A DNA stretch of 61,786 nt from an uncultured Alphaproteobacteria bacterium (GCA_905236245.1 CAJOPC010000019.1:1-61786), one strand, 5' to 3'; counted from the stretch's first letter, positions 1 through 61,786 are shown. Translations and numbers: made by a program. The notes: a model not told the origin generated them from the sequence alone.

Positions 1-154
1 CTGGGGGGGGGCATGCTGCCTAGCATATTTCTACACATAAAATCTCCTTTGCTGTTTTGTTTGTTTTCTTTCTACCCCTTTTTTACGCTCTTGTCAAGAA
101 AAAGTTTGATTTTTTTGTTGGCTTGACTTAAACTAGTAAAGAAAAGGAGATATC

Positions 155-793
155 ATGGAACACGAAAAACATAAACATACATTGAAAAGATATTTTTTTA
201 CCGGTATTTTAATAACAGCTCCTGTAGCGATTACTCTCTTTTTGGCTCTTGAGTTGTTTAAGTGGGTTGATAGTTCTGTTATACGCTTTATTCCAGCAAA
301 ATATAATCCAGAAACTTATTTGCCCTATGGTTTGCCAGGTTTAGGAGTTTTGTTATTACTGTTGTTCTTGGTGATGGTTGGTATGCTAACCACAAATATT
401 ATGGGACGTTGGTTAATGGGTATTGGTCAACGGATGATAGAAAAAATGCCGATTATTTCTGGCGTATATTCGGCGTTGAAAAAGCTATTTGAAACTTTGT
501 TGGGACAGGGGAGCACAAGTGCCTTTCGTAAAGCTGTATTAGTTGAATATCCACGCAAAGGCGTATGGACGGTGGCTTTTTTGACGGCACCTGTTTATGA
601 AGGTTTTTATGACTTGTTGCCAGACGATATGGTAACTGTTTTTGTGCCGACAACACCAAACCCGACTTCCGGCTTTATGCTCTATATACCTAAAAAGGAA
701 GTCAAAGAACTTGATATGCGTGTGGATGATGCGTTTAAAATGGTTGTCTCTACAGGGATTGTGACGCCTTCAAAGCGGATAAAAAAGAAATAA
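155..793 (+). CDS. DUF502-family integral membrane protein
   Basis: 212-aa ORF with SD AAGGAG 5 nt before the ATG. It has N-terminal hydrophobic helices (ILITAPVAITLFLALELF, GVLLLLLFLVMVGML) followed by a soluble domain, the layout I associate with DUF502. Confidence 0.7.
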   Translation: MEHEKHKHTLKRYFFTGILITAPVAITLFLALELFKWVDSSVIRFIPAKYNPETYLPYGLPGLGVLLLLLFLVMVGMLTTNIMGRWLMGIGQRMIEKMPIISGVYSALKKLFETLLGQGSTSAFRKAVLVEYPRKGVWTVAFLTAPVYEGFYDLLPDDMVTVFVPTTPNPTSGFMLYIPKKEVKELDMRVDDAFKMVVSTGIVTPSKRIKKK

Positions 794-1718
794 CATCTTC
801 CAAGTTGCGATTATTGAGTGTTTGTTTATATGTTTTGGAAACGGAAGTCCCATGAAACAAACCCATCAAATGTGGTAAAATAACATTTAAATATGGTTGA
901 TTTCTTTGTATATAAGGAATCATTAATTCCAGAATTTTTGTGCGTGTAGGAAAAGGATGATTATCGTTGTAAAAACGCTTATCGATGTCTTTCATTAAAT
1001 ATGGATTTCCATAAGCCACACGGCCAATCATGACTCCGTCTACATGATTCAGATGATTTTGGGCGTCATCTAATGTTAGGATGTTGCCATTGACTGAAAT
1101 AGGCATATCCGGAAAAGATTTTTTAAGTTTGTAGACGGTGTTATAGTCAAGAGGTAATCGTTTGCGATTGTCTTCGGGCGACCAGTTGAGTTTTGCTTTA
1201 CGTGCATGCACAATTAAATGAGAACATCCTGCCTTTTGTGCTAGATCGGCAAAATGTAAAAGCGCTTGAAAACCATCTTCTGTCCCTTCTAAAGCAATAC
1301 GTGTTTTAACTGAAACGGGCAGGGGGGATTTTGCCTTCATTTCGGCTATGCATTCTGCAACTAATTCAGGAGATTTCATTAGGATAGCACCAAAACGACC
1401 GGACTGAACACGCGAGCTTGGACAGCCTGCATTAATGTTGATCCCGTCATATCCATACTCGGAGGCCATTTTTGCACATAAAGCCATTTGTTTTGGATCA
1501 GAGCCACCTACTTGTAAAATCACGGGGTGTTCTTCAACATTGTATTGGAGCAATTGATCTTTTTTACCCAAAATAAGGGCAGGAGCTGCAACCATTTCTG
1601 TATATAGTGTGGCATGTTGGGTAATGAGACGCATAAAATATCGAAAATGCCGATCGGTCCAATCTAGCATGGGGGCAATAGATATTTTTTCTGAAAAAGC
1701 TTGTTTTTTTCGTTGCAT
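750..1718 (-). CDS. dusA: tRNA-dihydrouridine synthase A
   Basis: ISIAPMLDWTDRHFRYFMRLIT matches the DusA N-terminal signature and the rest looks like a TIM-barrel Dus fold. The ORF track starts at 1736; the ATG at 1718 (MQRKK...) is more likely. The gene overlaps the convergent DUF502 gene by 44 nt. Confidence 0.85.
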   Translation of the reverse strand: MQRKKQAFSEKISIAPMLDWTDRHFRYFMRLITQHATLYTEMVAAPALILGKKDQLLQYNVEEHPVILQVGGSDPKQMALCAKMASEYGYDGININAGCPSSRVQSGRFGAILMKSPELVAECIAEMKAKSPLPVSVKTRIALEGTEDGFQALLHFADLAQKAGCSHLIVHARKAKLNWSPEDNRKRLPLDYNTVYKLKKSFPDMPISVNGNILTLDDAQNHLNHVDGVMIGRVAYGNPYLMKDIDKRFYNDNHPFPTRTKILELMIPYIQRNQPYLNVILPHLMGLFHGTSVSKTYKQTLNNRNLEDVISFLSALKASQSL

Positions 1719-1762
1719 GCGTGTATAATAGCACAAAGTGGAACAAAAAGAAAGGTATAAAA

Positions 1763-1984
1763 ATGCAGCTGACCTCTGAAGAATTAGAAAAAATTCAAAC
1801 TTATTTACAACAACTTTTTTGGAATCCGGAGATTGTGCTTCGTCCAGGAACGGGGCATGATGCTCCAGCAGAAGTTTATGTTGGTAAAGAATTTATTGGT
1901 GTTGTCTATAAAAACTCTGATGATGGAGAAATTTCCTATGACTGGAATATGTCCATTTTACAGGAAGATATAGAAAAATTCTAA
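1763..1984 (+). CDS. DUF3126 family protein
   Basis: MQLTSEELEKIQTYLQQLF...AEVYVGKEFIGVVYKN is typical of a small alphaproteobacterial DUF3126 protein. I prefer the ATG at 1763 over the track start at 1721. Confidence 0.7.
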   Translation: MQLTSEELEKIQTYLQQLFWNPEIVLRPGTGHDAPAEVYVGKEFIGVVYKNSDDGEISYDWNMSILQEDIEKF

Positions 1985-3195
1985 TTTGTTACGACAGTAT
2001 TACGTTGTTGTATACAGCGGCCGCCCTCAAAGACGTATCCGTCTTGGCATTTGCAGTATCCATTGATATAGTTTCTTCCTTCCCATTTAGTTAATGGACA
2101 AGCGTCACATAAATACTTTGATTTTAATTGATCTGGTGTGACTAGCTCACATGAAACACAGCTGTTTTGGATAGAAACAGTTTGTGGTGGACATTTATAG
2201 GCATAGGGTTCTTGATAAAATCTATTGCATGAGGCTGCTACTTGAATTGCATTATCCAGGCCATATTCTACAAAGGCGGTATGAGGTGCTTCTCCGCAAG
2301 TATAGCACAGTCCTTTTTCATCCATAAGAGGTTTTTCCGCAGGACATTGGCAAATGCCTTTTGCCGAACGTTTTTGCAGAGGATCTGGACAGTTTTCCAA
2401 ATAGCTGTAAAGACCTGCGCGAACACGGTTGGAACAAAAACCTCCCGGATTTCCCATTTGTTCATTGTGTATAGAGGAATCGATACGTGGTTCTGTGTCT
2501 GTGCAAGAATAGCAACCATCTTTACCAAAGAATTCCCCAGGAAGACAGCATTTGTCCGTGTCGACAGAACAGCCCAAATCGCGTTTCAGTTCATTGTCAA
2601 ATTGTAAACGTTGATAGCAAAATCCGTCTAATACATGATCGCGTAGACAGCAAATTTTTGCATACTCTCCATTTTTTTGATAACTAGGAGTATTAAGAAC
2701 TCTATCAATTGCACAGATAGTGTTATCCTTAACACATTTGTCTGCACACACACCTTGTGGCATACATATGCCGCAATCTATACAATCTTCGTCTTTTTGG
2801 CACTTTTCTCCTGATCCATCTAGATTAGGCGAAAAAGTAAAAGTTAGCTCTGTTGCATAAGTGCAATCCGTAGGGGTTGTTGTTGTAGGAGACAGCCAAT
2901 TAATCTTTTGGATCTCACGACAAAGTGAAGGTTTTAAGTTCTTAACAGTGCAATAAAAAAAAGGAGAACCTTGGATAACATCACAGGTTGTCGAATAGTG
3001 GTTGTTAATGAGAAATGTGCGGGCTTCAAAAGAAGGGTTTTCTTTTTTCAATTCCGGAGCAATCAGTAAAGCGTTCCGTTGGATTTGTTGTAAAATTTCA
3101 AAGGCATTGCTTTTATTCAACCAAGTGCATATTCCAAAACAAAACATGGCAATGGTAAAAGCTAAAAAAACTATGAACGCACCAATGCGGAGCAT
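1981..3195 (-). CDS. cysteine-rich, N-terminally membrane-anchored protein (EGF/furin-like Cys spacing)
   Basis: TM helix IGAFIVFLAFTIAMFCFGICTW is followed by about 380 aa with dense CxxC/CxC spacing. The track start at 3246 is a TTG inside a TTGACA box. The ATG at 3195 has SD AGGGGGAAAAAG. This is the last gene of the 6013->1981 operon. Confidence 0.6.
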   Translation of the reverse strand: MLRIGAFIVFLAFTIAMFCFGICTWLNKSNAFEILQQIQRNALLIAPELKKENPSFEARTFLINNHYSTTCDVIQGSPFFYCTVKNLKPSLCREIQKINWLSPTTTTPTDCTYATELTFTFSPNLDGSGEKCQKDEDCIDCGICMPQGVCADKCVKDNTICAIDRVLNTPSYQKNGEYAKICCLRDHVLDGFCYQRLQFDNELKRDLGCSVDTDKCCLPGEFFGKDGCYSCTDTEPRIDSSIHNEQMGNPGGFCSNRVRAGLYSYLENCPDPLQKRSAKGICQCPAEKPLMDEKGLCYTCGEAPHTAFVEYGLDNAIQVAASCNRFYQEPYAYKCPPQTVSIQNSCVSCELVTPDQLKSKYLCDACPLTKWEGRNYINGYCKCQDGYVFEGGRCIQQRNTVVTN

Positions 3196-3289
3196 CTTTT
3201 TCCCCCTATTGGGAATAGAAATATCAGAAAAACAGCAAACTGTCAAGCTAAATTTGCTATATAATTTTTTTTATTTTACAAGAGATAAA

Positions 3290-4132
3290 TTACCTCAAGT
3301 TTCCGGCAGCTTGGGGTAGAGGAAGTTCATCAATAATGCGAATAGAGGGCTTTTGTTGCTTTAATTTATGCAAAGCTCTTTTTTGGGCTATTGATAATTC
3401 CTTTTGGACCATAACGAACCGAAGAGATCTATGCATAGCTTGATCCAACTGGTAATTGAACTCTAATCTTTGATCTATTGACTCCCATAACTTTTTGTTA
3501 AATCTATTTCCTTGTAAATCGAGATGTGTTAGGGTTGTATTTTTAGTCAAAGCATTGGCAATTGCTGTTATGCCAGGGCTGCGAATCCCTGTGAAAAGTA
3601 ATTTTAAATGCTTTAATGCCGAGTTTTGCTCCAAAGCAGAGGCCAAAGCTATTGCACCTTCATCTTTGATGTTTTCTCCAATTAAATGAAGCCCTTCAAT
3701 AGATTTATTTCCCTTTAAAGCGTTGGCTAATAACTTAATGGTTTGCGTATTTAAGCCAGTTTCGCCGAGAAAACGAAGGAATTTAATAGATGACGAAGTT
3801 TTTAAAGCAGTAGTCAAAATCTGCATATCTTCTAAATCCAATTCATTTTTCCAAAAGGTGAGTGATTCTACGGGCGGGCGATGAGAACCTCTTTGAGAAA
3901 TGATTTTAGCTAAAGCATGGATACATCTTTTTGGACTTCTTTGGCCGTGCGTTAATAATCCGAAATGCACGCCATAAAAACTTAGATCTTTTATCACATT
4001 ATTAAGCCTTAATGATTGGAAAAAAATAGGCAAATCCATTTGATAAATAATGCTGCTTTCAATGGTTAGAGACGTGAGTGTTGGATCGTTTCTCTCTAAT
4101 TCCGAACAAATATTACGTATAAATTGAGTCAT
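3290..4132 (-). CDS. RNI/ribonuclease-inhibitor-type leucine-rich repeat protein
   Basis: About 28-aa repeats such as NKSIEGLHLIGENIKDEGAIALASALEQNSALKHLKL and TTLTHLDLQGNRF. SD GAAGGAAG lies before the ATG at 4132. Confidence 0.7.
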   Translation of the reverse strand: MTQFIRNICSELERNDPTLTSLTIESSIIYQMDLPIFFQSLRLNNVIKDLSFYGVHFGLLTHGQRSPKRCIHALAKIISQRGSHRPPVESLTFWKNELDLEDMQILTTALKTSSSIKFLRFLGETGLNTQTIKLLANALKGNKSIEGLHLIGENIKDEGAIALASALEQNSALKHLKLLFTGIRSPGITAIANALTKNTTLTHLDLQGNRFNKKLWESIDQRLEFNYQLDQAMHRSLRFVMVQKELSIAQKRALHKLKQQKPSIRIIDELPLPQAAGNLR

Positions 4133-4151
4133 GGTTACTTCCTTCGTAGGA

Positions 4152-4859
4152 TTAGTTTCGTTGAAGCGTTTTTATAAAAATAGCGGGATCCATTTTAGGG
4201 CCTTCCATATTTACAAGATTGCCTCTTTTAGGTCTTAAACGACTTACTAAAATTGTGATTGCTTCTGCACTTAACTTATTTGTGTCAATTGATATAAAGT
4301 TTAATGGAGTATTTGGTAAAATGTTGCTAGCTAAAGCATTAACTCCTTCGTCGGATATATCATTATTTCCTAAATTGAGTGCTGATAAAGAGGGATGTTT
4401 CGCAATAGATTGAGAAAGAGTTTCTACGCCTTTGGATTGAATATCATTTCCAGCTAAATCCAAGCTTACCAAAGAGGTGTTTTGCTGTAAGCCAGGAGCT
4501 AAAATTTGAATGCTTTCATCTGTTAGTCCTGCACTTCTAATCCCCAGTTGTCGAATGGTTTGGGTTTCTTTTAATAGTTCAGATAAAGAAGTAAGAACAG
4601 ATTCAGTTATTGGAACACGGTTAAATGTTAAAGAGCTTAAAGTGTTATTTGTTCTGAGCGAATCAATAAGACTGACAAGCTCTGAGGGCTCAGCATTAAA
4701 TTTATCTAAACATAAAGAGCGTAGACTGGTATTGCCCTTTTGAAGTATAAGAGTTAGAAGGTTGAGATTTTCAATCGGACCATCTTTGTATAAATCTAGA
4801 TGTGTTAAACGATTATTTGAGAGATTTTCATAAATGGCAGTAGAAGTGGTTTGTGTCAT
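4152..4859 (-). CDS. RNI-type leucine-rich repeat protein
   Basis: Repeats TSLVSLDLAGNDIQSKGVETLSQSIAKHPSLSALNLGNNDISDEGVNALASNI. SD AGGAGGAAG. The start overlaps the upstream gene's stop as ATGA. Confidence 0.7.
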   Translation of the reverse strand: MTQTTSTAIYENLSNNRLTHLDLYKDGPIENLNLLTLILQKGNTSLRSLCLDKFNAEPSELVSLIDSLRTNNTLSSLTFNRVPITESVLTSLSELLKETQTIRQLGIRSAGLTDESIQILAPGLQQNTSLVSLDLAGNDIQSKGVETLSQSIAKHPSLSALNLGNNDISDEGVNALASNILPNTPLNFISIDTNKLSAEAITILVSRLRPKRGNLVNMEGPKMDPAIFIKTLQRN

Positions 4860-6013
4860 TTTCTTCCTCCTATGTTTAATTGTTTTAGTGCGGCCGGAGT
4901 CAAAGGAGCGGAGCCTTTGTTGTTTGTGGTTGCTAATCGGGCAGGGGATAACAAAGAGTTCATTATAGAGTTTAATACAGTTGGCGAGATTGCCTTTTTG
5001 GGATTTTTAGTTGACATCCATTTCCCATTTATTAATTGATAACTATCTATACATTTCCTCGCGGTGTTGTATTCGTATAAAATTTCTTTTTGAATTTCAT
5101 TTCTCGCGTTATGATGTGTTTCTTTAACGCATTGATATTGAGCATTGTATTCACAAACGATCCTGCTTACCAGCTGATTTTGTGCATCTCTAATGTAAAA
5201 AGTTTTTGAAATCAGTTGTCCGTTAAATTGAAATATTTCTGCACGAAGGACATTGGCCGGTTGGTAGTGTCTTTCGCGACTGCTTGTTTCTTGAATTTTG
5301 CTCGCAGGATCATAGGTTTCTGTGTAAGTTGTCCTAATGTCCATCATTCCTTCTCGGTGAAAGTCATAGAGCGTTTTGGAACTTAATTTTCCATTTTGTC
5401 TTAAAAACAACTCTTGATGAATATTTCCATCTTGATATTTTTCAATATGTCTAGGGCGTTTGTGAGCATCCCTTGCTATAACCAAGCTAATTTTGTCATT
5501 TTTAAAATAGCCCTTTGTGATGCCGTCGTATTCATTAGTGCTGTCCGGGGTTCCTTCTTCATATCTGAGGGCATTTCCATTCCATCTTGAAAAATAGGTT
5601 GTTTTAGGTGGATCGAGCCAATATTCCGTAATAGAAGGCAAGATCTTTCTGCTGGGTTGAGATAATTGTTTTACAAGGTTGCTGTATGCATCATAAACGA
5701 AACTGTAAGTAGTTTTTCTGTGTTTTTTATCAAAAAGCTGCATTTGAAGTAATTGCCCTTGATCGTTTACTTCAATTATGGAAACGGGATTATTATCGGC
5801 ATCATAAATTGTTTTTACAAAACCCCCGCGATCGGTTCTTTTTGTCAGTTCTGCAAGATTAATGCCTTGGTAAATCCGCACTTGAGAGGTATATTCGCCA
5901 TCATCAATGTGTTGATAAACAATGACTCGACCATTGTTTTGAATGGTTTCGCCAATGACGTGCTCATCTATGTCGTATACCCTGTTTGTCACTTGCATCC
6001 TTTGATTTCCCAT
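4856..6013 (-). CDS. hypothetical repeat protein with YD/RHS-like or MORN-variant motifs
   Basis: 385-aa ORF and first gene of the operon. It has recurrent Y-D/Y-x-Y-D-like beta-hairpin motifs (IYDADNNPVSI, VYDAYSNLVKQ, LYDFHREGM, TYDPASKIQ, YEYNTARKCI). No signal peptide is seen. Confidence 0.45.
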   Translation of the reverse strand: MGNQRMQVTNRVYDIDEHVIGETIQNNGRVIVYQHIDDGEYTSQVRIYQGINLAELTKRTDRGGFVKTIYDADNNPVSIIEVNDQGQLLQMQLFDKKHRKTTYSFVYDAYSNLVKQLSQPSRKILPSITEYWLDPPKTTYFSRWNGNALRYEEGTPDSTNEYDGITKGYFKNDKISLVIARDAHKRPRHIEKYQDGNIHQELFLRQNGKLSSKTLYDFHREGMMDIRTTYTETYDPASKIQETSSRERHYQPANVLRAEIFQFNGQLISKTFYIRDAQNQLVSRIVCEYNAQYQCVKETHHNARNEIQKEILYEYNTARKCIDSYQLINGKWMSTKNPKKAISPTVLNSIMNSLLSPARLATTNNKGSAPLTPAALKQLNIGGRK

Positions 6014-6055
6014 GTTATTTAAAAATTTTTGTCAATTTTTCGCACGAGTGGGGGA

Positions 6056-6084
6056 ATTATACCATATTTTTGCAAAAAAATCAA
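6056..6084 (-). promoter_or_regulatory. sigma70-type promoter of the LRR/Cys-rich operon
   Basis: The minus strand reads TTGATT-17 nt-TATAAT, with TG one nt upstream of the -10 (TGgTATAAT). Confidence 0.5.
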
Positions 6085-6181
6085 TAAAAAATTTAAACTG
6101 TTTCTTTTAGTTTGCCGCTTGTATACTAGTTTTTTTTAACTTTCAATGATAAAAAATTGAATATCAAAATGGTTTTATTCG

Positions 6182-6210
6182 TTGACAGCACTTTTTAAAT
6201 GTGTTATAAT
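6182..6210 (+). promoter_or_regulatory. consensus sigma70 promoter
   Basis: TTGACA (6182-6187), an exact 17-nt spacer, then TATAAT (6205-6210). The ORF track used the TTG of this -35 box as a start codon. Confidence 0.65.
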
Positions 6211-6232
6211 CCGCCGCCAGAAAGGAGTTGCT

Positions 6233-7030
6233 ATGACTATTTACATTGATTTTATTGCAGATTATGGGGAAAAAACAGGCGTTGATGATTTAGCATTTTC
6301 AGAGGTTAATCGCCGTCTTGTAGAAGAGTTTATCAAAAATGGTTTGGATTTTCCGATGATTAAAAATCTTTCTGTTCACCCCTTTAATACGGTTGAAACA
6401 GGTTTTGTTGTTGCTCAATTAGCTCAAAATTCTCGTTTGAAATCAAAACATATTGTTTATCATAATACAGCTCCACGAAAGGATGAGCTTTCTGCGCGTT
6501 TCAATAATGCCGGAGAGTTTTTGGCTGTTTCAGAATTGTCCAATGGAACCCGTGTGATAGGTGTTTTTGGTGGATATACTTTTTCTTTTATAGACGCGCC
6601 CATCTATCGTGTTAAATGTGCTTCGGATGGCTCTCAATTTAGGTCGCGTGACGTGTTCCCGCCTTGTGTTGCTTCGTTGGCGGCACATGGGGATAAGCCT
6701 TTATCCAGCTGGCCATTATTAGGAGAACAAATCACGGATGTTCCTGCGGTTCCTGAGAACATTGTTTGCTCCGTGGACGGCTATGGTAATATTAAAACGA
6801 ATGTCCATTTAATTGGAACGGCACGAATTGCGTCTATTAATGGAGTTGCTTTGCCAATTTCCACTGGTGCAGGTATTTTTGCGGTGCCAGATGGTGGACT
6901 AATTTTTGCCCCTGGATCCTCTGGTTGGAAAGGGATGGTTTGCACAGAATTGTGTCTACGAGGCGGTTCTGCTGCAAAGGCTTTTAACTATCCGACGCCA
7001 GGAATGGAAGTTGTTATTAAACAATTTTAA
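6233..7030 (+). CDS. hypothetical protein
   Basis: ATG at 6233 is preceded by AAAGGAG. The protein is 265 aa and begins MTIYIDFIADYG... It has only a faint resemblance to SAM-hydrolase (DUF62)-type N-termini (xDFG..D...). Confidence 0.6.
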   Translation: MTIYIDFIADYGEKTGVDDLAFSEVNRRLVEEFIKNGLDFPMIKNLSVHPFNTVETGFVVAQLAQNSRLKSKHIVYHNTAPRKDELSARFNNAGEFLAVSELSNGTRVIGVFGGYTFSFIDAPIYRVKCASDGSQFRSRDVFPPCVASLAAHGDKPLSSWPLLGEQITDVPAVPENIVCSVDGYGNIKTNVHLIGTARIASINGVALPISTGAGIFAVPDGGLIFAPGSSGWKGMVCTELCLRGGSAAKAFNYPTPGMEVVIKQF

Positions 7031-7057
7031 AAAAAATTATTTCTTTGTAATTTTTTG

Positions 7058-7086
7058 TTGCAACTAAATTTGCGGCGTGTTATAGT
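7058..7086 (+). promoter_or_regulatory. sigma70-type promoter
   Basis: TTGCAA-17 nt-TATAGT, followed by SD AAAGGAGG and the ATG at 7108. Confidence 0.5.
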
Positions 7087-7107
7087 GTTGTAAAAGGAGG
7101 ATTTGAT

Positions 7108-7572
7108 ATGAAATTATTTGTAGGTTTATGTATTATTAGCGCATGTTTTTCTGCGGCGTTTTATGCTCGGGCAGAAGAGGGGATTTTAAGCCCAACAGAG
7201 GAAGAAGTTTCTGTGAAACAAGAGAAGGGGAATTCCGCAGTTAAGGTGGAAAAAGCCCGTATGAATTCTAAAAAATCTTCAAGAAAGAGTGCAAAAGAAC
7301 GTGCAAGATCTAAAAGAAAATGCAAAAATGCTGTGGCTAAAAAGGAAATAACTCCAATTGGAGATAAAAAGAAGTTGCCTGCATTTTCTGAACAAAAAGG
7401 AGATTCCCTGCATGAGGAAATTACCGATGCTTCTTTAGAAGTTGGTACAGATTCTGAAATTGATAAACAAGGACGTAAGATTAAAAAGAATAAGCGTAGT
7501 AAAAATCAACGCAACAAAAAATCTAAAAAAATGAAGAAAGTGCCTGTTGAAGAGATCGTATCTGAGGAATAA
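7108..7572 (+). CDS. secreted lysine/arginine-rich protein
   Basis: Signal peptide MKLFVGLCIISACFSAAFYARA, then basic clusters KKSSRKSAKERARSKRKCK and KIKKNKRSKNQRNKKSKKMKK. Confidence 0.65.
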   Translation: MKLFVGLCIISACFSAAFYARAEEGILSPTEEEVSVKQEKGNSAVKVEKARMNSKKSSRKSAKERARSKRKCKNAVAKKEITPIGDKKKLPAFSEQKGDSLHEEITDASLEVGTDSEIDKQGRKIKKNKRSKNQRNKKSKKMKKVPVEEIVSEE

Positions 7573-7596
7573 ATTTTTTGGCTGATGTTTTTTAAG

Positions 7597-7624
7597 AAAA
7601 GTCCCGAGTTTCGGGACTTTTTTG
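7597..7624 (+). terminator. rho-independent terminator
   Basis: GTCCCGA-gtt-TCGGGAC stem followed by TTTTTT. Confidence 0.65.
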
Positions 7625-7746
7625 TTGAGATTTGGAAGGTTTGTTTTAAATATGGCTATAAATTTTTTAATCAGTTAAAGTAGCTTTTGATTATGATATT
7701 TAATGTTTAATAATCAATGTGTAATATTGATTCTGTCAATTTTTGC

Positions 7747-7775
7747 TTGACATTTTGACAAAAATAGTATATAAT
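7747..7775 (+). promoter_or_regulatory. consensus sigma70 promoter
   Basis: TTGACA (7747-7752)-17 nt-TATAAT (7770-7775). Confidence 0.6.
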
Positions 7776-7807
7776 ATCACCTATCGAAACAAAGAGAGGA
7801 GGTTCCC

Positions 7808-7975
7808 ATGGATAAAGATAAATCATTTTCAACAGATCTTATTATAGCTTTATTGGCTGTGGCAATGTTAGCATCTACAAGTATGGCTATATTCAACAGA
7901 TCGTTTTTGAAAAATGGAAATGACAATGAAACTCACAAAGCAAAAACCATCATGAGTTTGGTTGTTCGTCAATAA
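7808..7975 (+). CDS. 55-aa single-pass membrane micro-protein (below the ORF-track cutoff)
   Basis: SD GAGAGGAGG 5 nt before the ATG. Sequence MDKDKSFSTDLIIALLAVAMLASTSMAIFNRSFLKNGNDNETHKAKTIMSLVVRQ. It has its own promoter and terminator. Confidence 0.45.
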   Translation: MDKDKSFSTDLIIALLAVAMLASTSMAIFNRSFLKNGNDNETHKAKTIMSLVVRQ

Positions 7976-7993
7976 TGCCAGTATAAATATTTC

Positions 7994-8025
7994 AAAAAAG
8001 AGCCCCTTAAATTAGGGGCTTTTTA
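7994..8025. terminator. bidirectional rho-independent terminator
   Basis: AGCCCCT-taaatt-AGGGGCT flanked by an A-run and a T-run. It lies between the convergent micro-gene and the 894-aa gene. Confidence 0.6.
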
Positions 8026-8040
8026 ATAAGATTTCTATGG

Positions 8041-10725
8041 CTATTCTACAGGCTCAGGACAAATTCTAACTTGTTGTTCTGTTGGCTCTGAAAAAGAGTG
8101 AGTTGTGGAATTCCATTCTGGGACCATACGAGTCACGGTTTCTTTTTCTACACCACAACTGCATAAACCAGTTTCTTCATTAAAGGTCCTATTCGGACAC
8201 TTAGAACATTCGGATAAAGTAGATGGATAGGAAAGGTAATCATCACATCTGATACAATCTGTTCTTGCATCTCGGATAGAATAAAAACGGTTTGAGCAGG
8301 AATCACACATGTTCTTTAAAGTAACCCCCAAAACACTAATATACGAGGTGCAATCAAAAACATTTCCATTATTATCCATGATTTGACCTTCTGGAGGCTT
8401 GTTATAACAAGTGCCTTGACTGGTAACAAAGACCATGCCACATGCCTCACACTCATTCCGATCGGTTTTGTGGCCTTCTGTGCCACAGGGGATACATTGC
8501 CCTTCATCATAACTGTAGAAAGTTGTGCCACTTGTGCAAGTTGCTGTTGCAGAGACACATTCATTACCTTGTGCTATTTCTCCAACTTTACAACATTTGT
8601 CACCGGCTTTGTTTAAGCACTCGCAGTAAGTAGTTTCTGTATTATAAAATCTGTTGGGGCAAGAATTGCACAAATCAATAAATTCTTGTAAACGTGCTTC
8701 ATATCCACCCCGGAAACCTTTGCTTCCTGTGAAAGGATAGGCGCTGAGAGTCTTGTCTTGATTGCATGACCAACATTTTGGACCACCAGACTTGTTTGGT
8801 TCTATATAACGCAATCCACTGCATTTTGCACAAGATTCTACGCTGATTGGTGTTTTTGCATTTTTTGTGTCAGAGCATTCAACACATGGTGCGCCGGTAT
8901 CACTGCTTCTCCAATAAGTATCTGGATCTGGACAAGAACTAAAACACGTTCCCTCTTGATACCAAGTATCGGGGCATTGGCTACATTCAGCACTGGACAA
9001 AGTATTGCTGTTTGATGAAGGACAAGTGGCACATGAGCCATCTGCATCGGTTATATAGGATCCTTCTGGGCAGATACATTGACCTTGTCCATCACAAAAG
9101 AATCCAGTTTTTTCGTTTAGTGTGCAAGCAGTTGTAGTATCTGCATATTCTGGAATACAGATGCCGTTATTTGCAGTCCAAGAGAGCGTGCAAGCATCTG
9201 TGTTATGTTCGCCAATTGCGCATGGATTTTCGCAAACGTGTGAAATTGCGTTGCAAGACCAATTGTCATTATCGCCATTATCGTCGCTGCAAGTTGTATG
9301 ATAAGTTGCAGTTGTTACGACTCCATTTTCAGACGTACATTGATCTAAGCACTTTGGATATTGTGCACGTAAGGCAATGCAAGCATCCAAGGCACAGACA
9401 GTTCCGTCTTGTTCTAATTTGTGATTTGTTGCGCAGGTGCATCCTCCATTGCCATTATCTGTCCAGTTGTTGGATGTATCACATACGCAAGCCTTTGATA
9501 AAGGATCATAGACAGTGCCAGGCGTCGTACATTGGATGCAACCAGTTCCATTATTCTCATATTCATCTTGACAAGTAAATGTTGATCCATCGCAGGTGGC
9601 ATTGGCTGGACAGTCTAAGCATTGTCCATTGGCAATATATTTGTTGGTATTACATATACAAGCAGAACCATTACTTTCGTATCCATTTTGACAAGTAAAT
9701 ATTGATCCATCGCAGGTGGCATTGGCTGGACAATCTAAACATTGTCCTGCGGTAACGTATTTATCTTGAGAACAAACGCAACTATTACCTGAAACACTAT
9801 ATCCATTGATACATGTAAAGTTAGTTCCGTCACAAGTAGCGTTGGTTGGACAATCTAAACATTGCCCATTAGCAACATATTTGTTGGTATTGCATACGCA
9901 AGCAGAGCCATTGCTTTCATATCCATTAAGACAATTAAAGCTTTCTCCACCAGGACAAGAGGCATTTTCTGGACATGGATTACATTGTGTATTGGCTGTA
10001 CCATAGTAGTTTTCTAGACATACACAAACTCCGGCTTTTGCTGTATAATGTTTAGAGGCATCACATACACACAATCCAGCTTGACAAACAAAGTGTGCGC
10101 CATATCCGCAGGATGTGCCATCTAAGGATGAATCTGGTTCCTCATCGCCTGTTTCAGGATTGCATTTCATACAAGGGCTAACTTGTTGACTTTGACATAA
10201 ATTTATGCATTCACCATTTTGACAAACGCCTATAGAACATGAGAAACCTTCTCGATCGTCGTCTGAGATACAAACACCACTGCTGGTATCACATGTTTCG
10301 CATTCACCACATTCTTGGTCACATTCGATAACAGGATCATAGTTGCAAGAATTATTGATACAGGTGCCTGTCCCATGACAAAGAATGTAGGTCGCCGATC
10401 CTTCCGAAGAATTGCATTCTGTTTGACAACCTTCAGGAATAAAATCACGACAGGCATCAACAACACAAGCGCCTTGTTCATTTTGATATCCTTCATTACA
10501 AGTGCATATTCCATAGATGTCAGGAGTTGCATTCGGATCATCACAACCAAAAGTAACATCTGGACTTGGGCTATTTCCGCCACCAATATGAATGCCTATA
10601 GAATCTACTCCGCTGGAGCGACTACGGCTACGACTTCCACCGCCGCCTCCGCCTCCGCCTCCGAAAGCAAGGGCGGTTGAGGAAACCAGTAATAAAACAG
10701 AAATGAAGCACAATTTTTTAAACAT
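8041..10725 (-). CDS. 894-aa secreted cysteine-rich repeat protein (VSP/furin/EGF-like Cys modules)
   Basis: Signal peptide MFKKLCFISVLLLVSSTALA, then a G8 run and SRSRSRS. The rest is wall-to-wall Cys modules, including three 40-aa tandem units C-x-C-x3-KY-x3-GQCLDCPxNATCDGxxFTCxxGY. SD GGGAGAG. Confidence 0.8.
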   Translation of the reverse strand: MFKKLCFISVLLLVSSTALAFGGGGGGGGGSRSRSRSSGVDSIGIHIGGGNSPSPDVTFGCDDPNATPDIYGICTCNEGYQNEQGACVVDACRDFIPEGCQTECNSSEGSATYILCHGTGTCINNSCNYDPVIECDQECGECETCDTSSGVCISDDDREGFSCSIGVCQNGECINLCQSQQVSPCMKCNPETGDEEPDSSLDGTSCGYGAHFVCQAGLCVCDASKHYTAKAGVCVCLENYYGTANTQCNPCPENASCPGGESFNCLNGYESNGSACVCNTNKYVANGQCLDCPTNATCDGTNFTCINGYSVSGNSCVCSQDKYVTAGQCLDCPANATCDGSIFTCQNGYESNGSACICNTNKYIANGQCLDCPANATCDGSTFTCQDEYENNGTGCIQCTTPGTVYDPLSKACVCDTSNNWTDNGNGGCTCATNHKLEQDGTVCALDACIALRAQYPKCLDQCTSENGVVTTATYHTTCSDDNGDNDNWSCNAISHVCENPCAIGEHNTDACTLSWTANNGICIPEYADTTTACTLNEKTGFFCDGQGQCICPEGSYITDADGSCATCPSSNSNTLSSAECSQCPDTWYQEGTCFSSCPDPDTYWRSSDTGAPCVECSDTKNAKTPISVESCAKCSGLRYIEPNKSGGPKCWSCNQDKTLSAYPFTGSKGFRGGYEARLQEFIDLCNSCPNRFYNTETTYCECLNKAGDKCCKVGEIAQGNECVSATATCTSGTTFYSYDEGQCIPCGTEGHKTDRNECEACGMVFVTSQGTCYNKPPEGQIMDNNGNVFDCTSYISVLGVTLKNMCDSCSNRFYSIRDARTDCIRCDDYLSYPSTLSECSKCPNRTFNEETGLCSCGVEKETVTRMVPEWNSTTHSFSEPTEQQVRICPEPVE
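9571..9930 (-). repeat. three tandem 120-nt coding repeats
   Basis: Units start at 9571, 9691 and 9811, with a degenerate fourth at 9931. Long identical runs occur between units 1 and 2, e.g. tgatccatcgcaggtggcattggctggaca. Confidence 0.85.
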
Positions 10726-10742
10726 GCAACTCTCCCGCCATC

Positions 10743-10771
10743 ATTTAAATCTAAATTTTTTTTAGTGTCAA
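10743..10771 (-). promoter_or_regulatory. sigma70-type promoter of the 894-aa gene
   Basis: The minus strand reads TTGACA-17 nt-TTAAAT. Confidence 0.45.
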
Positions 10772-10785
10772 GTAAAATTTTCAAA

Positions 10786-10816
10786 AAGAAGAGCCCCTCA
10801 AGTTGGGGGGCTTTTT
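10786..10816 (-). terminator. terminator downstream of tRNA-Asp
   Basis: AGCCCC/GGGGCT hairpin, followed on the minus strand by a T-rich run. Confidence 0.5.
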
Positions 10817-10824
10817 AAAATAAA

Positions 10825-10902
10825 TGGCGGGATTGAAGGGGCTCGAACCCTCGACCTTCTGCGTGACAGGCAGACGCTCTAAACCAGCTGAGCTACAACC
10901 CC
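10825..10902 (-). tRNA. tRNA-Asp (GTC)
   Basis: Acceptor stem GGGGTTG/CAATCCC, discriminator G, encoded CCA. Anticodon stem TCTGC/GCAGA with loop CTGTCAC. T-loop TTCGAGC. Confidence 0.9.
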
Positions 10903-11004
10903 GCAATCACGAGAACAGTTCCTATTTTACCCAATTTAAAAATAAATTGCAAGACTTTTTTTTGTTTTTTTAAACTACAATGCAAAATTATTGAAATAAA
11001 AGGG

Positions 11005-12198
11005 TTATTGAGACGTTTCTTTTGATAGTGGCCCGGTCCATTGATTGGCGTCATCTGCTTCGATACGTTCTACTATTTCGTGAATTATTTCAATTTTCGG
11101 ATCAGTAGGTTGATGTTTTTTAAGTTTTATAGAATGAGGGGGGGCTTCTATAATATATCTTTTTCCCCGCTCAGAAAGTTCCTGGGCGTCAGTTTTTTCG
11201 CATATATTTTCAACCGCTGTTGAAATTTCGCCCTTTTTTCCCGATTGAGTATTAACATAGCAATTATAATTTGATGATCCGCAACATTTGGCAGTTTGAG
11301 TCTGTATAGTTCCAAGATTTTGAATTCCAGTTCCTTTCTTAGATGCATGGCTTGTTCCAACAAGGGATTCGCTGATAATTTTTCCCCAGTTGCTGATGCC
11401 TGCATTTCGGCCAATGCCTTCTATATCGTCGGCTTCGATAACTCCATAATTTGATATGCCAGACATATATAGCTTTTTGTTTTTGGAGGCTTTTGCAGTC
11501 GCAAAAATATGTTTAGCTTGAATGGTGGCTTTTTTGGAATTAAGGATACCATGCCAAACGCCAGTTGCTTCAATTCTATCCGCAATAATTGTTCCTTCAC
11601 CTTCATTGTCTCCATTGCTAATAGCATTATTGTTTTTGTGGGCGTTTGCTCTGATGTTTGTTGCAGTTATTAAGCCATTATTTGAAAAAACTGTATAACT
11701 TGTGAGATTGCAATCGGCTGTAATCTCTTGGGCCTCAATCGTGGCTTTTTCTGAATTTGTTAGCCCACACATTATATTATATTGCTTGATTTTTGGTATA
11801 GCAATGGGTTCTGCGGGCCCCATTTGTAGTGGCTCTATAATAAAATTCTCGAGGGATATTGTAATCTTGTCAGCTTTAATTGCCCCGCCATTGTGTAAGG
11901 ACCATGTTTTTATGTTTCTAGCTGTAATGTTTACGGAATAATTGCTATTGTTTGCTACTACAATTAATCCGCCGGGAGTCATACAGACGATATCGCATTC
12001 CGGTATATCAAGGCTGTGTCTTAAATAAGCCTGAGTGGATTTTTGGGGAGCCTCAGACAAAATTTCAATTGTATCTTCCCCATGCATTTTAAATTCTGTT
12101 TGTTTATAACCTGCATCCAGCATGGCTTGCTCACATGAAACTGCCCAAGCTGATGTGGAGGCTAAGAGTAAGGTTCCATATAGGATAAATTTCAACAT
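11005..12198 (-). CDS. secreted protein with degenerate beta-helix-like repeats
   Basis: Signal peptide MLKFILYGTLLLASTSAWA. Recurrent [IF]-S/Q-N-x-G-x-I motifs (FSNNGLITA, ISNYGVIEA, ISNWGKIIS, IQNLGTIQT) and one GGAI. SD GAGGAAGAG. The start overlaps the fabD stop by 7 nt. Confidence 0.55.
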   Translation of the reverse strand: MLKFILYGTLLLASTSAWAVSCEQAMLDAGYKQTEFKMHGEDTIEILSEAPQKSTQAYLRHSLDIPECDIVCMTPGGLIVVANNSNYSVNITARNIKTWSLHNGGAIKADKITISLENFIIEPLQMGPAEPIAIPKIKQYNIMCGLTNSEKATIEAQEITADCNLTSYTVFSNNGLITATNIRANAHKNNNAISNGDNEGEGTIIADRIEATGVWHGILNSKKATIQAKHIFATAKASKNKKLYMSGISNYGVIEADDIEGIGRNAGISNWGKIISESLVGTSHASKKGTGIQNLGTIQTQTAKCCGSSNYNCYVNTQSGKKGEISTAVENICEKTDAQELSERGKRYIIEAPPHSIKLKKHQPTDPKIEIIHEIVERIEADDANQWTGPLSKETSQ

Positions 12199-13115
12199 TT
12201 CTCTTCCTCTAATAACTTGCGGATGTTTCCGGAAGTATTAGCCTGTTTGATTTTGGCTTCTGGTAAAATGCGCTTAATTAAGCCGGATAAAACTTCGCCA
12301 GGCCCACATTCAACAAAGTCTGTTCCTTGTGTATTTGTAATAAGTTCTCTCCAACGAACAGGGTGAGTAATTTGTTGTGTTAACAATTGAGCATATGTTC
12401 TCGGATTGTTTTCAATGTTTGCAGATACATTAAAATATATGGGGATCTTTGGAGCGGAAAAATTGATTGCATCGAGGGCCGGTGCCATTTTGTCTGCGGC
12501 AGAGGCCATTAAAGGAGAATGGAAAGCCCCCATAACAGGTAAAGGGATAACTCGTTTAATAAGCATTTTTTCGGCTAAGGCAGTTGCTTGTTCAAGTGTT
12601 TTAACTGTGCCGCTTAGTATAATTTGTCCAGGGGCATTATCATTGGCAACATAGCAATTTGCTTGAGATGCAATTTCTTTGGCCTGATCCGGTGTGGCCC
12701 CGATTAAAGCAATCATGCCACCATTTTCTTTTTGACAAGCTTCGGCCATTGCTAAACCGCGCAACCTTAACAATTTGGTTGTTTCTGCTAAGCTAAGGAC
12801 CCCTCCTGCACATAAAGCGCTATATTCGCCTAAGGAGTGGCCGGCGAGAGCAGTAGGATTTTCTATCCCTTGAGCCTTTAAGCTTCGAAAAGCTGCAATG
12901 GATACAGCCATGATTGCGGGTTGTGCGTTTTGTGTTTGTGTGAGTTCGGCTAAATCTCCCGAAAACATCAAGGCACTCAAATTTTGGTGTAAAGTCTCAT
13001 CAACTTCTTCAAAAACGTGTTTTGCTTCGACAAAATTTTGGGCTAAATCTGCACCCATACCAACATATTGGGAACCTTGTCCAGGAAATACAAAAATTAC
13101 TTTTTTATTTAACAT
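12192..13115 (-). CDS. fabD: malonyl-CoA:ACP transacylase
   Basis: VFPGQGSQYVGMG and the active-site motif GHSLGEYSAL. Confidence 0.9.
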   Translation of the reverse strand: MLNKKVIFVFPGQGSQYVGMGADLAQNFVEAKHVFEEVDETLHQNLSALMFSGDLAELTQTQNAQPAIMAVSIAAFRSLKAQGIENPTALAGHSLGEYSALCAGGVLSLAETTKLLRLRGLAMAEACQKENGGMIALIGATPDQAKEIASQANCYVANDNAPGQIILSGTVKTLEQATALAEKMLIKRVIPLPVMGAFHSPLMASAADKMAPALDAINFSAPKIPIYFNVSANIENNPRTYAQLLTQQITHPVRWRELITNTQGTDFVECGPGEVLSGLIKRILPEAKIKQANTSGNIRKLLEEEKC

Positions 13116-13185
13116 ATTTTGAGCATACCAAATTTTAAGAGGAAAATCAACTGATATAATTTTTCAGAATAATAGTAAAAAATTG

Positions 13186-13214
13186 TTGACATTGTTTTTC
13201 AAGTATGTTAAAAT
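13186..13214 (+). promoter_or_regulatory. sigma70-type promoter of the leuA-like leader
   Basis: TTGACA-17 nt-TAAAAT. The predicted TSS is about 13221. Confidence 0.55.
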
Positions 13215-13222
13215 CCGTTTCC

Positions 13223-13282
13223 ATGAATAGAAATATCTTGCGAATTTTGCTAATTTTGGGTAAGGAGTCTCAAGTTTCCTGA
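13223..13282 (+). promoter_or_regulatory. candidate leader mini-ORF (19 aa, Leu/Ile-rich)
   Basis: ATG at 13223 encodes MNRNILRILLILGKESQVS. There is no SD, but the ATG sits at the predicted TSS, so it may be leaderless. Seven of eight consecutive codons are Leu or Ile. Confidence 0.3.
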
Positions 13283-13317
13283 AAGGATAGCGTTTTCACA
13301 AGATAGAAGAATAACCG

Positions 13318-13346
13318 AGCACCCTTTTAGGAAGGGTGCTTTTTTT
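13318..13346 (+). terminator. intrinsic terminator inside a 5' leader (attenuator or riboswitch expression platform)
   Basis: AGCACCCTT-ttagg-AAGGGTGCT perfect 9-bp stem followed by TTTTTT. It ends 20 nt before the CDS start. Confidence 0.65.
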
Positions 13347-13365
13347 ATGAATGAAGGAGCATAAA

Positions 13366-14544
13366 ATGCCAGATATGAGGCAACCTATTTTTTACGATAC
13401 AACGCTGCGTGATGGTAGCCAGGCCCTGCGTCGGCCATGGAATCACGAGGAAAAGGCTTTGATTTTTAATCGATTGGTTGCTTTGGGTATTAAAGCAATT
13501 GAAGTAGGCTTCCCAGCGGCTAGTGAGATGGATTTTAAATCATGTTGTTCATTAGCTAAAAAGGCGCCGATGGATGTTATTGTTAGTGTTTTGGCTCGTG
13601 CTGTGCCGGATGATGTTGTGAAGGCGGTTGAGGCCGTAAAAGAAGCCAATCATCCGCGTTTAAATATTTTTTTAATGATGAATTCGCTGGGGGTTCAACA
13701 TGTTTTAAAAAAGACGATGGAAGAGGTAACACAAATGGCTGTTTCTTCTGTCGAGCTTGCAAAAAAATTATTGCCACCAAGAGGGGAGATTGAATTTTCC
13801 GTAGAACATTTTGGCGATTGTCAGGATAATTTACCCGAAGTTTTGGATGCGCTTGAAAAAATTGTGAATGCGGGGGCAACAATTATCAATTTGCCTAATA
13901 CCGTAGAACGGACGCGCCCTTCTGAGTTTGTTAAATTGGTGTGCGCAGTGAAGGAAAGATTAGGTAATCGAGTTCAACTTTCTGTGCATTGTCATAATGA
14001 TTTAGGAATGGCAACCGCCACAACCGTGGAAAGCTTTTTTGCGGGTGCTTCTCAATTGGAAGTGACTGTAAATGGTTTGGGGGAACGGTGTGGAAATACT
14101 AATTTATTTGAAGTCGCTGTAGCATTGTATAATGCGGGGATTTCAATCCCATTAAAAATGAATCAATTTTATTATACCGCCTGTTTTGTTGCAGATATGG
14201 CACATATTGAAATTGCGGAAAAGGCGCCTTTGATGGGCAGTGATTGCTTTGTGCATAGGAGCGGAGTTCATCAAGATGGAGCAAACAAGACAAAATCCTT
14301 GTTTAAACAACAATATATTGCTTATCCGCCAGAGCTTATCGGTCGTATGGATGGAGAGAAGTTTGTTTTTACAAATCAATCTGGGAAATTAGCTTTACAA
14401 CTTTTATGCAAGCAAAATGGAGTGACTTTAACTGTGGAACAATTAGCTATGTTAATGCCTAAGGCAAAACAGCTGGCAGCAGAACAAGGGGAACTGTCTG
14501 CACTAGATTTAAAACCATTATTGGATGAAGTTGTGAATTTTTAA
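13366..14544 (+). CDS. 2-isopropylmalate synthase-like DRE-TIM enzyme (LeuA type-2 catalytic core, no regulatory domain)
   Basis: YDTTLRDGSQAL, EVGFPAASEMDF, LSVHCHNDLGMATATT, NGLGERCGNTNL and HRSGVHQDGANK. It is about 392 aa, against more than 500 aa for full-length LeuA. SD GAAGGAG lies before the ATG at 13366. Confidence 0.75.
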   Translation: MPDMRQPIFYDTTLRDGSQALRRPWNHEEKALIFNRLVALGIKAIEVGFPAASEMDFKSCCSLAKKAPMDVIVSVLARAVPDDVVKAVEAVKEANHPRLNIFLMMNSLGVQHVLKKTMEEVTQMAVSSVELAKKLLPPRGEIEFSVEHFGDCQDNLPEVLDALEKIVNAGATIINLPNTVERTRPSEFVKLVCAVKERLGNRVQLSVHCHNDLGMATATTVESFFAGASQLEVTVNGLGERCGNTNLFEVAVALYNAGISIPLKMNQFYYTACFVADMAHIEIAEKAPLMGSDCFVHRSGVHQDGANKTKSLFKQQYIAYPPELIGRMDGEKFVFTNQSGKLALQLLCKQNGVTLTVEQLAMLMPKAKQLAAEQGELSALDLKPLLDEVVNF

Positions 14545-14609
14545 TTGACTTAATTAGTATTTTATGTTAAACATATACTTATATTTAACAGCTAAAAAGG
14601 AGTTTTTAA

Positions 14610-15152
14610 ATGAAGTATAGATGTTTAGTTTGTGGTCAGGTTTTTGATGTGGCAGATGGTGAAGTTCCTCAATGTCCTGTATGTAAAGCAACAGGGGATA
14701 AGGTTGTTCCATACAAGGAGGAAGCATTAACATGGGCCGCTGAACATGCAATTGCAATTGCAAAAGATGTTGATTCAGAAATTGTGGATGGATTGCGTAA
14801 TAATTTTAATGGAGAATGTTCCGAGGTTGGTATGTATCTCGCTATGGCACGTCAAGCTATGCGTGAAGGTTATCCAGAGATCGCTATAACATTAGAAAAG
14901 ATTGCCCATGAAGAAGCTGAGCATGCCGCGCGTTTTGCGGAGATGTTGGGAGAGTTAGTTGAATCCAGCACCAAGATTAATTTGGAAAAAATGTTAAATG
15001 GTGAAAATGGGGCTTGTCATGGTAAAACGGCAATTGCCAAAAAGGCAAAAGAATTAAATTTAGATGCAATTCATGATTCTGTTCATGAAATGGCACGCGA
15101 TGAAGCTCGCCATGGAAAAGCTTTGGAAGCTTTGTTGAAACGGTATTTTTAA
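14610..15152 (+). CDS. rbr: rubrerythrin with reversed domain order
   Basis: N-terminal rubredoxin-like CLVCGQ...CPVC, then a ferritin-like diiron domain with EEAEHAARF and DEARHGKAL. Confidence 0.85.
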   Translation: MKYRCLVCGQVFDVADGEVPQCPVCKATGDKVVPYKEEALTWAAEHAIAIAKDVDSEIVDGLRNNFNGECSEVGMYLAMARQAMREGYPEIAITLEKIAHEEAEHAARFAEMLGELVESSTKINLEKMLNGENGACHGKTAIAKKAKELNLDAIHDSVHEMARDEARHGKALEALLKRYF

Positions 15153-15171
15153 TTTTTAAAGAGTGATTTTG

Positions 15172-15840
15172 ATGAAGCAGGGGGAATTACATCTTTTTAT
15201 TTTATGGGAACGCGGTCAATCTCAAAAGGAGCGTATTTCCACAGACATCGAAAAGAATTTTTCGTTGTTAAAAGTTGTTGATGTATTATGGAATCCGCAA
15301 TATTTTCACCAGAATTTGTCTCGTTTTTATGGTAAAAAATTAAAAAAATCTTATAAAAAGGACAAAATTATTGGAACTGGCCGTTTCACTGTTTTTATTG
15401 TTTGTGATGAGGATGCTGCTTCACATACAGCTCATGGTAAAAATTCGAAAATGTTAGAATTTAAAATAAAGTATCGAAGATGGCTGGGTGATAATCTGTT
15501 GCATGCAAGTGATAGCGCTTTGGAGGCAAAGGAAAATTTACTGTTTTTATTCCATATGTCTGACGAAGAATTAAGAACAAATTATATGAAATTGCCTGCT
15601 TTGTATAATCAAGGAGCGTTGGCAGAAAAGGGCTTTGAAACACAAAAAAGTTTTGAGAGCACATTAAATCGATTGCCTTTTGAAGTTCAATGCTTGGGAA
15701 ATAATATTTATCATTCAAAGTATCCGCAAATGATGGAACGCTTGTTGAATGCTAACCCCAGAAAATGGTTGTTTATCAGTCGTAAAGGAAAATACAAAGT
15801 AAAAATTGCAAAACAATATATCAATATTCAGTTGATATGA
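15172..15840 (+). CDS. hypothetical protein
   Basis: 222-aa ORF from the ATG at 15172. I recognise no motif. Confidence 0.5.
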   Translation: MKQGELHLFILWERGQSQKERISTDIEKNFSLLKVVDVLWNPQYFHQNLSRFYGKKLKKSYKKDKIIGTGRFTVFIVCDEDAASHTAHGKNSKMLEFKIKYRRWLGDNLLHASDSALEAKENLLFLFHMSDEELRTNYMKLPALYNQGALAEKGFETQKSFESTLNRLPFEVQCLGNNIYHSKYPQMMERLLNANPRKWLFISRKGKYKVKIAKQYINIQLI

Positions 15841-15845
15841 AATGA

Positions 15846-16361
15846 TTAGTTGTTTTGATAGGGGAGTGGCTTCATTTGAATTTGAGAGTTAAATTCATAC
15901 TTTTTCCATGGGTTGAGTAAGGCGGCGCTAGGTCCTCCGATAAACATGTTGTATAGATCGAGAACAAGAGAGAACGGTAAACATAAAATCACAGGCGGTT
16001 CTTCAAAAGTATGAACAAGAATAAACAATGTGTTGTAAGGTATCATCAACAAGGCTCCGCTTTCTCGTTGCGAACCAGCTAAAAGAGGTTGCCAGCTTGC
16101 CCATGGTTCATCGCTCCATTCACTAGATAGTTTCAGTTGATAATCTTGATATCCAGGCTTTTTAATTGTCACCTTTTTATCAAACCATGAGCGAAAGACG
16201 GTAAAACGTGCATAGTTGTTGTTTGTTTTAACAATTTGTCCATCGTACTCTACCTGTGATCCCGGCGGAACTTGTAAACTGATTTGTTGTTCATGAGAAT
16301 AATAAGCTGGGAATAAACAGCCGCCTAATAAAAACGAAAGAAGTAAAATTGCTTTTTTCAT
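15846..16361 (-). CDS. lipoprotein (hypothetical)
   Basis: MKKAILLLSFLLGGC lipobox. Confidence 0.65.
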   Translation of the reverse strand: MKKAILLLSFLLGGCLFPAYYSHEQQISLQVPPGSQVEYDGQIVKTNNNYARFTVFRSWFDKKVTIKKPGYQDYQLKLSSEWSDEPWASWQPLLAGSQRESGALLMIPYNTLFILVHTFEEPPVILCLPFSLVLDLYNMFIGGPSAALLNPWKKYEFNSQIQMKPLPYQNN

Positions 16362-16430
16362 TACATGCCTTTCATAGAAAGTTCCTTAGATTTATTTAAA
16401 CATAAAATTTATTCGAAATCAAGATACTTT

Positions 16431-16460
16431 AATAAAACTGGGGGCAATTGATGCCCCCAG
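16431..16460 (-). terminator. rho-independent terminator of the OMP gene
   Basis: CTGGGGGCA-attga-TGCCCCCAG perfect 9-bp stem, followed on the minus strand by TTTTATT. Confidence 0.65.
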
Positions 16461-16467
16461 GGTGGTT

Positions 16468-17355
16468 TCATCGGATTGTACCACTGTATTTAAGACCTAG
16501 CAGGCCTGTTGTTTCCTGGTCACTTCCGATTTTTTCTTGGACTGCTGTCACGAGGGTGAAGTTTGACCCTAGTTTATAGCTTGCCCCTGCCGTTAGTAGA
16601 GCGCAGGACTCCTTTTTCTCTGGCCAAGTCATTTGGGCTCCTCCGAAGAGAGTTAGGTTGGCTGTTAGCTTGTGGCTGGCAGTGAGTAGAGTGGTTGTTT
16701 CATCCTCTTTGTAGAAGCCTTCAGCCACCGTTGTTGTCGTGTCTGTCGGTTGCCATTTGATAGTCGCACCCGCTCGGGAGAGTCCTTTCCCATCTCCTGC
16801 CACTTGGAGTTGGATAGCCCATTCTTCACTTAGCTCTCTTGCCCAACCTAGCAGTGTTTGATCTAGATTGCTCAGTTTTAGATTACCGTTTGGGCTCACT
16901 TGACCTAGGCTTAGGCCTGTTCCTTTATGCGTTAGGATCATCCCTGAGTAGTTTCTGGTTGTTCCTTTGCCGGCCCCTTGGTTGTCGAAGCTGCTTGTTG
17001 TTGGTGTGCAGAGGTGCCCCGCGTATTGGCGTGTATTTGTTCGCCCGATTTCGAATGCCCATTCCTCATTTTCAGCCTGGACTTTACTAGCCACAGTTGA
17101 CCATGCGCTGTCCGTTCCTGGGTTATTTTCTTCGCGGTAGAAGGCTCCGTAGTATCCCAGTTTGTAACCATCTTTTTCCCAAGTGATTTCGGGTTGAAGA
17201 CTGATCCCGATGTAGTTTTTCGGGGTGGTGTCTTGTTCTGTGACGGCGAAGACACCAAGACCGGGGTTGATCTTATCCGCTTCTTGAGCTTTTGCGGTTG
17301 CGGTCAACAGGGTTCCTGTGATAGCCAGGAGTCTGATGATTTTGTTGTGTCTCAT
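16468..17355 (-). CDS. outer-membrane beta-barrel/porin-like protein, compositionally foreign
   Basis: Signal peptide MRHNKIIRLLAITGTLLTATAKAQEA and alternating beta-strand patterning rich in G/T/Y. Hand-counted 60-nt lines give 50-55% GC, against about 35% in the neighbouring CDS. Confidence 0.6.
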   Translation of the reverse strand: MRHNKIIRLLAITGTLLTATAKAQEADKINPGLGVFAVTEQDTTPKNYIGISLQPEITWEKDGYKLGYYGAFYREENNPGTDSAWSTVASKVQAENEEWAFEIGRTNTRQYAGHLCTPTTSSFDNQGAGKGTTRNYSGMILTHKGTGLSLGQVSPNGNLKLSNLDQTLLGWARELSEEWAIQLQVAGDGKGLSRAGATIKWQPTDTTTTVAEGFYKEDETTTLLTASHKLTANLTLFGGAQMTWPEKKESCALLTAGASYKLGSNFTLVTAVQEKIGSDQETTGLLGLKYSGTIR

Positions 17356-17370
17356 GTTTTTACCTTTCGT

Positions 17371-17404
17371 TAAAAAAATCCCCCCAGCTGTTAGTTGGAG
17401 GGAT
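17371..17404 (-). terminator. terminator-like hairpin in the OMP 5' leader
   Basis: Plus strand: ATCCCCCCA/TGGAGGGAT (one mismatch). In the minus-strand RNA this gives the hairpin ATCCCTCCA/TGGGGGGAT followed by TTTTTTT, 16 nt before the OMP start. Confidence 0.4.
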
Positions 17405-17438
17405 TTTGATTATTTGGTTTTGTTTGTCGTTTTTTCAT
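17391..17438 (-). promoter_or_regulatory. 15-aa mini-ORF overlapping the 5' arm of the leader hairpin
   Basis: SD AAAGG precedes an ATG encoding MKKRQTKPNNQNPSN. The stop codon falls in the hairpin loop. Confidence 0.25.
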
Positions 17439-17488
17439 GGTTACCTTTATTTTTGTTTTATTGATGGGGATACTGTGTTTATGCTATG

Positions 17489-17605
17489 TCATTTTACCTC
17501 CTTATCGATATTTGGGGTTGAAAAAAGCCCCCTTATTTCTAAGAGGGCTTTTGAAAATGATTCTTCTTGTGATGTCCACCGTCTGTTATTTTTCCAGGTT
17601 TTCAT
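17489..17605 (-). CDS. 38-aa small ORF or leader peptide
   Basis: SD AAAGGAGAA 6 nt before the ATG. Sequence MKTWKNNRRWTSQEESFSKALLEIRGLFSTPNIDKEVK. It has its own consensus-like promoter and contains a terminator-like hairpin. Confidence 0.3.
   Translation of the reverse strand: MKTWKNNRRWTSQEESFSKALLEIRGLFSTPNIDKEVK
17519..17550 (-). terminator. terminator-like hairpin inside the small ORF
   Basis: AAGCCCCCTTA/TAAGAGGGCTT (one mismatch), followed on the minus strand by TTTTTT. Confidence 0.4.
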
Positions 17606-17634
17606 CGCAAGTTCTCCTTTTATTGCGATAAGGA

Positions 17635-17663
17635 ATTGTATCACAAACAATTTTCTTTGTCAA
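17635..17663 (-). promoter_or_regulatory. sigma70-type promoter
   Basis: The minus strand reads TTGACA-17 nt-TACAAT. Confidence 0.5.
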
Positions 17664-17717
17664 GCGTTTTTTTTATTTAATATAAAAGTATGAGATAGGA
17701 TAGTCGGCTTGTTTTAA

Positions 17718-18491
17718 TTATTCATTTTGCCCTTCACAGCGCTTTTTTAAAGTCTCTTTATCCACTTTTTCTTTAGCGAGTTTGTTTTGAACTTGTTTGA
17801 TAATTGTCACAAAATAGGGGTTTTCTCTTTCCCATTTATGTCCATTGACAATCTCTGGGCCTCGTTCTATTGGATAATTTTCGTAACCACTTTGTTCAAT
17901 GAGTTGTTTGGTTAAAGGCGGCACATCAAAAAAGAGAGATTCAACTTCGTATTGTGCAAACAGTTTTACTTTATCTGCATCTGATAATTTAGACATATCA
18001 ACTTTGTTTTCAACAAAATCTGCCAACATATCCATACCACAAACACGTAGTTGTTGCGGATAGCCATCAGCTTCAATTTCTCGACGAAGGCATCCCAGGT
18101 GAATAAGTTCCAAATCATCATTGATTGTGACAACATCATCAAATGCTTGATATTTTTTGCTCATTAAAAAATCTTCAAGCTTTGGTGATAAATTTGCAGG
18201 ATGAGATGGAGCTTCTTTTAAAAGGACTTCAAAGATGTTTGAAAATTCTGTTTTGTTTTCGATATTGTATCTTTGTACAATTTCTTCTGCTTTGAGCATG
18301 CGTTCGTCAAAGCTTTTACCACGAAAATCTTGTTCATGTATGGGGCTGTGTTGGACTTGTTGTACCATAGGTGCGTGATTAGGTTTTGTTTGCCCATCAA
18401 TTTCTGCACGTGCTATACCTCCAGCCATCAAAAGGGCAGAGGTGGCCCAAGGGGTTATATAAGAAGCTATTTTTTGACGTAACGATTTCAT
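17718..18491 (-). CDS. hypothetical secreted protein
   Basis: ATG at 18491 with SD AAAGGTG. Signal-like N-terminus MKSLRQKIASYITPWATSALLMAGGIARA. Confidence 0.5.
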   Translation of the reverse strand: MKSLRQKIASYITPWATSALLMAGGIARAEIDGQTKPNHAPMVQQVQHSPIHEQDFRGKSFDERMLKAEEIVQRYNIENKTEFSNIFEVLLKEAPSHPANLSPKLEDFLMSKKYQAFDDVVTINDDLELIHLGCLRREIEADGYPQQLRVCGMDMLADFVENKVDMSKLSDADKVKLFAQYEVESLFFDVPPLTKQLIEQSGYENYPIERGPEIVNGHKWERENPYFVTIIKQVQNKLAKEKVDKETLKKRCEGQNE

Positions 18492-18536
18492 AGTATGCAC
18501 CTTTGTCAATAGGCGGTATGTGAACAAGTTGCCGAT

Positions 18537-19397
18537 TTATTTAGTTTTGCCCCTATATGATTTGATCATAAAGGAGGAAGATGCTTGTTCAATGCTTCCT
18601 AATAAGCCATATCTGTCTTTCCACTTCTTAAAGGGCGCTTCGTATTCAATCCAATCGCCAAAGCCTCTTTTTTCATGAAATTTTAAGGAAAGTTGTCCGA
18701 CATCGCTTGTATTGATTTCGCCAGTGCATAAGCCATAGCAAATTCCTTCTGTGCCAAAATGACGCAAATAATAAGCATCTGTTATATTCATAAAGCGCAT
18801 GCCAACATGAGAGCCTTGGATATCTGGATCAATAACGACTGTGTCATGGTAAAGCAAACGCTGATTTTCTGGCACGTGGAACTCTTCTCTGCCGTCCTTA
18901 GAATCGTCGAAACAAAATGTTGCAAAGCCCACAGGAATAGGGTGAGTTGGACCATGAGTTTTGATGTCTTCCAAAACCCATAAATCATGTGTGGCACAAT
19001 ATTTTTCGTAATCACCAGGAGCTTTAAAATAATCCGGGAAATTATTTTGATAACGACCTAAAAGTTGATACAACTGTTTAAATTCTTCTTCGTTAAATTC
19101 TAATTCGAAAAACAAGTTAGTAGCTTTTGGTTCGATGGAAGTCGCCGTTGAATGTAATGAAAACTCTCCCTTTGGTGTAATAGTGCTATATTTAACAATT
19201 CTATAACCATCCTTCAACAGAGCTTCCGCCATTTCATCTATTTGAGTCCAAGTTAGCTGATGCTTTTTTTTGTTCTCCTCACTCATTGTCCCATCCCAAT
19301 ACTTGAAAATCTGAGACTCGTTGGGATTTCCATAAAGTCTTTGCATTCTTGAATCCCAAGAATGATTATTTCCTGGTGAAGTGTTACGAATTGTCAT
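18537..19397 (-). CDS. hypothetical protein with a C-terminal GNAT-like acetyltransferase fold
   Basis: VVIDPDIQGSHVGMRFMNITDAYYL resembles GNAT motif A (Q/R-x-x-G-x-G/A). SD GGGAGGAAA. Confidence 0.45.
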   Translation of the reverse strand: MTIRNTSPGNNHSWDSRMQRLYGNPNESQIFKYWDGTMSEENKKKHQLTWTQIDEMAEALLKDGYRIVKYSTITPKGEFSLHSTATSIEPKATNLFFELEFNEEEFKQLYQLLGRYQNNFPDYFKAPGDYEKYCATHDLWVLEDIKTHGPTHPIPVGFATFCFDDSKDGREEFHVPENQRLLYHDTVVIDPDIQGSHVGMRFMNITDAYYLRHFGTEGICYGLCTGEINTSDVGQLSLKFHEKRGFGDWIEYEAPFKKWKDRYGLLGSIEQASSSFMIKSYRGKTK

Positions 19398-19428
19398 AGA
19401 TTTCCTCCCAATATTGTGAGTTAGAAAC

Positions 19429-19503
19429 TGGCGACCCTAACGAGATTTGAACTCGTATACCGGCCTTGAGAGGGCCGTATCCTAACCGTTAGATGATAGG
19501 GTC
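19429..19503 (-). tRNA. tRNA-Glu (CTC)
   Basis: Acceptor stem GACCCTA/TAGGGTC, discriminator G, CCA. Anticodon stem CGGCC/GGCCG with loop CTCTCAA. T-arm ACGAG-TTCAAAT-CTCGT. Confidence 0.85.
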
Positions 19504-19523
19504 TATAGTGGATAACTAATAAG

Positions 19524-19551
19524 ATTATACACGAAAAAAACTTTTTTGCAA
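19524..19551 (-). promoter_or_regulatory. tRNA-Glu promoter (35-nt block identical to 51035-51069)
   Basis: The minus strand reads TTGCAA-16 nt-TATAAT. Confidence 0.55.
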
Positions 19552-19556
19552 GTATT

Positions 19557-20417
19557 TTATAATGAAAAATCGAGAGAAATTGTCTTGCTTAAAGTTTGCT
19601 TTGCTCCAATACTTTGAATGCCCGTGCCAATGACACCATAAGAGGCTAAGTTAAAGGCATTCGGCGTATTGCTGATAGGTTCCAAACAAAAGAATGTAGC
19701 TTGTTTGGGCTTGTATAACAACAAGTGATGGAAAATATCCGGCGCATTTATTTTTATGGTCAGATGATTTGAATATTGAATTGTTGCTTGACCATCCCAA
19801 CCACCAAAGGCCGTATTAAAATCTTCTTGAATCGTTTTTCCAGAAGAAAAATTCCACTCTGCAGGTGTAGGGTAGGGTCGATCAAAAATGGGATCGTTTT
19901 GGTGATACCATATATGAGAGCTATTAAAAGTTAAAAGAGCCTTTTCATCCATAATAAAGTAAGGATGAATGCCTAAACCACACGGAAATGGCATATTAGA
20001 AGGATTTGTTAAACTGAGCGTTATATCCAATCCGTCATTTCTCAAGGCAAAAATAATCTTTGCTTTGTAATCAAATGGAAAACCATTCTTTTTATTATGC
20101 GTATAGGTCAAGGTCACGGAATCACGTGTTTCTTTCTCTACAGTCCATGAAGCTAGCCAACCATCTCCGTGGATTGGATGTTTAAGATCCGGTTGATTTG
20201 GCGGCACGATGCGATTGATTCCAAAATAATTAAAATGACCATCTTGAATATAGCTACAATAAGGCAACATCGGGAATAGGGCACCGGCTTGAGGTGATGA
20301 AATATCCGGAGCAGAGGGACGTAAAACATTTATGCCTTTGTATATTAGAGAAAGAACTGTAGCTCCTTGTTCCGGAGATAAATAAAGCTGTATATCTTTA
20401 TTTTTCAAAGCAATCAT
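19557..20417 (-). CDS. aldose 1-epimerase family protein
   Basis: FPMLPYCSYI, HPIHGDGW and GLGIHPYF mutarotase-like motifs. Confidence 0.8.
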   Translation of the reverse strand: MIALKNKDIQLYLSPEQGATVLSLIYKGINVLRPSAPDISSPQAGALFPMLPYCSYIQDGHFNYFGINRIVPPNQPDLKHPIHGDGWLASWTVEKETRDSVTLTYTHNKKNGFPFDYKAKIIFALRNDGLDITLSLTNPSNMPFPCGLGIHPYFIMDEKALLTFNSSHIWYHQNDPIFDRPYPTPAEWNFSSGKTIQEDFNTAFGGWDGQATIQYSNHLTIKINAPDIFHHLLLYKPKQATFFCLEPISNTPNAFNLASYGVIGTGIQSIGAKQTLSKTISLDFSL

Positions 20418-21451
20418 TTAGCTTTCACCTTTTTCTTTTTTGCTGTTGGAGTTTTCTTTGGTTCGTCCAAGCGCGCCCATGCCGATCCTAACAAATCTTC
20501 AATGGTGTCAGAATCTTTCTTAAAGGCAGAACTTGTATATTTTAAAGATAAGGCCGTGTTTTTGGATTTTTGGCCGTATTCATCCAATTGTTGAGTAAGA
20601 CGCTTCATTAAAAAAGGAACATTCTTAGCAGGTGTTTCAGGCAATATAAAGGCAAACTCTACATCACCAATTCGTCCAATATAATCAACAGAACGAACAA
20701 CATGTCTCAAAAGCTGAGTGACAGCTATCAACTGTTGATCGGAAAAGTCGGTTGAACCATTATCCAAAAAACGAACAATTGCAATGGACAAATCTCGATG
20801 ATAGCGTTTTGCACGTTTAAGCTCTGTTGTGCCAACCTCTAAAAGCGCATGCCGATTTAAAACGCCAGTTTGTGGATCAATAGTGGACAGATACTGCAAT
20901 TCTGCTTCCATTTGTTTGCGCTTTGTAATATCAAAGCCCACGGCATCAACGGCAATAGGGCGTCCATTTTTATTATAAATAATTTTGTTCGTCCATGATA
21001 TCCAAATACGATCTCCGGCCTTTGTTTTTGCCTCTGTTTCGGAATCGATAAACAAACTTGGATTCTTAAAAATACGCTGTATAATGCTTTCAGTGCCTTT
21101 TTCTGTCTCTGGTAAAATAGTTCCCACAACATTCTTTCCCATCAAGGCACGCCAAGAATAACCAAAGCGTCGCAACAATTCTTCATTTGCGTCTGTAATT
21201 TTGCCCTTTGAATCAAAAGATAAAATGACAGGATGGCTATTTTTCTGGAAAAGCGGGCCTAAAGGATTTTTGGCCATTTCAGCAAAATAATCGGCTTCAT
21301 TTGTGAGCCTTGCTTTTTCCTCCAATAACTGATTCATAACAAAATGCAAATGCTTTAACCTACGCCATAACCATAAAGAAACAACGGCCAAAAGAATAGG
21401 CGATAAAGCTAATCCGACCAAAATCGGTAAAGCTACGTAATCAGATCCCAT
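20414..21451 (-). CDS. membrane-anchored PAS-GGDEF protein with a degenerate GGDEF site
   Basis: Strong SD AAAGGAGGAG before the ATG at 21451 (the track start at 21553 is over-extended). It has a TM helix, a PAS domain (FDSKGKITDANEELLRRFGY) and DPQTGVLNRHAL. The active site reads RIGDVEF instead of RxGGDEF. Confidence 0.75.
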   Translation of the reverse strand: MGSDYVALPILVGLALSPILLAVVSLWLWRRLKHLHFVMNQLLEEKARLTNEADYFAEMAKNPLGPLFQKNSHPVILSFDSKGKITDANEELLRRFGYSWRALMGKNVVGTILPETEKGTESIIQRIFKNPSLFIDSETEAKTKAGDRIWISWTNKIIYNKNGRPIAVDAVGFDITKRKQMEAELQYLSTIDPQTGVLNRHALLEVGTTELKRAKRYHRDLSIAIVRFLDNGSTDFSDQQLIAVTQLLRHVVRSVDYIGRIGDVEFAFILPETPAKNVPFLMKRLTQQLDEYGQKSKNTALSLKYTSSAFKKDSDTIEDLLGSAWARLDEPKKTPTAKKKKVKAK

Positions 21452-21551
21452 GACTCCTCCTTTTTTGTCAGGATATTCTTTTTTTCTTATCCTTGCAAGT
21501 AAAAAATGCTTTTTCTTGACTTTTTTTGCAAAATTTGGCATATTATAGCGC

Positions 21552-22991
21552 ATGAAAAAGCAAAAATCAGATTTGTTGGATGTTGTGAATACTCCCTATA
21601 AAGAGGGTTTTGAAACAATCGTAGATACCGAGTATGCCCCAAAGGGGTTGACCGAAGAAGTTATTCGTTTTATTTCTGCAAAAAAGGAAGAGCCGGATTG
21701 GCTTTTGGATTTTCGCTTAAAGGCTTTTCGTCATTGGCAAACGATGACAGAGCCACATTGGTTCCATGGACATTATGATCCGATTGATTATCAAAACATT
21801 TATTATTACAGCTCCCCCCATAAAAAGGCGCCCAAGTCATTAGATGAGGTGGATCCAGAGGTTTTAAAGACATATGAAAAATTGGGTATTCCTTTAAAGG
21901 AACAAAAGGTCTTGGCCGGAGTGGCTGTGGATGCGATATTTGATAGTACATCGATTGGAACAACTTATAAAGAAGAGTTGAAAAAACGCGGGATTTTGTT
22001 TTGTTCATTTAATGAAGCAGTACATGAATATCCCGAATTGGTAAAAGAATATTTGGGGTCTGTGGTGCCATATACAGACAACTTTTTTGCATGTTTGAAT
22101 AGCGCTGTGTTTTCCGATGGATCTTTTGTATATATCCCAAAGGGTGTTGAATGCCCGATGGAATTATCCAGCTATTTCCGTATCAACGCACGTCAGGCAG
22201 GGCAATTTGAACGCACATTGATTATTGCGGATGAAGAGTCTTCCGTTAGTTATTTGGAAGGTTGCACAGCGCCACAACGGGATGAAAACCAATTGCATGC
22301 GGCTATTGTAGAAATTATTGTGAAAGACCGCGCCAATGTGAAATATTCCACCGTTCAAAACTGGTATCCTGGTGATAAAAATGGTAAAGGTGGTGTGTAT
22401 AATTTGGTGACCAAGCGTGGGCTTGTCATGAATGATGCAAAATTATCGTGGACTCAGGTAGAAACAGGTTCGGCTATTACTTGGAAATATCCCGGTTGTA
22501 TTTTAAAGGGTGACAATGCTGTAGGTGAATTTTATTCGGTGGCACTGACTAATAATTATCAGCAAGCAGATACTGGGACAAAAATGATTCACTTGGGAAA
22601 GAATACGACTTCTACAATTATTTCAAAGGGAATATCGGCCGGATCTAGTTCTAATACTTATCGTGGGCTGGTAAAGATGAGCCCAAATGCTGAAAATGCA
22701 AAAAATGTTAGCAAGTGTGATAGCCTTTTGATTGGTGATAAATGTGGAGCGCATACAATTCCGGTTATGCAATGTGCTAATGAAACGGCCACAATAGAGC
22801 ATGAGGCAACAACAAGTAAAATCAGTGAAGAACAATTGTTTTATGCCATGCAAAGAGGGCTTTCTGCCGAAGAAGCTGTGGGTTTAATTGTAAATGGTTT
22901 TTGTCGTGAAATTATGCAAAAACTACCCCTTGAATTTGCGATAGAAGCACAAAAATTGATTGGAGTCCAATTGGAAGGATCTGTGGGATAG
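21552..22991 (+). CDS. sufB: Fe-S cluster assembly protein SufB
   Basis: The full-length SufB pattern is recognisable (YKEGF...[22 protein letters not shown]..., C-terminal beta-helix). Confidence 0.95.
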
Positions 22992-22999
22992 GAGGAAAG

Positions 23000-23743
23000 A
23001 TGACTGCATTATTAGAAATTAAAAATTTACATGCTAAAGTGGGTGATAAAGAGATTTTGAAAGGCTTAAATTTGACGATTGATGCTGGTGAGGTCTGTGC
23101 GATTATGGGGCCAAATGGTTGTGGCAAAAGCACGTTGTCTGCCGTGATTTCTGGTCATCCTGCCTATACTGTGACAGAAGGTGAAATTTTGTTTAAAGGC
23201 GAAGATTTATTAAAGATGACGCCGGATGAGCGCGCGAACAAAGGTGTATTTTTGGCTTTCCAACACCCGATTGAATTACCAGGAGTAGGGTTAGCTCAGT
23301 TTTTAAAGACCGCTTTAAATGCTAAAAGAAAGGCTAATGGTGAAGAGCCTATTGATGCGGTGGCGTTCATGAAATATATGAATGTACGCGCAACGGCTTT
23401 AGGCATTTCCAATGAGATGTTGAAACGCCCCGTCAATGTAGGATTTTCGGGGGGCGAAAAGAAACGCCTTGAAACTTTCCAAATGGCGATGTTGGAGCCT
23501 GACTTTTGTATTTTAGATGAAATGGATTCTGGTTTAGATGTAGATGCTTTAAAGATTGTCGGGCAGGGGGTTTCCGTGATGAGAGAGCCCAAGCGTAGTT
23601 TTATGATTATTACGCACCATGATGATTTGTTGCAATATGTGAAGCCAGATAAAGTTTCCATTATGCGTGATGGCGTGATTGTCAAAACGGCTGGTTCTGA
23701 ATTAGTCAAGGAAGTGGAGGAGTCTGGCTATGACAATTTCTAA
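23000..23743 (+). CDS. sufC: Fe-S cluster assembly ATPase SufC
   Basis: Walker A GPNGCGKST, signature FSGGEKKR and Walker B ILDEMDSGLD. Confidence 0.95.
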   Translation: MTALLEIKNLHAKVGDKEILKGLNLTIDAGEVCAIMGPNGCGKSTLSAVISGHPAYTVTEGEILFKGEDLLKMTPDERANKGVFLAFQHPIELPGVGLAQFLKTALNAKRKANGEEPIDAVAFMKYMNVRATALGISNEMLKRPVNVGFSGGEKKRLETFQMAMLEPDFCILDEMDSGLDVDALKIVGQGVSVMREPKRSFMIITHHDDLLQYVKPDKVSIMRDGVIVKTAGSELVKEVEESGYDNF

Positions 23744-24347
23744 TCCATTTTTAATCCATACACAAGAAAATGTGATTGTAAAAAATCCAGATGATAAATC
23801 ATGGGTTTTTGAGGTGGGTGAAAATGGTAATTTATGGGTTGACTTTTTGCAAACGACGGATGATTTGAATGTATTTGTCAGCTTGCAAGCTGAAGAAGCA
23901 AAATGCAAAATAAATTGTGCATATTTAATAAATAAAAACAATATGTTAAATATTGATATTAAAGTTTTGCATAAATATAAAAATACAACCTCTGAACAGC
24001 ATATAAAGGGGATCGCGACGGACGAAAGCAGCGTGTCATTTAAAGGTATTGTGGAGATTCCAAAAGATAGTCAAAAATGTGATGGTCGACAACATCATCG
24101 AGGAGTGGTTTTGTCCCCAAAAGCAAAAATTGAAGCGGTGCCACAATTGGAAATTTGGGCGGATGATGTGGTGTGTTCTCACGGCTCGGCGATTGGTCCG
24201 TTAGATGCCAACCAATTGTTTTATTTGCAAACGCGAGGACTTCCTGAGCACGAAGCAAAGAAAATCTTGTTAAATTCGTTTCTTGGGGACTTGATGCCAG
24301 AGGAATTTTCTGATATAATCCAAGGATGGATGGATAAAAATGTTTAA
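23730..24347 (+). CDS. sufD: SufD-like protein, about half normal length
   Basis: 205 aa, matching only the C-terminal SufB/D beta-helix and helical part (GRQHHRGVVLS..., IWADDVVCSHGSAIGPLD, QLFYLQTRGL). It overlaps sufC and sufS. Confidence 0.7.
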   Translation: MTISNPFLIHTQENVIVKNPDDKSWVFEVGENGNLWVDFLQTTDDLNVFVSLQAEEAKCKINCAYLINKNNMLNIDIKVLHKYKNTTSEQHIKGIATDESSVSFKGIVEIPKDSQKCDGRQHHRGVVLSPKAKIEAVPQLEIWADDVVCSHGSAIGPLDANQLFYLQTRGLPEHEAKKILLNSFLGDLMPEEFSDIIQGWMDKNV

Positions 24348-25521
24348 AAAAGATTTCAAAATTTTTGAACGGCCTTATGTTTACCTAGATTCTGCGGCAT
24401 CAGCACAAAAGCCTCAGGTGGTGCTAGATTCTTTAATGCATTTTTATCAAGATGATTATGCTAATGTGCATAGGGGGTCATGCGAATTAGCTCTGCATGC
24501 AACGGAGCTTTATGAGGAAGCACGTAAGACAGCGGCTGATTTTATTCATGCAGATTCCAAGGAGATTGTTTTTACCAAGGGGGCAACAGAAGCCATTAAT
24601 TTGGTAGCGGCAAGTTATGCCAAGACTTTGAAGAAAGGGGATGAAGTGTTGGTATGTATTGCCGAACACCATGCTAACTTTGTTCCATGGCAGCAAGCAT
24701 GTTTGTTATCTGGTGCTACTTTTAAGACTTTTAATGTTTTAGATAATGGTTCGTTGGATTTGGATGATTTTCAAAAACAATTAACGGAACGCACAAAATT
24801 GGTTGCAATTGCGCATATTTCTAATGTTCTGGGCGTGGTGAATCCTGTTCAGAAAGTGGTGAAATTAGCCCATAAAGTTGGTGCAAAGGTGATGCTTGAT
24901 GCTTCCCAAAGTATAGCTCATATGCCGTTTGATGTTCAGAATTTAGATTGTGACTATTTGGCATTTTCTGGGCATAAAATTTATGGTCCGAATGGTGTGG
25001 GAGTTTTATACGGAAAGCATCAAGAATTGGAAAAATTAAAGCCTTATCAATTTGGGGGAGATATGGTTGATACTGTATCTGTGGCGAAGACAACTTTTGC
25101 CGAAGTGCCGGCCCGTTTTGAGGCAGGAACTCCGCCTATTGCCAATGCAATAGGGCTCGGTTCAGCATTAAAGTATTTAAATAATATTGGCTTCCAACAA
25201 ATTGAAAAACAAGAAAAAAGTATTTTTGAAAAACTGACTCTGGGTTTGCAAAAGATAGAAGGGATTCAGTTTTTAGGGGATCCTAGTTTGAAGTCTCATT
25301 TGGTTGCTTTTAATGTGTCAGGAATCCATCCGGATGATTTGAATTTGATTTTGGCCAAAGAAAATATTTGTGTTCGGGTAGGGCATCATTGTGCAATGCC
25401 GCTCCATTCCCGTTTCGATGTTAGAGCTAGTTTGCGTGTTTCGTTGGGATTGTATAATGATGAAGATGATGTTAAAGCGTTTTTAAAAGCGCTTCAGAAA
25501 GCAATAGGATTTTTCAGATGA
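24340..25521 (+). CDS. sufS: cysteine desulfurase SufS
   Basis: FSGHKIYGPNGVGVLYG (PLP-binding Lys) and RVGHHCAMPL (catalytic Cys). Confidence 0.9.
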   Translation: MFKKDFKIFERPYVYLDSAASAQKPQVVLDSLMHFYQDDYANVHRGSCELALHATELYEEARKTAADFIHADSKEIVFTKGATEAINLVAASYAKTLKKGDEVLVCIAEHHANFVPWQQACLLSGATFKTFNVLDNGSLDLDDFQKQLTERTKLVAIAHISNVLGVVNPVQKVVKLAHKVGAKVMLDASQSIAHMPFDVQNLDCDYLAFSGHKIYGPNGVGVLYGKHQELEKLKPYQFGGDMVDTVSVAKTTFAEVPARFEAGTPPIANAIGLGSALKYLNNIGFQQIEKQEKSIFEKLTLGLQKIEGIQFLGDPSLKSHLVAFNVSGIHPDDLNLILAKENICVRVGHHCAMPLHSRFDVRASLRVSLGLYNDEDDVKAFLKALQKAIGFFR

Positions 25522-25901
25522 CAGAAGAATTAAAAGTTCCAGATCCAATAGAATTAGATTATACAGCAAAAGCCGGTGCTCCTTTGTCTGCTAATGCAAA
25601 GCATGCTTCGCATGAGGATATTGTGGGTGCATTAAAGTCTGTTCAGGATCCAGAGTTGATGCTCAATGTTTTTGATTTAGGCCTTATTTACAAGGTAGAT
25701 CAAAAAGAGAACGGGGATGTTGATATTTTAATGACACTGACTTCACCTACTTGTCCCATGGGAGAAGAAATGATTCAAATGGCTGCACAAGCTGTTTCCT
25801 CCGTTGTTGGAGTAGGTATTGTGACGGTAAACCTAACATTTGATCCGCCATGGACGACGGATATGTTGTCTGAAGAAATCAAATTGATGATGGGAATTTA
25901 A
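25518..25901 (+). CDS. DUF59/SufT-like Fe-S assembly protein
   Basis: VQDPELMLNVFDLGLIY and LTSPTCPMGEEM. Confidence 0.75.
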   Translation: MTEELKVPDPIELDYTAKAGAPLSANAKHASHEDIVGALKSVQDPELMLNVFDLGLIYKVDQKENGDVDILMTLTSPTCPMGEEMIQMAAQAVSSVVGVGIVTVNLTFDPPWTTDMLSEEIKLMMGI

Positions 25902-26380
25902 TCCCGATCTTCTTCTACTGCGTGTTCGCCAGCTAAAGCAATAACTAAATCTAATAAATTACGCTGAACCTTTGAATCCGGAATTTTTGTGTAGGCACGC
26001 AATAGCGCTGTGACATCTCGACGCAACAATACATCCATATCAAATTCACAAACATCTTCGGATAAACCAGGATTTGCATAGATCTTACGGGGGCTTCTAT
26101 CCGAAGTGTTGGTATCGATATCTTGATAGAAAAAATCCACATTTACACCCAATACTTGCGCTAAATCCCACAGACGGCTGGCGCCAATTCGATTTAAACC
26201 GCGTTCATATTTTTGAACTTGTTGGAAAGTAACACCCAATTCTGCGGCTAATCGTTCTTGACTCATGCCTAACAAAGAACGTCTCATTCTGACACGAGAG
26301 CCAACATGTAAATCAATAGGATTTGGTGTCCCATCCGATAAACGCCCGCGTACTGTACCATTTATGGATTTTTTTCTCAT
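25898..26380 (-). CDS. XRE-family helix-turn-helix transcriptional regulator
   Basis: GMSQERLAAELGVTFQQVQKYERGLNRI. Confidence 0.75.
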   Translation of the reverse strand: MRKKSINGTVRGRLSDGTPNPIDLHVGSRVRMRRSLLGMSQERLAAELGVTFQQVQKYERGLNRIGASRLWDLAQVLGVNVDFFYQDIDTNTSDRSPRKIYANPGLSEDVCEFDMDVLLRRDVTALLRAYTKIPDSKVQRNLLDLVIALAGEHAVEEDRD

Positions 26381-26455
26381 ATATTACTCCTTTAATACAA
26401 CTATTAGTTTAATAGAACAGATTCGGGTTGTCAATAGAAATATTTATTTATGCAA

Positions 26456-27436
26456 TTATTTTTTCAAAATTGCGACTAATTCAATGTGATTTGAATAGGT
26501 AAATTGGTCAACAGGCGTTATTTTTTGAATGCTCCAGCCGTTGTCTGTCAGGAGTTTAATATCTCTGGCGCAGGTTTTTGGATTACAGGATATCATGATA
26601 ATCGTTTGAATGTTTGTTTGTGCCAGTTGTGTGACCTGGGCAAGCGCACCAGCCCTTGGAGGGTCCAATATCGCCAAATCTATTCCTTTTAGCTCATCGG
26701 GAGTTAAAGGAAAACGGAAAAGATCCCGTTGGACTCCGTGGTTATTTAAAATAAGGACAGATTCAGAACTGTCATAACCAGTAACAATCAGGCCTTTTTC
26801 TAATAAAGGCACAGTAAAGGTGCCTTTTCCACAAAATAAATCAACAGCATGATGATGTGTATGTGGATGCTCCAAAACAAGTTTGATTAAAGCTTGTTCG
26901 CCTTCTACACTAGGTTGTAAAAAATTATCTGCCGTGCCAGGAAGGGCCGCTTTTTCAAAAATAGGTGTATCATTGTAAATAACACGGACGATGTTTGGCG
27001 TCTGGTTTAAAGCAGTAAGTATTTCTAACTGTTCTAAATTCGGAATGCCGGTTTTGGTTTTGATGTGAATATCCAATCCCAAAGGAGTATCTAAAAGAAA
27101 TACATCCCCAGAAGTTTTGAGTTGTGTTAGCGTCTTTTTAATAATAGGCAAGGCGCTATTGATATTGTTTGTTAGTAATGGACATATTTCAATATCAATA
27201 ATTTTATGGCTTTTTGTTTCATTAAAACCAAAATGATTTTTAACAAAGGCAAAATTAGCTCTGCGGCGTGTTCCCGTTGGAATTAAAATAATTGGCTCCA
27301 AGCTAACATTTAGGCCGACATCTTGAAATGCATGAGTAATAAAAGATTCTTTTTTAGCAATATATTCTTGTTCGGTTAGGTTTTGCCAAACACACCCGCC
27401 ACATTTACCAAAATAAGGACATTTTTCTTTTAACAT
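26456..27436 (-). CDS. RlmD/TrmA-family SAM-dependent RNA (uracil-C5) methyltransferase
   Basis: N-terminal Cys cluster CPYFGKCGGCVWQ, SAM motif DLFCGKGTF and catalytic ISCNPKTCARD. Confidence 0.8.
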   Translation of the reverse strand: MLKEKCPYFGKCGGCVWQNLTEQEYIAKKESFITHAFQDVGLNVSLEPIILIPTGTRRRANFAFVKNHFGFNETKSHKIIDIEICPLLTNNINSALPIIKKTLTQLKTSGDVFLLDTPLGLDIHIKTKTGIPNLEQLEILTALNQTPNIVRVIYNDTPIFEKAALPGTADNFLQPSVEGEQALIKLVLEHPHTHHHAVDLFCGKGTFTVPLLEKGLIVTGYDSSESVLILNNHGVQRDLFRFPLTPDELKGIDLAILDPPRAGALAQVTQLAQTNIQTIIMISCNPKTCARDIKLLTDNGWSIQKITPVDQFTYSNHIELVAILKK

Positions 27437-27477
27437 AGGGCTATTATAGCATAATTCTTTCGCTTTGAAAAGGGCGA

Positions 27478-28383
27478 TTATTGAAAGAATTGAAAGAAGT
27501 TATACCATTGTTCCGGGAATTGTAAAAGGTATGTTTCGATAAAGTCTAAGTATTGCTTTGAAATTTGAGGGATGTTTTGGCTAAGATTCATTTTTTTTAG
27601 ATAAAGTTTATAAGTGTTTTTTTGGCGCAGTAATAAGACAGTATATGTCGGTGCGTTTATTTTTTTTGCAAATTGAAGGGCCCCTTTTGGAATAGAGCAT
27701 TTTTTATCTAATAAGTTCCCGATAATTTGTGCTTTGGGATTTTGTGAAGAAAGTCTATCGGCTGCCATTAAAATGCAATCACCTTGTTCAAGTTTTTCGT
27801 ATAATTCCATAATCGCCAAAAAATCCAGTTGTTGCGCATCATATAACTTAAAGGCAGAAGAACGGTTTCTTTGCGTAATAAATTGGTGAAAAATACTGTT
27901 CTGACCAATTTCCATTAAGGCATTGAGGTTCTTACGGGGTAAAGACGAAAAAAAGTTTGGAAATGTAGCTAGTGTTTCTACATTACCTAAGTGAGAGCTT
28001 ATTAGAAAAAGTCCAGATTTTTTTTGTAAATCTTTTACAAAACTTTCCCAATTTTTATCTTTATGTATGGTGAATTTAATCCGAGATTTTTTGTCGCAAA
28101 GAACACTCATTTTTTCCGCTAAAGAAAATGCATAAGAATAAATGTGTTGATAGGTAGTGGGTATTTTGATTTTGAGATTGTGTTTGTGGATATATTCTTT
28201 TAACACGGCTTGATATTGTTTAGATGCTATTCGTCCGGCCTTTAAAAAAGGAAGCATCATAAAAATGATTGGATATAAAATGATTTGTAAGCCTTTCAAA
28301 TGGAAGAGTTTGTATATTCCCCATAAAAACAAGAGCCTGTATTTTCCGGCACATTGTTCTTTGATCGCATACCAACTTTCCAT
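27478..28383 (-). CDS. LpxL/HtrB-type (lipid A biosynthesis-like) acyltransferase, at the edge of the Ape-like cluster
   Basis: 301 aa with an N-terminal hydrophobic segment. The size and architecture fit Lip_A_acyltrans-type proteins that accompany APE clusters. The call rests on weak motifs only. Confidence 0.5.
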   Translation of the reverse strand: MESWYAIKEQCAGKYRLLFLWGIYKLFHLKGLQIILYPIIFMMLPFLKAGRIASKQYQAVLKEYIHKHNLKIKIPTTYQHIYSYAFSLAEKMSVLCDKKSRIKFTIHKDKNWESFVKDLQKKSGLFLISSHLGNVETLATFPNFFSSLPRKNLNALMEIGQNSIFHQFITQRNRSSAFKLYDAQQLDFLAIMELYEKLEQGDCILMAADRLSSQNPKAQIIGNLLDKKCSIPKGALQFAKKINAPTYTVLLLRQKNTYKLYLKKMNLSQNIPQISKQYLDFIETYLLQFPEQWYNFFQFFQ

Positions 28384-28425
28384 TTTTCCTTGCCTTTTCC
28401 CAAAAAAATCTATTATAATAAGCGT

Positions 28426-28956
28426 ATGAATATCTTTATAACAGATTTAGCAAAAATAAGCAAGAAAAGTATTTTTATGAAAAAAGCTGCTGTTTTATTA
28501 AATCAACGGGATAAAAGGCGCTTTGATGCTATGACATGTGTAAATCGGAAATTGCAATTTTTGGTTGGTCGTTTGATGATTGATAGATTTTTGGGCGAGG
28601 AGTTTTCTATACAAAAGTCGGGGAAATTAGTTTCTAAAAAAGGATATTTAAGCTTGGCCCATAGTAAGAATTTGGTGGTTTTGGCTTTGTCTGATGCCCC
28701 CGTTGGTGTTGATGTAGAATATACTTTAACAAAAAGAAATTATCGCAAAATTTGTCAGTTTTTACATTTGGGTGATTGTCATGATCCAAAAGATTTTTAT
28801 AAACTTTTTACGATGTATGAAGCTGATTATAAATTAGGTGCTACTACAAAAAAAATAAGTCATATGTTTTTTTTACAAAAAGATTATCTTATTTGCGTGG
28901 CAGGATTGAAAGAAGTTGCTTGCCAAGTTTACGAGTATTTTCCGGATCATTGTTAG
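28426..28956 (+). CDS. Sfp-type 4'-phosphopantetheinyl transferase
   Basis: LSLAHSKNLVVLAL...PVGVDVEY and FTMYEADYKL (W/F-x-x-KEA-like). I prefer the ATG at 28426 to the track start at 28354. Confidence 0.6.
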   Translation: MNIFITDLAKISKKSIFMKKAAVLLNQRDKRRFDAMTCVNRKLQFLVGRLMIDRFLGEEFSIQKSGKLVSKKGYLSLAHSKNLVVLALSDAPVGVDVEYTLTKRNYRKICQFLHLGDCHDPKDFYKLFTMYEADYKLGATTKKISHMFFLQKDYLICVAGLKEVACQVYEYFPDHC

Positions 28957-31057
28957 CCAAAATAAAGGCGTTTATAAAAGAAAACAACAATCCTAAAGCA
29001 ATTGTTTTACCCATGATGGAGATCATTGTAAAGCTGACAAAGGAAAGTAGTCCAAAGCCGATAAAACTGCTTAAAAACGAGAATAGAACAGGTCTTATTG
29101 TTTTGTGTGGAGAGAATAAAAAGATCGTGTAATCTATTCCCAAGCCAATAACGACGAACAAACTCAATAAATGAAAAAATGTTATGTCGTGTGTTAAAGA
29201 TAGTAGAGCGACTGTTTCCGCACAGCTTAGAACCGATGGAATAAGATATTGGATAGCTTTTTTTCGATAAATAAACACTAAAGTAAAAAGCAAGCAAATT
29301 AGACTAAATCCAAGTGTTTGATAGCTTTTTATTGCATATCGATCCAGTTCCTTTGCCAAATAATTTGTTGGGTCAAATAGTATTGCATCACTGTTATTTG
29401 GCAAAACGATTTCCTTTGATAAAGGCGTTATTGCCCAGGTTTCTTGATCGGCTTCAATAACAAATTGATTTAGATAAGATGGGAATATTTCTTTAAATTG
29501 ATCCTCTTTAATAATCTCTGTTTGTTGATAGGTCGGTTGAAATTTAAAGTGCAAGTCGGCCTTAAGGTTTTTTACCTCAGATTGATATAATTTTTTGATG
29601 AGCATATGGTTTTGTTTTTGCTTATTTATAGATGGTAAAACGGAAGCAAGACAGAAGAAATCTTCGGATTCTTTAATCTTTTCTTCTTTTTCCAATGTGT
29701 CTTGCAATGAATTTCCGCGTACTAATAACAAGTGAGAATAACTATGGCCGTTTAGTTCATTGGATAGTTTTTCTTCTTGAATCAAAGAAGGGTGCGCTTG
29801 ATATAATGATTGTAATGAATTGCTGAAATTTATATTTTTAAAACCGAAAAGTATGATGAATAAGCCAATGACTAAAAATAAAACTTTCGCCTTTTTGGGA
29901 AAGCAGAGGTGAAGTTGTAAATCTTTTTGTATATTAGTTTGCGGGTAACAAATGAACATAATCCATATAAAGGTTCCTATTAAACCTCCAATGATGAATA
30001 AGGCAATTTGATTTAAAAGTGGAAAAGAGGATAGGAGTAAAGGAACAAAACAACATACTGTCGTTAAAAAAGAGTAGGTGATATTTTGAATGTTTTGAGT
30101 TTTTGTTGCCCAAAAACGGTGGTAGGAATAATCGATACAAATGCCAATTAAGGATGCTCCGAAGGCAAAAGTTAAGATATGAATTTGCGAACAAAAAAGG
30201 AAAATTAGCAAACAACCGCAAGCAAAACTTAAAATCAAATTAAAAATAATATGCAGTGTTATTTTGATATTTGAGAAGAGGCGATAGGTCAGAATCAAAA
30301 GACTAAAAGCCCCTAATAACGAAATGATGAAGATTTCTGTGCGAGATTTTTGAAACATTTGAACCGTGTGTATTGGGGCTCCGGACAAATGGAAAATAAC
30401 TTCTTTTGATAAAGGTTGAATAACACTTTGGATGAATTTTATTTGCTCAATAAAGTTATTCATATCATTTTGTGTTAAATGTATCATCATTAAAATATAA
30501 AATTTTTCATTTTTTTGTTGGTAGAAAACTCCATCTTTTTCTCGCCATGAAAATGCTGGTTTAGGCATGTTTTGAACATAGTGAGTTAACAATAAAAAAG
30601 GATCTTCTCGTAACGGTAAAATGGTTGGCATCCATGATGTTTGTATATCTTGAACTGTTTGCTGCCGGACATCTGTCGTCTTGTTTTGTAAAAGTAATTT
30701 ATATGTATCTGTATCTAGAAAAGAGTTTTTATATTTTTTTAAATATTCACTGCCTTGTTCCAACATATTTTTGGGGGCAGAATATATGATATCATTAATG
30801 CCGAATTCCAAAAGCCTTGTATGTAATATATCAGCTTTTTCTTTTGCTAATTCAAATGAAGATGCTTCAATAATGATGCTTAGATTATTGCTATATTTGT
30901 TTACAATTTCTTTCGGTAAAATTGTGTTGTTTACCTTAACGGAGAAAAGATCATTTAATGAAGTTTGAAGGGAGGGAACCCCCTTTGATAGAAAAGTAAC
31001 GCCAAACAAAAGTAATAAAGTGCCGATAAATAGGATTGATTTAGCATTCAATTTCAT
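28889..31057 (-). CDS. MMPL/RND-superfamily exporter (ApeM-like)
   Basis: 722 aa with two blocks of about six TM helices separated by large loops. It sits downstream of the LolA-like gene, as in APE clusters. Confidence 0.7.
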   Translation of the reverse strand: MKLNAKSILFIGTLLLLFGVTFLSKGVPSLQTSLNDLFSVKVNNTILPKEIVNKYSNNLSIIIEASSFELAKEKADILHTRLLEFGINDIIYSAPKNMLEQGSEYLKKYKNSFLDTDTYKLLLQNKTTDVRQQTVQDIQTSWMPTILPLREDPFLLLTHYVQNMPKPAFSWREKDGVFYQQKNEKFYILMMIHLTQNDMNNFIEQIKFIQSVIQPLSKEVIFHLSGAPIHTVQMFQKSRTEIFIISLLGAFSLLILTYRLFSNIKITLHIIFNLILSFACGCLLIFLFCSQIHILTFAFGASLIGICIDYSYHRFWATKTQNIQNITYSFLTTVCCFVPLLLSSFPLLNQIALFIIGGLIGTFIWIMFICYPQTNIQKDLQLHLCFPKKAKVLFLVIGLFIILFGFKNINFSNSLQSLYQAHPSLIQEEKLSNELNGHSYSHLLLVRGNSLQDTLEKEEKIKESEDFFCLASVLPSINKQKQNHMLIKKLYQSEVKNLKADLHFKFQPTYQQTEIIKEDQFKEIFPSYLNQFVIEADQETWAITPLSKEIVLPNNSDAILFDPTNYLAKELDRYAIKSYQTLGFSLICLLFTLVFIYRKKAIQYLIPSVLSCAETVALLSLTHDITFFHLLSLFVVIGLGIDYTIFLFSPHKTIRPVLFSFLSSFIGFGLLSFVSFTMISIMGKTIALGLLFSFINAFILANNDPENTRKLGKQLLSILPRK

Positions 31058-31619
31058 TTGAAAAATCCTGAGATTTTGGTGTCAAAATAATTTCAATTTT
31101 TGTTTTGTTCTTATATTCTATATTGATGCGTTGAGGTATTTTGTCGCCATTTAAATGTATTTTTGATATAAATTGGGAAAAATCTTTTTGGGTTGGTATC
31201 ATATCCAAGGACCATTTTCCTTTGCTTTCAAAGTAGGATATTTCACCTAATCGGTATAGAGTTGTCAGGTCACCGATTAAAAGCTCATCAATTATGGATT
31301 TAATTTCCTCAAAATAAGGAAGTTCTTTCAGCATTTCTCTTTTCTCTGAAATACAATATGCTTCGGTGGATGCAACAAAAGTGTATTTAGACGGGGTTTC
31401 TTTTTTCAGAAAAATTCCTTTATCTTTTACGAATTGGAAAATGCCTGTTGATTTTAAAGGAGTATCTATTTCGGGAATATTTTTTGTTTGTTGATAAGCA
31501 AAAGTAGCATTATTTAGTTGTTTAAACCAATTAATAAAAATAGCGTCATCCGGAATTGCAGCAGCATGTCCCATAGGGGAAAATAATAACAGAAAAAATA
31601 GGGCAAAAAAACACTTCAT
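31041..31619 (-). CDS. LolA-like outer-membrane lipoprotein carrier family protein (ApeL-like)
   Basis: Signal peptide MKCFFALFFLLLFSPMGHAA. About 190 aa, positioned between the thioesterase and MMPL genes. Confidence 0.5.
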   Translation of the reverse strand: MKCFFALFFLLLFSPMGHAAAIPDDAIFINWFKQLNNATFAYQQTKNIPEIDTPLKSTGIFQFVKDKGIFLKKETPSKYTFVASTEAYCISEKREMLKELPYFEEIKSIIDELLIGDLTTLYRLGEISYFESKGKWSLDMIPTQKDFSQFISKIHLNGDKIPQRINIEYKNKTKIEIILTPKSQDFSNEIEC

Positions 31620-32017
31620 TTTAACCCCAGTTGTTTCAGGATTAAATCTGGAATTTCGTAAAAGCTTTCTTTTGTTTCAATGGAAACACACATTTGTTTT
31701 GTTTGTGCCTCGCATAACTTTTGGCCCGTTTGAGCGTTTTGAATCTTGTATTTAAAAAATAAAAAATTTGTGCAAGGTTCCAAATCTATTTTGATCAAAA
31801 TCTTTTGGCCAAAGATACACGGATGAATATATTTTATTTTTAATTCGACTATGGGAAAAGCATAACCAATTTTTTCCATATCTGTATATGTCATATCTTT
31901 TGTGCTCAGATAAGCACAGCGTGCTTCTTCCATGTATTTAATGTAGTTTCCATGCCAAACAACTTGCATCGGATCTACATCATAAAAAGGAATTGTTTTT
32001 TCATATTGAACGCTCAT
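31616..32017 (-). CDS. 4HBT/YbgC-type hotdog thioesterase (ApeK-like)
   Basis: IPFYDVDPMQVVWHGNYIKYMEEAR. Confidence 0.75.
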   Translation of the reverse strand: MSVQYEKTIPFYDVDPMQVVWHGNYIKYMEEARCAYLSTKDMTYTDMEKIGYAFPIVELKIKYIHPCIFGQKILIKIDLEPCTNFLFFKYKIQNAQTGQKLCEAQTKQMCVSIETKESFYEIPDLILKQLGLK

Positions 32018-32738
32018 GTGCCCACCATTTTGTTAATAGTTTTCTAAAAGAGTATATACATAAATAAGTATGAAGACAACTGATTTTTACATTATCTCGA
32101 AAAACATGGAAATGGGACACGCCAGTTTTGGGATAGATAATTTTTGTTTTGATGCCTAGTGCGGGTATTTTATTTAAAAAGCTTTTAACCAAAATTTCAA
32201 TATCAAAGCCCATGCGATCGAAGTGAATTTTGGGAAGGAGGGGAATCGTTTCTAAAATTGGATAGATGCGAAAACCACACATCGCGTCTAATTTTAATTT
32301 TCCTCTTGTTTCTATCCAAACCCAAAAGTTTGTTATTTTACGCCCATATAATCGAGATTTTGGAGCAGAGGAATCATATTCCGGTTGTGCGCTGATTAGT
32401 GCGCTAGGATGTTTTTGTGATAATTTTAAAAATTCATCAATATCATGGATGTCGTGTTGCCCGTCGGCATCAATTTGGAGTGCATGGGTATAATTGTTTT
32501 TTTCGGCCCAATATAAACCTGTTTTTATAGCGTTGCCTTTACCTTTATTTATCTCATTTCTTATATAAAAAAAATGATATTTTTTGCAAAGTGTTTGTGC
32601 TGTTTTGCTATGAATACCATCACTGCCATCATCAACAATTAAAACAGGGGGAAGTTTTAGTTTATTTAATTGATTTGCCATTTTTTCAAATGCCGGACCA
32701 TGATTGTAAAAGGGAATTAGCATCAGAGGTTTAAACAT
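32001..32738 (-). CDS. family-2 glycosyltransferase (ApeJ-like)
   Basis: LIVDDGSDG and LQIDADGQH (DxD). Confidence 0.8.
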   Translation of the reverse strand: MFKPLMLIPFYNHGPAFEKMANQLNKLKLPPVLIVDDGSDGIHSKTAQTLCKKYHFFYIRNEINKGKGNAIKTGLYWAEKNNYTHALQIDADGQHDIHDIDEFLKLSQKHPSALISAQPEYDSSAPKSRLYGRKITNFWVWIETRGKLKLDAMCGFRIYPILETIPLLPKIHFDRMGFDIEILVKSFLNKIPALGIKTKIIYPKTGVSHFHVFRDNVKISCLHTYLCIYSFRKLLTKWWAHERSI

Positions 32739-34428
32739 CTTTTCCTCCTATTGCAACAATTCCTGAGGCACAGGGTTTGTTTTCATGATTTAAATGAAAG
32801 TTATATTTATCTTGTTCAACCTTTTCCAATTGAAATTGAATGGTGGTATCCGGTAAAATTAAATTAGTGAATTTCAATTTTTGAATAGAATAATTTTGAG
32901 GTGTTTCATGAAAGAAATGTTCTAAGAAATAAAAGATAGTATGTAATTGTATGACCCCGGGTAGTATAGGAAAATCGGGGAAATGTCCTTTGAAGTAAAT
33001 GTTATCTTTTAAAAATGTTAAATCGGCTTGTAATTTGTTTTTTTCATAAATTAAATTTTCAATAATGGGCTCTGAGCAAGGGGAGTGTATAATACTTTCA
33101 ATTTCTTTTTTGAGTATTTTTCCTTGTGTATTTTTGGGTATTTGATATACAAAACGTATTTTTTTAGGTAAAACATTTTTACTATACCAGGCGGATAAAT
33201 ATTTCTTTAACGCCTGAACGAGATATAACTTCCCATTCTTTTTTAACAGGCTATTTCCTTGACCGTTAAGACAAATAAGGGCCCCTAAAACCATATTGTT
33301 GCCTTTTGGTATAGATAAACAATAGGATTCTTTAACTAGGCTATTTTGACTTAATTTGCTTTCCATTTCAGAAAGCGAAACTTTGTTTTCTGCAATTTTC
33401 ACAATGCGATCATTTCGTCCCAATAGTTTAAAAGTATTGTTAGAAGTCGGTTCAATTAAATCTTGCATATCATAGGGAGATTTGTAAGAAAAGCTTGAAT
33501 TTATCTTTATTGTTTTATCAACATTTTGTTCGATTTTTACCGTTGGAAATACACAAAATTCTTGAGAGGATATCTGTTGGCGATAAGCGACGCCGCCGGT
33601 TTCTGTGCTGCCGAAAATTTCAAAAGGAGAGACATTAAATAAATGATACATTTTCTCTGATGTTGCTTGAGATAAAAGACTGCCGGATGAATAAATGGCT
33701 AAACAATTTTTTGAAAAATGATACTGTGAATCATAAGCAACAATTTCGTTCATAAATGTAGGCGTTGTTATTAAAGATATGTAGTGATACAGTTTTTGTT
33801 TTGCTTGAATTTCTTCCGGATAAAAAATGGTATCTAAATCTTGTGTAAGTTGATTATATAGAGGGAACAAAAATCGCCAAAGCATGCCATACATATGATT
33901 TGGCATAACCGTAGCTAGAACAATAGGGGATTTTTTTATAACGGATTGTTGCATCTCACTATGGATTTGAATTTCTAGCATAAGACTTTCAAATGTTTTA
34001 GTAATAATTTTAGGAGCATTAGTAGAGCCCGAAGTAAAAAAGGAAATGTATCCATTTTGAATAGGTTTTAAATCGGCTGTTTCGTTTGTTATTATTGTGG
34101 TCGGATCGATCAAATCTTTGCTAGCGTTCGAAAATTTTTCATCAGTAATAAGCACGGGAGATAGCTTTAAAACATCTGGAATCATGCTGTCTGTTAAATA
34201 ACCCGGTAAAATTATATCTTTGTCGGCATATAACAATGCCATAAAACAAACATAAAATAAGTAGATATTATCCGGAATATATAAAATGGCGGAGGAACTT
34301 TCAATTTTTTGTAAAGCAAAGCAATAGCTTTTTATATCATTTTGAAATTGAGTAAATGAAATTCTTTTATCCCCATCAATAAATGGGACATAGTTGGGGA
34401 GAGATTGTAAAAGGATATCAGTAACCAT
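32731..34428 (-). CDS. AMP-dependent adenylating enzyme fused to a FabA/FabZ-like dehydratase (ApeH+ApeI-like fusion)
   Basis: FFTSGSTNAPKII and FGSTETGGVAY adenylation motifs. The C-terminal ~130 aa carry FKGHFPDFPILPGVIQL. Confidence 0.75.
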   Translation of the reverse strand: MVTDILLQSLPNYVPFIDGDKRISFTQFQNDIKSYCFALQKIESSSAILYIPDNIYLFYVCFMALLYADKDIILPGYLTDSMIPDVLKLSPVLITDEKFSNASKDLIDPTTIITNETADLKPIQNGYISFFTSGSTNAPKIITKTFESLMLEIQIHSEMQQSVIKKSPIVLATVMPNHMYGMLWRFLFPLYNQLTQDLDTIFYPEEIQAKQKLYHYISLITTPTFMNEIVAYDSQYHFSKNCLAIYSSGSLLSQATSEKMYHLFNVSPFEIFGSTETGGVAYRQQISSQEFCVFPTVKIEQNVDKTIKINSSFSYKSPYDMQDLIEPTSNNTFKLLGRNDRIVKIAENKVSLSEMESKLSQNSLVKESYCLSIPKGNNMVLGALICLNGQGNSLLKKNGKLYLVQALKKYLSAWYSKNVLPKKIRFVYQIPKNTQGKILKKEIESIIHSPCSEPIIENLIYEKNKLQADLTFLKDNIYFKGHFPDFPILPGVIQLHTIFYFLEHFFHETPQNYSIQKLKFTNLILPDTTIQFQLEKVEQDKYNFHLNHENKPCASGIVAIGGKDV

Positions 34429-34972
34429 GAATACTTCTCCTTCTCACAAGATATTCGCCCAAAAACATCATTCCAATTAGAATATAGGACAAACAGCCGT
34501 TGTATATCGTCCAATAAATTGTTGGTAAAAAGAGCGTCATGATTGAAATAAGTGTATTAAAGGCCATAAAAATTGTCCATGCCCATGTCGCTTTTCGAGT
34601 GTAGAGCCTTATTTCATCGGTCATGTGCTTTTCTATCTTTTCGGCAAAAGTGGTTATCAATGGCTTGTCTTTAAGAGAGAGGCCAAAGGTAAGGCAGATA
34701 AACAGGTTCATGCAAACGGGGTAGCATTTGATGAATAAAACATTTCTTGTAAAAATAAGACCGATTACAAGGGATAATCCTATTAAAAGAACCAATTTCT
34801 TGCGAGATTGCAAAAAGGATGCCATAAATGCAATAACCATCAAAAAGGCGAGAATATTCAAAGAAAAATTGTGCTGAAGTGCTACGAAAATTAGGAAAGG
34901 ATACAAAACAGCAATAAGAATTGTCAGTATTTGAATAAATTTATTCGGCTTTTTCATTGACAATTTTTTCAA
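34418..34972 (-). CDS. polytopic membrane protein (ApeG-position)
   Basis: 184 aa with four to five hydrophobic helices. No motif recognised. Confidence 0.5.
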   Translation of the reverse strand: MKKLSMKKPNKFIQILTILIAVLYPFLIFVALQHNFSLNILAFLMVIAFMASFLQSRKKLVLLIGLSLVIGLIFTRNVLFIKCYPVCMNLFICLTFGLSLKDKPLITTFAEKIEKHMTDEIRLYTRKATWAWTIFMAFNTLISIMTLFLPTIYWTIYNGCLSYILIGMMFLGEYLVRRRSIHGY

Positions 34973-35198
34973 TTGTTTCTACCAGGTCTTGTAATGTTCT
35001 GATTTGCTTGAAATCATCCGGATTTACTTTTTTCTGAATGATTTTTTGCAAGCGAACAATTAAATCTACCGCGTCAATACTATCTAAATCCAAGTCTTCA
35101 AAAAGCCGAACCGATGGAACTAATTTTTCGGCATCACATTCAAAATCCGCGACTAAGATTTCCTTGACTGTGTTTGAAATTTGTTCTTTTGTGTACAT
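34941..35198 (-). CDS. acyl carrier protein
   Basis: LDLDSIDAVDL phosphopantetheine-attachment Ser motif. 85 aa. Confidence 0.85.
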   Translation of the reverse strand: MYTKEQISNTVKEILVADFECDAEKLVPSVRLFEDLDLDSIDAVDLIVRLQKIIQKKVNPDDFKQIRTLQDLVETIEKIVNEKAE

Positions 35199-35206
35199 TG
35201 TGTCTC

Positions 35207-35476
35207 CTACGAATTTTTTTGTGTTTCAATAATATAGTCTGCGAGTGTATTGACAGAATAAAAGTATTGTTTGTTAGCGCTTTTATCCGCTTTAAAGGTT
35301 ACATTGTATTTCTTCTTTAATGCCATGCCCAATTCCAATGCGTCAATGGAATCTAATCCTAAGCCATCCCCAAATAAGGGGGCTTCTGTTTCAATGTCGG
35401 CAGAAGTTAAATCCTCCAAATCCAATGAGGAAACAATCAATTCTTTGATTTCTTGAACTAAATCCGCTTTTTCCAT
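35207..35476 (-). CDS. acyl carrier protein
   Basis: GLGLDSIDALEL. I prefer the ATG at 35476 (MEKADLVQEI...) to the track start at 35530. Confidence 0.85.
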   Translation of the reverse strand: MEKADLVQEIKELIVSSLDLEDLTSADIETEAPLFGDGLGLDSIDALELGMALKKKYNVTFKADKSANKQYFYSVNTLADYIIETQKNS

Positions 35477-35526
35477 TTGATACGCTCCAATTCTGCATAC
35501 GATTTTATACAAAAAAGATTTTAAAG

Positions 35527-36273
35527 TCAATTTATTCTTTCAAAAAGTTTTAAATAAATTTCTTGGCTTATTTGTTGAGCCTGTTGCCGTTGGGATAGAA
35601 TCTTTGTATCCTTAGCAAAAATCAGTTTGTTAAACCTAATTTGATATGTGGCGGTTTTGGGACCAATATCATACCATTTTTGATTTTTGCCTAATATACA
35701 CGGATGGCAAGTAATTTTAATAGGTAAAATGGGTGCGTGAGAGACAAGAGCTAAATGAGCAAAGCCTTTATAAAGCTTGCTTGGCCCCTTTGTGAGGTCT
35801 GTACGAGTGCCCTCTGGGAAAATGATGACATTTAATCCTTGATGCAATAATGTGGTCGCCTTAATAAGGAATTTACCCGGATCTTCATGGTTAACAAGAT
35901 ATATACGGTTTACAATGTGTTTAATGAAAAAATTTTGTGATAATGCTTTTTTAACAAGGCAAACGGTGTTGGGGATAATAGAAATCAATAGAACTATATC
36001 TAATAAGGTGGGATGATTAGCAACAATAATTGTCCCCTTTATAGTTTTGCAATTTTTTTGCGTAGGAATCTCAACGCGGATTAATCTTAACAAGGTGAGT
36101 ATTTTAACAAATAAAATCCAAGAATAATGAATTGTATTTGTAAGCAAAAACGGTTGTCTTTCTTTTTGTGTAAAAAAGATGATAAAAGGAAAGAGAATTG
36201 TTCCGATTAAAAATCCTCCTAGACCGAAGAAGGCAAAACATAAAATAGTTAAAAGCGAACGAAGGTATCTCAT
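35527..36273 (-). CDS. PlsC/LPLAT-family acyltransferase (ApeD-like)
   Basis: NHPTLLD (HX4D) and IFPEGTR motifs, with an N-terminal TM segment. Confidence 0.75.
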   Translation of the reverse strand: MRYLRSLLTILCFAFFGLGGFLIGTILFPFIIFFTQKERQPFLLTNTIHYSWILFVKILTLLRLIRVEIPTQKNCKTIKGTIIVANHPTLLDIVLLISIIPNTVCLVKKALSQNFFIKHIVNRIYLVNHEDPGKFLIKATTLLHQGLNVIIFPEGTRTDLTKGPSKLYKGFAHLALVSHAPILPIKITCHPCILGKNQKWYDIGPKTATYQIRFNKLIFAKDTKILSQRQQAQQISQEIYLKLFERIN

Positions 36274-36911
36274 GTCATTTGCCTGATAATTAAACCATTT
36301 ATATTAAGCTCATCTTTTGATTTAAGAAAATCAATTAACTCTTTGAAAGAGCATATTTTATTGTTATAATTTCCTGTTTCACAGGACGCCCGAATGGTGC
36401 CTGGCTCCGGTGTGGAAGAAACGATAAAAGCGACACCATGTCCTAAGAACGAATCCGAAAATTTTGGGGTATAAAAATCCGGAGTTTTTTCTTCAGCATA
36501 AATAAATAGAACCGGTTTTGGACCACAGAAAGTTTCAAGAAGTGCACTTGAAATAGTGGCTTCTTTTGCTGCAATAGAGGTGTAACTTTCTTTGGATTTT
36601 GTCAGGACAGACAAAAGACCCGGCATTGCATTATGAACGGAATGGGAAAAACCCGCAGGAGACGTTTCCTTGTCATTAAAAAATTGCTGGATTAAATCAA
36701 TCGTTTGTTGCCATTCGCCAAAGCGCGAAGCAAAAACAACCTGGCAATTTTGCGGAAGAGGTTCCAGTTGATGGGCCAAATATAACCCAATCTTTTCAAC
36801 TTGTGTCAAGCGCCGCCGGATTAATGGCGGGACGAAAGAAAGGTCCAGATCCGGGTTTCCCTCTGTTTGTTGCCAACAGGCATATTTGGGAATATAAAAA
36901 ATCTCTTTCAT
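36270..36911 (-). CDS. ketosynthase chain-length-factor-like protein (Ketoacyl-synt_2 type, ApeC-like)
   Basis: 213 aa with no active-site Cys context. SPAGFSHSVHNAMPGLLS matches the motif I associate with this family. Confidence 0.6.
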   Translation of the reverse strand: MKEIFYIPKYACWQQTEGNPDLDLSFVPPLIRRRLTQVEKIGLYLAHQLEPLPQNCQVVFASRFGEWQQTIDLIQQFFNDKETSPAGFSHSVHNAMPGLLSVLTKSKESYTSIAAKEATISSALLETFCGPKPVLFIYAEEKTPDFYTPKFSDSFLGHGVAFIVSSTPEPGTIRASCETGNYNNKICSFKELIDFLKSKDELNINGLIIRQMT

Positions 36912-36913
36912 GC

Positions 36914-36942
36914 TTGCAAAACTTTCTTCTTTTAAGTATAAT
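36914..36942 (+). promoter_or_regulatory. promoter of the KS-DH-KR-KS operon
   Basis: TTGCAA-17 nt-TATAAT. The -35 box abuts the start codon of the divergent gene. Confidence 0.5.
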
Positions 36943-36944
36943 CA

Positions 36945-36973
36945 ATTCTATACATAAAATAGTATTTTTGCAA
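36945..36973 (-). promoter_or_regulatory. promoter of the minus-strand Ape-like operon
   Basis: The minus strand reads TTGCAA-17 nt-TAGAAT. Confidence 0.4.
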
Positions 36974-36982
36974 GTGGGTTTT

Positions 36983-38113
36983 ATGAAAATAGTTTTGTCA
37001 TGTATGGGTTGTTTGTGCGCCTTGGGAAATTCACTTTCAGAGATTTGTGATCACATCCACAATCCTGGATTAAAAAAACATCCTTTAAATGGAATGCAAG
37101 TGCCTTTTGGGGCCGTTGATTTGACTCGAACAAAGCGGATGAGATGTTACGATCTTTTGGATCAAGTGGTGGATCAGATTCAAGAGAATATTGATTTGAT
37201 AAAGCAAAAGTATTCTTGCGAGCGTTTAGGTATTGTATTGGGAACATCTAACACAGGTATTCATGAAGCTCAATCCCATATTAATCAGTGGCTGGAAACA
37301 GGAAATTGTCCAAAGGAATTTTCTTTTGATGAAATTGAACTCGGAAGCCCTGCGCTGTATTTAAAGGAAAAAACAAAATTTTTAGGTCCAGCCTATGTTG
37401 TATCAACGGCGTGTTCTTCAAGTGCTAAGGTCTTTGCCTCAGCCCGTAATTTATTAAAAGCTGATATATGTGATGCCGTTTTGGTGGGAGGCGTGGATTC
37501 ATGTTGTGATTTTGCTTTAAATGGTTTTAACGCATTAGAGGCGCTCAGCCCCGAGCAATCTATACCTTTTTCAAAGAATCGACAAGGTATCAATTTGGGA
37601 GAAGGTGCCGCTCTTTTTATGATGGAAAAAGATACAAACGGCGTGGTGTTAGCGGGTGTTGGTGAAAGTTCGGATGCCTATCATTTAACTCATCCAGACC
37701 CGGAGGGAGCAGGGGCACTTATTGCCATGAAGCGTGCTTTAGAAGATGCTGGTTTGTCGCCTGAACAGATAGATTATATCAATTTGCATGGAACAGGAAC
37801 ACAGGCCAATGATGCAATGGAAAGCAAAGCTGTTTTTCAACTGTTTGGCCGGGACGTTCTTTGTGCTTCCACAAAACCTTTAACCGGCCATGCTTTAGGC
37901 GCTTCCGGAGCATTAGAGGCCGCTTTGTCATGGTTGATGTTGCAGAATAATTTTATTATTCCCCATTATTATGATGGCGAATTTGATCCGGAATTAGCGC
38001 CAATTTCATTAGCAAAAGGGAATGAGAATAAGACAATTAGGACGATTTTAAGCAATTCCTTTGCCTTCGGTGGTAGTAATGCCAGTATTATTTTAAAAAA
38101 GGAGGATGTATGA
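36983..38113 (+). CDS. beta-ketoacyl-ACP synthase (ApeO-like)
   Basis: VVSTACSSSAKV (active-site Cys), LHGTGTQANDAME and GHALGASGALEA. The track start at 36803 runs antisense through the divergent gene, so I prefer the ATG at 36983. Confidence 0.85.
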   Translation: MKIVLSCMGCLCALGNSLSEICDHIHNPGLKKHPLNGMQVPFGAVDLTRTKRMRCYDLLDQVVDQIQENIDLIKQKYSCERLGIVLGTSNTGIHEAQSHINQWLETGNCPKEFSFDEIELGSPALYLKEKTKFLGPAYVVSTACSSSAKVFASARNLLKADICDAVLVGGVDSCCDFALNGFNALEALSPEQSIPFSKNRQGINLGEGAALFMMEKDTNGVVLAGVGESSDAYHLTHPDPEGAGALIAMKRALEDAGLSPEQIDYINLHGTGTQANDAMESKAVFQLFGRDVLCASTKPLTGHALGASGALEAALSWLMLQNNFIIPHYYDGEFDPELAPISLAKGNENKTIRTILSNSFAFGGSNASIILKKEDV

Positions 38114-38574
38114 AAACTCCCGCTGAGCTTTTGCCACATAAGGCTCCGATGATTTTTATTTCGGATGTTCATTCTTTTGACTTTGCTAAAGGAGAGCTAA
38201 TTGCGCGTGCAAAGATTCAAGAAAGCGATATTTTATTTCAACCTAATCTTGGTGGTATCCAAGGCTATGCTGCTTTAGAGTATATGGCACAAAGTGTTGG
38301 TTGTTTTGTAGGGCTATATGATTTAGAAAAAAATCCAAATAACAAGCCAGCGGTGGGTTTTGTTTTAGGATCTCGTCAATTAAAAGTCTTTGATCCAATT
38401 TTGAAATTAGGAGAAGATTATTTGATCAAGGTGGATATGCTTTTTTGTGATGATACTATTGCTTCTTTTGAATGTCTCATGTATAATGAAAAAACAGAAG
38501 CAGAGGTCGCATCAGCAATTATCAATGTTTATCGTCCCGAAAGTTTAAATGATTTTGTAAAGGAATATACATGA
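38110..38574 (+). CDS. hotdog-fold 3-hydroxyacyl-ACP dehydratase (ApeP-like)
   Basis: LLPHKAPMIFISDV N-terminal motif. 154 aa with ATGA overlaps on both sides. Confidence 0.6.
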   Translation: MKTPAELLPHKAPMIFISDVHSFDFAKGELIARAKIQESDILFQPNLGGIQGYAALEYMAQSVGCFVGLYDLEKNPNNKPAVGFVLGSRQLKVFDPILKLGEDYLIKVDMLFCDDTIASFECLMYNEKTEAEVASAIINVYRPESLNDFVKEYT

Positions 38575-39299
38575 GTAGTCAACGCGTTTTAATTACTGGA
38601 GCAAGTCGAGGGATTGGAAAAGCTATTGCTTTGTATTTAGCCCCCAAAGGGTATGATTTAGTTGTACATTATAATACGAATAGGGATGCAGCAGAGCAGA
38701 CATTAAAGGAAATTCAAAGTTTGGGCGGAACAGGTTCCTTATTGTCTTTTAATATATCCGACAGAGATCAAACAAAAGCGGTTATAGAAGAAGATATGAC
38801 AAACAATGGCGTTTATTATGGTGTTGTTTGTAATGCAGGGATTGCCGAGGATAATCCTTTCCCGATTCTTGAGGATGATCAGTGGGATCGAGTGCTTCAT
38901 ACCAATTTGGATGGTTTTTATAACGTGTTAAAGCCAATAGTCATGCCTATGGTTGAAAATCGCATACATGGGCGTATTATTACTCTTTCATCAATATCTG
39001 GCATTATTGGGAATAGAGGACAGGTGAATTATTCGGCGGCTAAGGCTGGTATTATCGGCGCTACAAAGGCTTTGGCTGTGGAATTGGCTAAGCATAAGAT
39101 TACAGTGAACTGTATTGCACCTGGCATTATTGAAACAGATATGACAAAGGATTTGCCAGTTGAGGAAATTCGTAAAATTATTCCTGCACGGCGGATGGGA
39201 GATCCAAAAGAAGTTGCTAGTTTAGTTGATTACTTGTTATCCGAAGATGCTGGTTATATTACGCGTCAGGTAATTTCCGTTAATGGAGGAATGTTTTAA
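38571..39299 (+). CDS. 3-oxoacyl-ACP reductase (FabG family, ApeQ-like)
   Basis: ITGASRGIGKAIA and YSAAKAGIIG (YxxxK). Confidence 0.9.
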   Translation: MSSQRVLITGASRGIGKAIALYLAPKGYDLVVHYNTNRDAAEQTLKEIQSLGGTGSLLSFNISDRDQTKAVIEEDMTNNGVYYGVVCNAGIAEDNPFPILEDDQWDRVLHTNLDGFYNVLKPIVMPMVENRIHGRIITLSSISGIIGNRGQVNYSAAKAGIIGATKALAVELAKHKITVNCIAPGIIETDMTKDLPVEEIRKIIPARRMGDPKEVASLVDYLLSEDAGYITRQVISVNGGMF

Positions 39300-40531
39300 T
39301 GCGTCGAGTTGTTGTAACTGGTATGGGAGTTGTTAGTGCTTTGGGTAATAGTTTGGAGACATCCTGGAATAGGTTGCATACTTATGAAAATGTTGTTCAA
39401 AATATGGCAGAGCTTTCCAAATACAAAGGGCTAAATGCCAATTTAGGTGCCCCCATTTTAGATTTTAAAATCCCAGAACATTTTTCGCGTAAGGTATTGC
39501 GGACTATGGGCCCAGTTTCCGTTATGGCTGTATACGCCGCCGAAGAGGCATTAGTACAAGCAGGTTTAAAAGATGATCCTAGCTTAGGTTCTGGTCGGGT
39601 TGGCGTTGCTTATGGCTCTTCATGGGGGTCTGTCGAACCTGTCATAGACTTTTTCGGCATGTTGTCAACGAATGAAGTTACTTCAATTACATCGTCGACA
39701 TATGTGAAGATGATGCCACAAACAACAGCGGTGAATTTGTCTTTATATTTTAAAACAACGGGACGTCTAATTCCATCAGGAACAGCTTGTACATCAGGTA
39801 GTTTGTCTATTGGATACGCTTACGAAACAATTCGTCAAGGAGTGCAAGATGTCATGATCGTTGGTGGAGCGGAGGAGTTTAGTCCGACCCAGGTTGCTGT
39901 TTTCGATACTTTATTTGCAACTAGTACGAAAAACAATACGCCCGCTTTAACACCGTCTCCGTTTGATAAAAATAGAGATGGTTTAGTTATTGGAGAAGGT
40001 GCAGGAACTTTAATTTTAGAAGAATATGAACATGCAAAGGCTCGTGGAGCTAAAATTTATGCTGAGCTTGTGGGCTTTGGAACAAATACAGATGGGACTC
40101 ATATTACTCAGCCAAATGCCGAAACGATGGCTATTTGTATGCAGCTTGCACTTGATTCTGCTGGGCTTTCTGCTGATAAGGTTGGATACATAAATGCACA
40201 TGGCACGGGAACGCAACATGGAGATATTGCCGAAACAATGGCAACAGAGAAAGTTTTTGGAACAAATGTGCCTATCAGCTCTCTTAAAAGCTATGTAGGG
40301 CATACATTGGGAGCCTGTGGTGCTTTGGAGGCCATTTGGACGATTCAAATGATGAATAATGGTTGGTTTGCTCCAACTTTGAATTTAACACAGCCGGATG
40401 ACAATTGTGGCCATTTGGATTATATTATGAACGAAGCTAGAAATATGGATGTTGATTATGTTATGTCCAACAATTTTGCCTTTGGTGGCATCAATACTTC
40501 ATTGATTTTTAAAAAGATTGAAAATGAATAA
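39299..40531 (+). CDS. beta-ketoacyl-ACP synthase (FabB/F family, ApeR-like)
   Basis: GTACTSGSLSIG, AHGTGTQHGDIAE and GHTLGACGALEA. Confidence 0.9.
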   Translation: MRRVVVTGMGVVSALGNSLETSWNRLHTYENVVQNMAELSKYKGLNANLGAPILDFKIPEHFSRKVLRTMGPVSVMAVYAAEEALVQAGLKDDPSLGSGRVGVAYGSSWGSVEPVIDFFGMLSTNEVTSITSSTYVKMMPQTTAVNLSLYFKTTGRLIPSGTACTSGSLSIGYAYETIRQGVQDVMIVGGAEEFSPTQVAVFDTLFATSTKNNTPALTPSPFDKNRDGLVIGEGAGTLILEEYEHAKARGAKIYAELVGFGTNTDGTHITQPNAETMAICMQLALDSAGLSADKVGYINAHGTGTQHGDIAETMATEKVFGTNVPISSLKSYVGHTLGACGALEAIWTIQMMNNGWFAPTLNLTQPDDNCGHLDYIMNEARNMDVDYVMSNNFAFGGINTSLIFKKIENE

Positions 40532-40573
40532 TATAGCTGTAATTCCATTTGGCTTTTAAAGAAGGAGAAAATA

Positions 40574-41221
40574 ATGCCACTTCTCAAAAATCAACAAAAA
40601 ATCGCTGAACTCAGAAATAAGTGTCCAGAATTAGTTCGGGTTTCGAGTCGCTCAATGTCGGAATTAATACCTCATGTTTCTCAGCCGGATGAAGATCGTT
40701 TTGGATGCCCTGTTGGTCCAGTTGTTTTTGCTACATCAACTCAAGGTGATTTTTATGCTCTCAGTTGTAGTGATGGAGCGTTTAATTATTCACGATGCTG
40801 GTACGATGCTCATAAACGGCCTCATAGGGTTTTTATTTTTGAAAAAATGAAGCCTGTTTATTATAAACATTTTGTATCATCTGAAACTTTTATCCCTATT
40901 GTTCCGAAGGGTGATGTTTTTGAAGGAAAATTCATTTCGGGAGAGTGGGTATCTCCTGATAGAGTAAAGCCAAAACGTATTGAAAAAGGAACAAAAGAGG
41001 ATATTTTGAAAAAAACAGATGCAAGAGTTTTTTCTATTGTAGATTTAGATGCATTCAGATGCCAGTTTCCGATAAGATGGTTGGATAGACATATGGAAAT
41101 GATTCCACAGACGATCCATAATCTGGTTCAAAGAGGGATTTTAAAAGATGAAAATCCTCCTCCCTTGCGTGAAAAACTAAGAGGATTAATAAGCCTTTGT
41201 AAGCATTTACTGACCAGGTAA
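40574..41221 (+). CDS. hypothetical protein
   Basis: 215-aa ORF with SD GAAGGAGAA. No motif recognised. Confidence 0.5.
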   Translation: MPLLKNQQKIAELRNKCPELVRVSSRSMSELIPHVSQPDEDRFGCPVGPVVFATSTQGDFYALSCSDGAFNYSRCWYDAHKRPHRVFIFEKMKPVYYKHFVSSETFIPIVPKGDVFEGKFISGEWVSPDRVKPKRIEKGTKEDILKKTDARVFSIVDLDAFRCQFPIRWLDRHMEMIPQTIHNLVQRGILKDENPPPLREKLRGLISLCKHLLTR

Positions 41222-41261
41222 TAACTTTATAAACGTTTGGGGATGAAAAATTTTTATATTT

Positions 41262-41344
41262 TGGTGCGGGCGAAAGGACTTGAACCTTCACGCTTTTGGC
41301 ATTGGCTTCTAAGACCAACGTGTCTACCATTCCACCACGCCCGC
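41262..41344 (-). tRNA. tRNA-Leu (TAG)
   Basis: Acceptor stem GCGGGCG/CGCCCGC, discriminator A, CCA. Anticodon loop CTTAGAA. Long variable arm. Confidence 0.9.
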
Positions 41345-41417
41345 ATTTTGCCAAAATTATACCTGAATTCGGTCCAAAAAGCAAGATGTTTTTAAATTGC
41401 CCTTTAAAGGCAGTTTA

Positions 41418-42596
41418 TTATTTTAAAAAAATAGAATCAAACTCTCCACAATGTGGACAAACAGGATGCCATTCGGTAACAACATGATCACACTTTGTAC
41501 AATACCATACAGAATCATCTTCGGATTCTATTGATCTGTCTTCCCACTCTTGTGCCATACGTTCATGGTGCAACCCACTGCGTTCAATTTTGGCCATCAT
41601 ATCTGCAACTTGGCGTGTTAGAGGATAGTTTTGCACGTAAATTTCCAAGTTTTCTTTTGCGCGAGCCCAATTTTGCAAATCTATATCCATGTCCGCTCGA
41701 GCCAAAAGAGAGTATCTTTGATCCCGTGTTGGCTTTGTCAAATCTAAGATAGATTGTAAACGTTTCTTTTCCGGCAAATTGGCAATTGCTTTTTTATAGG
41801 AAGTATATACGGGCCAACAAGGATATTGTTTCCAAGCTTTTTCCAAAATACGTTTGGCCTTGGTTGGTTTTGTTTGCACATAAAGAAGGGCAATAGCTGG
41901 ATTTACAGGATTTAATTTATAAGCCTCTTTAATTCGACCCAATTTTACGAGCAGGGCGGCTTTGTGAGATTTATATACCTGTGGCGATAAAGATTTTTTT
42001 GTATTTTCCAACAAACGAAGCGCCTCCGACCAATCGGAACGCATGAGCGCTAAACGCCATTTTGTATGGTTAACCCAAGGCATATTTTGTGCAGCAGAAG
42101 GAATTTCATCCAATAATGCTGTGACTTGATCAAAATTACCTTCTTTTTCGGCAGCTTGAATTAAGCCATAAATTCCGGCCATTTTTGTTGTTTGTTCTTT
42201 ATTTAAGGTATCAAATATTTCTTCAGAAGGTTTGATAAGTGCTGTGACAAGGGCTGTTTCTTGAGATCCTGCACCATACAATTTTTGTGCTTGCTGCAAC
42301 AAAAGATCATACTTGCTGGCATCATGGTTTAATAGCGTATTTAACAATTCGAAAATAAATTTTTCTTTTTGTAGTTGTTTTTGATTTTTTCGCCAATTTT
42401 GATAGCGAGAGATCCAAACAAATGGTTTTTTCAGCAAGCAAAGGAGCCATAACAATGCTAATAAGGCGACAATAAATAATACAAAAGATGTTGAAATCTC
42501 ATAATCAGAAGTTGTGAAAGTCACTGTCCATTTATCATGGATAACAAGGGCGGTTAAAACAGCAAGTCCAACGATTGTAAATAAAATTTTAGTCAT
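41418..42596 (-). CDS. HemY-N-domain/TPR protein with a C-terminal zinc ribbon
   Basis: Two N-terminal TM helices, TPR-like repeats and a C-terminal WYCTKCDHV...CPHCGEF. Confidence 0.7.
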   Translation of the reverse strand: MTKILFTIVGLAVLTALVIHDKWTVTFTTSDYEISTSFVLFIVALLALLWLLCLLKKPFVWISRYQNWRKNQKQLQKEKFIFELLNTLLNHDASKYDLLLQQAQKLYGAGSQETALVTALIKPSEEIFDTLNKEQTTKMAGIYGLIQAAEKEGNFDQVTALLDEIPSAAQNMPWVNHTKWRLALMRSDWSEALRLLENTKKSLSPQVYKSHKAALLVKLGRIKEAYKLNPVNPAIALLYVQTKPTKAKRILEKAWKQYPCWPVYTSYKKAIANLPEKKRLQSILDLTKPTRDQRYSLLARADMDIDLQNWARAKENLEIYVQNYPLTRQVADMMAKIERSGLHHERMAQEWEDRSIESEDDSVWYCTKCDHVVTEWHPVCPHCGEFDSIFLK

Positions 42597-43557
42597 GGAG
42601 ATTCCTTTCTGGCAGCATTAATTGCATAAGATGATTCAATTCTTCATCTAGTTTAATTTGTGCTTGTGCCAATGTTTTGACATCATAAAATGTGGATTGA
42701 ACGGATTTTGGAAGCTGTGATAATAATTCCAAAACTAATTCTGGTTGATTTGTTTGAATAGCATTTTGGATTTTATCTAATGTATCGATTGGACCATGCC
42801 CAGTAGGATTCAGTTTTCGCACATCAACCAAAAAATACGGGATAAGCTTTAAATATGCGATATATGTGGGATATTGTATTTGAAAAATTCGCAACAATGC
42901 TGTTCTTTTTTGGGCACTAAATGCGGAGGCCAATTGTTTGTTTAAATTTGGTTCTAAACAAATTTGAAGTAACCAAACCAGCTTGCGTTCAAGTTCTGGT
43001 GAAAGATCCGGTTTTGCAATCAGTTTTTCCAATAATGGACGACAATTTTCTCCATTTTTAAAGGCATCTTTTAGCTCTAAAATAAGGGTAAGAGAATTGT
43101 CTGAAATGGTGTCGCCAGATTGTGATTTTTGGGAAACAACCGGTTCTGGTTGAACAATTTCTTCTATTTCATTCGTTACGGATGGTGTTTCCTGAATTTC
43201 TTCTTTAATGATTTCAATATCATCTTCTGGCGTTTCTGATATATTAGGGACAATTTCTTCCAGGGGTATAGGAAGGTCCGAATCTTGTTCGTCAATTGCT
43301 TCCTCGGCTATTTCAATAGCCAAAGAGTCTCCGTTAACTTCCATTTCAAGATCATTTGATGATGCAGTATTTGTAATATAAAAGGCAAACCCTGCGCTAA
43401 TTAGGGCGCAGATAATGAGAAAAAACAAGAATTTCTTAAAGCGTTTCTTTTTATTTGGTGCTAGGGTTTTAGCGGTTGCTTCTGATGTAGGTACATCAGC
43501 CGTTTCCTCTGAAATAACATTTTCCTGAGGTTCGATTTCTTTCTTTTTTTTTGACAT
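42589..43557 (-). CDS. membrane-anchored acidic protein (possible mitofilin/alphaMIC60-like, unverified)
   Basis: Basic N-terminus, TM helix FLFFLIICALISAGFAFYI, a long acidic low-complexity tract and a helical C-terminal domain. It lies immediately upstream of, and overlaps, the hemY-like gene. Confidence 0.45.
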   Translation of the reverse strand: MSKKKKEIEPQENVISEETADVPTSEATAKTLAPNKKKRFKKFLFFLIICALISAGFAFYITNTASSNDLEMEVNGDSLAIEIAEEAIDEQDSDLPIPLEEIVPNISETPEDDIEIIKEEIQETPSVTNEIEEIVQPEPVVSQKSQSGDTISDNSLTLILELKDAFKNGENCRPLLEKLIAKPDLSPELERKLVWLLQICLEPNLNKQLASAFSAQKRTALLRIFQIQYPTYIAYLKLIPYFLVDVRKLNPTGHGPIDTLDKIQNAIQTNQPELVLELLSQLPKSVQSTFYDVKTLAQAQIKLDEELNHLMQLMLPERNLHD

Positions 43558-43565
43558 GTTCCCCC

Positions 43566-45425
43566 TTATTCTGTTTGATAAACTGAAAATGCTTTTTGAA
43601 TTCCTTCATGATTTATTTTTATACCAAATTGATGCGCATAACTGGCGAGGATGGTTTCATATAATGTTTCAGCGTTTTGTGCGGCTGATTTTTCCACTTG
43701 CTCCGGCAATAAATCTTTATTTATTTTTGGGAAACTGATTTTTTTAACAACATTAACTAAAGCTCCTTCTGGTAAAGAAATGACCGTTGCATTTTCATAA
43801 CCTGGATTTTGAGTAAATACTTGGTTGATAGCTTGTTTTGGTAATGACTTAGAATTTTCCCGCGTAATATTTCTTTCGACTAAAATTTGCCCTAAGCGAG
43901 CAGGGATAGATCCTTTTTTCATTTGATCAACGGCTGTTTTTGTCATGTTGTCCAGTTGATTCTTTTGCTTTTCTGCTTTCCATATTTTCTTGACATCTGA
44001 ACGGACATCTGCAAAATTCTTGGGTTGAACAGGATAAATTGTATTGACTTCTGCGACGAGGTAGCCATCCTTATTTTCAACCAATGAAGTGGCTTCTCCT
44101 TCTTTCAGAACAAATACTTGCTGTAAGAGCTCTTGACTTCTGATATTCTCAGGAAGTTTTGTTCCGGCAATATCAATCCCTCTAAATGTTTGCGCCTGGA
44201 GATTGAGTTTTTTCGCCGCTGCATCTAATGATTGTCCTTCGCCAAGTAAATCTTCCAGCTCTTGGGCTTTATGATACAAGACATCATATGTCTTTTCAGC
44301 AGTCAGCTTTTTGCGTAAGTCTGCATAAATTTTATTTTTGTCTGGAGTTTGGGCGGCTTGGATCTGCTTAACCAATAATAAATGCCAACCAGTCTCTGTT
44401 TCAACTGGGCCTACGATATTTTGTGGGGCTGCTGTAAAAGCGGCTTCTGCTAACTCTGGCAATAAACCATCTTTGGCAACGAATCCAAAATCAGTTTCTT
44501 CGTCTGATTGTCCGTTGTCTTTTGCTGTCGCGACAAAATTTTGCGGAGTGATTGTTTTTAATACAGCTTCGGCTTTTTCTTTTGTAGTGAAGCGCATTTG
44601 GTAAATATGGCGTTTTTCTGGAACAGCATAGGCGGCACTTTGTTCGGCATATATCCCTTGAAGTTCTTCATCAGAAATATGAATGGTTTTTGCAGCCTCC
44701 GATGGAGTTAAGGACAAAATGACAATATCTCTTGTTTCCGGTTGAGCAAATTGATCTAAATAAGCTTCATAATATTCTTTTAATTCAGCTTCCGTTGGTT
44801 GTTCCTGCAAAACAATAGAATCTTGTTCAATTAACAAAGCTTCGATATCCCGTTTCTCATTTTGTTGTTGCCACATAATTTCGGCCAAAGAAGCATTTTT
44901 GGGGGCAACCATCTTCAATGTGTTTATAAGATGTTGTGTTGCTAACTCATCCCGTAATTGTTCAGCAAGAGCGTTTTCCGACAGCTTCATTTGAGTTAAA
45001 TATGTGTAAAAAAGTGCTCTGTCAAATTGTTTGGTGGTTGGATTTTGGAAAAGGGGATGACGTTCGACATATTTGCGCACGGCGGCATCGGAGGTGGCCA
45101 AGTCTAAATCATCGCGAACCTTTTGATTTAACAATCTTTTGGCTTGTGCTTGAATGGCTTGATCCAATAGACCCATTTCAATTGCTTTTTTCGGGGATAT
45201 GTATTGTCCCAACATTTGGCTAATTTTAGCACGATCCATATCAAAAGCTTGAGCTAATTCATGTATAGATAGGCTTTTGTCGCCAACTTCAATAGCTGTT
45301 TGATTTCCTCCGGCTGTATTTGAAAGGCCTCCAAGCCCCCAAAATGCCATCATACTAACGCCTAAAAGCACAAAAATAAACTTTGCAACCCATGTGGTTC
45401 CGATTTTATTAAAAAAACTAATCAT
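43566..45425 (-). CDS. PpiD-like periplasmic chaperone / peptidyl-prolyl isomerase
   Basis: ATG at 45425 with SD AAGGAG. N-terminal anchor MISFFNKIGTTWVAKFIFVLLGVSMMAF, a SurA-N-like region and a parvulin-like ...ETGWHLLLV. Confidence 0.8.
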   Translation of the reverse strand: MISFFNKIGTTWVAKFIFVLLGVSMMAFWGLGGLSNTAGGNQTAIEVGDKSLSIHELAQAFDMDRAKISQMLGQYISPKKAIEMGLLDQAIQAQAKRLLNQKVRDDLDLATSDAAVRKYVERHPLFQNPTTKQFDRALFYTYLTQMKLSENALAEQLRDELATQHLINTLKMVAPKNASLAEIMWQQQNEKRDIEALLIEQDSIVLQEQPTEAELKEYYEAYLDQFAQPETRDIVILSLTPSEAAKTIHISDEELQGIYAEQSAAYAVPEKRHIYQMRFTTKEKAEAVLKTITPQNFVATAKDNGQSDEETDFGFVAKDGLLPELAEAAFTAAPQNIVGPVETETGWHLLLVKQIQAAQTPDKNKIYADLRKKLTAEKTYDVLYHKAQELEDLLGEGQSLDAAAKKLNLQAQTFRGIDIAGTKLPENIRSQELLQQVFVLKEGEATSLVENKDGYLVAEVNTIYPVQPKNFADVRSDVKKIWKAEKQKNQLDNMTKTAVDQMKKGSIPARLGQILVERNITRENSKSLPKQAINQVFTQNPGYENATVISLPEGALVNVVKKISFPKINKDLLPEQVEKSAAQNAETLYETILASYAHQFGIKINHEGIQKAFSVYQTE

Positions 45426-45575
45426 AGCAAACTCCTTTTGATGAAAGTTATACCCCAAAAAAAATTTTAAAGCAAGTTTTATTTTCAAAAAGCCGAAAAA
45501 TTTGGGTAATCAATTTGAGGCGTTGAGATTAGGATCGAGCAGGATATGACGCGAAAGGAGGCTATGAATTGCCAA

Positions 45576-46127
45576 TTAGCCTTGTGTCGTTGATTTTGCA
45601 AGGGTAAAATTTTTAAATCTGCGTTTGCGCCGTATGCGTCGCATAGCTTGATAAAAAGTCCACACACATAGTGCGATATCCATAGTGGCGGATGGGTAGG
45701 CTTGAATATAAAAATCATGAATCATCCATATAGATAAATTGATGATAAGAGAATAACGCATCTGTTGATCATTTTGGGCCAAATACATGCTCAATGTATA
45801 ACCGCTAAATCCAATGATGGGACATAAACCAAAAAAACCGCGATTGTTTGCATATAAGCCAACAGTAATACAAATAATCACCAAAATCAGAGTAATCAAT
45901 TTTGTTAATTTCTTGTTGTAGGCTAAGGAATTTCTGATTAAGCATAGCGTTTCTGTTGTAAAGCTTGAATAGCTAAGTAATACAAAACTGGCTAATAATC
46001 CGAATATAGAATCCCATATTTGCCACCATATTAGATTTCGCTTATTCCTTTTTATTACAGAAACAGCAATACACATCGCACAACAAAAAGATAAGAGATT
46101 GCCAATAAGCAAATAATGTGGAATCAT
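45576..46127 (-). CDS. polytopic inner-membrane protein (YgjV-like size and layout, unverified)
   Basis: 183 aa with about six hydrophobic helices. Confidence 0.45.
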   Translation of the reverse strand: MIPHYLLIGNLLSFCCAMCIAVSVIKRNKRNLIWWQIWDSIFGLLASFVLLSYSSFTTETLCLIRNSLAYNKKLTKLITLILVIICITVGLYANNRGFFGLCPIIGFSGYTLSMYLAQNDQQMRYSLIINLSIWMIHDFYIQAYPSATMDIALCVWTFYQAMRRIRRKRRFKNFTLAKSTTQG

Positions 46128-46277
46128 AGAGGTGTTCTCCTTGAGGAATAAGATTATATGAAAAAGATAGGAATGTAAAGAATTTTTCTGTTTTTAGTAT
46201 GAATTAAATTTATGTTGCAATGCGTTTTGAAATAGATACAATAAAGTATTAGTGATAATGAAAGATAAGGACATAAA

Positions 46278-47306
46278 ATGGTATATACATATGCATCTTC
46301 GTATATCAGCGGTTTTGAGAAGCCCATCAAGACGGTTTTAAAAGAGCGAGTTAAAGATGTTGTTATTATCAAGCATTTTGATGGATTAGTTATTTATAAA
46401 ACAAGTCTTGAATTTACTAAGTTGCAATTGCCGTGTTTTAATAACACTTATCAGGTTTTGGATATGGCAGAAAGTAGTCATGGGCTTCCTTATGAAGTAG
46501 CATTAAAAAAATTTGTCAAGCAGAGCAAATTAGATTTTTCCGGCATTTTGAAAAATATTGCCCCTTTAAAAGGGAAATCCTTTAAAATTTTGCCTTTTGA
46601 TGGTAATTCGCCCACAGGCATTAATTTTGATCTTGTTAGTAATTTAGAAGAGCAAATTAAGCGTAATTTGAACCTTAAAATTGATTTTAGACGGCATGAT
46701 TTTGATGTTATTTTATCAAGACGCAGTGAAGGATTCTTTTTTGTGTTATTTAAATTAACCTATAACAGAATGGGCGAAAAAGATTTGAAAAAAGGGGAGT
46801 TGCGTCCCGAGCTATGTCATATTTTAGCAAGGATTTCTGATATAAAACCCAATGATATTCTTATAGATCCATTTTGTGGTCACGGATCTATTCCAAAAGA
46901 AATCGTTAGAAATTTCAATTATAATATGTTGTTCGCGAGTGATATAGATAAAGATTTAATAAATAAATTAAAATTGGAATTTAAGAAAAATAAGAAAAAT
47001 CTTTTTATTAAACAAAGGGATGCATTAAATTTAGAATATTTTGAAGATGGCTTTTTCGATAAAATAACAACTGATCCACCTTGGAATTTATATAATGCTC
47101 AAGTGGGAGATTTTTCCTTATTTTATAAGAAAATGTTAAAAGAATTTTATAGAGTTCTAAAATCCCAAGGAATTTGTGTTATTTTAATGGGAAATATAGA
47201 AAATTTCGAGCAAGCATTAGATGACAACATGTTCAAGTTGTTGGAAAAATACCATACCCTTGTTAATGGGAAAAAGGCAAATGTCTATAAACTGATTAAG
47301 GTTTAA
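46278..47306 (+). CDS. SAM-dependent methyltransferase (UPF0020/THUMP-associated, DPPW type)
   Basis: Motif I DPFCGHGSIPKE and motif IV ITTDPPWNLY. Confidence 0.7.
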   Translation: MVYTYASSYISGFEKPIKTVLKERVKDVVIIKHFDGLVIYKTSLEFTKLQLPCFNNTYQVLDMAESSHGLPYEVALKKFVKQSKLDFSGILKNIAPLKGKSFKILPFDGNSPTGINFDLVSNLEEQIKRNLNLKIDFRRHDFDVILSRRSEGFFFVLFKLTYNRMGEKDLKKGELRPELCHILARISDIKPNDILIDPFCGHGSIPKEIVRNFNYNMLFASDIDKDLINKLKLEFKKNKKNLFIKQRDALNLEYFEDGFFDKITTDPPWNLYNAQVGDFSLFYKKMLKEFYRVLKSQGICVILMGNIENFEQALDDNMFKLLEKYHTLVNGKKANVYKLIKV

Positions 47307-47349
47307 TTGCCTTGAAAAACAAGTTTATGAATTCTAAGAATGTGAGCGC

Positions 47350-48699
47350 TTATTTTTTTCTTCGAACGTCAATGACTTGTCCAGTTAAATTGGAAAGCAG
47401 AGCTTTTAAGGTGGAATCAGCGACGATTTCTGGTTGTAAAAGACTTCCTTCTGGCTCCTTTCCAAAGGCGGCAAACCGCATCGGTGTAGCTGTTCTTTCC
47501 GGGCTCATCACATTGAGACGAATATTGTCTGCATAAAGTTCCTCTGCTAAAGCTTGCGTTAAATTGACAATTCCAGCTTTTGTGGAAGAATAAGTTGAGT
47601 ACAAAGCTCGGCCGCGCGTATACGAGCTAGACGCAAATAAAGCGATGCTTCCTTTGCTTTCCTTTAAATAAGAAATGCTTGCTTTGCAAACATGAATAGA
47701 TCCCATGTAATTAATATCTATTTCTTTGTGAATATCTTCTATTTTTCTATCCAATAATTTCCCGATTTTTAATAAACCGGCTGAATTGACCACGTAATCA
47801 ATGCGTTTAGTTTTTTCATAAACCTCTTCTAAAGCTTTCTGAACCGAATTGTAGTCGGATACATCATAGCCATTTTCCAATCCAAAAGGAAAAACTTTGG
47901 CTCGGTGCTTTTCTGCCAAATCAACAATACATTGGCCAATTCCACTGAAACCGCCAAAAGCAACAATAACTTTATCCTTTAAATTATTTAAGTCAATAGT
48001 TTCTGGAACGCTGATACTATGAATCTGAAATAATTTATCTGCTAAAAAAATATCTTCTGGATAAGTAATTTTAATATTATCATTTTCTCCTTCTACAACA
48101 TAAACTTTTCCCAGGTTATATTTAATTACAAGGCCACAGTCATCCGTAAAATTATCATCTTTTTGAGCTAATTCATGAGCTTTTTTAATTATGGACAATT
48201 TAAAACATTGCGGAGTTTGCCCCCTTTGCATATGAATTCGTTCGGGGATGTTTTGAATAATTTTCTCATCGTTTATTTGAATAATGGTATCCGCAGATTG
48301 AATGGCAACATCAATTGCATCGTATTTTTGAAGGGCATCAACACAATCTGAGATAATACGTTGGGACAAAAAGGGGCGGGCACAATCATGAATAATTACA
48401 TTTGCTTCTTTTTCTGAAATAGAAAAAATACCAATAGAAGAGCTTTCTTTACGAGTAGCCCCGCCATTCAATATTTTTGTGACTTTTTTATAACTGTTCT
48501 TCAATAAAATTTCTTCTAAAACATAGCGGTATTCTGGAGAAATAACAATTATTGTTTCATCAATTTGAGAGGCATTTTCGAAAATCTCTATTGTGTGTTC
48601 CAGAACTGTTTTTCCGGCTATTTTAATGAATTGTTTGGGTGTTTCAGAACCAAAACGTACGCCACTTCCAGATGCCAAAATAATTGCATAATTTTTCAT
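47350..48699 (-). CDS. bifunctional cytidylyltransferase/SDR reductase (Bcs1/TarIJ-like CDP-ribitol synthase)
   Basis: N-terminal IspD-like AIILASGSGVRFG. The C-terminal SDR carries AFGGFSGIGQ and YSSTKAGIV (YxxxK). Confidence 0.75.
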   Translation of the reverse strand: MKNYAIILASGSGVRFGSETPKQFIKIAGKTVLEHTIEIFENASQIDETIIVISPEYRYVLEEILLKNSYKKVTKILNGGATRKESSSIGIFSISEKEANVIIHDCARPFLSQRIISDCVDALQKYDAIDVAIQSADTIIQINDEKIIQNIPERIHMQRGQTPQCFKLSIIKKAHELAQKDDNFTDDCGLVIKYNLGKVYVVEGENDNIKITYPEDIFLADKLFQIHSISVPETIDLNNLKDKVIVAFGGFSGIGQCIVDLAEKHRAKVFPFGLENGYDVSDYNSVQKALEEVYEKTKRIDYVVNSAGLLKIGKLLDRKIEDIHKEIDINYMGSIHVCKASISYLKESKGSIALFASSSYTRGRALYSTYSSTKAGIVNLTQALAEELYADNIRLNVMSPERTATPMRFAAFGKEPEGSLLQPEIVADSTLKALLSNLTGQVIDVRRKK

Positions 48700-48714
48700 T
48701 TTATTACCTTTCTT

Positions 48715-48780
48715 TTAGATATGATGAGGCCTAAAATGCCTAGCGTTTTTTATGAGTATGTGCGCAGCTTGATAGACCAT
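48715..48780 (-). promoter_or_regulatory. 21-aa upstream ORF ahead of the Bcs1-like gene
   Basis: SD TAAGGAG 5 nt before an ATG encoding MVYQAAHILIKNARHFRPHHI. Its stop lies 15 nt before the main ATG. Confidence 0.3.
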
Positions 48781-48806
48781 AAAATCTCCTTAACTTAAGC
48801 ACCTGC

Positions 48807-48835
48807 ATTATACCATTAAAAAATTCTTCAATCAA
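48807..48835 (-). promoter_or_regulatory. sigma70-type promoter with extended -10
   Basis: The minus strand reads TTGATT-17 nt-TATAAT, preceded by TGg. Confidence 0.5.
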
Positions 48836-48900
48836 GAAGAAAATATTTTATGGACTTTTCCTAATTTTGCTTGCATTTTACTGTTCAATATTCAAATGTG

Positions 48901-49368
48901 TTATTTTCTTTTAATTTGTATTTTTATACGCTGTTCAAAAGGTTCAAATCCGTATTTTTCATAAAACTTACAGGCACTCACATTTTTATTAAAAACACCT
49001 AACCGAACTTCATCAATTTTACGTTCTTTACATAAGACAAAAAGTGCGTCCATAAGTTTTTTCCCAATACCTTTGCTGCGCATTTCCTTTATGACGCCAA
49101 AATTCGAGATGTGTACAACATTGGGCCCTTCCAAAAAGGGCGCAAATTTTTGTTCAGCAAGCAGATATCCACAAATCTTATCATTGTCTTCTGCAATCAA
49201 AGCTATTACCTTATCATCATTTAGAGATTTGATAAAACCAATTTGTTCTAAGGCATCGTCTTGTTCGGTAAAATAGCCATCCAGGATGTCAATATGATAT
49301 TGTCGGATTTCCCGACATAATTGTAAAACTTGAGGTAAATCTTTTTTCTTAAATTGACGTATGATCAT
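48901..49368 (-). CDS. GNAT family N-acetyltransferase
   Basis: ATG at 49368 (MIIRQFKKKD...). Motif A IKEMRSKGIGKKLM. Confidence 0.8.
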   Translation of the reverse strand: MIIRQFKKKDLPQVLQLCREIRQYHIDILDGYFTEQDDALEQIGFIKSLNDDKVIALIAEDNDKICGYLLAEQKFAPFLEGPNVVHISNFGVIKEMRSKGIGKKLMDALFVLCKERKIDEVRLGVFNKNVSACKFYEKYGFEPFEQRIKIQIKRK

Positions 49369-49665
49369 GGTTTTCCCTAAATGCTTATAACTTTCGCTTA
49401 TAGTAGCAAAAATAAAATAAAGCTGCAACAATTTTTATTTATGGCATTAATTCATCAGCGAAAAAGATAAAGACTTGATTTTACTTTTCGATTGCGTTAA
49501 ACCGATATGCTATATTGGAAGGCATGTTTTGCTTTTGTGTAACCATAAAACTCTGTTACTGAATCAGATATGATATTGGATTAGTTTAACTCGAAGTCGA
49601 TAGCTAAATATAGTTTGATAATTTTATATTTCCTACTATTGAACTTAATCAAATTCTGATAAAAA

Positions 49666-49853
49666 TGCAAAAACTCTGGGATTGGAATTTCAGACTCCTG
49701 AAGATCCTATATTGATTTTAAATGGAAATTTGTGAAAATAGTTCGTAAATTTGAAAAATTGGCTGTTTTTGGAAAGTGAATTTGCGAATTCGCGCAAGCG
49801 CTTATAAGCAAAAGAAAAAACGCCAACAAATGGCGTTTTACATTTAATGGCGA
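49666..49853. repeat. copy A of a diverged ~175-190-bp direct repeat (ends in the last 6 nt of tRNA-Glu)
   Basis: 49680-49853 aligns without gaps to 50769-50942 at an offset of 1089 nt. The shared sequence includes the hairpin AACGCCA-acaaa-TGGCGTT and ends in TGGCGA. Confidence 0.8.
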
Positions 49854-49947
49854 GGCGAGGTGTGCAATTCACGAAGAAAAATTAAAGGTTGTAAAAAAAT
49901 ATTTACTATGTTAAATTGTCCTTATAGAATAATTTAAGGAGTTGAAA

Positions 49948-50670
49948 ATGAAAAAAATATTGGTGGTCTTTTTAATGGGCATTTTCGCAGCATGTAATGT
50001 ATATGCCGCGAATCCAAAAGAACTTCATGAAAAGTATTTAAAATTCTTAGATAATCGTAAAAATGCTAAGGTTTCTGTTCCTAACCAACATGTATTTGAT
50101 GGTATGAAACAATACGATAAAAAAGATGTTAAGTTTTCTAAAGATGGTTCAATTGCTTACGATTTAAAGGGAAATTTGCTAACTGGGGTAGTTGTTATTA
50201 ATCCGATGAGGCCTCAAATGAAAAAGTCATTTAAAAATGGTAAGGCTGAGGGACCGGCATTCTGGCAGAATGGAAATCATATTATCTTCACAGATATGAA
50301 GCATAATTTTTCAAAAGGGAAACAAATATTGCTTCAAGAATTTTTAGAAAATCGTTTAATCAAAGAAAGTGTCATAACTGATGCATATACATATAGCAGA
50401 CAATATCAATCTTCTGGTGTATTGCACTGGGAAATAATTAGCAATAAGAATGCGGAAATTATTATGAGAGGGTATGATAAGAATGGGAAAAAACGTATAG
50501 AGATAGACACATTTGTTCCCTCTGCTATCTGTATTTTATCAGATGGAAGTCAGCGTAATGCAAAGCCAGAAGAAGTAGAAAGATTTTTGGATTTGCAAGA
50601 AAAATCTGCAGCTAATCTATTAGAAGGCAAAAACTCTGATGAAGGAATTGACTTTGCTTGCCAGGAGTAG
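49948..50670 (+). CDS. secreted hypothetical protein (possible MORN-variant repeats)
   Basis: SD TAAGGAG before the ATG at 49948. Signal peptide MKKILVVFLMGIFAACNVYA. FKNGKAEGPAFWQNGN-type motifs. Confidence 0.6.
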   Translation: MKKILVVFLMGIFAACNVYAANPKELHEKYLKFLDNRKNAKVSVPNQHVFDGMKQYDKKDVKFSKDGSIAYDLKGNLLTGVVVINPMRPQMKKSFKNGKAEGPAFWQNGNHIIFTDMKHNFSKGKQILLQEFLENRLIKESVITDAYTYSRQYQSSGVLHWEIISNKNAEIIMRGYDKNGKKRIEIDTFVPSAICILSDGSQRNAKPEEVERFLDLQEKSAANLLEGKNSDEGIDFACQE

Positions 50671-50755
50671 TTTAAAGATTTCAGGCTAGTTCTAGTGAAT
50701 AGAAAATATCTTGTTTTTTTTACGTTTTTGCTATCTTTGAAGCTTAAAAAGTAAT

Positions 50756-50942
50756 TGCAAATTTCTGAGATTGGAATTTGAGGCTCCCGGAATGCCTCTA
50801 TTGATTTCAAAGGAAAATTTGCGGAATTGGTTCGTAAATTTGAAAAAATGGTTGTTTTTGACAGTTGTACATTCGAACCCGCACAAGCGCTTGGTAATAA
50901 AAGAAAAAACGCCAACAAATGGCGTTTTACATATGATGGCGA
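50756..50942. repeat. copy B of the direct repeat, continuing into an intact tRNA-Glu
   Basis: See copy A. Confidence 0.8.
50901..50928 (-). terminator. terminator downstream of tRNA-Glu(TTC)
   Basis: AACGCCA/TGGCGTT hairpin, followed on the minus strand by TTTTTT. Confidence 0.6.
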
Positions 50943-51012
50943 CCCCAGCGAGATTCGAACTCGCGTTACCGCCGTGAAAGGGCGATGTCCTAGGCCTCTA
51001 GACGATGGGGTC
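50937..51012 (-). tRNA. tRNA-Glu (TTC)
   Basis: Acceptor stem GACCCCA/TGGGGTC, discriminator G, CCA. Anticodon loop CTTTCAC. T-arm GCGAG-TTCGAAT-CTCGC. Confidence 0.9.
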
Positions 51013-51034
51013 AATTTGACAAAGAACAATGTCC

Positions 51035-51062
51035 ATTATACACGAAAAAAACTTTTTTGCAA
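51035..51062 (-). promoter_or_regulatory. tRNA-Glu promoter (identical block to 19524-19558)
   Basis: The minus strand reads TTGCAA-16 nt-TATAAT. Confidence 0.55.
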
Positions 51063-51148
51063 GTATTTTTTTCTGATCTTAGTAGATTTTTTTTGAAAAA
51101 AAGGCTTGACCGAATATATATAAATAGACTAAAATACCACCAAGGGAG

Positions 51149-53365
51149 ATGAGTATGGTGCAGCAGGTGAAAGAAATTTCTGTGCCTCACTTGATGGGGG
51201 AGCTTCGAGCTTTGATGGCAAAAGATATTGTGCCACGGCGTCGAATTGTTTCTTTTTTAAGCCTATTGTGTGAAGAGTTAAATATGCCGACGGCCACTTT
51301 ATATTTGATGCGGCCCGGAGACGTGTTAGAAAGAGCTTTTTTGGTTGGTCAAAACATAAAGTTGCCTGAGTTTGTTCGTATCGGTGAGGGGCATGTTGGA
51401 TTGGCAGCGTTGCAGCGAAATCCCTTTTTTGTAGAGAATGCTACTGGATATAAGACTTTTGTAGTGATTCCATTGATTCGTGGCAGTCAGGTCGTCGGTG
51501 TTTTAAGCTTAATTTCACGCAAAGTTCAACACTTTAAAGATGAAGAAAAAGAGGCAATTGAAAATGTGGCGATGGTTTTGGCCGAATTTTTGATGGTGAT
51601 TACCTCTGAACAAAAAGATAAAACATTGCCGGATCTTAGGCAATCTCAAATTTTTGAAGGGAACGGTTTAATTGCTGGCTTTGCAGTAGGTGAAGTTTTG
51701 CAACATCAACGATTTGAACAAAATGCACCTATTTTTGCAACAAGTGCTAAGAAGGAAAAACGACGCTTGGACATGGCATTTGTTCGTGTCCAGAAAATGA
51801 TCAAACGGCGTTTGAACAGAGGCGGGGTTCCAGCCGAAGAAAGAGAAATTTTTGAAACCTACTGGTTGTTTTTAAATGATGCTGATTGGTGGCATCGCGT
51901 TGAGCTAGCCATTGATACAGGACTTACCGCAGAGGCTGCTTTACAAAAGATAGTAGATGAGACTGTGGAAAAAATGCGTTTAATTGTTGACCCGTATTTA
52001 AGAGAGAAAACGCGAGATTTCCAGGATTTGGCAGGTAGTTTAATGCGTGCTTTGTCCCCTAAAAAACGGGCGGCAAAGTTGGTCGGATCTAAGATTTTAG
52101 TGGCTGATAGTTTAGGCGCGGCAGAATTGTTGGATTACGATTTAAAGCATATTAAAGGTATTGTTTTGGAGGATAGCTCCCAAACCAGCCATGTTGTTAT
52201 TGTTGCACGGGCTTGTGCTATTCCATTGATCGGCGGTATTAAGGATGCAAGACGACAATTAGATGAGGGGACTCAATTAGCCATAGATGCAACTTGTGGT
52301 AAAGTTTATGTTCGTCCATCAGATGAAGTTTTAGATGAATTAAAATTACGCAAACAAGCGCGTCATAGATGGCAACAGATTTATGCGCGTAATTTAGATC
52401 GTGCGGCCGTTACCAAAGATAAAGTCAATATATCATTGATGTTGAATTTGGGTGTGAATTTGATGGGAAGTCAATTAAAATTGCCTCCAAGTGATGGAGT
52501 GGGTCTTTATCGAACGGAATTATTGTTTATGACTTCTAAATCTTTACCAGATGTGCGAACCCAAACAGAGGCTTATCGTCGTGTTTTGATGTTAGCTAAA
52601 AAGAAAAAAGTTATTTTTAGAACTCTTGATATTGGTTCGGACAAGGTGTTGCCATATTTTAATGCACAAACAGAGGAAAATCCTGCCATGGGTTGGCGGT
52701 CGATTAGAATGACCTTAGATCGGCGTTCGCTGTTAAGAACGCAATTGCGTGCACTAATTCGGGCGACGGCTGGGCAAGAATTGTATGTGATGTTTCCTAT
52801 GATAACAGATGTTTCTGAGTTCGTTGAGGCAAAGAAAACGCTGATGATGGAGTTAAAAAGCGCTCAGAATCGTCGAGAGAAGTTGCCTTTAAAGGTATTC
52901 GTTGGAACGATGCTTGAAGTTCCTTCTTTGATTTTCCAATTGGATGTTTTACTGCCTTTGGTTGATTTCGTTTCAATTGGAACAAACGATTTTGGACAAT
53001 TTATGTTTGCAGCGGATCGCACTAATGGCATTATTGCCCGGCGTTATGATGTGTTATCTCCGGCCTTTTTGAAGGCTATACATATGGTTGTTCAATCTTG
53101 TGCCGAATACAAAGTGCCATGCTCGGTTTGCGGTGAGATGGCTGCAAATCCATTAGAGGCAATCGTTTTATTAGGGCTTGGTGTGCGTGCTTTGTCAATG
53201 AACACAGATGCCCTAGGGGCGGTTAAAACAGCAATTAGGAGCCTAAATTTATCATCTTTCTCAAGTTATTTAAATGCTGAACTTCAAACTGTGCGCCCCT
53301 CTTTGCGCGAGACTGTTTCCTCATATTTAAGAGATCATAATGTACAAATGGAGGCTTCGTTATGA
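51149..53365 (+). CDS. ptsP: GAF-domain phosphoenolpyruvate-protein phosphotransferase (EI-Ntr)
   Basis: N-terminal GAF domain, then GLYRTELLFM, GTNDFGQFMFAADR and CGEMAANP. The real start may be the second ATG at 51155, which is better spaced from GGGAG. Confidence 0.9.
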   Translation: MSMVQQVKEISVPHLMGELRALMAKDIVPRRRIVSFLSLLCEELNMPTATLYLMRPGDVLERAFLVGQNIKLPEFVRIGEGHVGLAALQRNPFFVENATGYKTFVVIPLIRGSQVVGVLSLISRKVQHFKDEEKEAIENVAMVLAEFLMVITSEQKDKTLPDLRQSQIFEGNGLIAGFAVGEVLQHQRFEQNAPIFATSAKKEKRRLDMAFVRVQKMIKRRLNRGGVPAEEREIFETYWLFLNDADWWHRVELAIDTGLTAEAALQKIVDETVEKMRLIVDPYLREKTRDFQDLAGSLMRALSPKKRAAKLVGSKILVADSLGAAELLDYDLKHIKGIVLEDSSQTSHVVIVARACAIPLIGGIKDARRQLDEGTQLAIDATCGKVYVRPSDEVLDELKLRKQARHRWQQIYARNLDRAAVTKDKVNISLMLNLGVNLMGSQLKLPPSDGVGLYRTELLFMTSKSLPDVRTQTEAYRRVLMLAKKKKVIFRTLDIGSDKVLPYFNAQTEENPAMGWRSIRMTLDRRSLLRTQLRALIRATAGQELYVMFPMITDVSEFVEAKKTLMMELKSAQNRREKLPLKVFVGTMLEVPSLIFQLDVLLPLVDFVSIGTNDFGQFMFAADRTNGIIARRYDVLSPAFLKAIHMVVQSCAEYKVPCSVCGEMAANPLEAIVLLGLGVRALSMNTDALGAVKTAIRSLNLSSFSSYLNAELQTVRPSLRETVSSYLRDHNVQMEASL

Positions 53366-53580
53366 AAAAGTTAGTTTTTTGGATCGTTGTTATTGCTATT
53401 TTTGTGGCATTAGCTTTGCCATTTTTGTTGCCTTCATATAGTGCGGGATGTACCGTTGATCTATTGAATTGTGTTGAGGCGGGAAAAAACGATAATATTT
53501 TTAAGCAATTAGGCCAACACCTTCTTTGTGTTTATCATAATGTTGTCTGTGTTCTAGGAGGTTTGTTTTCATGGGTGTAA
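53362..53580 (+). CDS. small membrane protein (hypothetical)
   Basis: 72 aa with TM helix LVFWIVVIAIFVALALPFLL. It overlaps ptsP and glk and so appears coupled to them. Confidence 0.4.
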   Translation: MKKLVFWIVVIAIFVALALPFLLPSYSAGCTVDLLNCVEAGKNDNIFKQLGQHLLCVYHNVVCVLGGLFSWV

Positions 53581-54431
53581 TTTTGGCTGATATAGGCGCG
53601 ACAAATGCTCGTTTTTGTGTTTTGCAAAACGGACATTTATCGGAGGTATATCAGTTTGTGTGTGATGATTTTGCAAACCCATATCAATTAATTGATAGTT
53701 TTATCCACCTATATGGCAAGGTTGAGGATTATATGTTGATTGGAGCACCAGGGGCGGTTGTGAAAAATCGGGTAAAGTGGACAAATCGAAAATGGCATTT
53801 AGACGGAACTTTGTTAAAGAAAAAATTAAAACTTAAACAAGTTGTTTTATTGAATGATGTTGAAGCTCAAGGCCATGCTTTGCCACTTTTAACAAAAAAG
53901 GATTTTGCTTTTTTACAAAAAAGAAAGTTGGGGCAGGGACCTCAGATTTTAGTAAATATTGGAACCGGGCTTGGAGCTTGTTTTCGTATTGGAAACTCAG
54001 TTTTTGCAACTGAATATGGGCAAAATATAGTTGCAAATGGTCAAAATATTGAATCATTAGTGTCTGGACCAGCTTTTAAACATTTGTATGGTTCTATATC
54101 AAAGCAAAAAGGGAGTGTCCCGTCAGTTCAAATTACCGAAAGATATTTTAAGGGAGATCGTGCTGCTCAAAAGACATACCAGCAATTTTATCTTGAATTT
54201 TCAAAATGTTTGATGAATTTAGCCCTGACAATTAAGGCAACAGGCGGTGTATTTATTGCAGGCGGTGTTTTGAATGAAACCTCTTTGAAGAAAATGCGAT
54301 TTACTCAGTCATTTGTTAAGCATCCGACAATGAAACATCTTTTGAAAGAAATGCCGTTATGCTATATAAAACAAAGACATTTCGCCTTTATTGGTCTGAA
54401 AGCGTTAGCGCAAGAATACGGTTGGTCATAG
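53571..54431 (+). CDS. glk: glucokinase
   Basis: ADIGATNARF and VLLNDVEAQGHAL. At 286 aa it is somewhat short for Glk. Confidence 0.75.
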   Translation: MGVILADIGATNARFCVLQNGHLSEVYQFVCDDFANPYQLIDSFIHLYGKVEDYMLIGAPGAVVKNRVKWTNRKWHLDGTLLKKKLKLKQVVLLNDVEAQGHALPLLTKKDFAFLQKRKLGQGPQILVNIGTGLGACFRIGNSVFATEYGQNIVANGQNIESLVSGPAFKHLYGSISKQKGSVPSVQITERYFKGDRAAQKTYQQFYLEFSKCLMNLALTIKATGGVFIAGGVLNETSLKKMRFTQSFVKHPTMKHLLKEMPLCYIKQRHFAFIGLKALAQEYGWS

Positions 54432-54789
54432 CACTAAAACCATTGCGGCGCGAAGGGGATAAATGTTCTTGTAAACCTAGTTGGTTAAAAATGGATACGA
54501 TATCCAGTTGTTGAATTTCCTTTGCGGTTTTTCCGTTAATTAAAATAAGCAAAATGGCTTCTAAACCGCGAACAATATGGGCATCACTAGTCGCCTGAAA
54601 ATAAAATTTTTCTCCTTCTTTGTGATGGGTAATCCACACTTGAGATTGACAGCCTTCAACCTTGTGTTGATCGTTTTTGTCCTTTTTGGGAAATGGTTCC
54701 ATTTTATCGCCCAGCTCAATAAGATAGCGATATTTGTCCTCCCAATCCGTAAATAAAGAAAAATTTTCCATGAGTTCTTGCGGTGTCAT
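54388..54789 (-). CDS. sufE: SufE-family sulfur acceptor
   Basis: ATG at 54789 with SD AAAGGA. VEGCQSQVW motif. The track ORF running to 55113 is an over-extension. Confidence 0.85.
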   Translation of the reverse strand: MTPQELMENFSLFTDWEDKYRYLIELGDKMEPFPKKDKNDQHKVEGCQSQVWITHHKEGEKFYFQATSDAHIVRGLEAILLILINGKTAKEIQQLDIVSIFNQLGLQEHLSPSRRNGFSAMTNRILALTLSDQ

Positions 54790-54847
54790 AATGATCCTTT
54801 CAAAAAAAGAATAGCTTTTTAATTTATTTTGTGTTATACTAGCGCAA

Positions 54848-55513
54848 ATGAAATGGGAAATCAAGCAATTTAATTCTTTAGAAAGCACAAACACAACGGC
54901 TCGGTCATATGAGCCAGGAACTGTTATTGTGGCGGAAGAACAAACGGCAGGTCGTGGTAGATATGGCCGTGTTTGGCAAAGTCCAAAGGGTAATTTATAT
55001 GCTTCATTTGTGTTCCCAAAAAACAAAGAATATGATAAGTATTTGTCATTTTTGACCGGGCTTGCCTTGGCGGAAAGTTTGCCTGAATTTAGTGTGCACT
55101 TAAAATGGCCCAACGATGTTTTGTTGGATGGGAAAAAGGTCGCTGGTATTTTGTTAGAATCTGGGGATGATAAAATTATTGTTGGAATAGGTGTTAATTT
55201 AATTAGTAATCCAGTTAAAAATGTATTATATCCGACAACTAATTTAGGTGGGCGTTTAAGCCCGATGGCTTTGGTGAAACGCTTGATTATTCAATACACC
55301 GCTTTGCAAAATGTTTTGGAACAAAAGGGATTTGATAAAATACGAAGGCGGTGGTTAGATTTAGCTGAAGGCTTGGGAGAGGTTATATCTGTCCATTTGC
55401 CGGACAAAGAATTGGTAGGTGTTTTTAAGGATATTTCCGATGAGGGTGCATTGATATTAAAAACCGAAAAAGGTAAGCATTCCATCATGGCAGGAGATGT
55501 ATTTTTAATTTAA
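54848..55513 (+). CDS. birA: biotin-[acetyl-CoA-carboxylase] ligase (no HTH domain)
   Basis: GRGRYGRVWQSPKGNLYAS and KWPNDVLLDGKKVAGILLE. Confidence 0.85.
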   Translation: MKWEIKQFNSLESTNTTARSYEPGTVIVAEEQTAGRGRYGRVWQSPKGNLYASFVFPKNKEYDKYLSFLTGLALAESLPEFSVHLKWPNDVLLDGKKVAGILLESGDDKIIVGIGVNLISNPVKNVLYPTTNLGGRLSPMALVKRLIIQYTALQNVLEQKGFDKIRRRWLDLAEGLGEVISVHLPDKELVGVFKDISDEGALILKTEKGKHSIMAGDVFLI

Positions 55514-55543
55514 ATTATAACTTTAATATGAAAGAATAACATT

Positions 55544-57232
55544 ATGAATACAAATGATAATATTGAAAATGATATAGTTGTTCCAACAGATCAGTTGGTT
55601 TTTATTCCATTAGGTGGAGCAACAGGAATTGGGATGAATTTTTTTGCCTATGGATACCAAGGTAAATGGTTGATAGTTGATTGTGGTTTGGGTTTCCCCG
55701 GGGAAAATTTGCCGGGTATAGATTGCCTTTTGCCGGATCCAAAATTTTTGGCCAGTAGAAAATCCGATATCGTGGGGATGGTTATTACACATGCTCATGA
55801 AGATCATATTGGCGCAATCGGTTATTTGTGGCACGATTTGCAATGCCCAATTTATTGCACCGCCTTTGCTAATGAATTAGTTGAATCCAAACTTGATGAA
55901 ATGGGACTTTTGGGGCGCGCGGATACGCATGTTGTTTCCAGCGGAGATATTATAACATTGGGCCCGTTTGAGGTTGAATTTATTCGGATGAATCATTCGT
56001 TGCCGGAACCAAATGCTTTAGCTATTCACACAAAAGCAGGTTTGGTCGTTCACACAGGCGATTGGCGTTTAGATAATGATCCAGTTTTGGGGCAGGAGCC
56101 AGATTTAAAAGCCTTAAAAGCTTTGGGTGATGAAGGCGTTTTGGCGCTAGTTTGTGATTCTACGAATGCTTCCGGTGAACATCAAGCAGGAACAGAAGAA
56201 GATGTTCGTAAAACCTTAACAGAGGTTATCGGAAAATATCCGAATGTGCAGATAGCTGTTGGTTGTTTTGCAAGTAATGTCGCACGTGTTGAAAGCATTT
56301 ATGAGGCGGCAAAAGCAAATGGGCGAGATGTTTGTTTGTTGGGGCGTAGTTTGTGGCGTATTGATGCCGCCGCACGCGCCACAGGGTATTTAAAAGATGT
56401 GCCTGAATTTTTATCAGAAGAAGAAGCTTTAGAGCGGCCAAGAGGATCTGTTCTATACATTTGCACCGGTTCTCAAGGTGAATCTTATTCTGCATTAAAT
56501 AATTTAGCCGCTGTTACGCCAAACAAGAATAGTGTTTATTTTGGTGCTGATGATGTTGTTATTTTTTCTTCTCGAGTGATCCCAGGCAATGAGAAAGCTA
56601 TTGCTTTGTTGCAAAAGCGTTTGGCTGCTAAGGGTATTGTGATTGTCACGGATAAAGATGCATTAGTCCATGTGTCCGGACATTATGCTGGTGAAGAATT
56701 AAAACAGTTATATGAGATGTTGAAACCTCAAATAGCTTTGCCTGTCCATGGGGAAACTTTGGAGTTGACTTATCACAGCAATATGGCTAAAAAGTATGGT
56801 GTCCCGCATGTTTATTGTTTAGAGGATGGAGAAGCTATTGCATTAAATGCAGAAGCTCCTGAAATTTTAGGCGAAGTCCCGTCCGGTATTTTGGCTGTAG
56901 ATGGTAAGCAAATTATTCCATTGAATGCAGAAGTGATTAAAAAACGGCGCAAAATGATGGATGAAGGTTCCGCAGTTTTGACATTGGTTATTGATAAAGA
57001 TGGCCATGTTTTGGGAACGCCACAGTTATCCACCTTTGGGCTGCTTGCTTCTGATAGCGCAGATCAAGAGGAGTTATTGGAGCGCATTACACATGCTATG
57101 GCAGAAATTGACCCAAGTCGTTTAGATGATGATACTTTAATTAAAGATACAATGAAACATACAATTCGGCAATTTTTAAACGAAAAATATGGGAAAAAAC
57201 CTTTAATGGATGTCCATTTAATTCGTGTTTAA
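55544..57232 (+). CDS. rnj: ribonuclease J
   Basis: Metallo-beta-lactamase motif THAHEDHIGA with a beta-CASP domain. 562 aa. Confidence 0.9.
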   Translation: MNTNDNIENDIVVPTDQLVFIPLGGATGIGMNFFAYGYQGKWLIVDCGLGFPGENLPGIDCLLPDPKFLASRKSDIVGMVITHAHEDHIGAIGYLWHDLQCPIYCTAFANELVESKLDEMGLLGRADTHVVSSGDIITLGPFEVEFIRMNHSLPEPNALAIHTKAGLVVHTGDWRLDNDPVLGQEPDLKALKALGDEGVLALVCDSTNASGEHQAGTEEDVRKTLTEVIGKYPNVQIAVGCFASNVARVESIYEAAKANGRDVCLLGRSLWRIDAAARATGYLKDVPEFLSEEEALERPRGSVLYICTGSQGESYSALNNLAAVTPNKNSVYFGADDVVIFSSRVIPGNEKAIALLQKRLAAKGIVIVTDKDALVHVSGHYAGEELKQLYEMLKPQIALPVHGETLELTYHSNMAKKYGVPHVYCLEDGEAIALNAEAPEILGEVPSGILAVDGKQIIPLNAEVIKKRRKMMDEGSAVLTLVIDKDGHVLGTPQLSTFGLLASDSADQEELLERITHAMAEIDPSRLDDDTLIKDTMKHTIRQFLNEKYGKKPLMDVHLIRV

Positions 57233-57377
57233 TGCCTCCTATGAGTAAATACTTTAAAAAAAGTGATTTCGGCTATTGCAATTTATATGTCAATTTGGTA
57301 TAATTTAGCTCAGCATATTTGGGGGAGTGCTAGGGTTTAAGTGTTTTGTGGTTCCCTATACGAAAGGAAGAAAAAGG

Positions 57378-58271
57378 ATGCCAGTTATTTCAAAACAAAA
57401 AATTACACCGCGGGCAAAGACATTGCGCGTAAAAAAGCCGAATACACGCGAAGATTTGATGATTGCAGCATTGTCGCCAATTTTAAACGTTATGGTAAAT
57501 GCGGTGCGCCGTGTCGGACAAAATATTATTCATGATTTTAGGGAAGTTTCAAATTTGCAAATCAGTGAGAAGGGGCCTGGTGATTTTGTTTCCAATGCTG
57601 ATTTATATTCAGAACGGAAACTGATAGAGTTATTACATGATGCTCGGCCCGATTACGCTTTTTTGTCTGAAGAATGTGGTTTTGTCCCCGGGGCCAAAGG
57701 ATGTGATTACTGCTTTGTATTGGATCCTATTGATGGCACAAAGAATTTTATTCATGCCTTGCCGTTGTTTTGTATTTCTGTTGCACTGAAAAAAGGAAAA
57801 GATGTTGTCGCTGGGGTTGTGTTTAATCCTGTGGCGAATGAATTGTATTATGCAGAGAAAGGTAAAGGCGCTTTCTTAATGACTCCGACGGGTAATATGC
57901 GTTTGCGTGTTTCTGGTCGGCGTAAATTAAAACAATGTCTATTGGCTTCTAATGGTTATGCATTTGATCGGACCAGAACAGCATTGGCCCCGCTTGCTGA
58001 TGAATTTAGTGGTTCTCGTTATTTTGGAACAAGTGCTTTGACTATGGCTATGGTGGCTGCGGGTCAAGTGGATGTGCAGATTGAATTCCGATTTCATGAA
58101 TGGGATATTGCTGCGACCTATTTGTTGATTCAAGAGGCTGGTGGTAAGGTGTCTACACTGGATGGCAAAACTAGTTTGGAGGATATTGTAAATTCTTCTA
58201 CTTTGTTGGCGGCATCTCCTTTTATTCATGCAAAAGTATTGCCTAAGATGGTAAAAAGTTTCGCAAAATAA
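57378..58271 (+). CDS. suhB: inositol monophosphatase family protein
   Basis: LDPIDGTKNF and HEWDIAA. ATG at 57378 follows GAAAGGAAGAAAAAGG. There is a basic N-terminal extension before the usual SPILNVMVNA start. Confidence 0.8.
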   Translation: MPVISKQKITPRAKTLRVKKPNTREDLMIAALSPILNVMVNAVRRVGQNIIHDFREVSNLQISEKGPGDFVSNADLYSERKLIELLHDARPDYAFLSEECGFVPGAKGCDYCFVLDPIDGTKNFIHALPLFCISVALKKGKDVVAGVVFNPVANELYYAEKGKGAFLMTPTGNMRLRVSGRRKLKQCLLASNGYAFDRTRTALAPLADEFSGSRYFGTSALTMAMVAAGQVDVQIEFRFHEWDIAATYLLIQEAGGKVSTLDGKTSLEDIVNSSTLLAASPFIHAKVLPKMVKSFAK

Positions 58272-58340
58272 AAAAGTTCTTGATTTTTAGTTCAAAATAG
58301 TGTATAAATATGGCACAATTTATTTAAGCAGGAGAGAAAA

Positions 58341-58568
58341 ATGAAAGAGAATATTCATCCAGACTACCACAAAATTAAAGTTGTGATGACAGATGGGACA
58401 ACTTTTGAGACACGTTCTACTATGGGAAAAGAAGGCGATACGGTTCGTTTAGATATTGATCCGGCCTCTCATCCCGCTTGGACTGGTGTGTATCGTTTAA
58501 TTGATACTGGTGGACAATTGTCCAAGTTTAACAAGAAATTTGCTGGCTTTACAAAGAAATCTTCGTAA
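58341..58568 (+). CDS. rpmE: 50S ribosomal protein L31
   Basis: [19 protein letters not shown]...HPAWTG. Confidence 0.95.
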
Positions 58569-58588
58569 TAGTCGGATTTTAAAAGAGT

Positions 58589-58614
58589 AGGGCGGTTATA
58601 TCCGTCCTTTCTTT
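58589..58614 (+). terminator. rho-independent terminator after rpmE
   Basis: AGGGCGG-ttatat-CCGTCCT (one G-U pair) followed by TTTCTTTT. Confidence 0.5.
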
Positions 58615-58690
58615 TGGGGTGTCGCCAAGTGGTAAGGCAGCGGATTCTGATTCCGCCATTTCGTTGGTTCGAATCCAGCCACCCCAGCCA
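58615..58690 (+). tRNA. tRNA-Gln (CTG)
   Basis: Acceptor stem TGGGGTG/CACCCCA, discriminator G, CCA. Anticodon stem GCGGA/TCCGC with loop TTCTGAT. Confidence 0.9.
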
Positions 58691-58697
58691 AATAAAA

Positions 58698-60407
58698 ATG
58701 CTTGTTTATCAAGCGCTTATAAAAAGGATTCCACAGGACTTGTTGGAGTCCTTTATTTTTGAAAAATCTAACAATATCAATAACTTACAAAAAGTGGTCC
58801 CATCCAAAACCTCTTCTGAATCACACAATGCCAAAATGTGTGATGCAAAATGTGATGCGATTGAAAGGTGGTCCGAGCCATTTTTATGGTTGCGAAATAA
58901 TGTTTTTTATTGTAGAATGGAATTACCACGTGTGAATGGCAAAAGAAGGTACAAGCGCTTTTCTCTTCATACAAGCAACTATTATGAGGCAAGGACTTTA
59001 ATGGAAAAACAAAAACAATTAGCCAAAGATCTTCAGGAATTACGCCAATTATTTAGTCAGTTGGATTTTATAGAACCAGATCCACCCCAATTCCAGACCT
59101 CTGGAAAGGGCACTTCTGATATACATTTTATAACGCTAAATGGCGAGGTGATAAAAACTTTATCTTCATTAAATCCAAAGTCTTTACTAGAAAAAGTTTG
59201 GAATCTTTATCAACGTGTCAAAGCCAGCAAAAATCAACTTTCTAAAGAAGATTTACGCATTTTAAACATTATTCAAGCAAACCAAAAACAATTTTTAGGG
59301 CAATTAAGTTCTGTTTTACAAGAAACCATTGCTCAGGCAGTCGGACCTTTGCAACAACAATTGATGGCTGTTAATCCACCACAACAAGGACCGCCACCTC
59401 ATCCGATTCACGAAGTTTTGAATACCATGTTATTAAAAGGAAATAACTGTAAATCCGAACAAACCAAAAAAAGAAACATAATACAAATGCTTCTGGGTAA
59501 GGTCAATATTACTGTCATGGATGATTATTCAAAATTTCATCATTCTGCTAATATTGAAAAAATTGCTACTTATATCAAGGACAGAACAGATATTAAGGGT
59601 GACAGTAAACGCAAACATTTAAGATATATTAAAGAGTTTGTGACCTGTGCTTGTAACCTAGAACCGGATTATTTTAAATTAAATGTGATTGCCAATTTGC
59701 CTCGTATTGAAAGGACAAAAAAAGCAGAAAAGAATCCGCATATACCTTATACTGAAGAGGAATTGCTTACCATCTTTGATCCGAAGCGTGACTTTTTCAA
59801 AGATAACCCGGATTATTTTTGGGTATGTATGGTTGCCTTATTTACAGGAGCCAGACAAAATGCAGCTTTCACATTACAATATGATGATGTGGCGATACAA
59901 GAGGGGTTAAATTGTATACACTTTATAGAAAATCATCCCATAAAAGAACTAAAGAATGATGCGTCCGAACGCTTTGTGCCTATTCATGAACAACTTTTAG
60001 ACTTAGGTTTTTTGGATTATATTAAACGTAAAAGGTCTAAATCCAAAGCAAAAGGTACTGACTTTATCTTTCCAAAATGTCAGACAAAAAACGGTACATA
60101 TAATCCTAAACCATTTACACGTGAATTCCCTGAGTTTTTAAAAAATATTGGTGTTAAAAGCAAAGTAGGACAGGATAAACATGATTTTCACTCTTTCAGA
60201 AAAAATGCAAACCAGGCAATGAGAAAAGCCATTATGGATAAAAGTTATGTGAATGATGTGATTGGCTGGACCGGAGACAACATAGCAGAACAAGCATACT
60301 GTAATCACAATTTGGCGCAAATTAAAGAGCAACTGGACAAATTTGAATATGATTTTCTGAAACCCCATTTCGCCGAATGGAAAAAAATTATGGCAAAAAA
60401 ATCCTGA
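58698..60407 (+). CDS. tyrosine-type site-specific integrase
   Basis: Catalytic residues ALFTGARQNA (R), HDFHSFRKN (HxxR) and AYCNH (Y). N-terminal arm-like FYCRMELPRVNGKRRYKRFSL. The track ORF begins inside the tRNA. The real start is the ATG at 58698 or 58836; neither has a clear SD. Confidence 0.85.
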   Translation: MLVYQALIKRIPQDLLESFIFEKSNNINNLQKVVPSKTSSESHNAKMCDAKCDAIERWSEPFLWLRNNVFYCRMELPRVNGKRRYKRFSLHTSNYYEARTLMEKQKQLAKDLQELRQLFSQLDFIEPDPPQFQTSGKGTSDIHFITLNGEVIKTLSSLNPKSLLEKVWNLYQRVKASKNQLSKEDLRILNIIQANQKQFLGQLSSVLQETIAQAVGPLQQQLMAVNPPQQGPPPHPIHEVLNTMLLKGNNCKSEQTKKRNIIQMLLGKVNITVMDDYSKFHHSANIEKIATYIKDRTDIKGDSKRKHLRYIKEFVTCACNLEPDYFKLNVIANLPRIERTKKAEKNPHIPYTEEELLTIFDPKRDFFKDNPDYFWVCMVALFTGARQNAAFTLQYDDVAIQEGLNCIHFIENHPIKELKNDASERFVPIHEQLLDLGFLDYIKRKRSKSKAKGTDFIFPKCQTKNGTYNPKPFTREFPEFLKNIGVKSKVGQDKHDFHSFRKNANQAMRKAIMDKSYVNDVIGWTGDNIAEQAYCNHNLAQIKEQLDKFEYDFLKPHFAEWKKIMAKKS

Positions 60408-60475
60408 TTTGGCGCCTTTTAATAGGCAGTTAAATTCAATTGGAATGAGTCTTTTTTAGTGCAAAGATAGATCCG

Positions 60476-60808
60476 TTATTTCTTTGGATAAGGTTGAACA
60501 TCTTCATTAAGATAATATGTTCCGTTTTTACCTTTAACCTTCTTGATATTGAACTTATTTTGAGAAGCTAATGCAAGCATTTTATTCATAATTTGGATGG
60601 CTGTCTTTTTTCTTGCCCTATGTCTCAAAACAAAAAAACGGTGATAAGCCACGGTTATTTGATCTATGTTTAATTCTTGATAACCTTCTTTCTTTGCTTT
60701 GATAAATAATTCATGTAAACAAATGCCAAAAGTATCCTGTCTTCCTCGGCTAATCTTTAATTCTTCACCAATATCTGAAACATCGTCAATATCAAATATG
60801 CTTTTCAT
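60476..60808 (-). CDS. hypothetical island protein (possible small regulator)
   Basis: ATG at 60808 with SD GGAG. 110 aa, basic. It is divergent from a consensus-like promoter. Confidence 0.5.
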   Translation of the reverse strand: MKSIFDIDDVSDIGEELKISRGRQDTFGICLHELFIKAKKEGYQELNIDQITVAYHRFFVLRHRARKKTAIQIMNKMLALASQNKFNIKKVKGKNGTYYLNEDVQPYPKK

Positions 60809-60900
60809 TTTTAAACTCCATTTTTGAATCAATAACAGGTACGATTATACACCATAAACAAGAAAAAGACAACAAAAAATTAATTGGATTGATTTTTTTC

Positions 60901-60929
60901 TTGACAAAGAATTTAAAATAGAGTATAAA
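60901..60929 (+). promoter_or_regulatory. sigma70-type promoter
   Basis: TTGACA-17 nt-TATAAA. Confidence 0.5.
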
Positions 60930-60935
60930 ATAGAA

Positions 60936-61104
60936 CGCAAAATTGAACGAAAAAGTGGATTATTATATTGCAAAATAAGCTTTCTTTACGATTCGTTTTA
61001 ATCGAGCAATTAGGATGAAAGGATTAACCATGACATAATTTTACAAGTGAACAAAAAAGGGATGGGTAGTACCAGTACCCATCCCACCGGGACTCGGTTT
61101 TTTG
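60936..61104 (+). ncRNA. candidate ~170-nt small RNA or terminated leader
   Basis: This is a promoter-to-terminator unit whose only ORF is 7 codons long. It ends in the perfect 10-bp hairpin GGGATGGGTA-gtaccag-TACCCATCCC, then ACCG..CGGT and TTTTTT. Confidence 0.35.
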
Positions 61105-61205
61105 AATCCACTAGCAGGCATATTTTACCACATTTTTGGATTTTTGCAAGTTTTTTCCATTCCCGACGCTTTTTAATAATTTATAATTGAAGAAAAGGAA
61201 CGAAA

Positions 61206-61786
61206 ATGTTTATAAATTTTTTTAATAAAGCAAAACAGATGGTCGCAGGATCGGATGTTATTGCAAATCAGGAAGAAGCTACAGTGGCTGATTCCTTTGT
61301 TTCCCCTGATATGGTTTCGCATTTTGTCCAAGATGAGATGCCAAAAGCCACAGATGGGGTAAATGATAATGGTCCCGAATATGATGGGGATCCAGATGGA
61401 AAGGTGGTATCCGTACCACCTCCCTCAATTGACGTGGAGAAGTTGGATGCTGAACAAAAAAGCGCGGAAAGTTCTTTGGCTATGGCTAAAAAGTTCTTAC
61501 CTAAGGAAGAATTTGAATTGGAATATAAAAAGGCGTTTGCTTCGGCTTTAAACTTTTTGAATTATCAGCTTGCACTTGCCCCAAAGCTTGATGCAATTGA
61601 TACCAGCCATATGGGATGTCGGACGGATTTAAAAGATCCTTCTGTTCGTGAACGCACCAAAAAAGAAATTTTATGGGAAGATTATGGATTGAAGGAAAAT
61701 ACTGCCTGGGAAATTCAGCAATTGACACCTGAATTGGTAAAACGGATTGTTAAAAAAGCGGCAAACGAACAGCGTCTTCCCACAAG
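61206..61786 (+). CDS. hypothetical island protein, 3'-truncated by the window edge (not in the ORF track)
   Basis: SD AAAGGAA before the ATG at 61206. My hand translation gives 193 codons with no stop up to the window end (MFINFFNKAKQMVAGSD...). Confidence 0.5.
   Translation, partial: MFINFFNKAKQMVAGSDVIANQEEATVADSFVSPDMVSHFVQDEMPKATDGVNDNGPEYDGDPDGKVVSVPPPSIDVEKLDAEQKSAESSLAMAKKFLPKEEFELEYKKAFASALNFLNYQLALAPKLDAIDTSHMGCRTDLKDPSVRERTKKEILWEDYGLKENTAWEIQQLTPELVKRIVKKAANEQRLPT

Follow-up and report, generated by a model that had tools for sequence, protein, structure and literature searches.

A predicted aryl-polyene lipid gene cluster with an inverted ApeO–R block in an uncultured alphaproteobacterium

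Positions 27478 to 40531 of the window (the whole 61,786-nt stretch analyzed, contig CAJOPC010000019.1 of assembly GCA_905236245.1) very probably carry a complete and functional proteobacterial-type cluster for the biosynthesis and export of an aryl polyene (APE) or APE lipid (APEL), the product being predicted from the genes. APE pigment-lipid clusters are a widespread and well-studied family, of which this cluster is an ordinary member with a slightly altered gene arrangement. Its particular features are the inversion of ApeO–R, a divergent region of 71 nt, and the lack of ApeA, ApeB, ApeN, an ammonia-lyase, and a halogenase. Each of the 15 Ape-type genes best matches the corresponding Escherichia coli Ape protein or a part of it (19–62% identity, BLASTP), and its similarity to the clusters of Acinetobacter baumannii and Ralstonia is of about the same degree. 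The curated NCBIfam cut-offs of PRK09185, PRK09116, TIGR01831, PRK09184, and PRK05350 are passed, as are those of Pfam ApeP-like and Ketoacyl-synt_2. Alignments show intact motifs in both ketosynthases, both acyl carrier proteins (ACPs), the ApeI domain, ApeD, the acyltransferase corresponding to the C-terminal part of ApeJ, and the adenylation domain. An earlier note on this DNA had recognized an Ape-type type II PKS and lipid-export cluster corresponding to ApeC–M and ApeO–R, which proved right gene for gene in BLASTP. The non-canonical polyene or lipid that it envisaged is not indicated; every part for a canonical APE lipid is present and intact.

Gene layout and predicted divergent control region

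Sixteen densely packed ORFs (11 on the minus strand and five, including the PPTase gene, on the plus strand) were found, and ORF and domain calls confirmed the gene number reported before (Table 1). Domains were called with Pfam and NCBIfam, and orthologues were matched by BLASTP. The longest starts given by the ORF finder were overlong for KS1, the first ACP, the membrane protein, and the PPTase; the starts adopted are ATG codons, which agree with homologue alignments and public gene calls.

Table 1. Position and assignment of the features of the predicted APE cluster (window coordinates)
Feature	Length	Position	Strand	Basis of assignment
LpxL/Lip_A_acyltrans-like acyltransferase	301 aa	27478-28383	-	BLASTP, motif
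Sfp/AcpT-type 4'-phosphopantetheinyl transferase (PPTase)	176 aa	28426-28956	+	NCBIfam, BLASTP, motif
ApeM-like MMPL/RND exporter	722 aa	28889-31057	-	Pfam MMPL, 21.3 bits (cut-off 20.5)
ApeL-like LolA-fold carrier	192 aa	31041-31619	-	NCBIfam LolA2_flexi, E 6e-12 (under cut-off)
ApeK-like 4HBT thioesterase	133 aa	31616-32017	-	Pfam 4HBT_2, E 9e-14
GT2 glycosyltransferase	245 aa	32001-32738	-	Pfam Glycos_transf_2
ApeH-ApeI fusion	565 aa	32731-34428	-	Pfam AMP-binding and FabA, above cut-offs
ApeG-like membrane protein	179 aa	34418-34957	-	BLASTP
ApeF-like ACP	85 aa	34941-35198	-	NCBIfam PRK05350, 100 bits (cut-off 65)
ApeE-like starter ACP	89 aa	35207-35476	-	NCBIfam PRK09184, 92 bits (cut-off 70)
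ApeD-like lysophospholipid acyltransferase (LPLAT)	248 aa	35527-36273	-	Pfam Acyltransferase, E 5e-15
ApeC-like chain-length factor (CLF)	213 aa	36270-36911	-	Pfam Ketoacyl-synt_2, E 1e-37
Divergent control region (predicted)	71 nt	36912-36982	.	Sequence
ApeO-like ketosynthase (KS1)	376 aa	36983-38113	+	NCBIfam PRK09185, 433 bits (cut-off 407)
ApeP-like dehydratase	154 aa	38110-38574	+	Pfam ApeP-like, 54 bits (cut-off 27)
ApeQ-like ketoreductase, FabG2 type	242 aa	38571-39299	+	NCBIfam TIGR01831 FabG2, 371 bits (cut-off 339)
ApeR-like ketosynthase (KS2)	410 aa	39299-40531	+	NCBIfam PRK09116, 672 bits (cut-off 470)

The cluster had been described as two coupled divergent operons with overlaps throughout. 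Two main operons are present, and their genes overlap by 1–17 nt at 10 of the 12 internal junctions; at the other two, on either side of the first (ApeE-like) ACP gene, 50 and 8 nt separate the genes. The PPTase gene lies antisense between the MMPL and the 301-aa acyltransferase genes, overlaps the 3' end of the former by 68 nt, and is separated by 42 nt from the latter, which is divergently oriented. The PPTase and acyltransferase genes are therefore separate transcription units, and the cluster has more than two such units. The inversion of the O–R block relative to E. coli was confirmed, and the length of 71 nt given for the divergent region is exact.

Within the 71-nt region, a perfect 9-nt inverted repeat (CTTGCAAAA/TTTTGCAAG) supplies the −35 hexamers of two promoter-like sites, TTGCAA-17-TATAAT on the plus strand (36914–36942) and TTGCAA-17-TAGAAT on the minus strand (36973–36945), whose −10 elements are adjacent; in all, the region holds no more promoter-like sites than chance would give. 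Elements resembling TTGCAA are partly kept in four other alphaproteobacterial metagenome loci that have the same layout (ApeH–I proteins 44–59% identical). We only infer from these elements that the region may act as a promoter for both directions, from which the two main operons would be read outward.

Enzymes and predicted pathway

The only PDB matches of the CLF are AbApeC (7f28_A) and XdApeC (6qsp_B). It keeps the conserved SVHN motif, has no active-site Cys motif in the alignment, and is predicted to be the catalytically inactive partner of KS1. KS1 is 43% identical to E. coli ApeO (BLASTP) and matches XdApeO (264 bits) and AbApeO (257 bits) best in the PDB, with FabF at 169 bits or less. 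KS2 shares 62% identity with E. coli ApeR, its PDB matches being 4ewg (525 bits) and AbApeR (7f27, 488 bits), with FabF at 301 bits or less. The Cys-His-His triad is intact in both ketosynthases. The ketoreductase and the ApeP-like dehydratase are 59% and 33% identical to E. coli ApeQ and ApeP, respectively.

The ApeF-like ACP (48% identity to E. coli ApeF) contains the serine of the LDSID motif. The ApeE-like ACP (62% identity to E. coli ApeE) keeps the LED insertion, the glycine-rich motif G-x-G-L-G-L-DS, and the helix-2 glycine, which have been described for A. baumannii ApeE and linked to the handling of aromatic starters (PMC12624758). The 565-aa fusion combines an aryl-acid adenylating, ACP-loading domain with a hotdog dehydratase domain (BLASTP E 4e-38 to ApeH and 1e-8 to ApeI; Pfam ApeI-like 25.0 bits, just under the cut-off of 28.5). 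The motifs of the ApeH domain (TSGSTxxPK, GSTETGG, GRxDRxVKI, and QGK) and the dehydratase motif GHFP...PGV of the ApeI domain are intact. The best, sub-threshold NCBIfam match of the ApeH domain is TIGR02372, as is also the case for ApeH of E. coli, A. baumannii, and Ralstonia. Because the domain is only 24–28% identical to characterized ApeH proteins, its substrate specificity can be given as presumptive only.

The PPTase contains the GVDVE motif and is 26% identical to E. coli AcpT (E 8e-5, BLASTP); its NCBIfam matches to the AusB PPTase (E 6e-7) and AcpT (E 8e-4) are both far under the curated cut-offs. Its gene is kept at the same position in two of the related loci (L004 and L006). In E. 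coli, the island's carrier proteins are served by AcpT (De Lay and Cronan 2006, cited in PMC4103896). The 301-aa acyltransferase aligns to residues 247–550 of E. coli ApeJ (E 2e-17, BLASTP) and to the stand-alone acyltransferase of A. baumannii (E 2e-23), its SHLGNVE sequence (HX4E) corresponding to SHLGDVE of ApeJ; orthologues in three related loci (L004–L006) match PF03279. Judged by alignment, it represents the C-terminal half of ApeJ as a protein of its own, with the predicted task of putting the APE acyl chain on the sugar of the lipid anchor. The GT2 enzyme (43% identity to ApeJ residues 5–230), which also matches the GT2 of A. baumannii, is by the same comparison the counterpart of the N-terminal half. 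In the earlier note, the PPTase and the acyltransferase stood at the left edge of the cluster; they are better regarded as members of the system than as bystanders, since the acyltransferase aligns to ApeJ and to the A. baumannii enzyme and AcpT flanks the E. coli cluster.

The ApeD-like LPLAT (36% identity to ApeD) has the HPTLLD (HX4D) and FPEGTR motifs, and the thioesterase is 37% identical to E. coli ApeK (E 2e-34). BLASTP links the membrane protein to ApeG of A. baumannii (E 1e-25) and E. coli (E 9e-19), the LolA-like carrier to ApeL of Ralstonia (E 2e-13) and E. coli (E 2e-3), and the MMPL exporter to ApeM of A. baumannii (E 7e-33) and E. coli (E 4e-19). The low identity (19–24%) behind the ApeL and ApeM assignments was counted against an APE cluster.

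The pathway is modeled on the characterized systems of E. coli, Xenorhabdus, and Acinetobacter, for which enzyme roles and the APEL structure have been described (PMC8253772; bioRxiv 10.1101/2020.12.19.423268; PMC8358021; PMC12624758). ApeE and ApeF are predicted to pass from the apo to the holo form through the AcpT-like PPTase. The ApeH domain would then adenylate an aromatic acid, most likely 4-hydroxybenzoate (4-HBA) and possibly p-coumarate, and load it directly onto the ApeE-like ACP. ApeR and the ApeO:ApeC pair would lengthen the chain with malonyl units, which can come via the housekeeping FabD encoded elsewhere in the window (12192–13115). In each cycle, keto reduction by ApeQ and dehydration by the ApeI-domain/ApeP pair would lead to the conjugated polyene. 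ApeD, GT2, and the separate LpxL-like acyltransferase (the last two together resembling ApeJ) may attach the chromophore to a glycerophospho-sugar anchor and add a second, ApeF-borne conjugated acyl chain, while ApeK would help in the release from the ACP. Transport to the outer membrane would fall to ApeG, ApeM, and ApeL, and the lipid could serve there as an antioxidant pigment. Since ApeB and a halogenase are absent, a plain 4-hydroxyphenyl head group is expected.

Starter supply and alternative readings

A Pfam scan of the cluster and 30 flanking window ORFs detected no methyltransferase, halogenase, ammonia-lyase, or UbiC-like gene, and no lyase or chorismate-utilizing gene is present in the cluster, the four related loci, or the 62-kb window. 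The absence of ApeB, a halogenase, and a lyase from the cluster, as noted before, was thus borne out by Pfam and NCBIfam. The missing starter gene pointed out in the earlier note is no anomaly for the family: the characterized E. coli cluster has none, because its 4-HBA is supplied by UbiC (PMC8253772). Two absences were counted against an APE cluster. A. baumannii and Ralstonia, which also have a fused ApeH–I, carry a lyase gene (TAL/HAL), and ApeN (DUF3261, LolB-like) is said to be kept across APE clusters (PMC8253772), yet the Ralstonia cluster also lacks it.

The same machinery might be fed from outside, the organism making neither 4-HBA nor p-coumarate and loading phenolic acids from the diet or the host; in that case, synthesis of the pigment lipid would depend on phenolics freed from plant cell walls in the gut. 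The lack of a lyase or chorismate-utilizing gene, in contrast to the lyase genes of the other fused ApeH–I clusters, is consistent with such scavenging, as are the in vitro use of A. baumannii ApeH to load p-hydroxybenzoic and p-coumaric acid (PMC12624758) and the origin of the relatives in ruminant gut metagenomes. The rubrerythrin gene and the SUF system would suit an anaerobe, and an anaerobe may have neither ubiquinone nor UbiC. We nevertheless consider scavenging unlikely, because E. coli likewise manages without a starter gene in its cluster, no aromatic-acid transporter is evident in the cluster, and there is ample room for a UbiC, XanB2, or TAL gene outside the 62 kb of genome in view.

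Very improbable is an APE-like cluster whose polyene lipid lacks an aryl group. The acid loaded by the adenylating domain would then be aliphatic or of another kind, and only conjugated fatty-acyl lipids would be formed. The modest identity of the ApeH domain to its characterized counterparts and the lack of starter-supply and aryl-tailoring genes would agree with this, and Xenorhabdus APELs contain, apart from the aryl polyene, a conjugated C26:5 acyl chain without an aryl group, whose synthesis has been ascribed to the same enzymes (bioRxiv 10.1101/2020.12.19.423268). However, the ApeE-like ACP retains its features tied to aromatic substrates (PMC12624758), the family-match profile of the ApeH domain equals that of 4-HBA-loading enzymes, and all core enzymes are orthologous to APE enzymes.

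Housekeeping type II fatty acid synthesis and a flexirubin/dialkylresorcinol or xanthomonadin cluster are hardly credible and were rejected on model cut-offs, PDB ranking, and gene content. KS2 does pass the broad FabF subfamily model PRK07314 (390.6 bits, cut-off 387), but it fails the FabF equivalog TIGR03150 (392 bits, cut-off 494) while passing the ApeR-type model, and the ApeO-type cut-off is passed by KS1. In the PDB, sequence matches to solved APE enzymes come first for the ketosynthases (90–220 bits over FabF/FabB) and are the only ones for the CLF. The CLF, the two dedicated ACPs, the adenylating enzyme, and the exporter are not FAS-II components. Flexirubin (Bacteroidota) and xanthomonadin clusters share the logic of an aryl starter, a type II PKS-like polyene line, and LolA-/RND-like export, and the ketoreductase and the LolA-like protein have sub-threshold matches to FlxB (294 bits, cut-off 340) and LolA2_flexi. 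The ketoreductase nonetheless fits FabG2, and DarA/DarB, TAL, XanB2, and halogenase genes are all absent from the cluster (Pfam, NCBIfam).

Known clusters, host, and relatives

All ApeC–M and ApeO–R orthologues of the ape clusters (apeA–R) of E. coli CFT073/PCN033 and Xenorhabdus doucetiae, which yield APELs, are found in the APE cluster described here, with the same gene order inside each block, an adjoining AcpT-type PPTase gene, a FabG2-type ketoreductase, an ApeO:ApeC pair plus the second ketosynthase ApeR, and no starter gene in the cluster. Unlike in those clusters, ApeO–R is inverted and divergent, the PPTase is encoded antisense, a single fusion protein combines ApeH with ApeI, and ApeJ is split into GT2 and an acyltransferase whose gene has been relocated past that of the exporter. 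There is no ApeA (lipoprotein), ApeB (methyltransferase), or ApeN.

The A. baumannii cluster (7f27, 7f28; ApeE/ApeF ACP studies) likewise encodes a fused ApeH–I (552 aa), a separate GT2 (246 aa), an acyltransferase (308 aa), and an ApeE with the hallmark features retained here. It differs in that every gene lies on one strand, the acyltransferase gene directly follows the GT2 gene, and an aromatic amino-acid lyase, an FAD-dependent oxidoreductase, and DUF3261 are also encoded. The Ralstonia solanacearum megaplasmid cluster, which shares the fused ApeH–I and the lack of ApeN, gave the strongest BLASTP matches among the three reference clusters for the CLF, the LolA-like protein, and the LPLAT, but it encodes a histidine/tyrosine ammonia-lyase and an unsplit ApeJ and has all its genes on one strand.

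The host is an AT-rich uncultured alphaproteobacterium, as had been proposed: the top named matches of one cluster protein and of SufB are all "MAG: Alphaproteobacteria bacterium" or "MAG: Pseudomonadota bacterium," and a sheep-rumen MAG is the nearest genome. The organism is probably gut-type and anaerobic. In the two nearest relatives found by SufB, the flanking suf genes are kept and the cluster is absent from that place; the cluster is an accessory segment of the genome. An APE cluster in this class, regarded as unusual in the earlier note, has precedents, for example in Acetobacteraceae (PMC8776678). The possibility raised there that such clusters are already common and characterized in relatives holds for the first part; they have been characterized in none. 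Within a large clade of metagenomic Alphaproteobacteria, this exact layout is a common and clade-wide conserved variant.

Gene content and arrangement of the ape cluster

Sixteen genes were identified in the cluster using an ORF listing, the public gene calls on the identical contig (ENA ERZ1667814, scaffold_223), and start-codon checks. Eleven are located on the minus strand and four on the plus strand; in addition, a plus-strand PPTase gene is placed within the minus-strand block. All domains that the earlier note had named were borne out by Pfam and NCBIfam. A BLASTP comparison of all window proteins with the annotated locus of E. coli PCN033 (yhhT, followed by apeA-R and acpT) resulted in a one-to-one map, in which only ApeA, ApeB, and ApeN had no counterpart among the window proteins. 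All nine members of the core set used to call an ape cluster (apeO, apeR, apeE, apeF, apeC, apeI, apeP, apeQ, and apeM; Grammbitter et al., bioRxiv 10.1101/2020.12.19.423268, Fig. 1) are present, and each best matches its E. coli cluster protein. The family models agree, with the curated NCBIfam cut-offs passed for PRK09185 (ApeO-type), PRK09116 (ApeR-type), TIGR01831 (FabG2), and PRK09184 and PRK05350 (ACPs). The initial assignment to the aryl polyene (APE) type is correct and well supported. The E. coli APE locus itself was recovered in 825 out of 5426 complete genomes by blastn with the KR-KS2 segment as query.

Features of the window and of related loci, with BLASTP matches to the E. coli PCN033 locus
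Feature	Position	Strand	E. coli counterpart	Amino acid identity
ape cluster	27478–40531
301-aa acyltransferase		−	ApeJ residues 247–550	22% (E 2e-17)
PPTase	28426–28956	+	AcpT	26%
MMPL exporter		−	ApeM	21%
MMPL/PPTase 3'-end overlap	28889–28956	−/+
LolA-like protein		−	ApeL	19%
4HBT thioesterase		−	ApeK	37%
GT2		−	ApeJ residues 5–230	43%
565-aa AMP-ligase/dehydratase fusion, residues 24–448		−	ApeH	24%
565-aa fusion, residues 456–539		−	ApeI	30%
179-aa membrane protein		−	ApeG	30%
ACP2		−	ApeF	48%
ACP1		−	ApeE	62%
LPLAT		−	ApeD	36%
CLF		−	ApeC	23.5%
CLF/KS1 spacer	36912–36982
Promoter-like site TTGCAA-17-TATAAT	36914–36942	+
Promoter-like site TTGCAA-17-TAGAAT	36973–36945	−
KS1		+	ApeO	43%
DH		+	ApeP	33%
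KR		+	ApeQ	59%
KS2		+	ApeR	62%
Orphan 215-aa ORF	40574–41221
215-aa ORF and tRNA-Leu(TAG)	40574–41344
Two LRR_6 ORFs (280 and 235 aa)	3290–4859
894-aa ORF	8041–10725
397-aa ORF and FabD gene	11005–13115
FabD gene	12192–13115
Rubrerythrin gene	14610–15152
SUF operon	21552–25901
Segment compared with L009 and L010	25898–27436
449-aa fusion	47350–48699
PtsP	51149
L004, GT2 to LolA-like gene	11702–13002
L006, GpJ-type tail fibre and phage tail domain	1–1006
L006, Lambda_Bor	18144–18467
L009, RlmD-like gene and AspRS	12580–14169
L010, region downstream of HTH gene	14345–14824

Within the two main operons (CLF to MMPL and KS1 to KS2), the genes overlap by 1–17 nt at all junctions but those flanking the first ACP gene, so that the overlaps described as occurring throughout are found at most, but not all, main-operon junctions. 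The spacer between the divergent CLF and KS1 genes is exactly 71 nt long, as had been stated. Of the two divergent operons proposed earlier, both main operons stand, but their number does not: because the PPTase gene runs convergently into the 3' end of the MMPL gene (68-nt overlap) and diverges from the gene of the 301-aa acyltransferase (42-nt gap), the locus comprises at least four transcription units. Among four related alphaproteobacterial metagenome loci with the same cluster (L001, L004, L005, and L006), only L004 and L006 have the antisense PPTase gene at this position, and its recurrence suggests a possible antisense interplay with the MMPL gene.

Of the two promoter-like sites in the 71-nt spacer, the plus-strand one precedes the start codon of KS1 by about 40 nt and the minus-strand one that of the CLF by about 33 nt. 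The −35 hexamers of both sites belong to a perfect 9-nt inverted repeat (CTTGCAAAA/TTTTGCAAG), and similar elements occur in all four related loci. Across the region, promoter-like sites were not more frequent than expected by chance (68 found, 57 ± 9 expected). A pair of putative divergent promoters in the spacer is plausible.

Enzyme lineages, catalytic motifs, and predicted pathway

When compared with all PDB sequences, KS2 scored highest with an ApeR-type structure (525 bits) and with ApeR of A. baumannii (488 bits), and far lower with FabF (at most 301 bits) and FabB (about 239 bits). KS1 matched ApeO of X. doucetiae (264 bits) and A. baumannii (257 bits) ahead of FabF (at most 169 bits), and the two solved ApeC chains were the sole matches of the CLF. 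Judged by sequence, KS1, KS2, and the CLF can be placed in the ApeO, ApeR, and ApeC lineages rather than with FabB/FabF. A grouping of the ketosynthases with the housekeeping enzymes, which the earlier note had named as part of one outcome that would speak against its reading, was seen neither in the PDB ranking nor with the NCBIfam cut-offs.

Two other assignments of the cluster were considered and rejected. For a flexirubin or xanthomonadin cluster, the FlxB model scored 294 bits on the KR (cut-off 340), whereas FabG2 passed, and LolA2_flexi reached 45 bits on the LolA-like protein (cut-off 125). The defining genes are absent; a Pfam/NCBIfam scan of the cluster found no TAL (FlxA), DarA, or DarB of flexirubin-type clusters. 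A housekeeping FAS-II system is countered by the FabF model TIGR03150 (392 bits, cut-off 494), by the AcpP models, which remained under their cut-offs, by the PDB ranking, and by the CLF, the ApeH-type enzyme, and the MMPL exporter encoded in the cluster. FabD, above the TIGR00128 cut-off, is encoded apart from the cluster. Its gene overlaps by 7 nt a 397-aa ORF without Pfam or NCBIfam match. In many bacteria, fabD is followed by fabG-acpP-fabF, a gene order not seen behind fabD in the window.

Alignments revealed the Cys-His-His triad in both ketosynthases, and the CLF kept the ApeC-type SVHN motif and has no active-site Cys motif. Both ACPs have the phosphopantetheine-attachment serine; the ApeI domain of the fusion carries the dehydratase motif GHFP...PGV, ApeD the motifs HX4D and FPEGTR, and the 301-aa acyltransferase (ApeJ-C) the motif HX4E. 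The adenylation motifs of the fusion (TSGSTxxPK, GSTETGG, GRxDRxVKI, and the C-terminal QGK lysine) were likewise found. Since every catalytic motif checked is intact, a degenerate remnant is ruled out. The lipid-anchoring set is complete, with ApeD (LPLAT), ApeJ as GT2 plus acyltransferase, and the thioesterase ApeK.

The steps of the proposed pathway follow the E. coli, Xenorhabdus, and A. baumannii systems (PMC8253772; bioRxiv 10.1101/2020.12.19.423268; PMC8358021), whose pathway enzymes are all encoded in the window except ApeN. ApeH would adenylate 4-HBA and transfer it to ApeE without a CoA intermediate, followed by chain extension by ApeR and ApeO:ApeC, keto reduction by ApeQ, and dehydration by ApeI/ApeP. 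ApeF is a proposed carrier of malonyl units or of a second conjugated acyl chain, which ApeD would place on lysophosphatidylglycerol. ApeJ would add GalNAc first and then the APE acyl group, and export is expected to involve ApeG, ApeL, ApeM, and, in the characterised systems, ApeN. Without ApeB, the head group is predicted to remain unmethylated; a Xenorhabdus apeB deletion mutant still produces desmethyl APE lipids (bioRxiv 10.1101/2020.12.19.423268).

ApeG, ApeL, ApeM, and ApeN have been described as a transport set conserved across APE clusters (PMC8253772). Homologues of the first three were detected in the cluster by BLASTP against the reference clusters of E. coli, A. baumannii, and Ralstonia, and a DUF3261/ApeN protein was found neither in the cluster nor in the window (Pfam/BLASTP). 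ApeN is not universal, because it is also missing from the Ralstonia cluster. The orphan 215-aa ORF between the last KS gene and tRNA-Leu(TAG) was rejected as a stand-in: it has no Pfam or NCBIfam match, does not resemble DUF3261 or any Ape protein, carries no N-terminal signal-like segment, and is not conserved in the related loci. The PPTase represents a known type of accessory protein, since AcpT of E. coli reportedly acts on the carrier proteins of the APE island (De Lay & Cronan, 2006, as cited in PMC4103896).

Starter loading and starter supply

The ApeE-like ACP has the features of a starter ACP, including the extended helix 2-3 loop. LEDL, FGDGLGLDS, and ALELG are conserved in the alignment, and the position of the NAE lid is occupied by KAD. 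It retains the LED insertion, the glycine-rich motif, and the helix-2 glycine, which in ApeE of A. baumannii have been linked to the handling of a bulky aromatic starter (PMC12624758). The ApeH domain is 24–28% identical to characterised ApeH proteins; its adenylation motifs are intact and loading of aryl acids is predicted only. Its best family match, TIGR02372 (below threshold), is also that of ApeH of E. coli, A. baumannii, and Ralstonia, and the fusion had no match among PDB sequences at E ≤ 1e-8. In vitro, p-hydroxybenzoate and p-coumarate have both been loaded with ApeH of A. baumannii (PMC12624758).

No UbiC-like or TAL-like gene was found within the 62-kb window. The absence of a lyase, as pointed out before, is correct, but it is not an anomaly for the family: the E. 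coli cluster also contains no starter gene and obtains its starter via UbiC (PMC8253772). The remark carries some weight because other clusters with fused ApeH-ApeI do have a lyase. On a rather unlikely reading, a whole clade of anaerobic Alphaproteobacteria with small genomes, living in gut and rumen, has APE clusters devoid of all genes for starter supply and head-group tailoring and, if UbiC, XanB2, and TAL are absent genome-wide, would build the outer-membrane pigment lipid on scavenged phenolic acids, or the ApeH domain may have switched to a non-aryl starter. If phenolic acids were scavenged from the plant diet of the host, the pigment lipid would be a diet-dependent envelope antioxidant. 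The source of the aromatic starter in an anaerobe with a reduced genome is the sole new question raised by the locus.

Reference clusters, distribution, and genomic setting

The cluster is about equally distant from those of E. coli, A. baumannii, and Ralstonia (BLASTP). A tblastn search of plasmid and chromid records with the fusion located ApeH and ApeI in a single ORF in Acinetobacter, Ralstonia, and Caballeronia, and as two adjacent genes in Pseudoalteromonas and enterobacterial records. The protein architectures of the A. baumannii cluster are exactly those of the window (fused ApeH-ApeI, 552 aa; GT2, 246 aa; separate acyltransferase, 308 aa), but also encodes an aromatic amino-acid lyase, a FAD oxidoreductase, and a DUF3261 protein. 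The Ralstonia cluster shares the fused ApeH-ApeI and differs in its fused ApeJ and a histidine/tyrosine ammonia-lyase. Specific to the window are the inverted ApeO-R block, the position of the acyltransferase gene on the far side of the exporter gene, from which the antisense PPTase gene separates it, and a cluster without lyase, methyltransferase, halogenase-like gene, or DUF3261.

More than 1000 relatives of the fusion were found in a collection of 5.8 billion proteins. The best 120 of these have the AMP-binding plus ApeI-like architecture (41–59% identity to the query), and the named ones among them are all labelled "MAG: Alphaproteobacteria bacterium". In a scan of representative genomes, a sheep-rumen MAG was the only one with a close relative. 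The four related loci have the same divergent layout and gene order as the window, none contains lyase, methyltransferase, or DUF3261 genes, and the flanking genes differ in each. The features presented as anomalies are normal for the APE family or common to a large clade of metagenomic Alphaproteobacteria. APE clusters were already known in Alphaproteobacteria such as Acetobacteraceae (PMC8776678) and thousands of genomes from the rumen and gut carry APE cluster calls (PMC8241843; PMC9769736). Deviations were seen in single loci: in L004, the GT2 gene is directly followed by the LolA-like gene, so that the ApeK thioesterase gene is missing, and ApeJ-C comprises 432 aa with an extra ASCH-like region; in L006, the cluster lies between phage-like genes.

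SufB matches point to the same uncultured alphaproteobacterial lineage as the cluster proteins. The two nearest relatives found with SufB (L009 and L010; 87–88% SufB identity) keep the order aldose-epimerase, GGDEF, suf operon, and HTH gene, with an RlmD-like gene additionally retained in L009, and in both the APE cluster is absent at the corresponding position. Since the flanks are kept without it, the cluster is located in a variable segment, which agrees with the patchy distribution of APE clusters. Downstream of the HTH gene, L009 continues with the RlmD-like gene and AspRS, and L010 directly with RpoD, PtsP, and glucokinase; in the window, about 25 kb including the APE cluster separate the HTH gene from PtsP. 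Recent horizontal transfer or a genomic island is unsupported: third-position GC is 0.30 both in the cluster and in the rest of the window, no att-like repeats were found between the left edge of the cluster and tRNA-Leu at its right edge, and no integrase is encoded nearby. The minus-strand operon is poorer in total GC (0.31–0.36) than other parts (about 0.38).

Few families of bacterial biosynthetic gene clusters are regarded as being as widespread as the APE clusters, which in host-associated Gram-negative bacteria protect from oxidative stress and influence biofilm formation. The locus adds a well-conserved layout variant from poorly known, uncultured gut-type Alphaproteobacteria, and its value lies in annotation and in the definition of the pathway core. 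The minimal conserved APE set includes neither ApeA, ApeB, and ApeN nor a starter gene. ApeJ can occur in two parts, the acyltransferase half being encoded beyond the exporter gene, and some members of the clade have a dedicated AcpT-type PPTase along with the cluster.

The window also encodes a rubrerythrin and a complete SUF Fe-S assembly operon, both of which fit an organism sensitive to oxygen that could benefit from an antioxidant pigment in its envelope. An 894-aa ORF without significant Pfam family adjoins tRNA-Asp. Leucine-rich repeats of the eukaryote-like LRR_6 type, which is often tied to host interaction, occur in two adjacent ORFs; the ORFs of 421 and 385 aa beside them had no Pfam match. 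A 449-aa fusion of an IspD-like cytidylyltransferase and a short-chain dehydrogenase, which presumably resembles bifunctional CDP-ribitol synthases, is encoded in a stretch of low GC (46–50 kb, about 0.32), with genes for a methyltransferase and a GNAT protein as neighbours.
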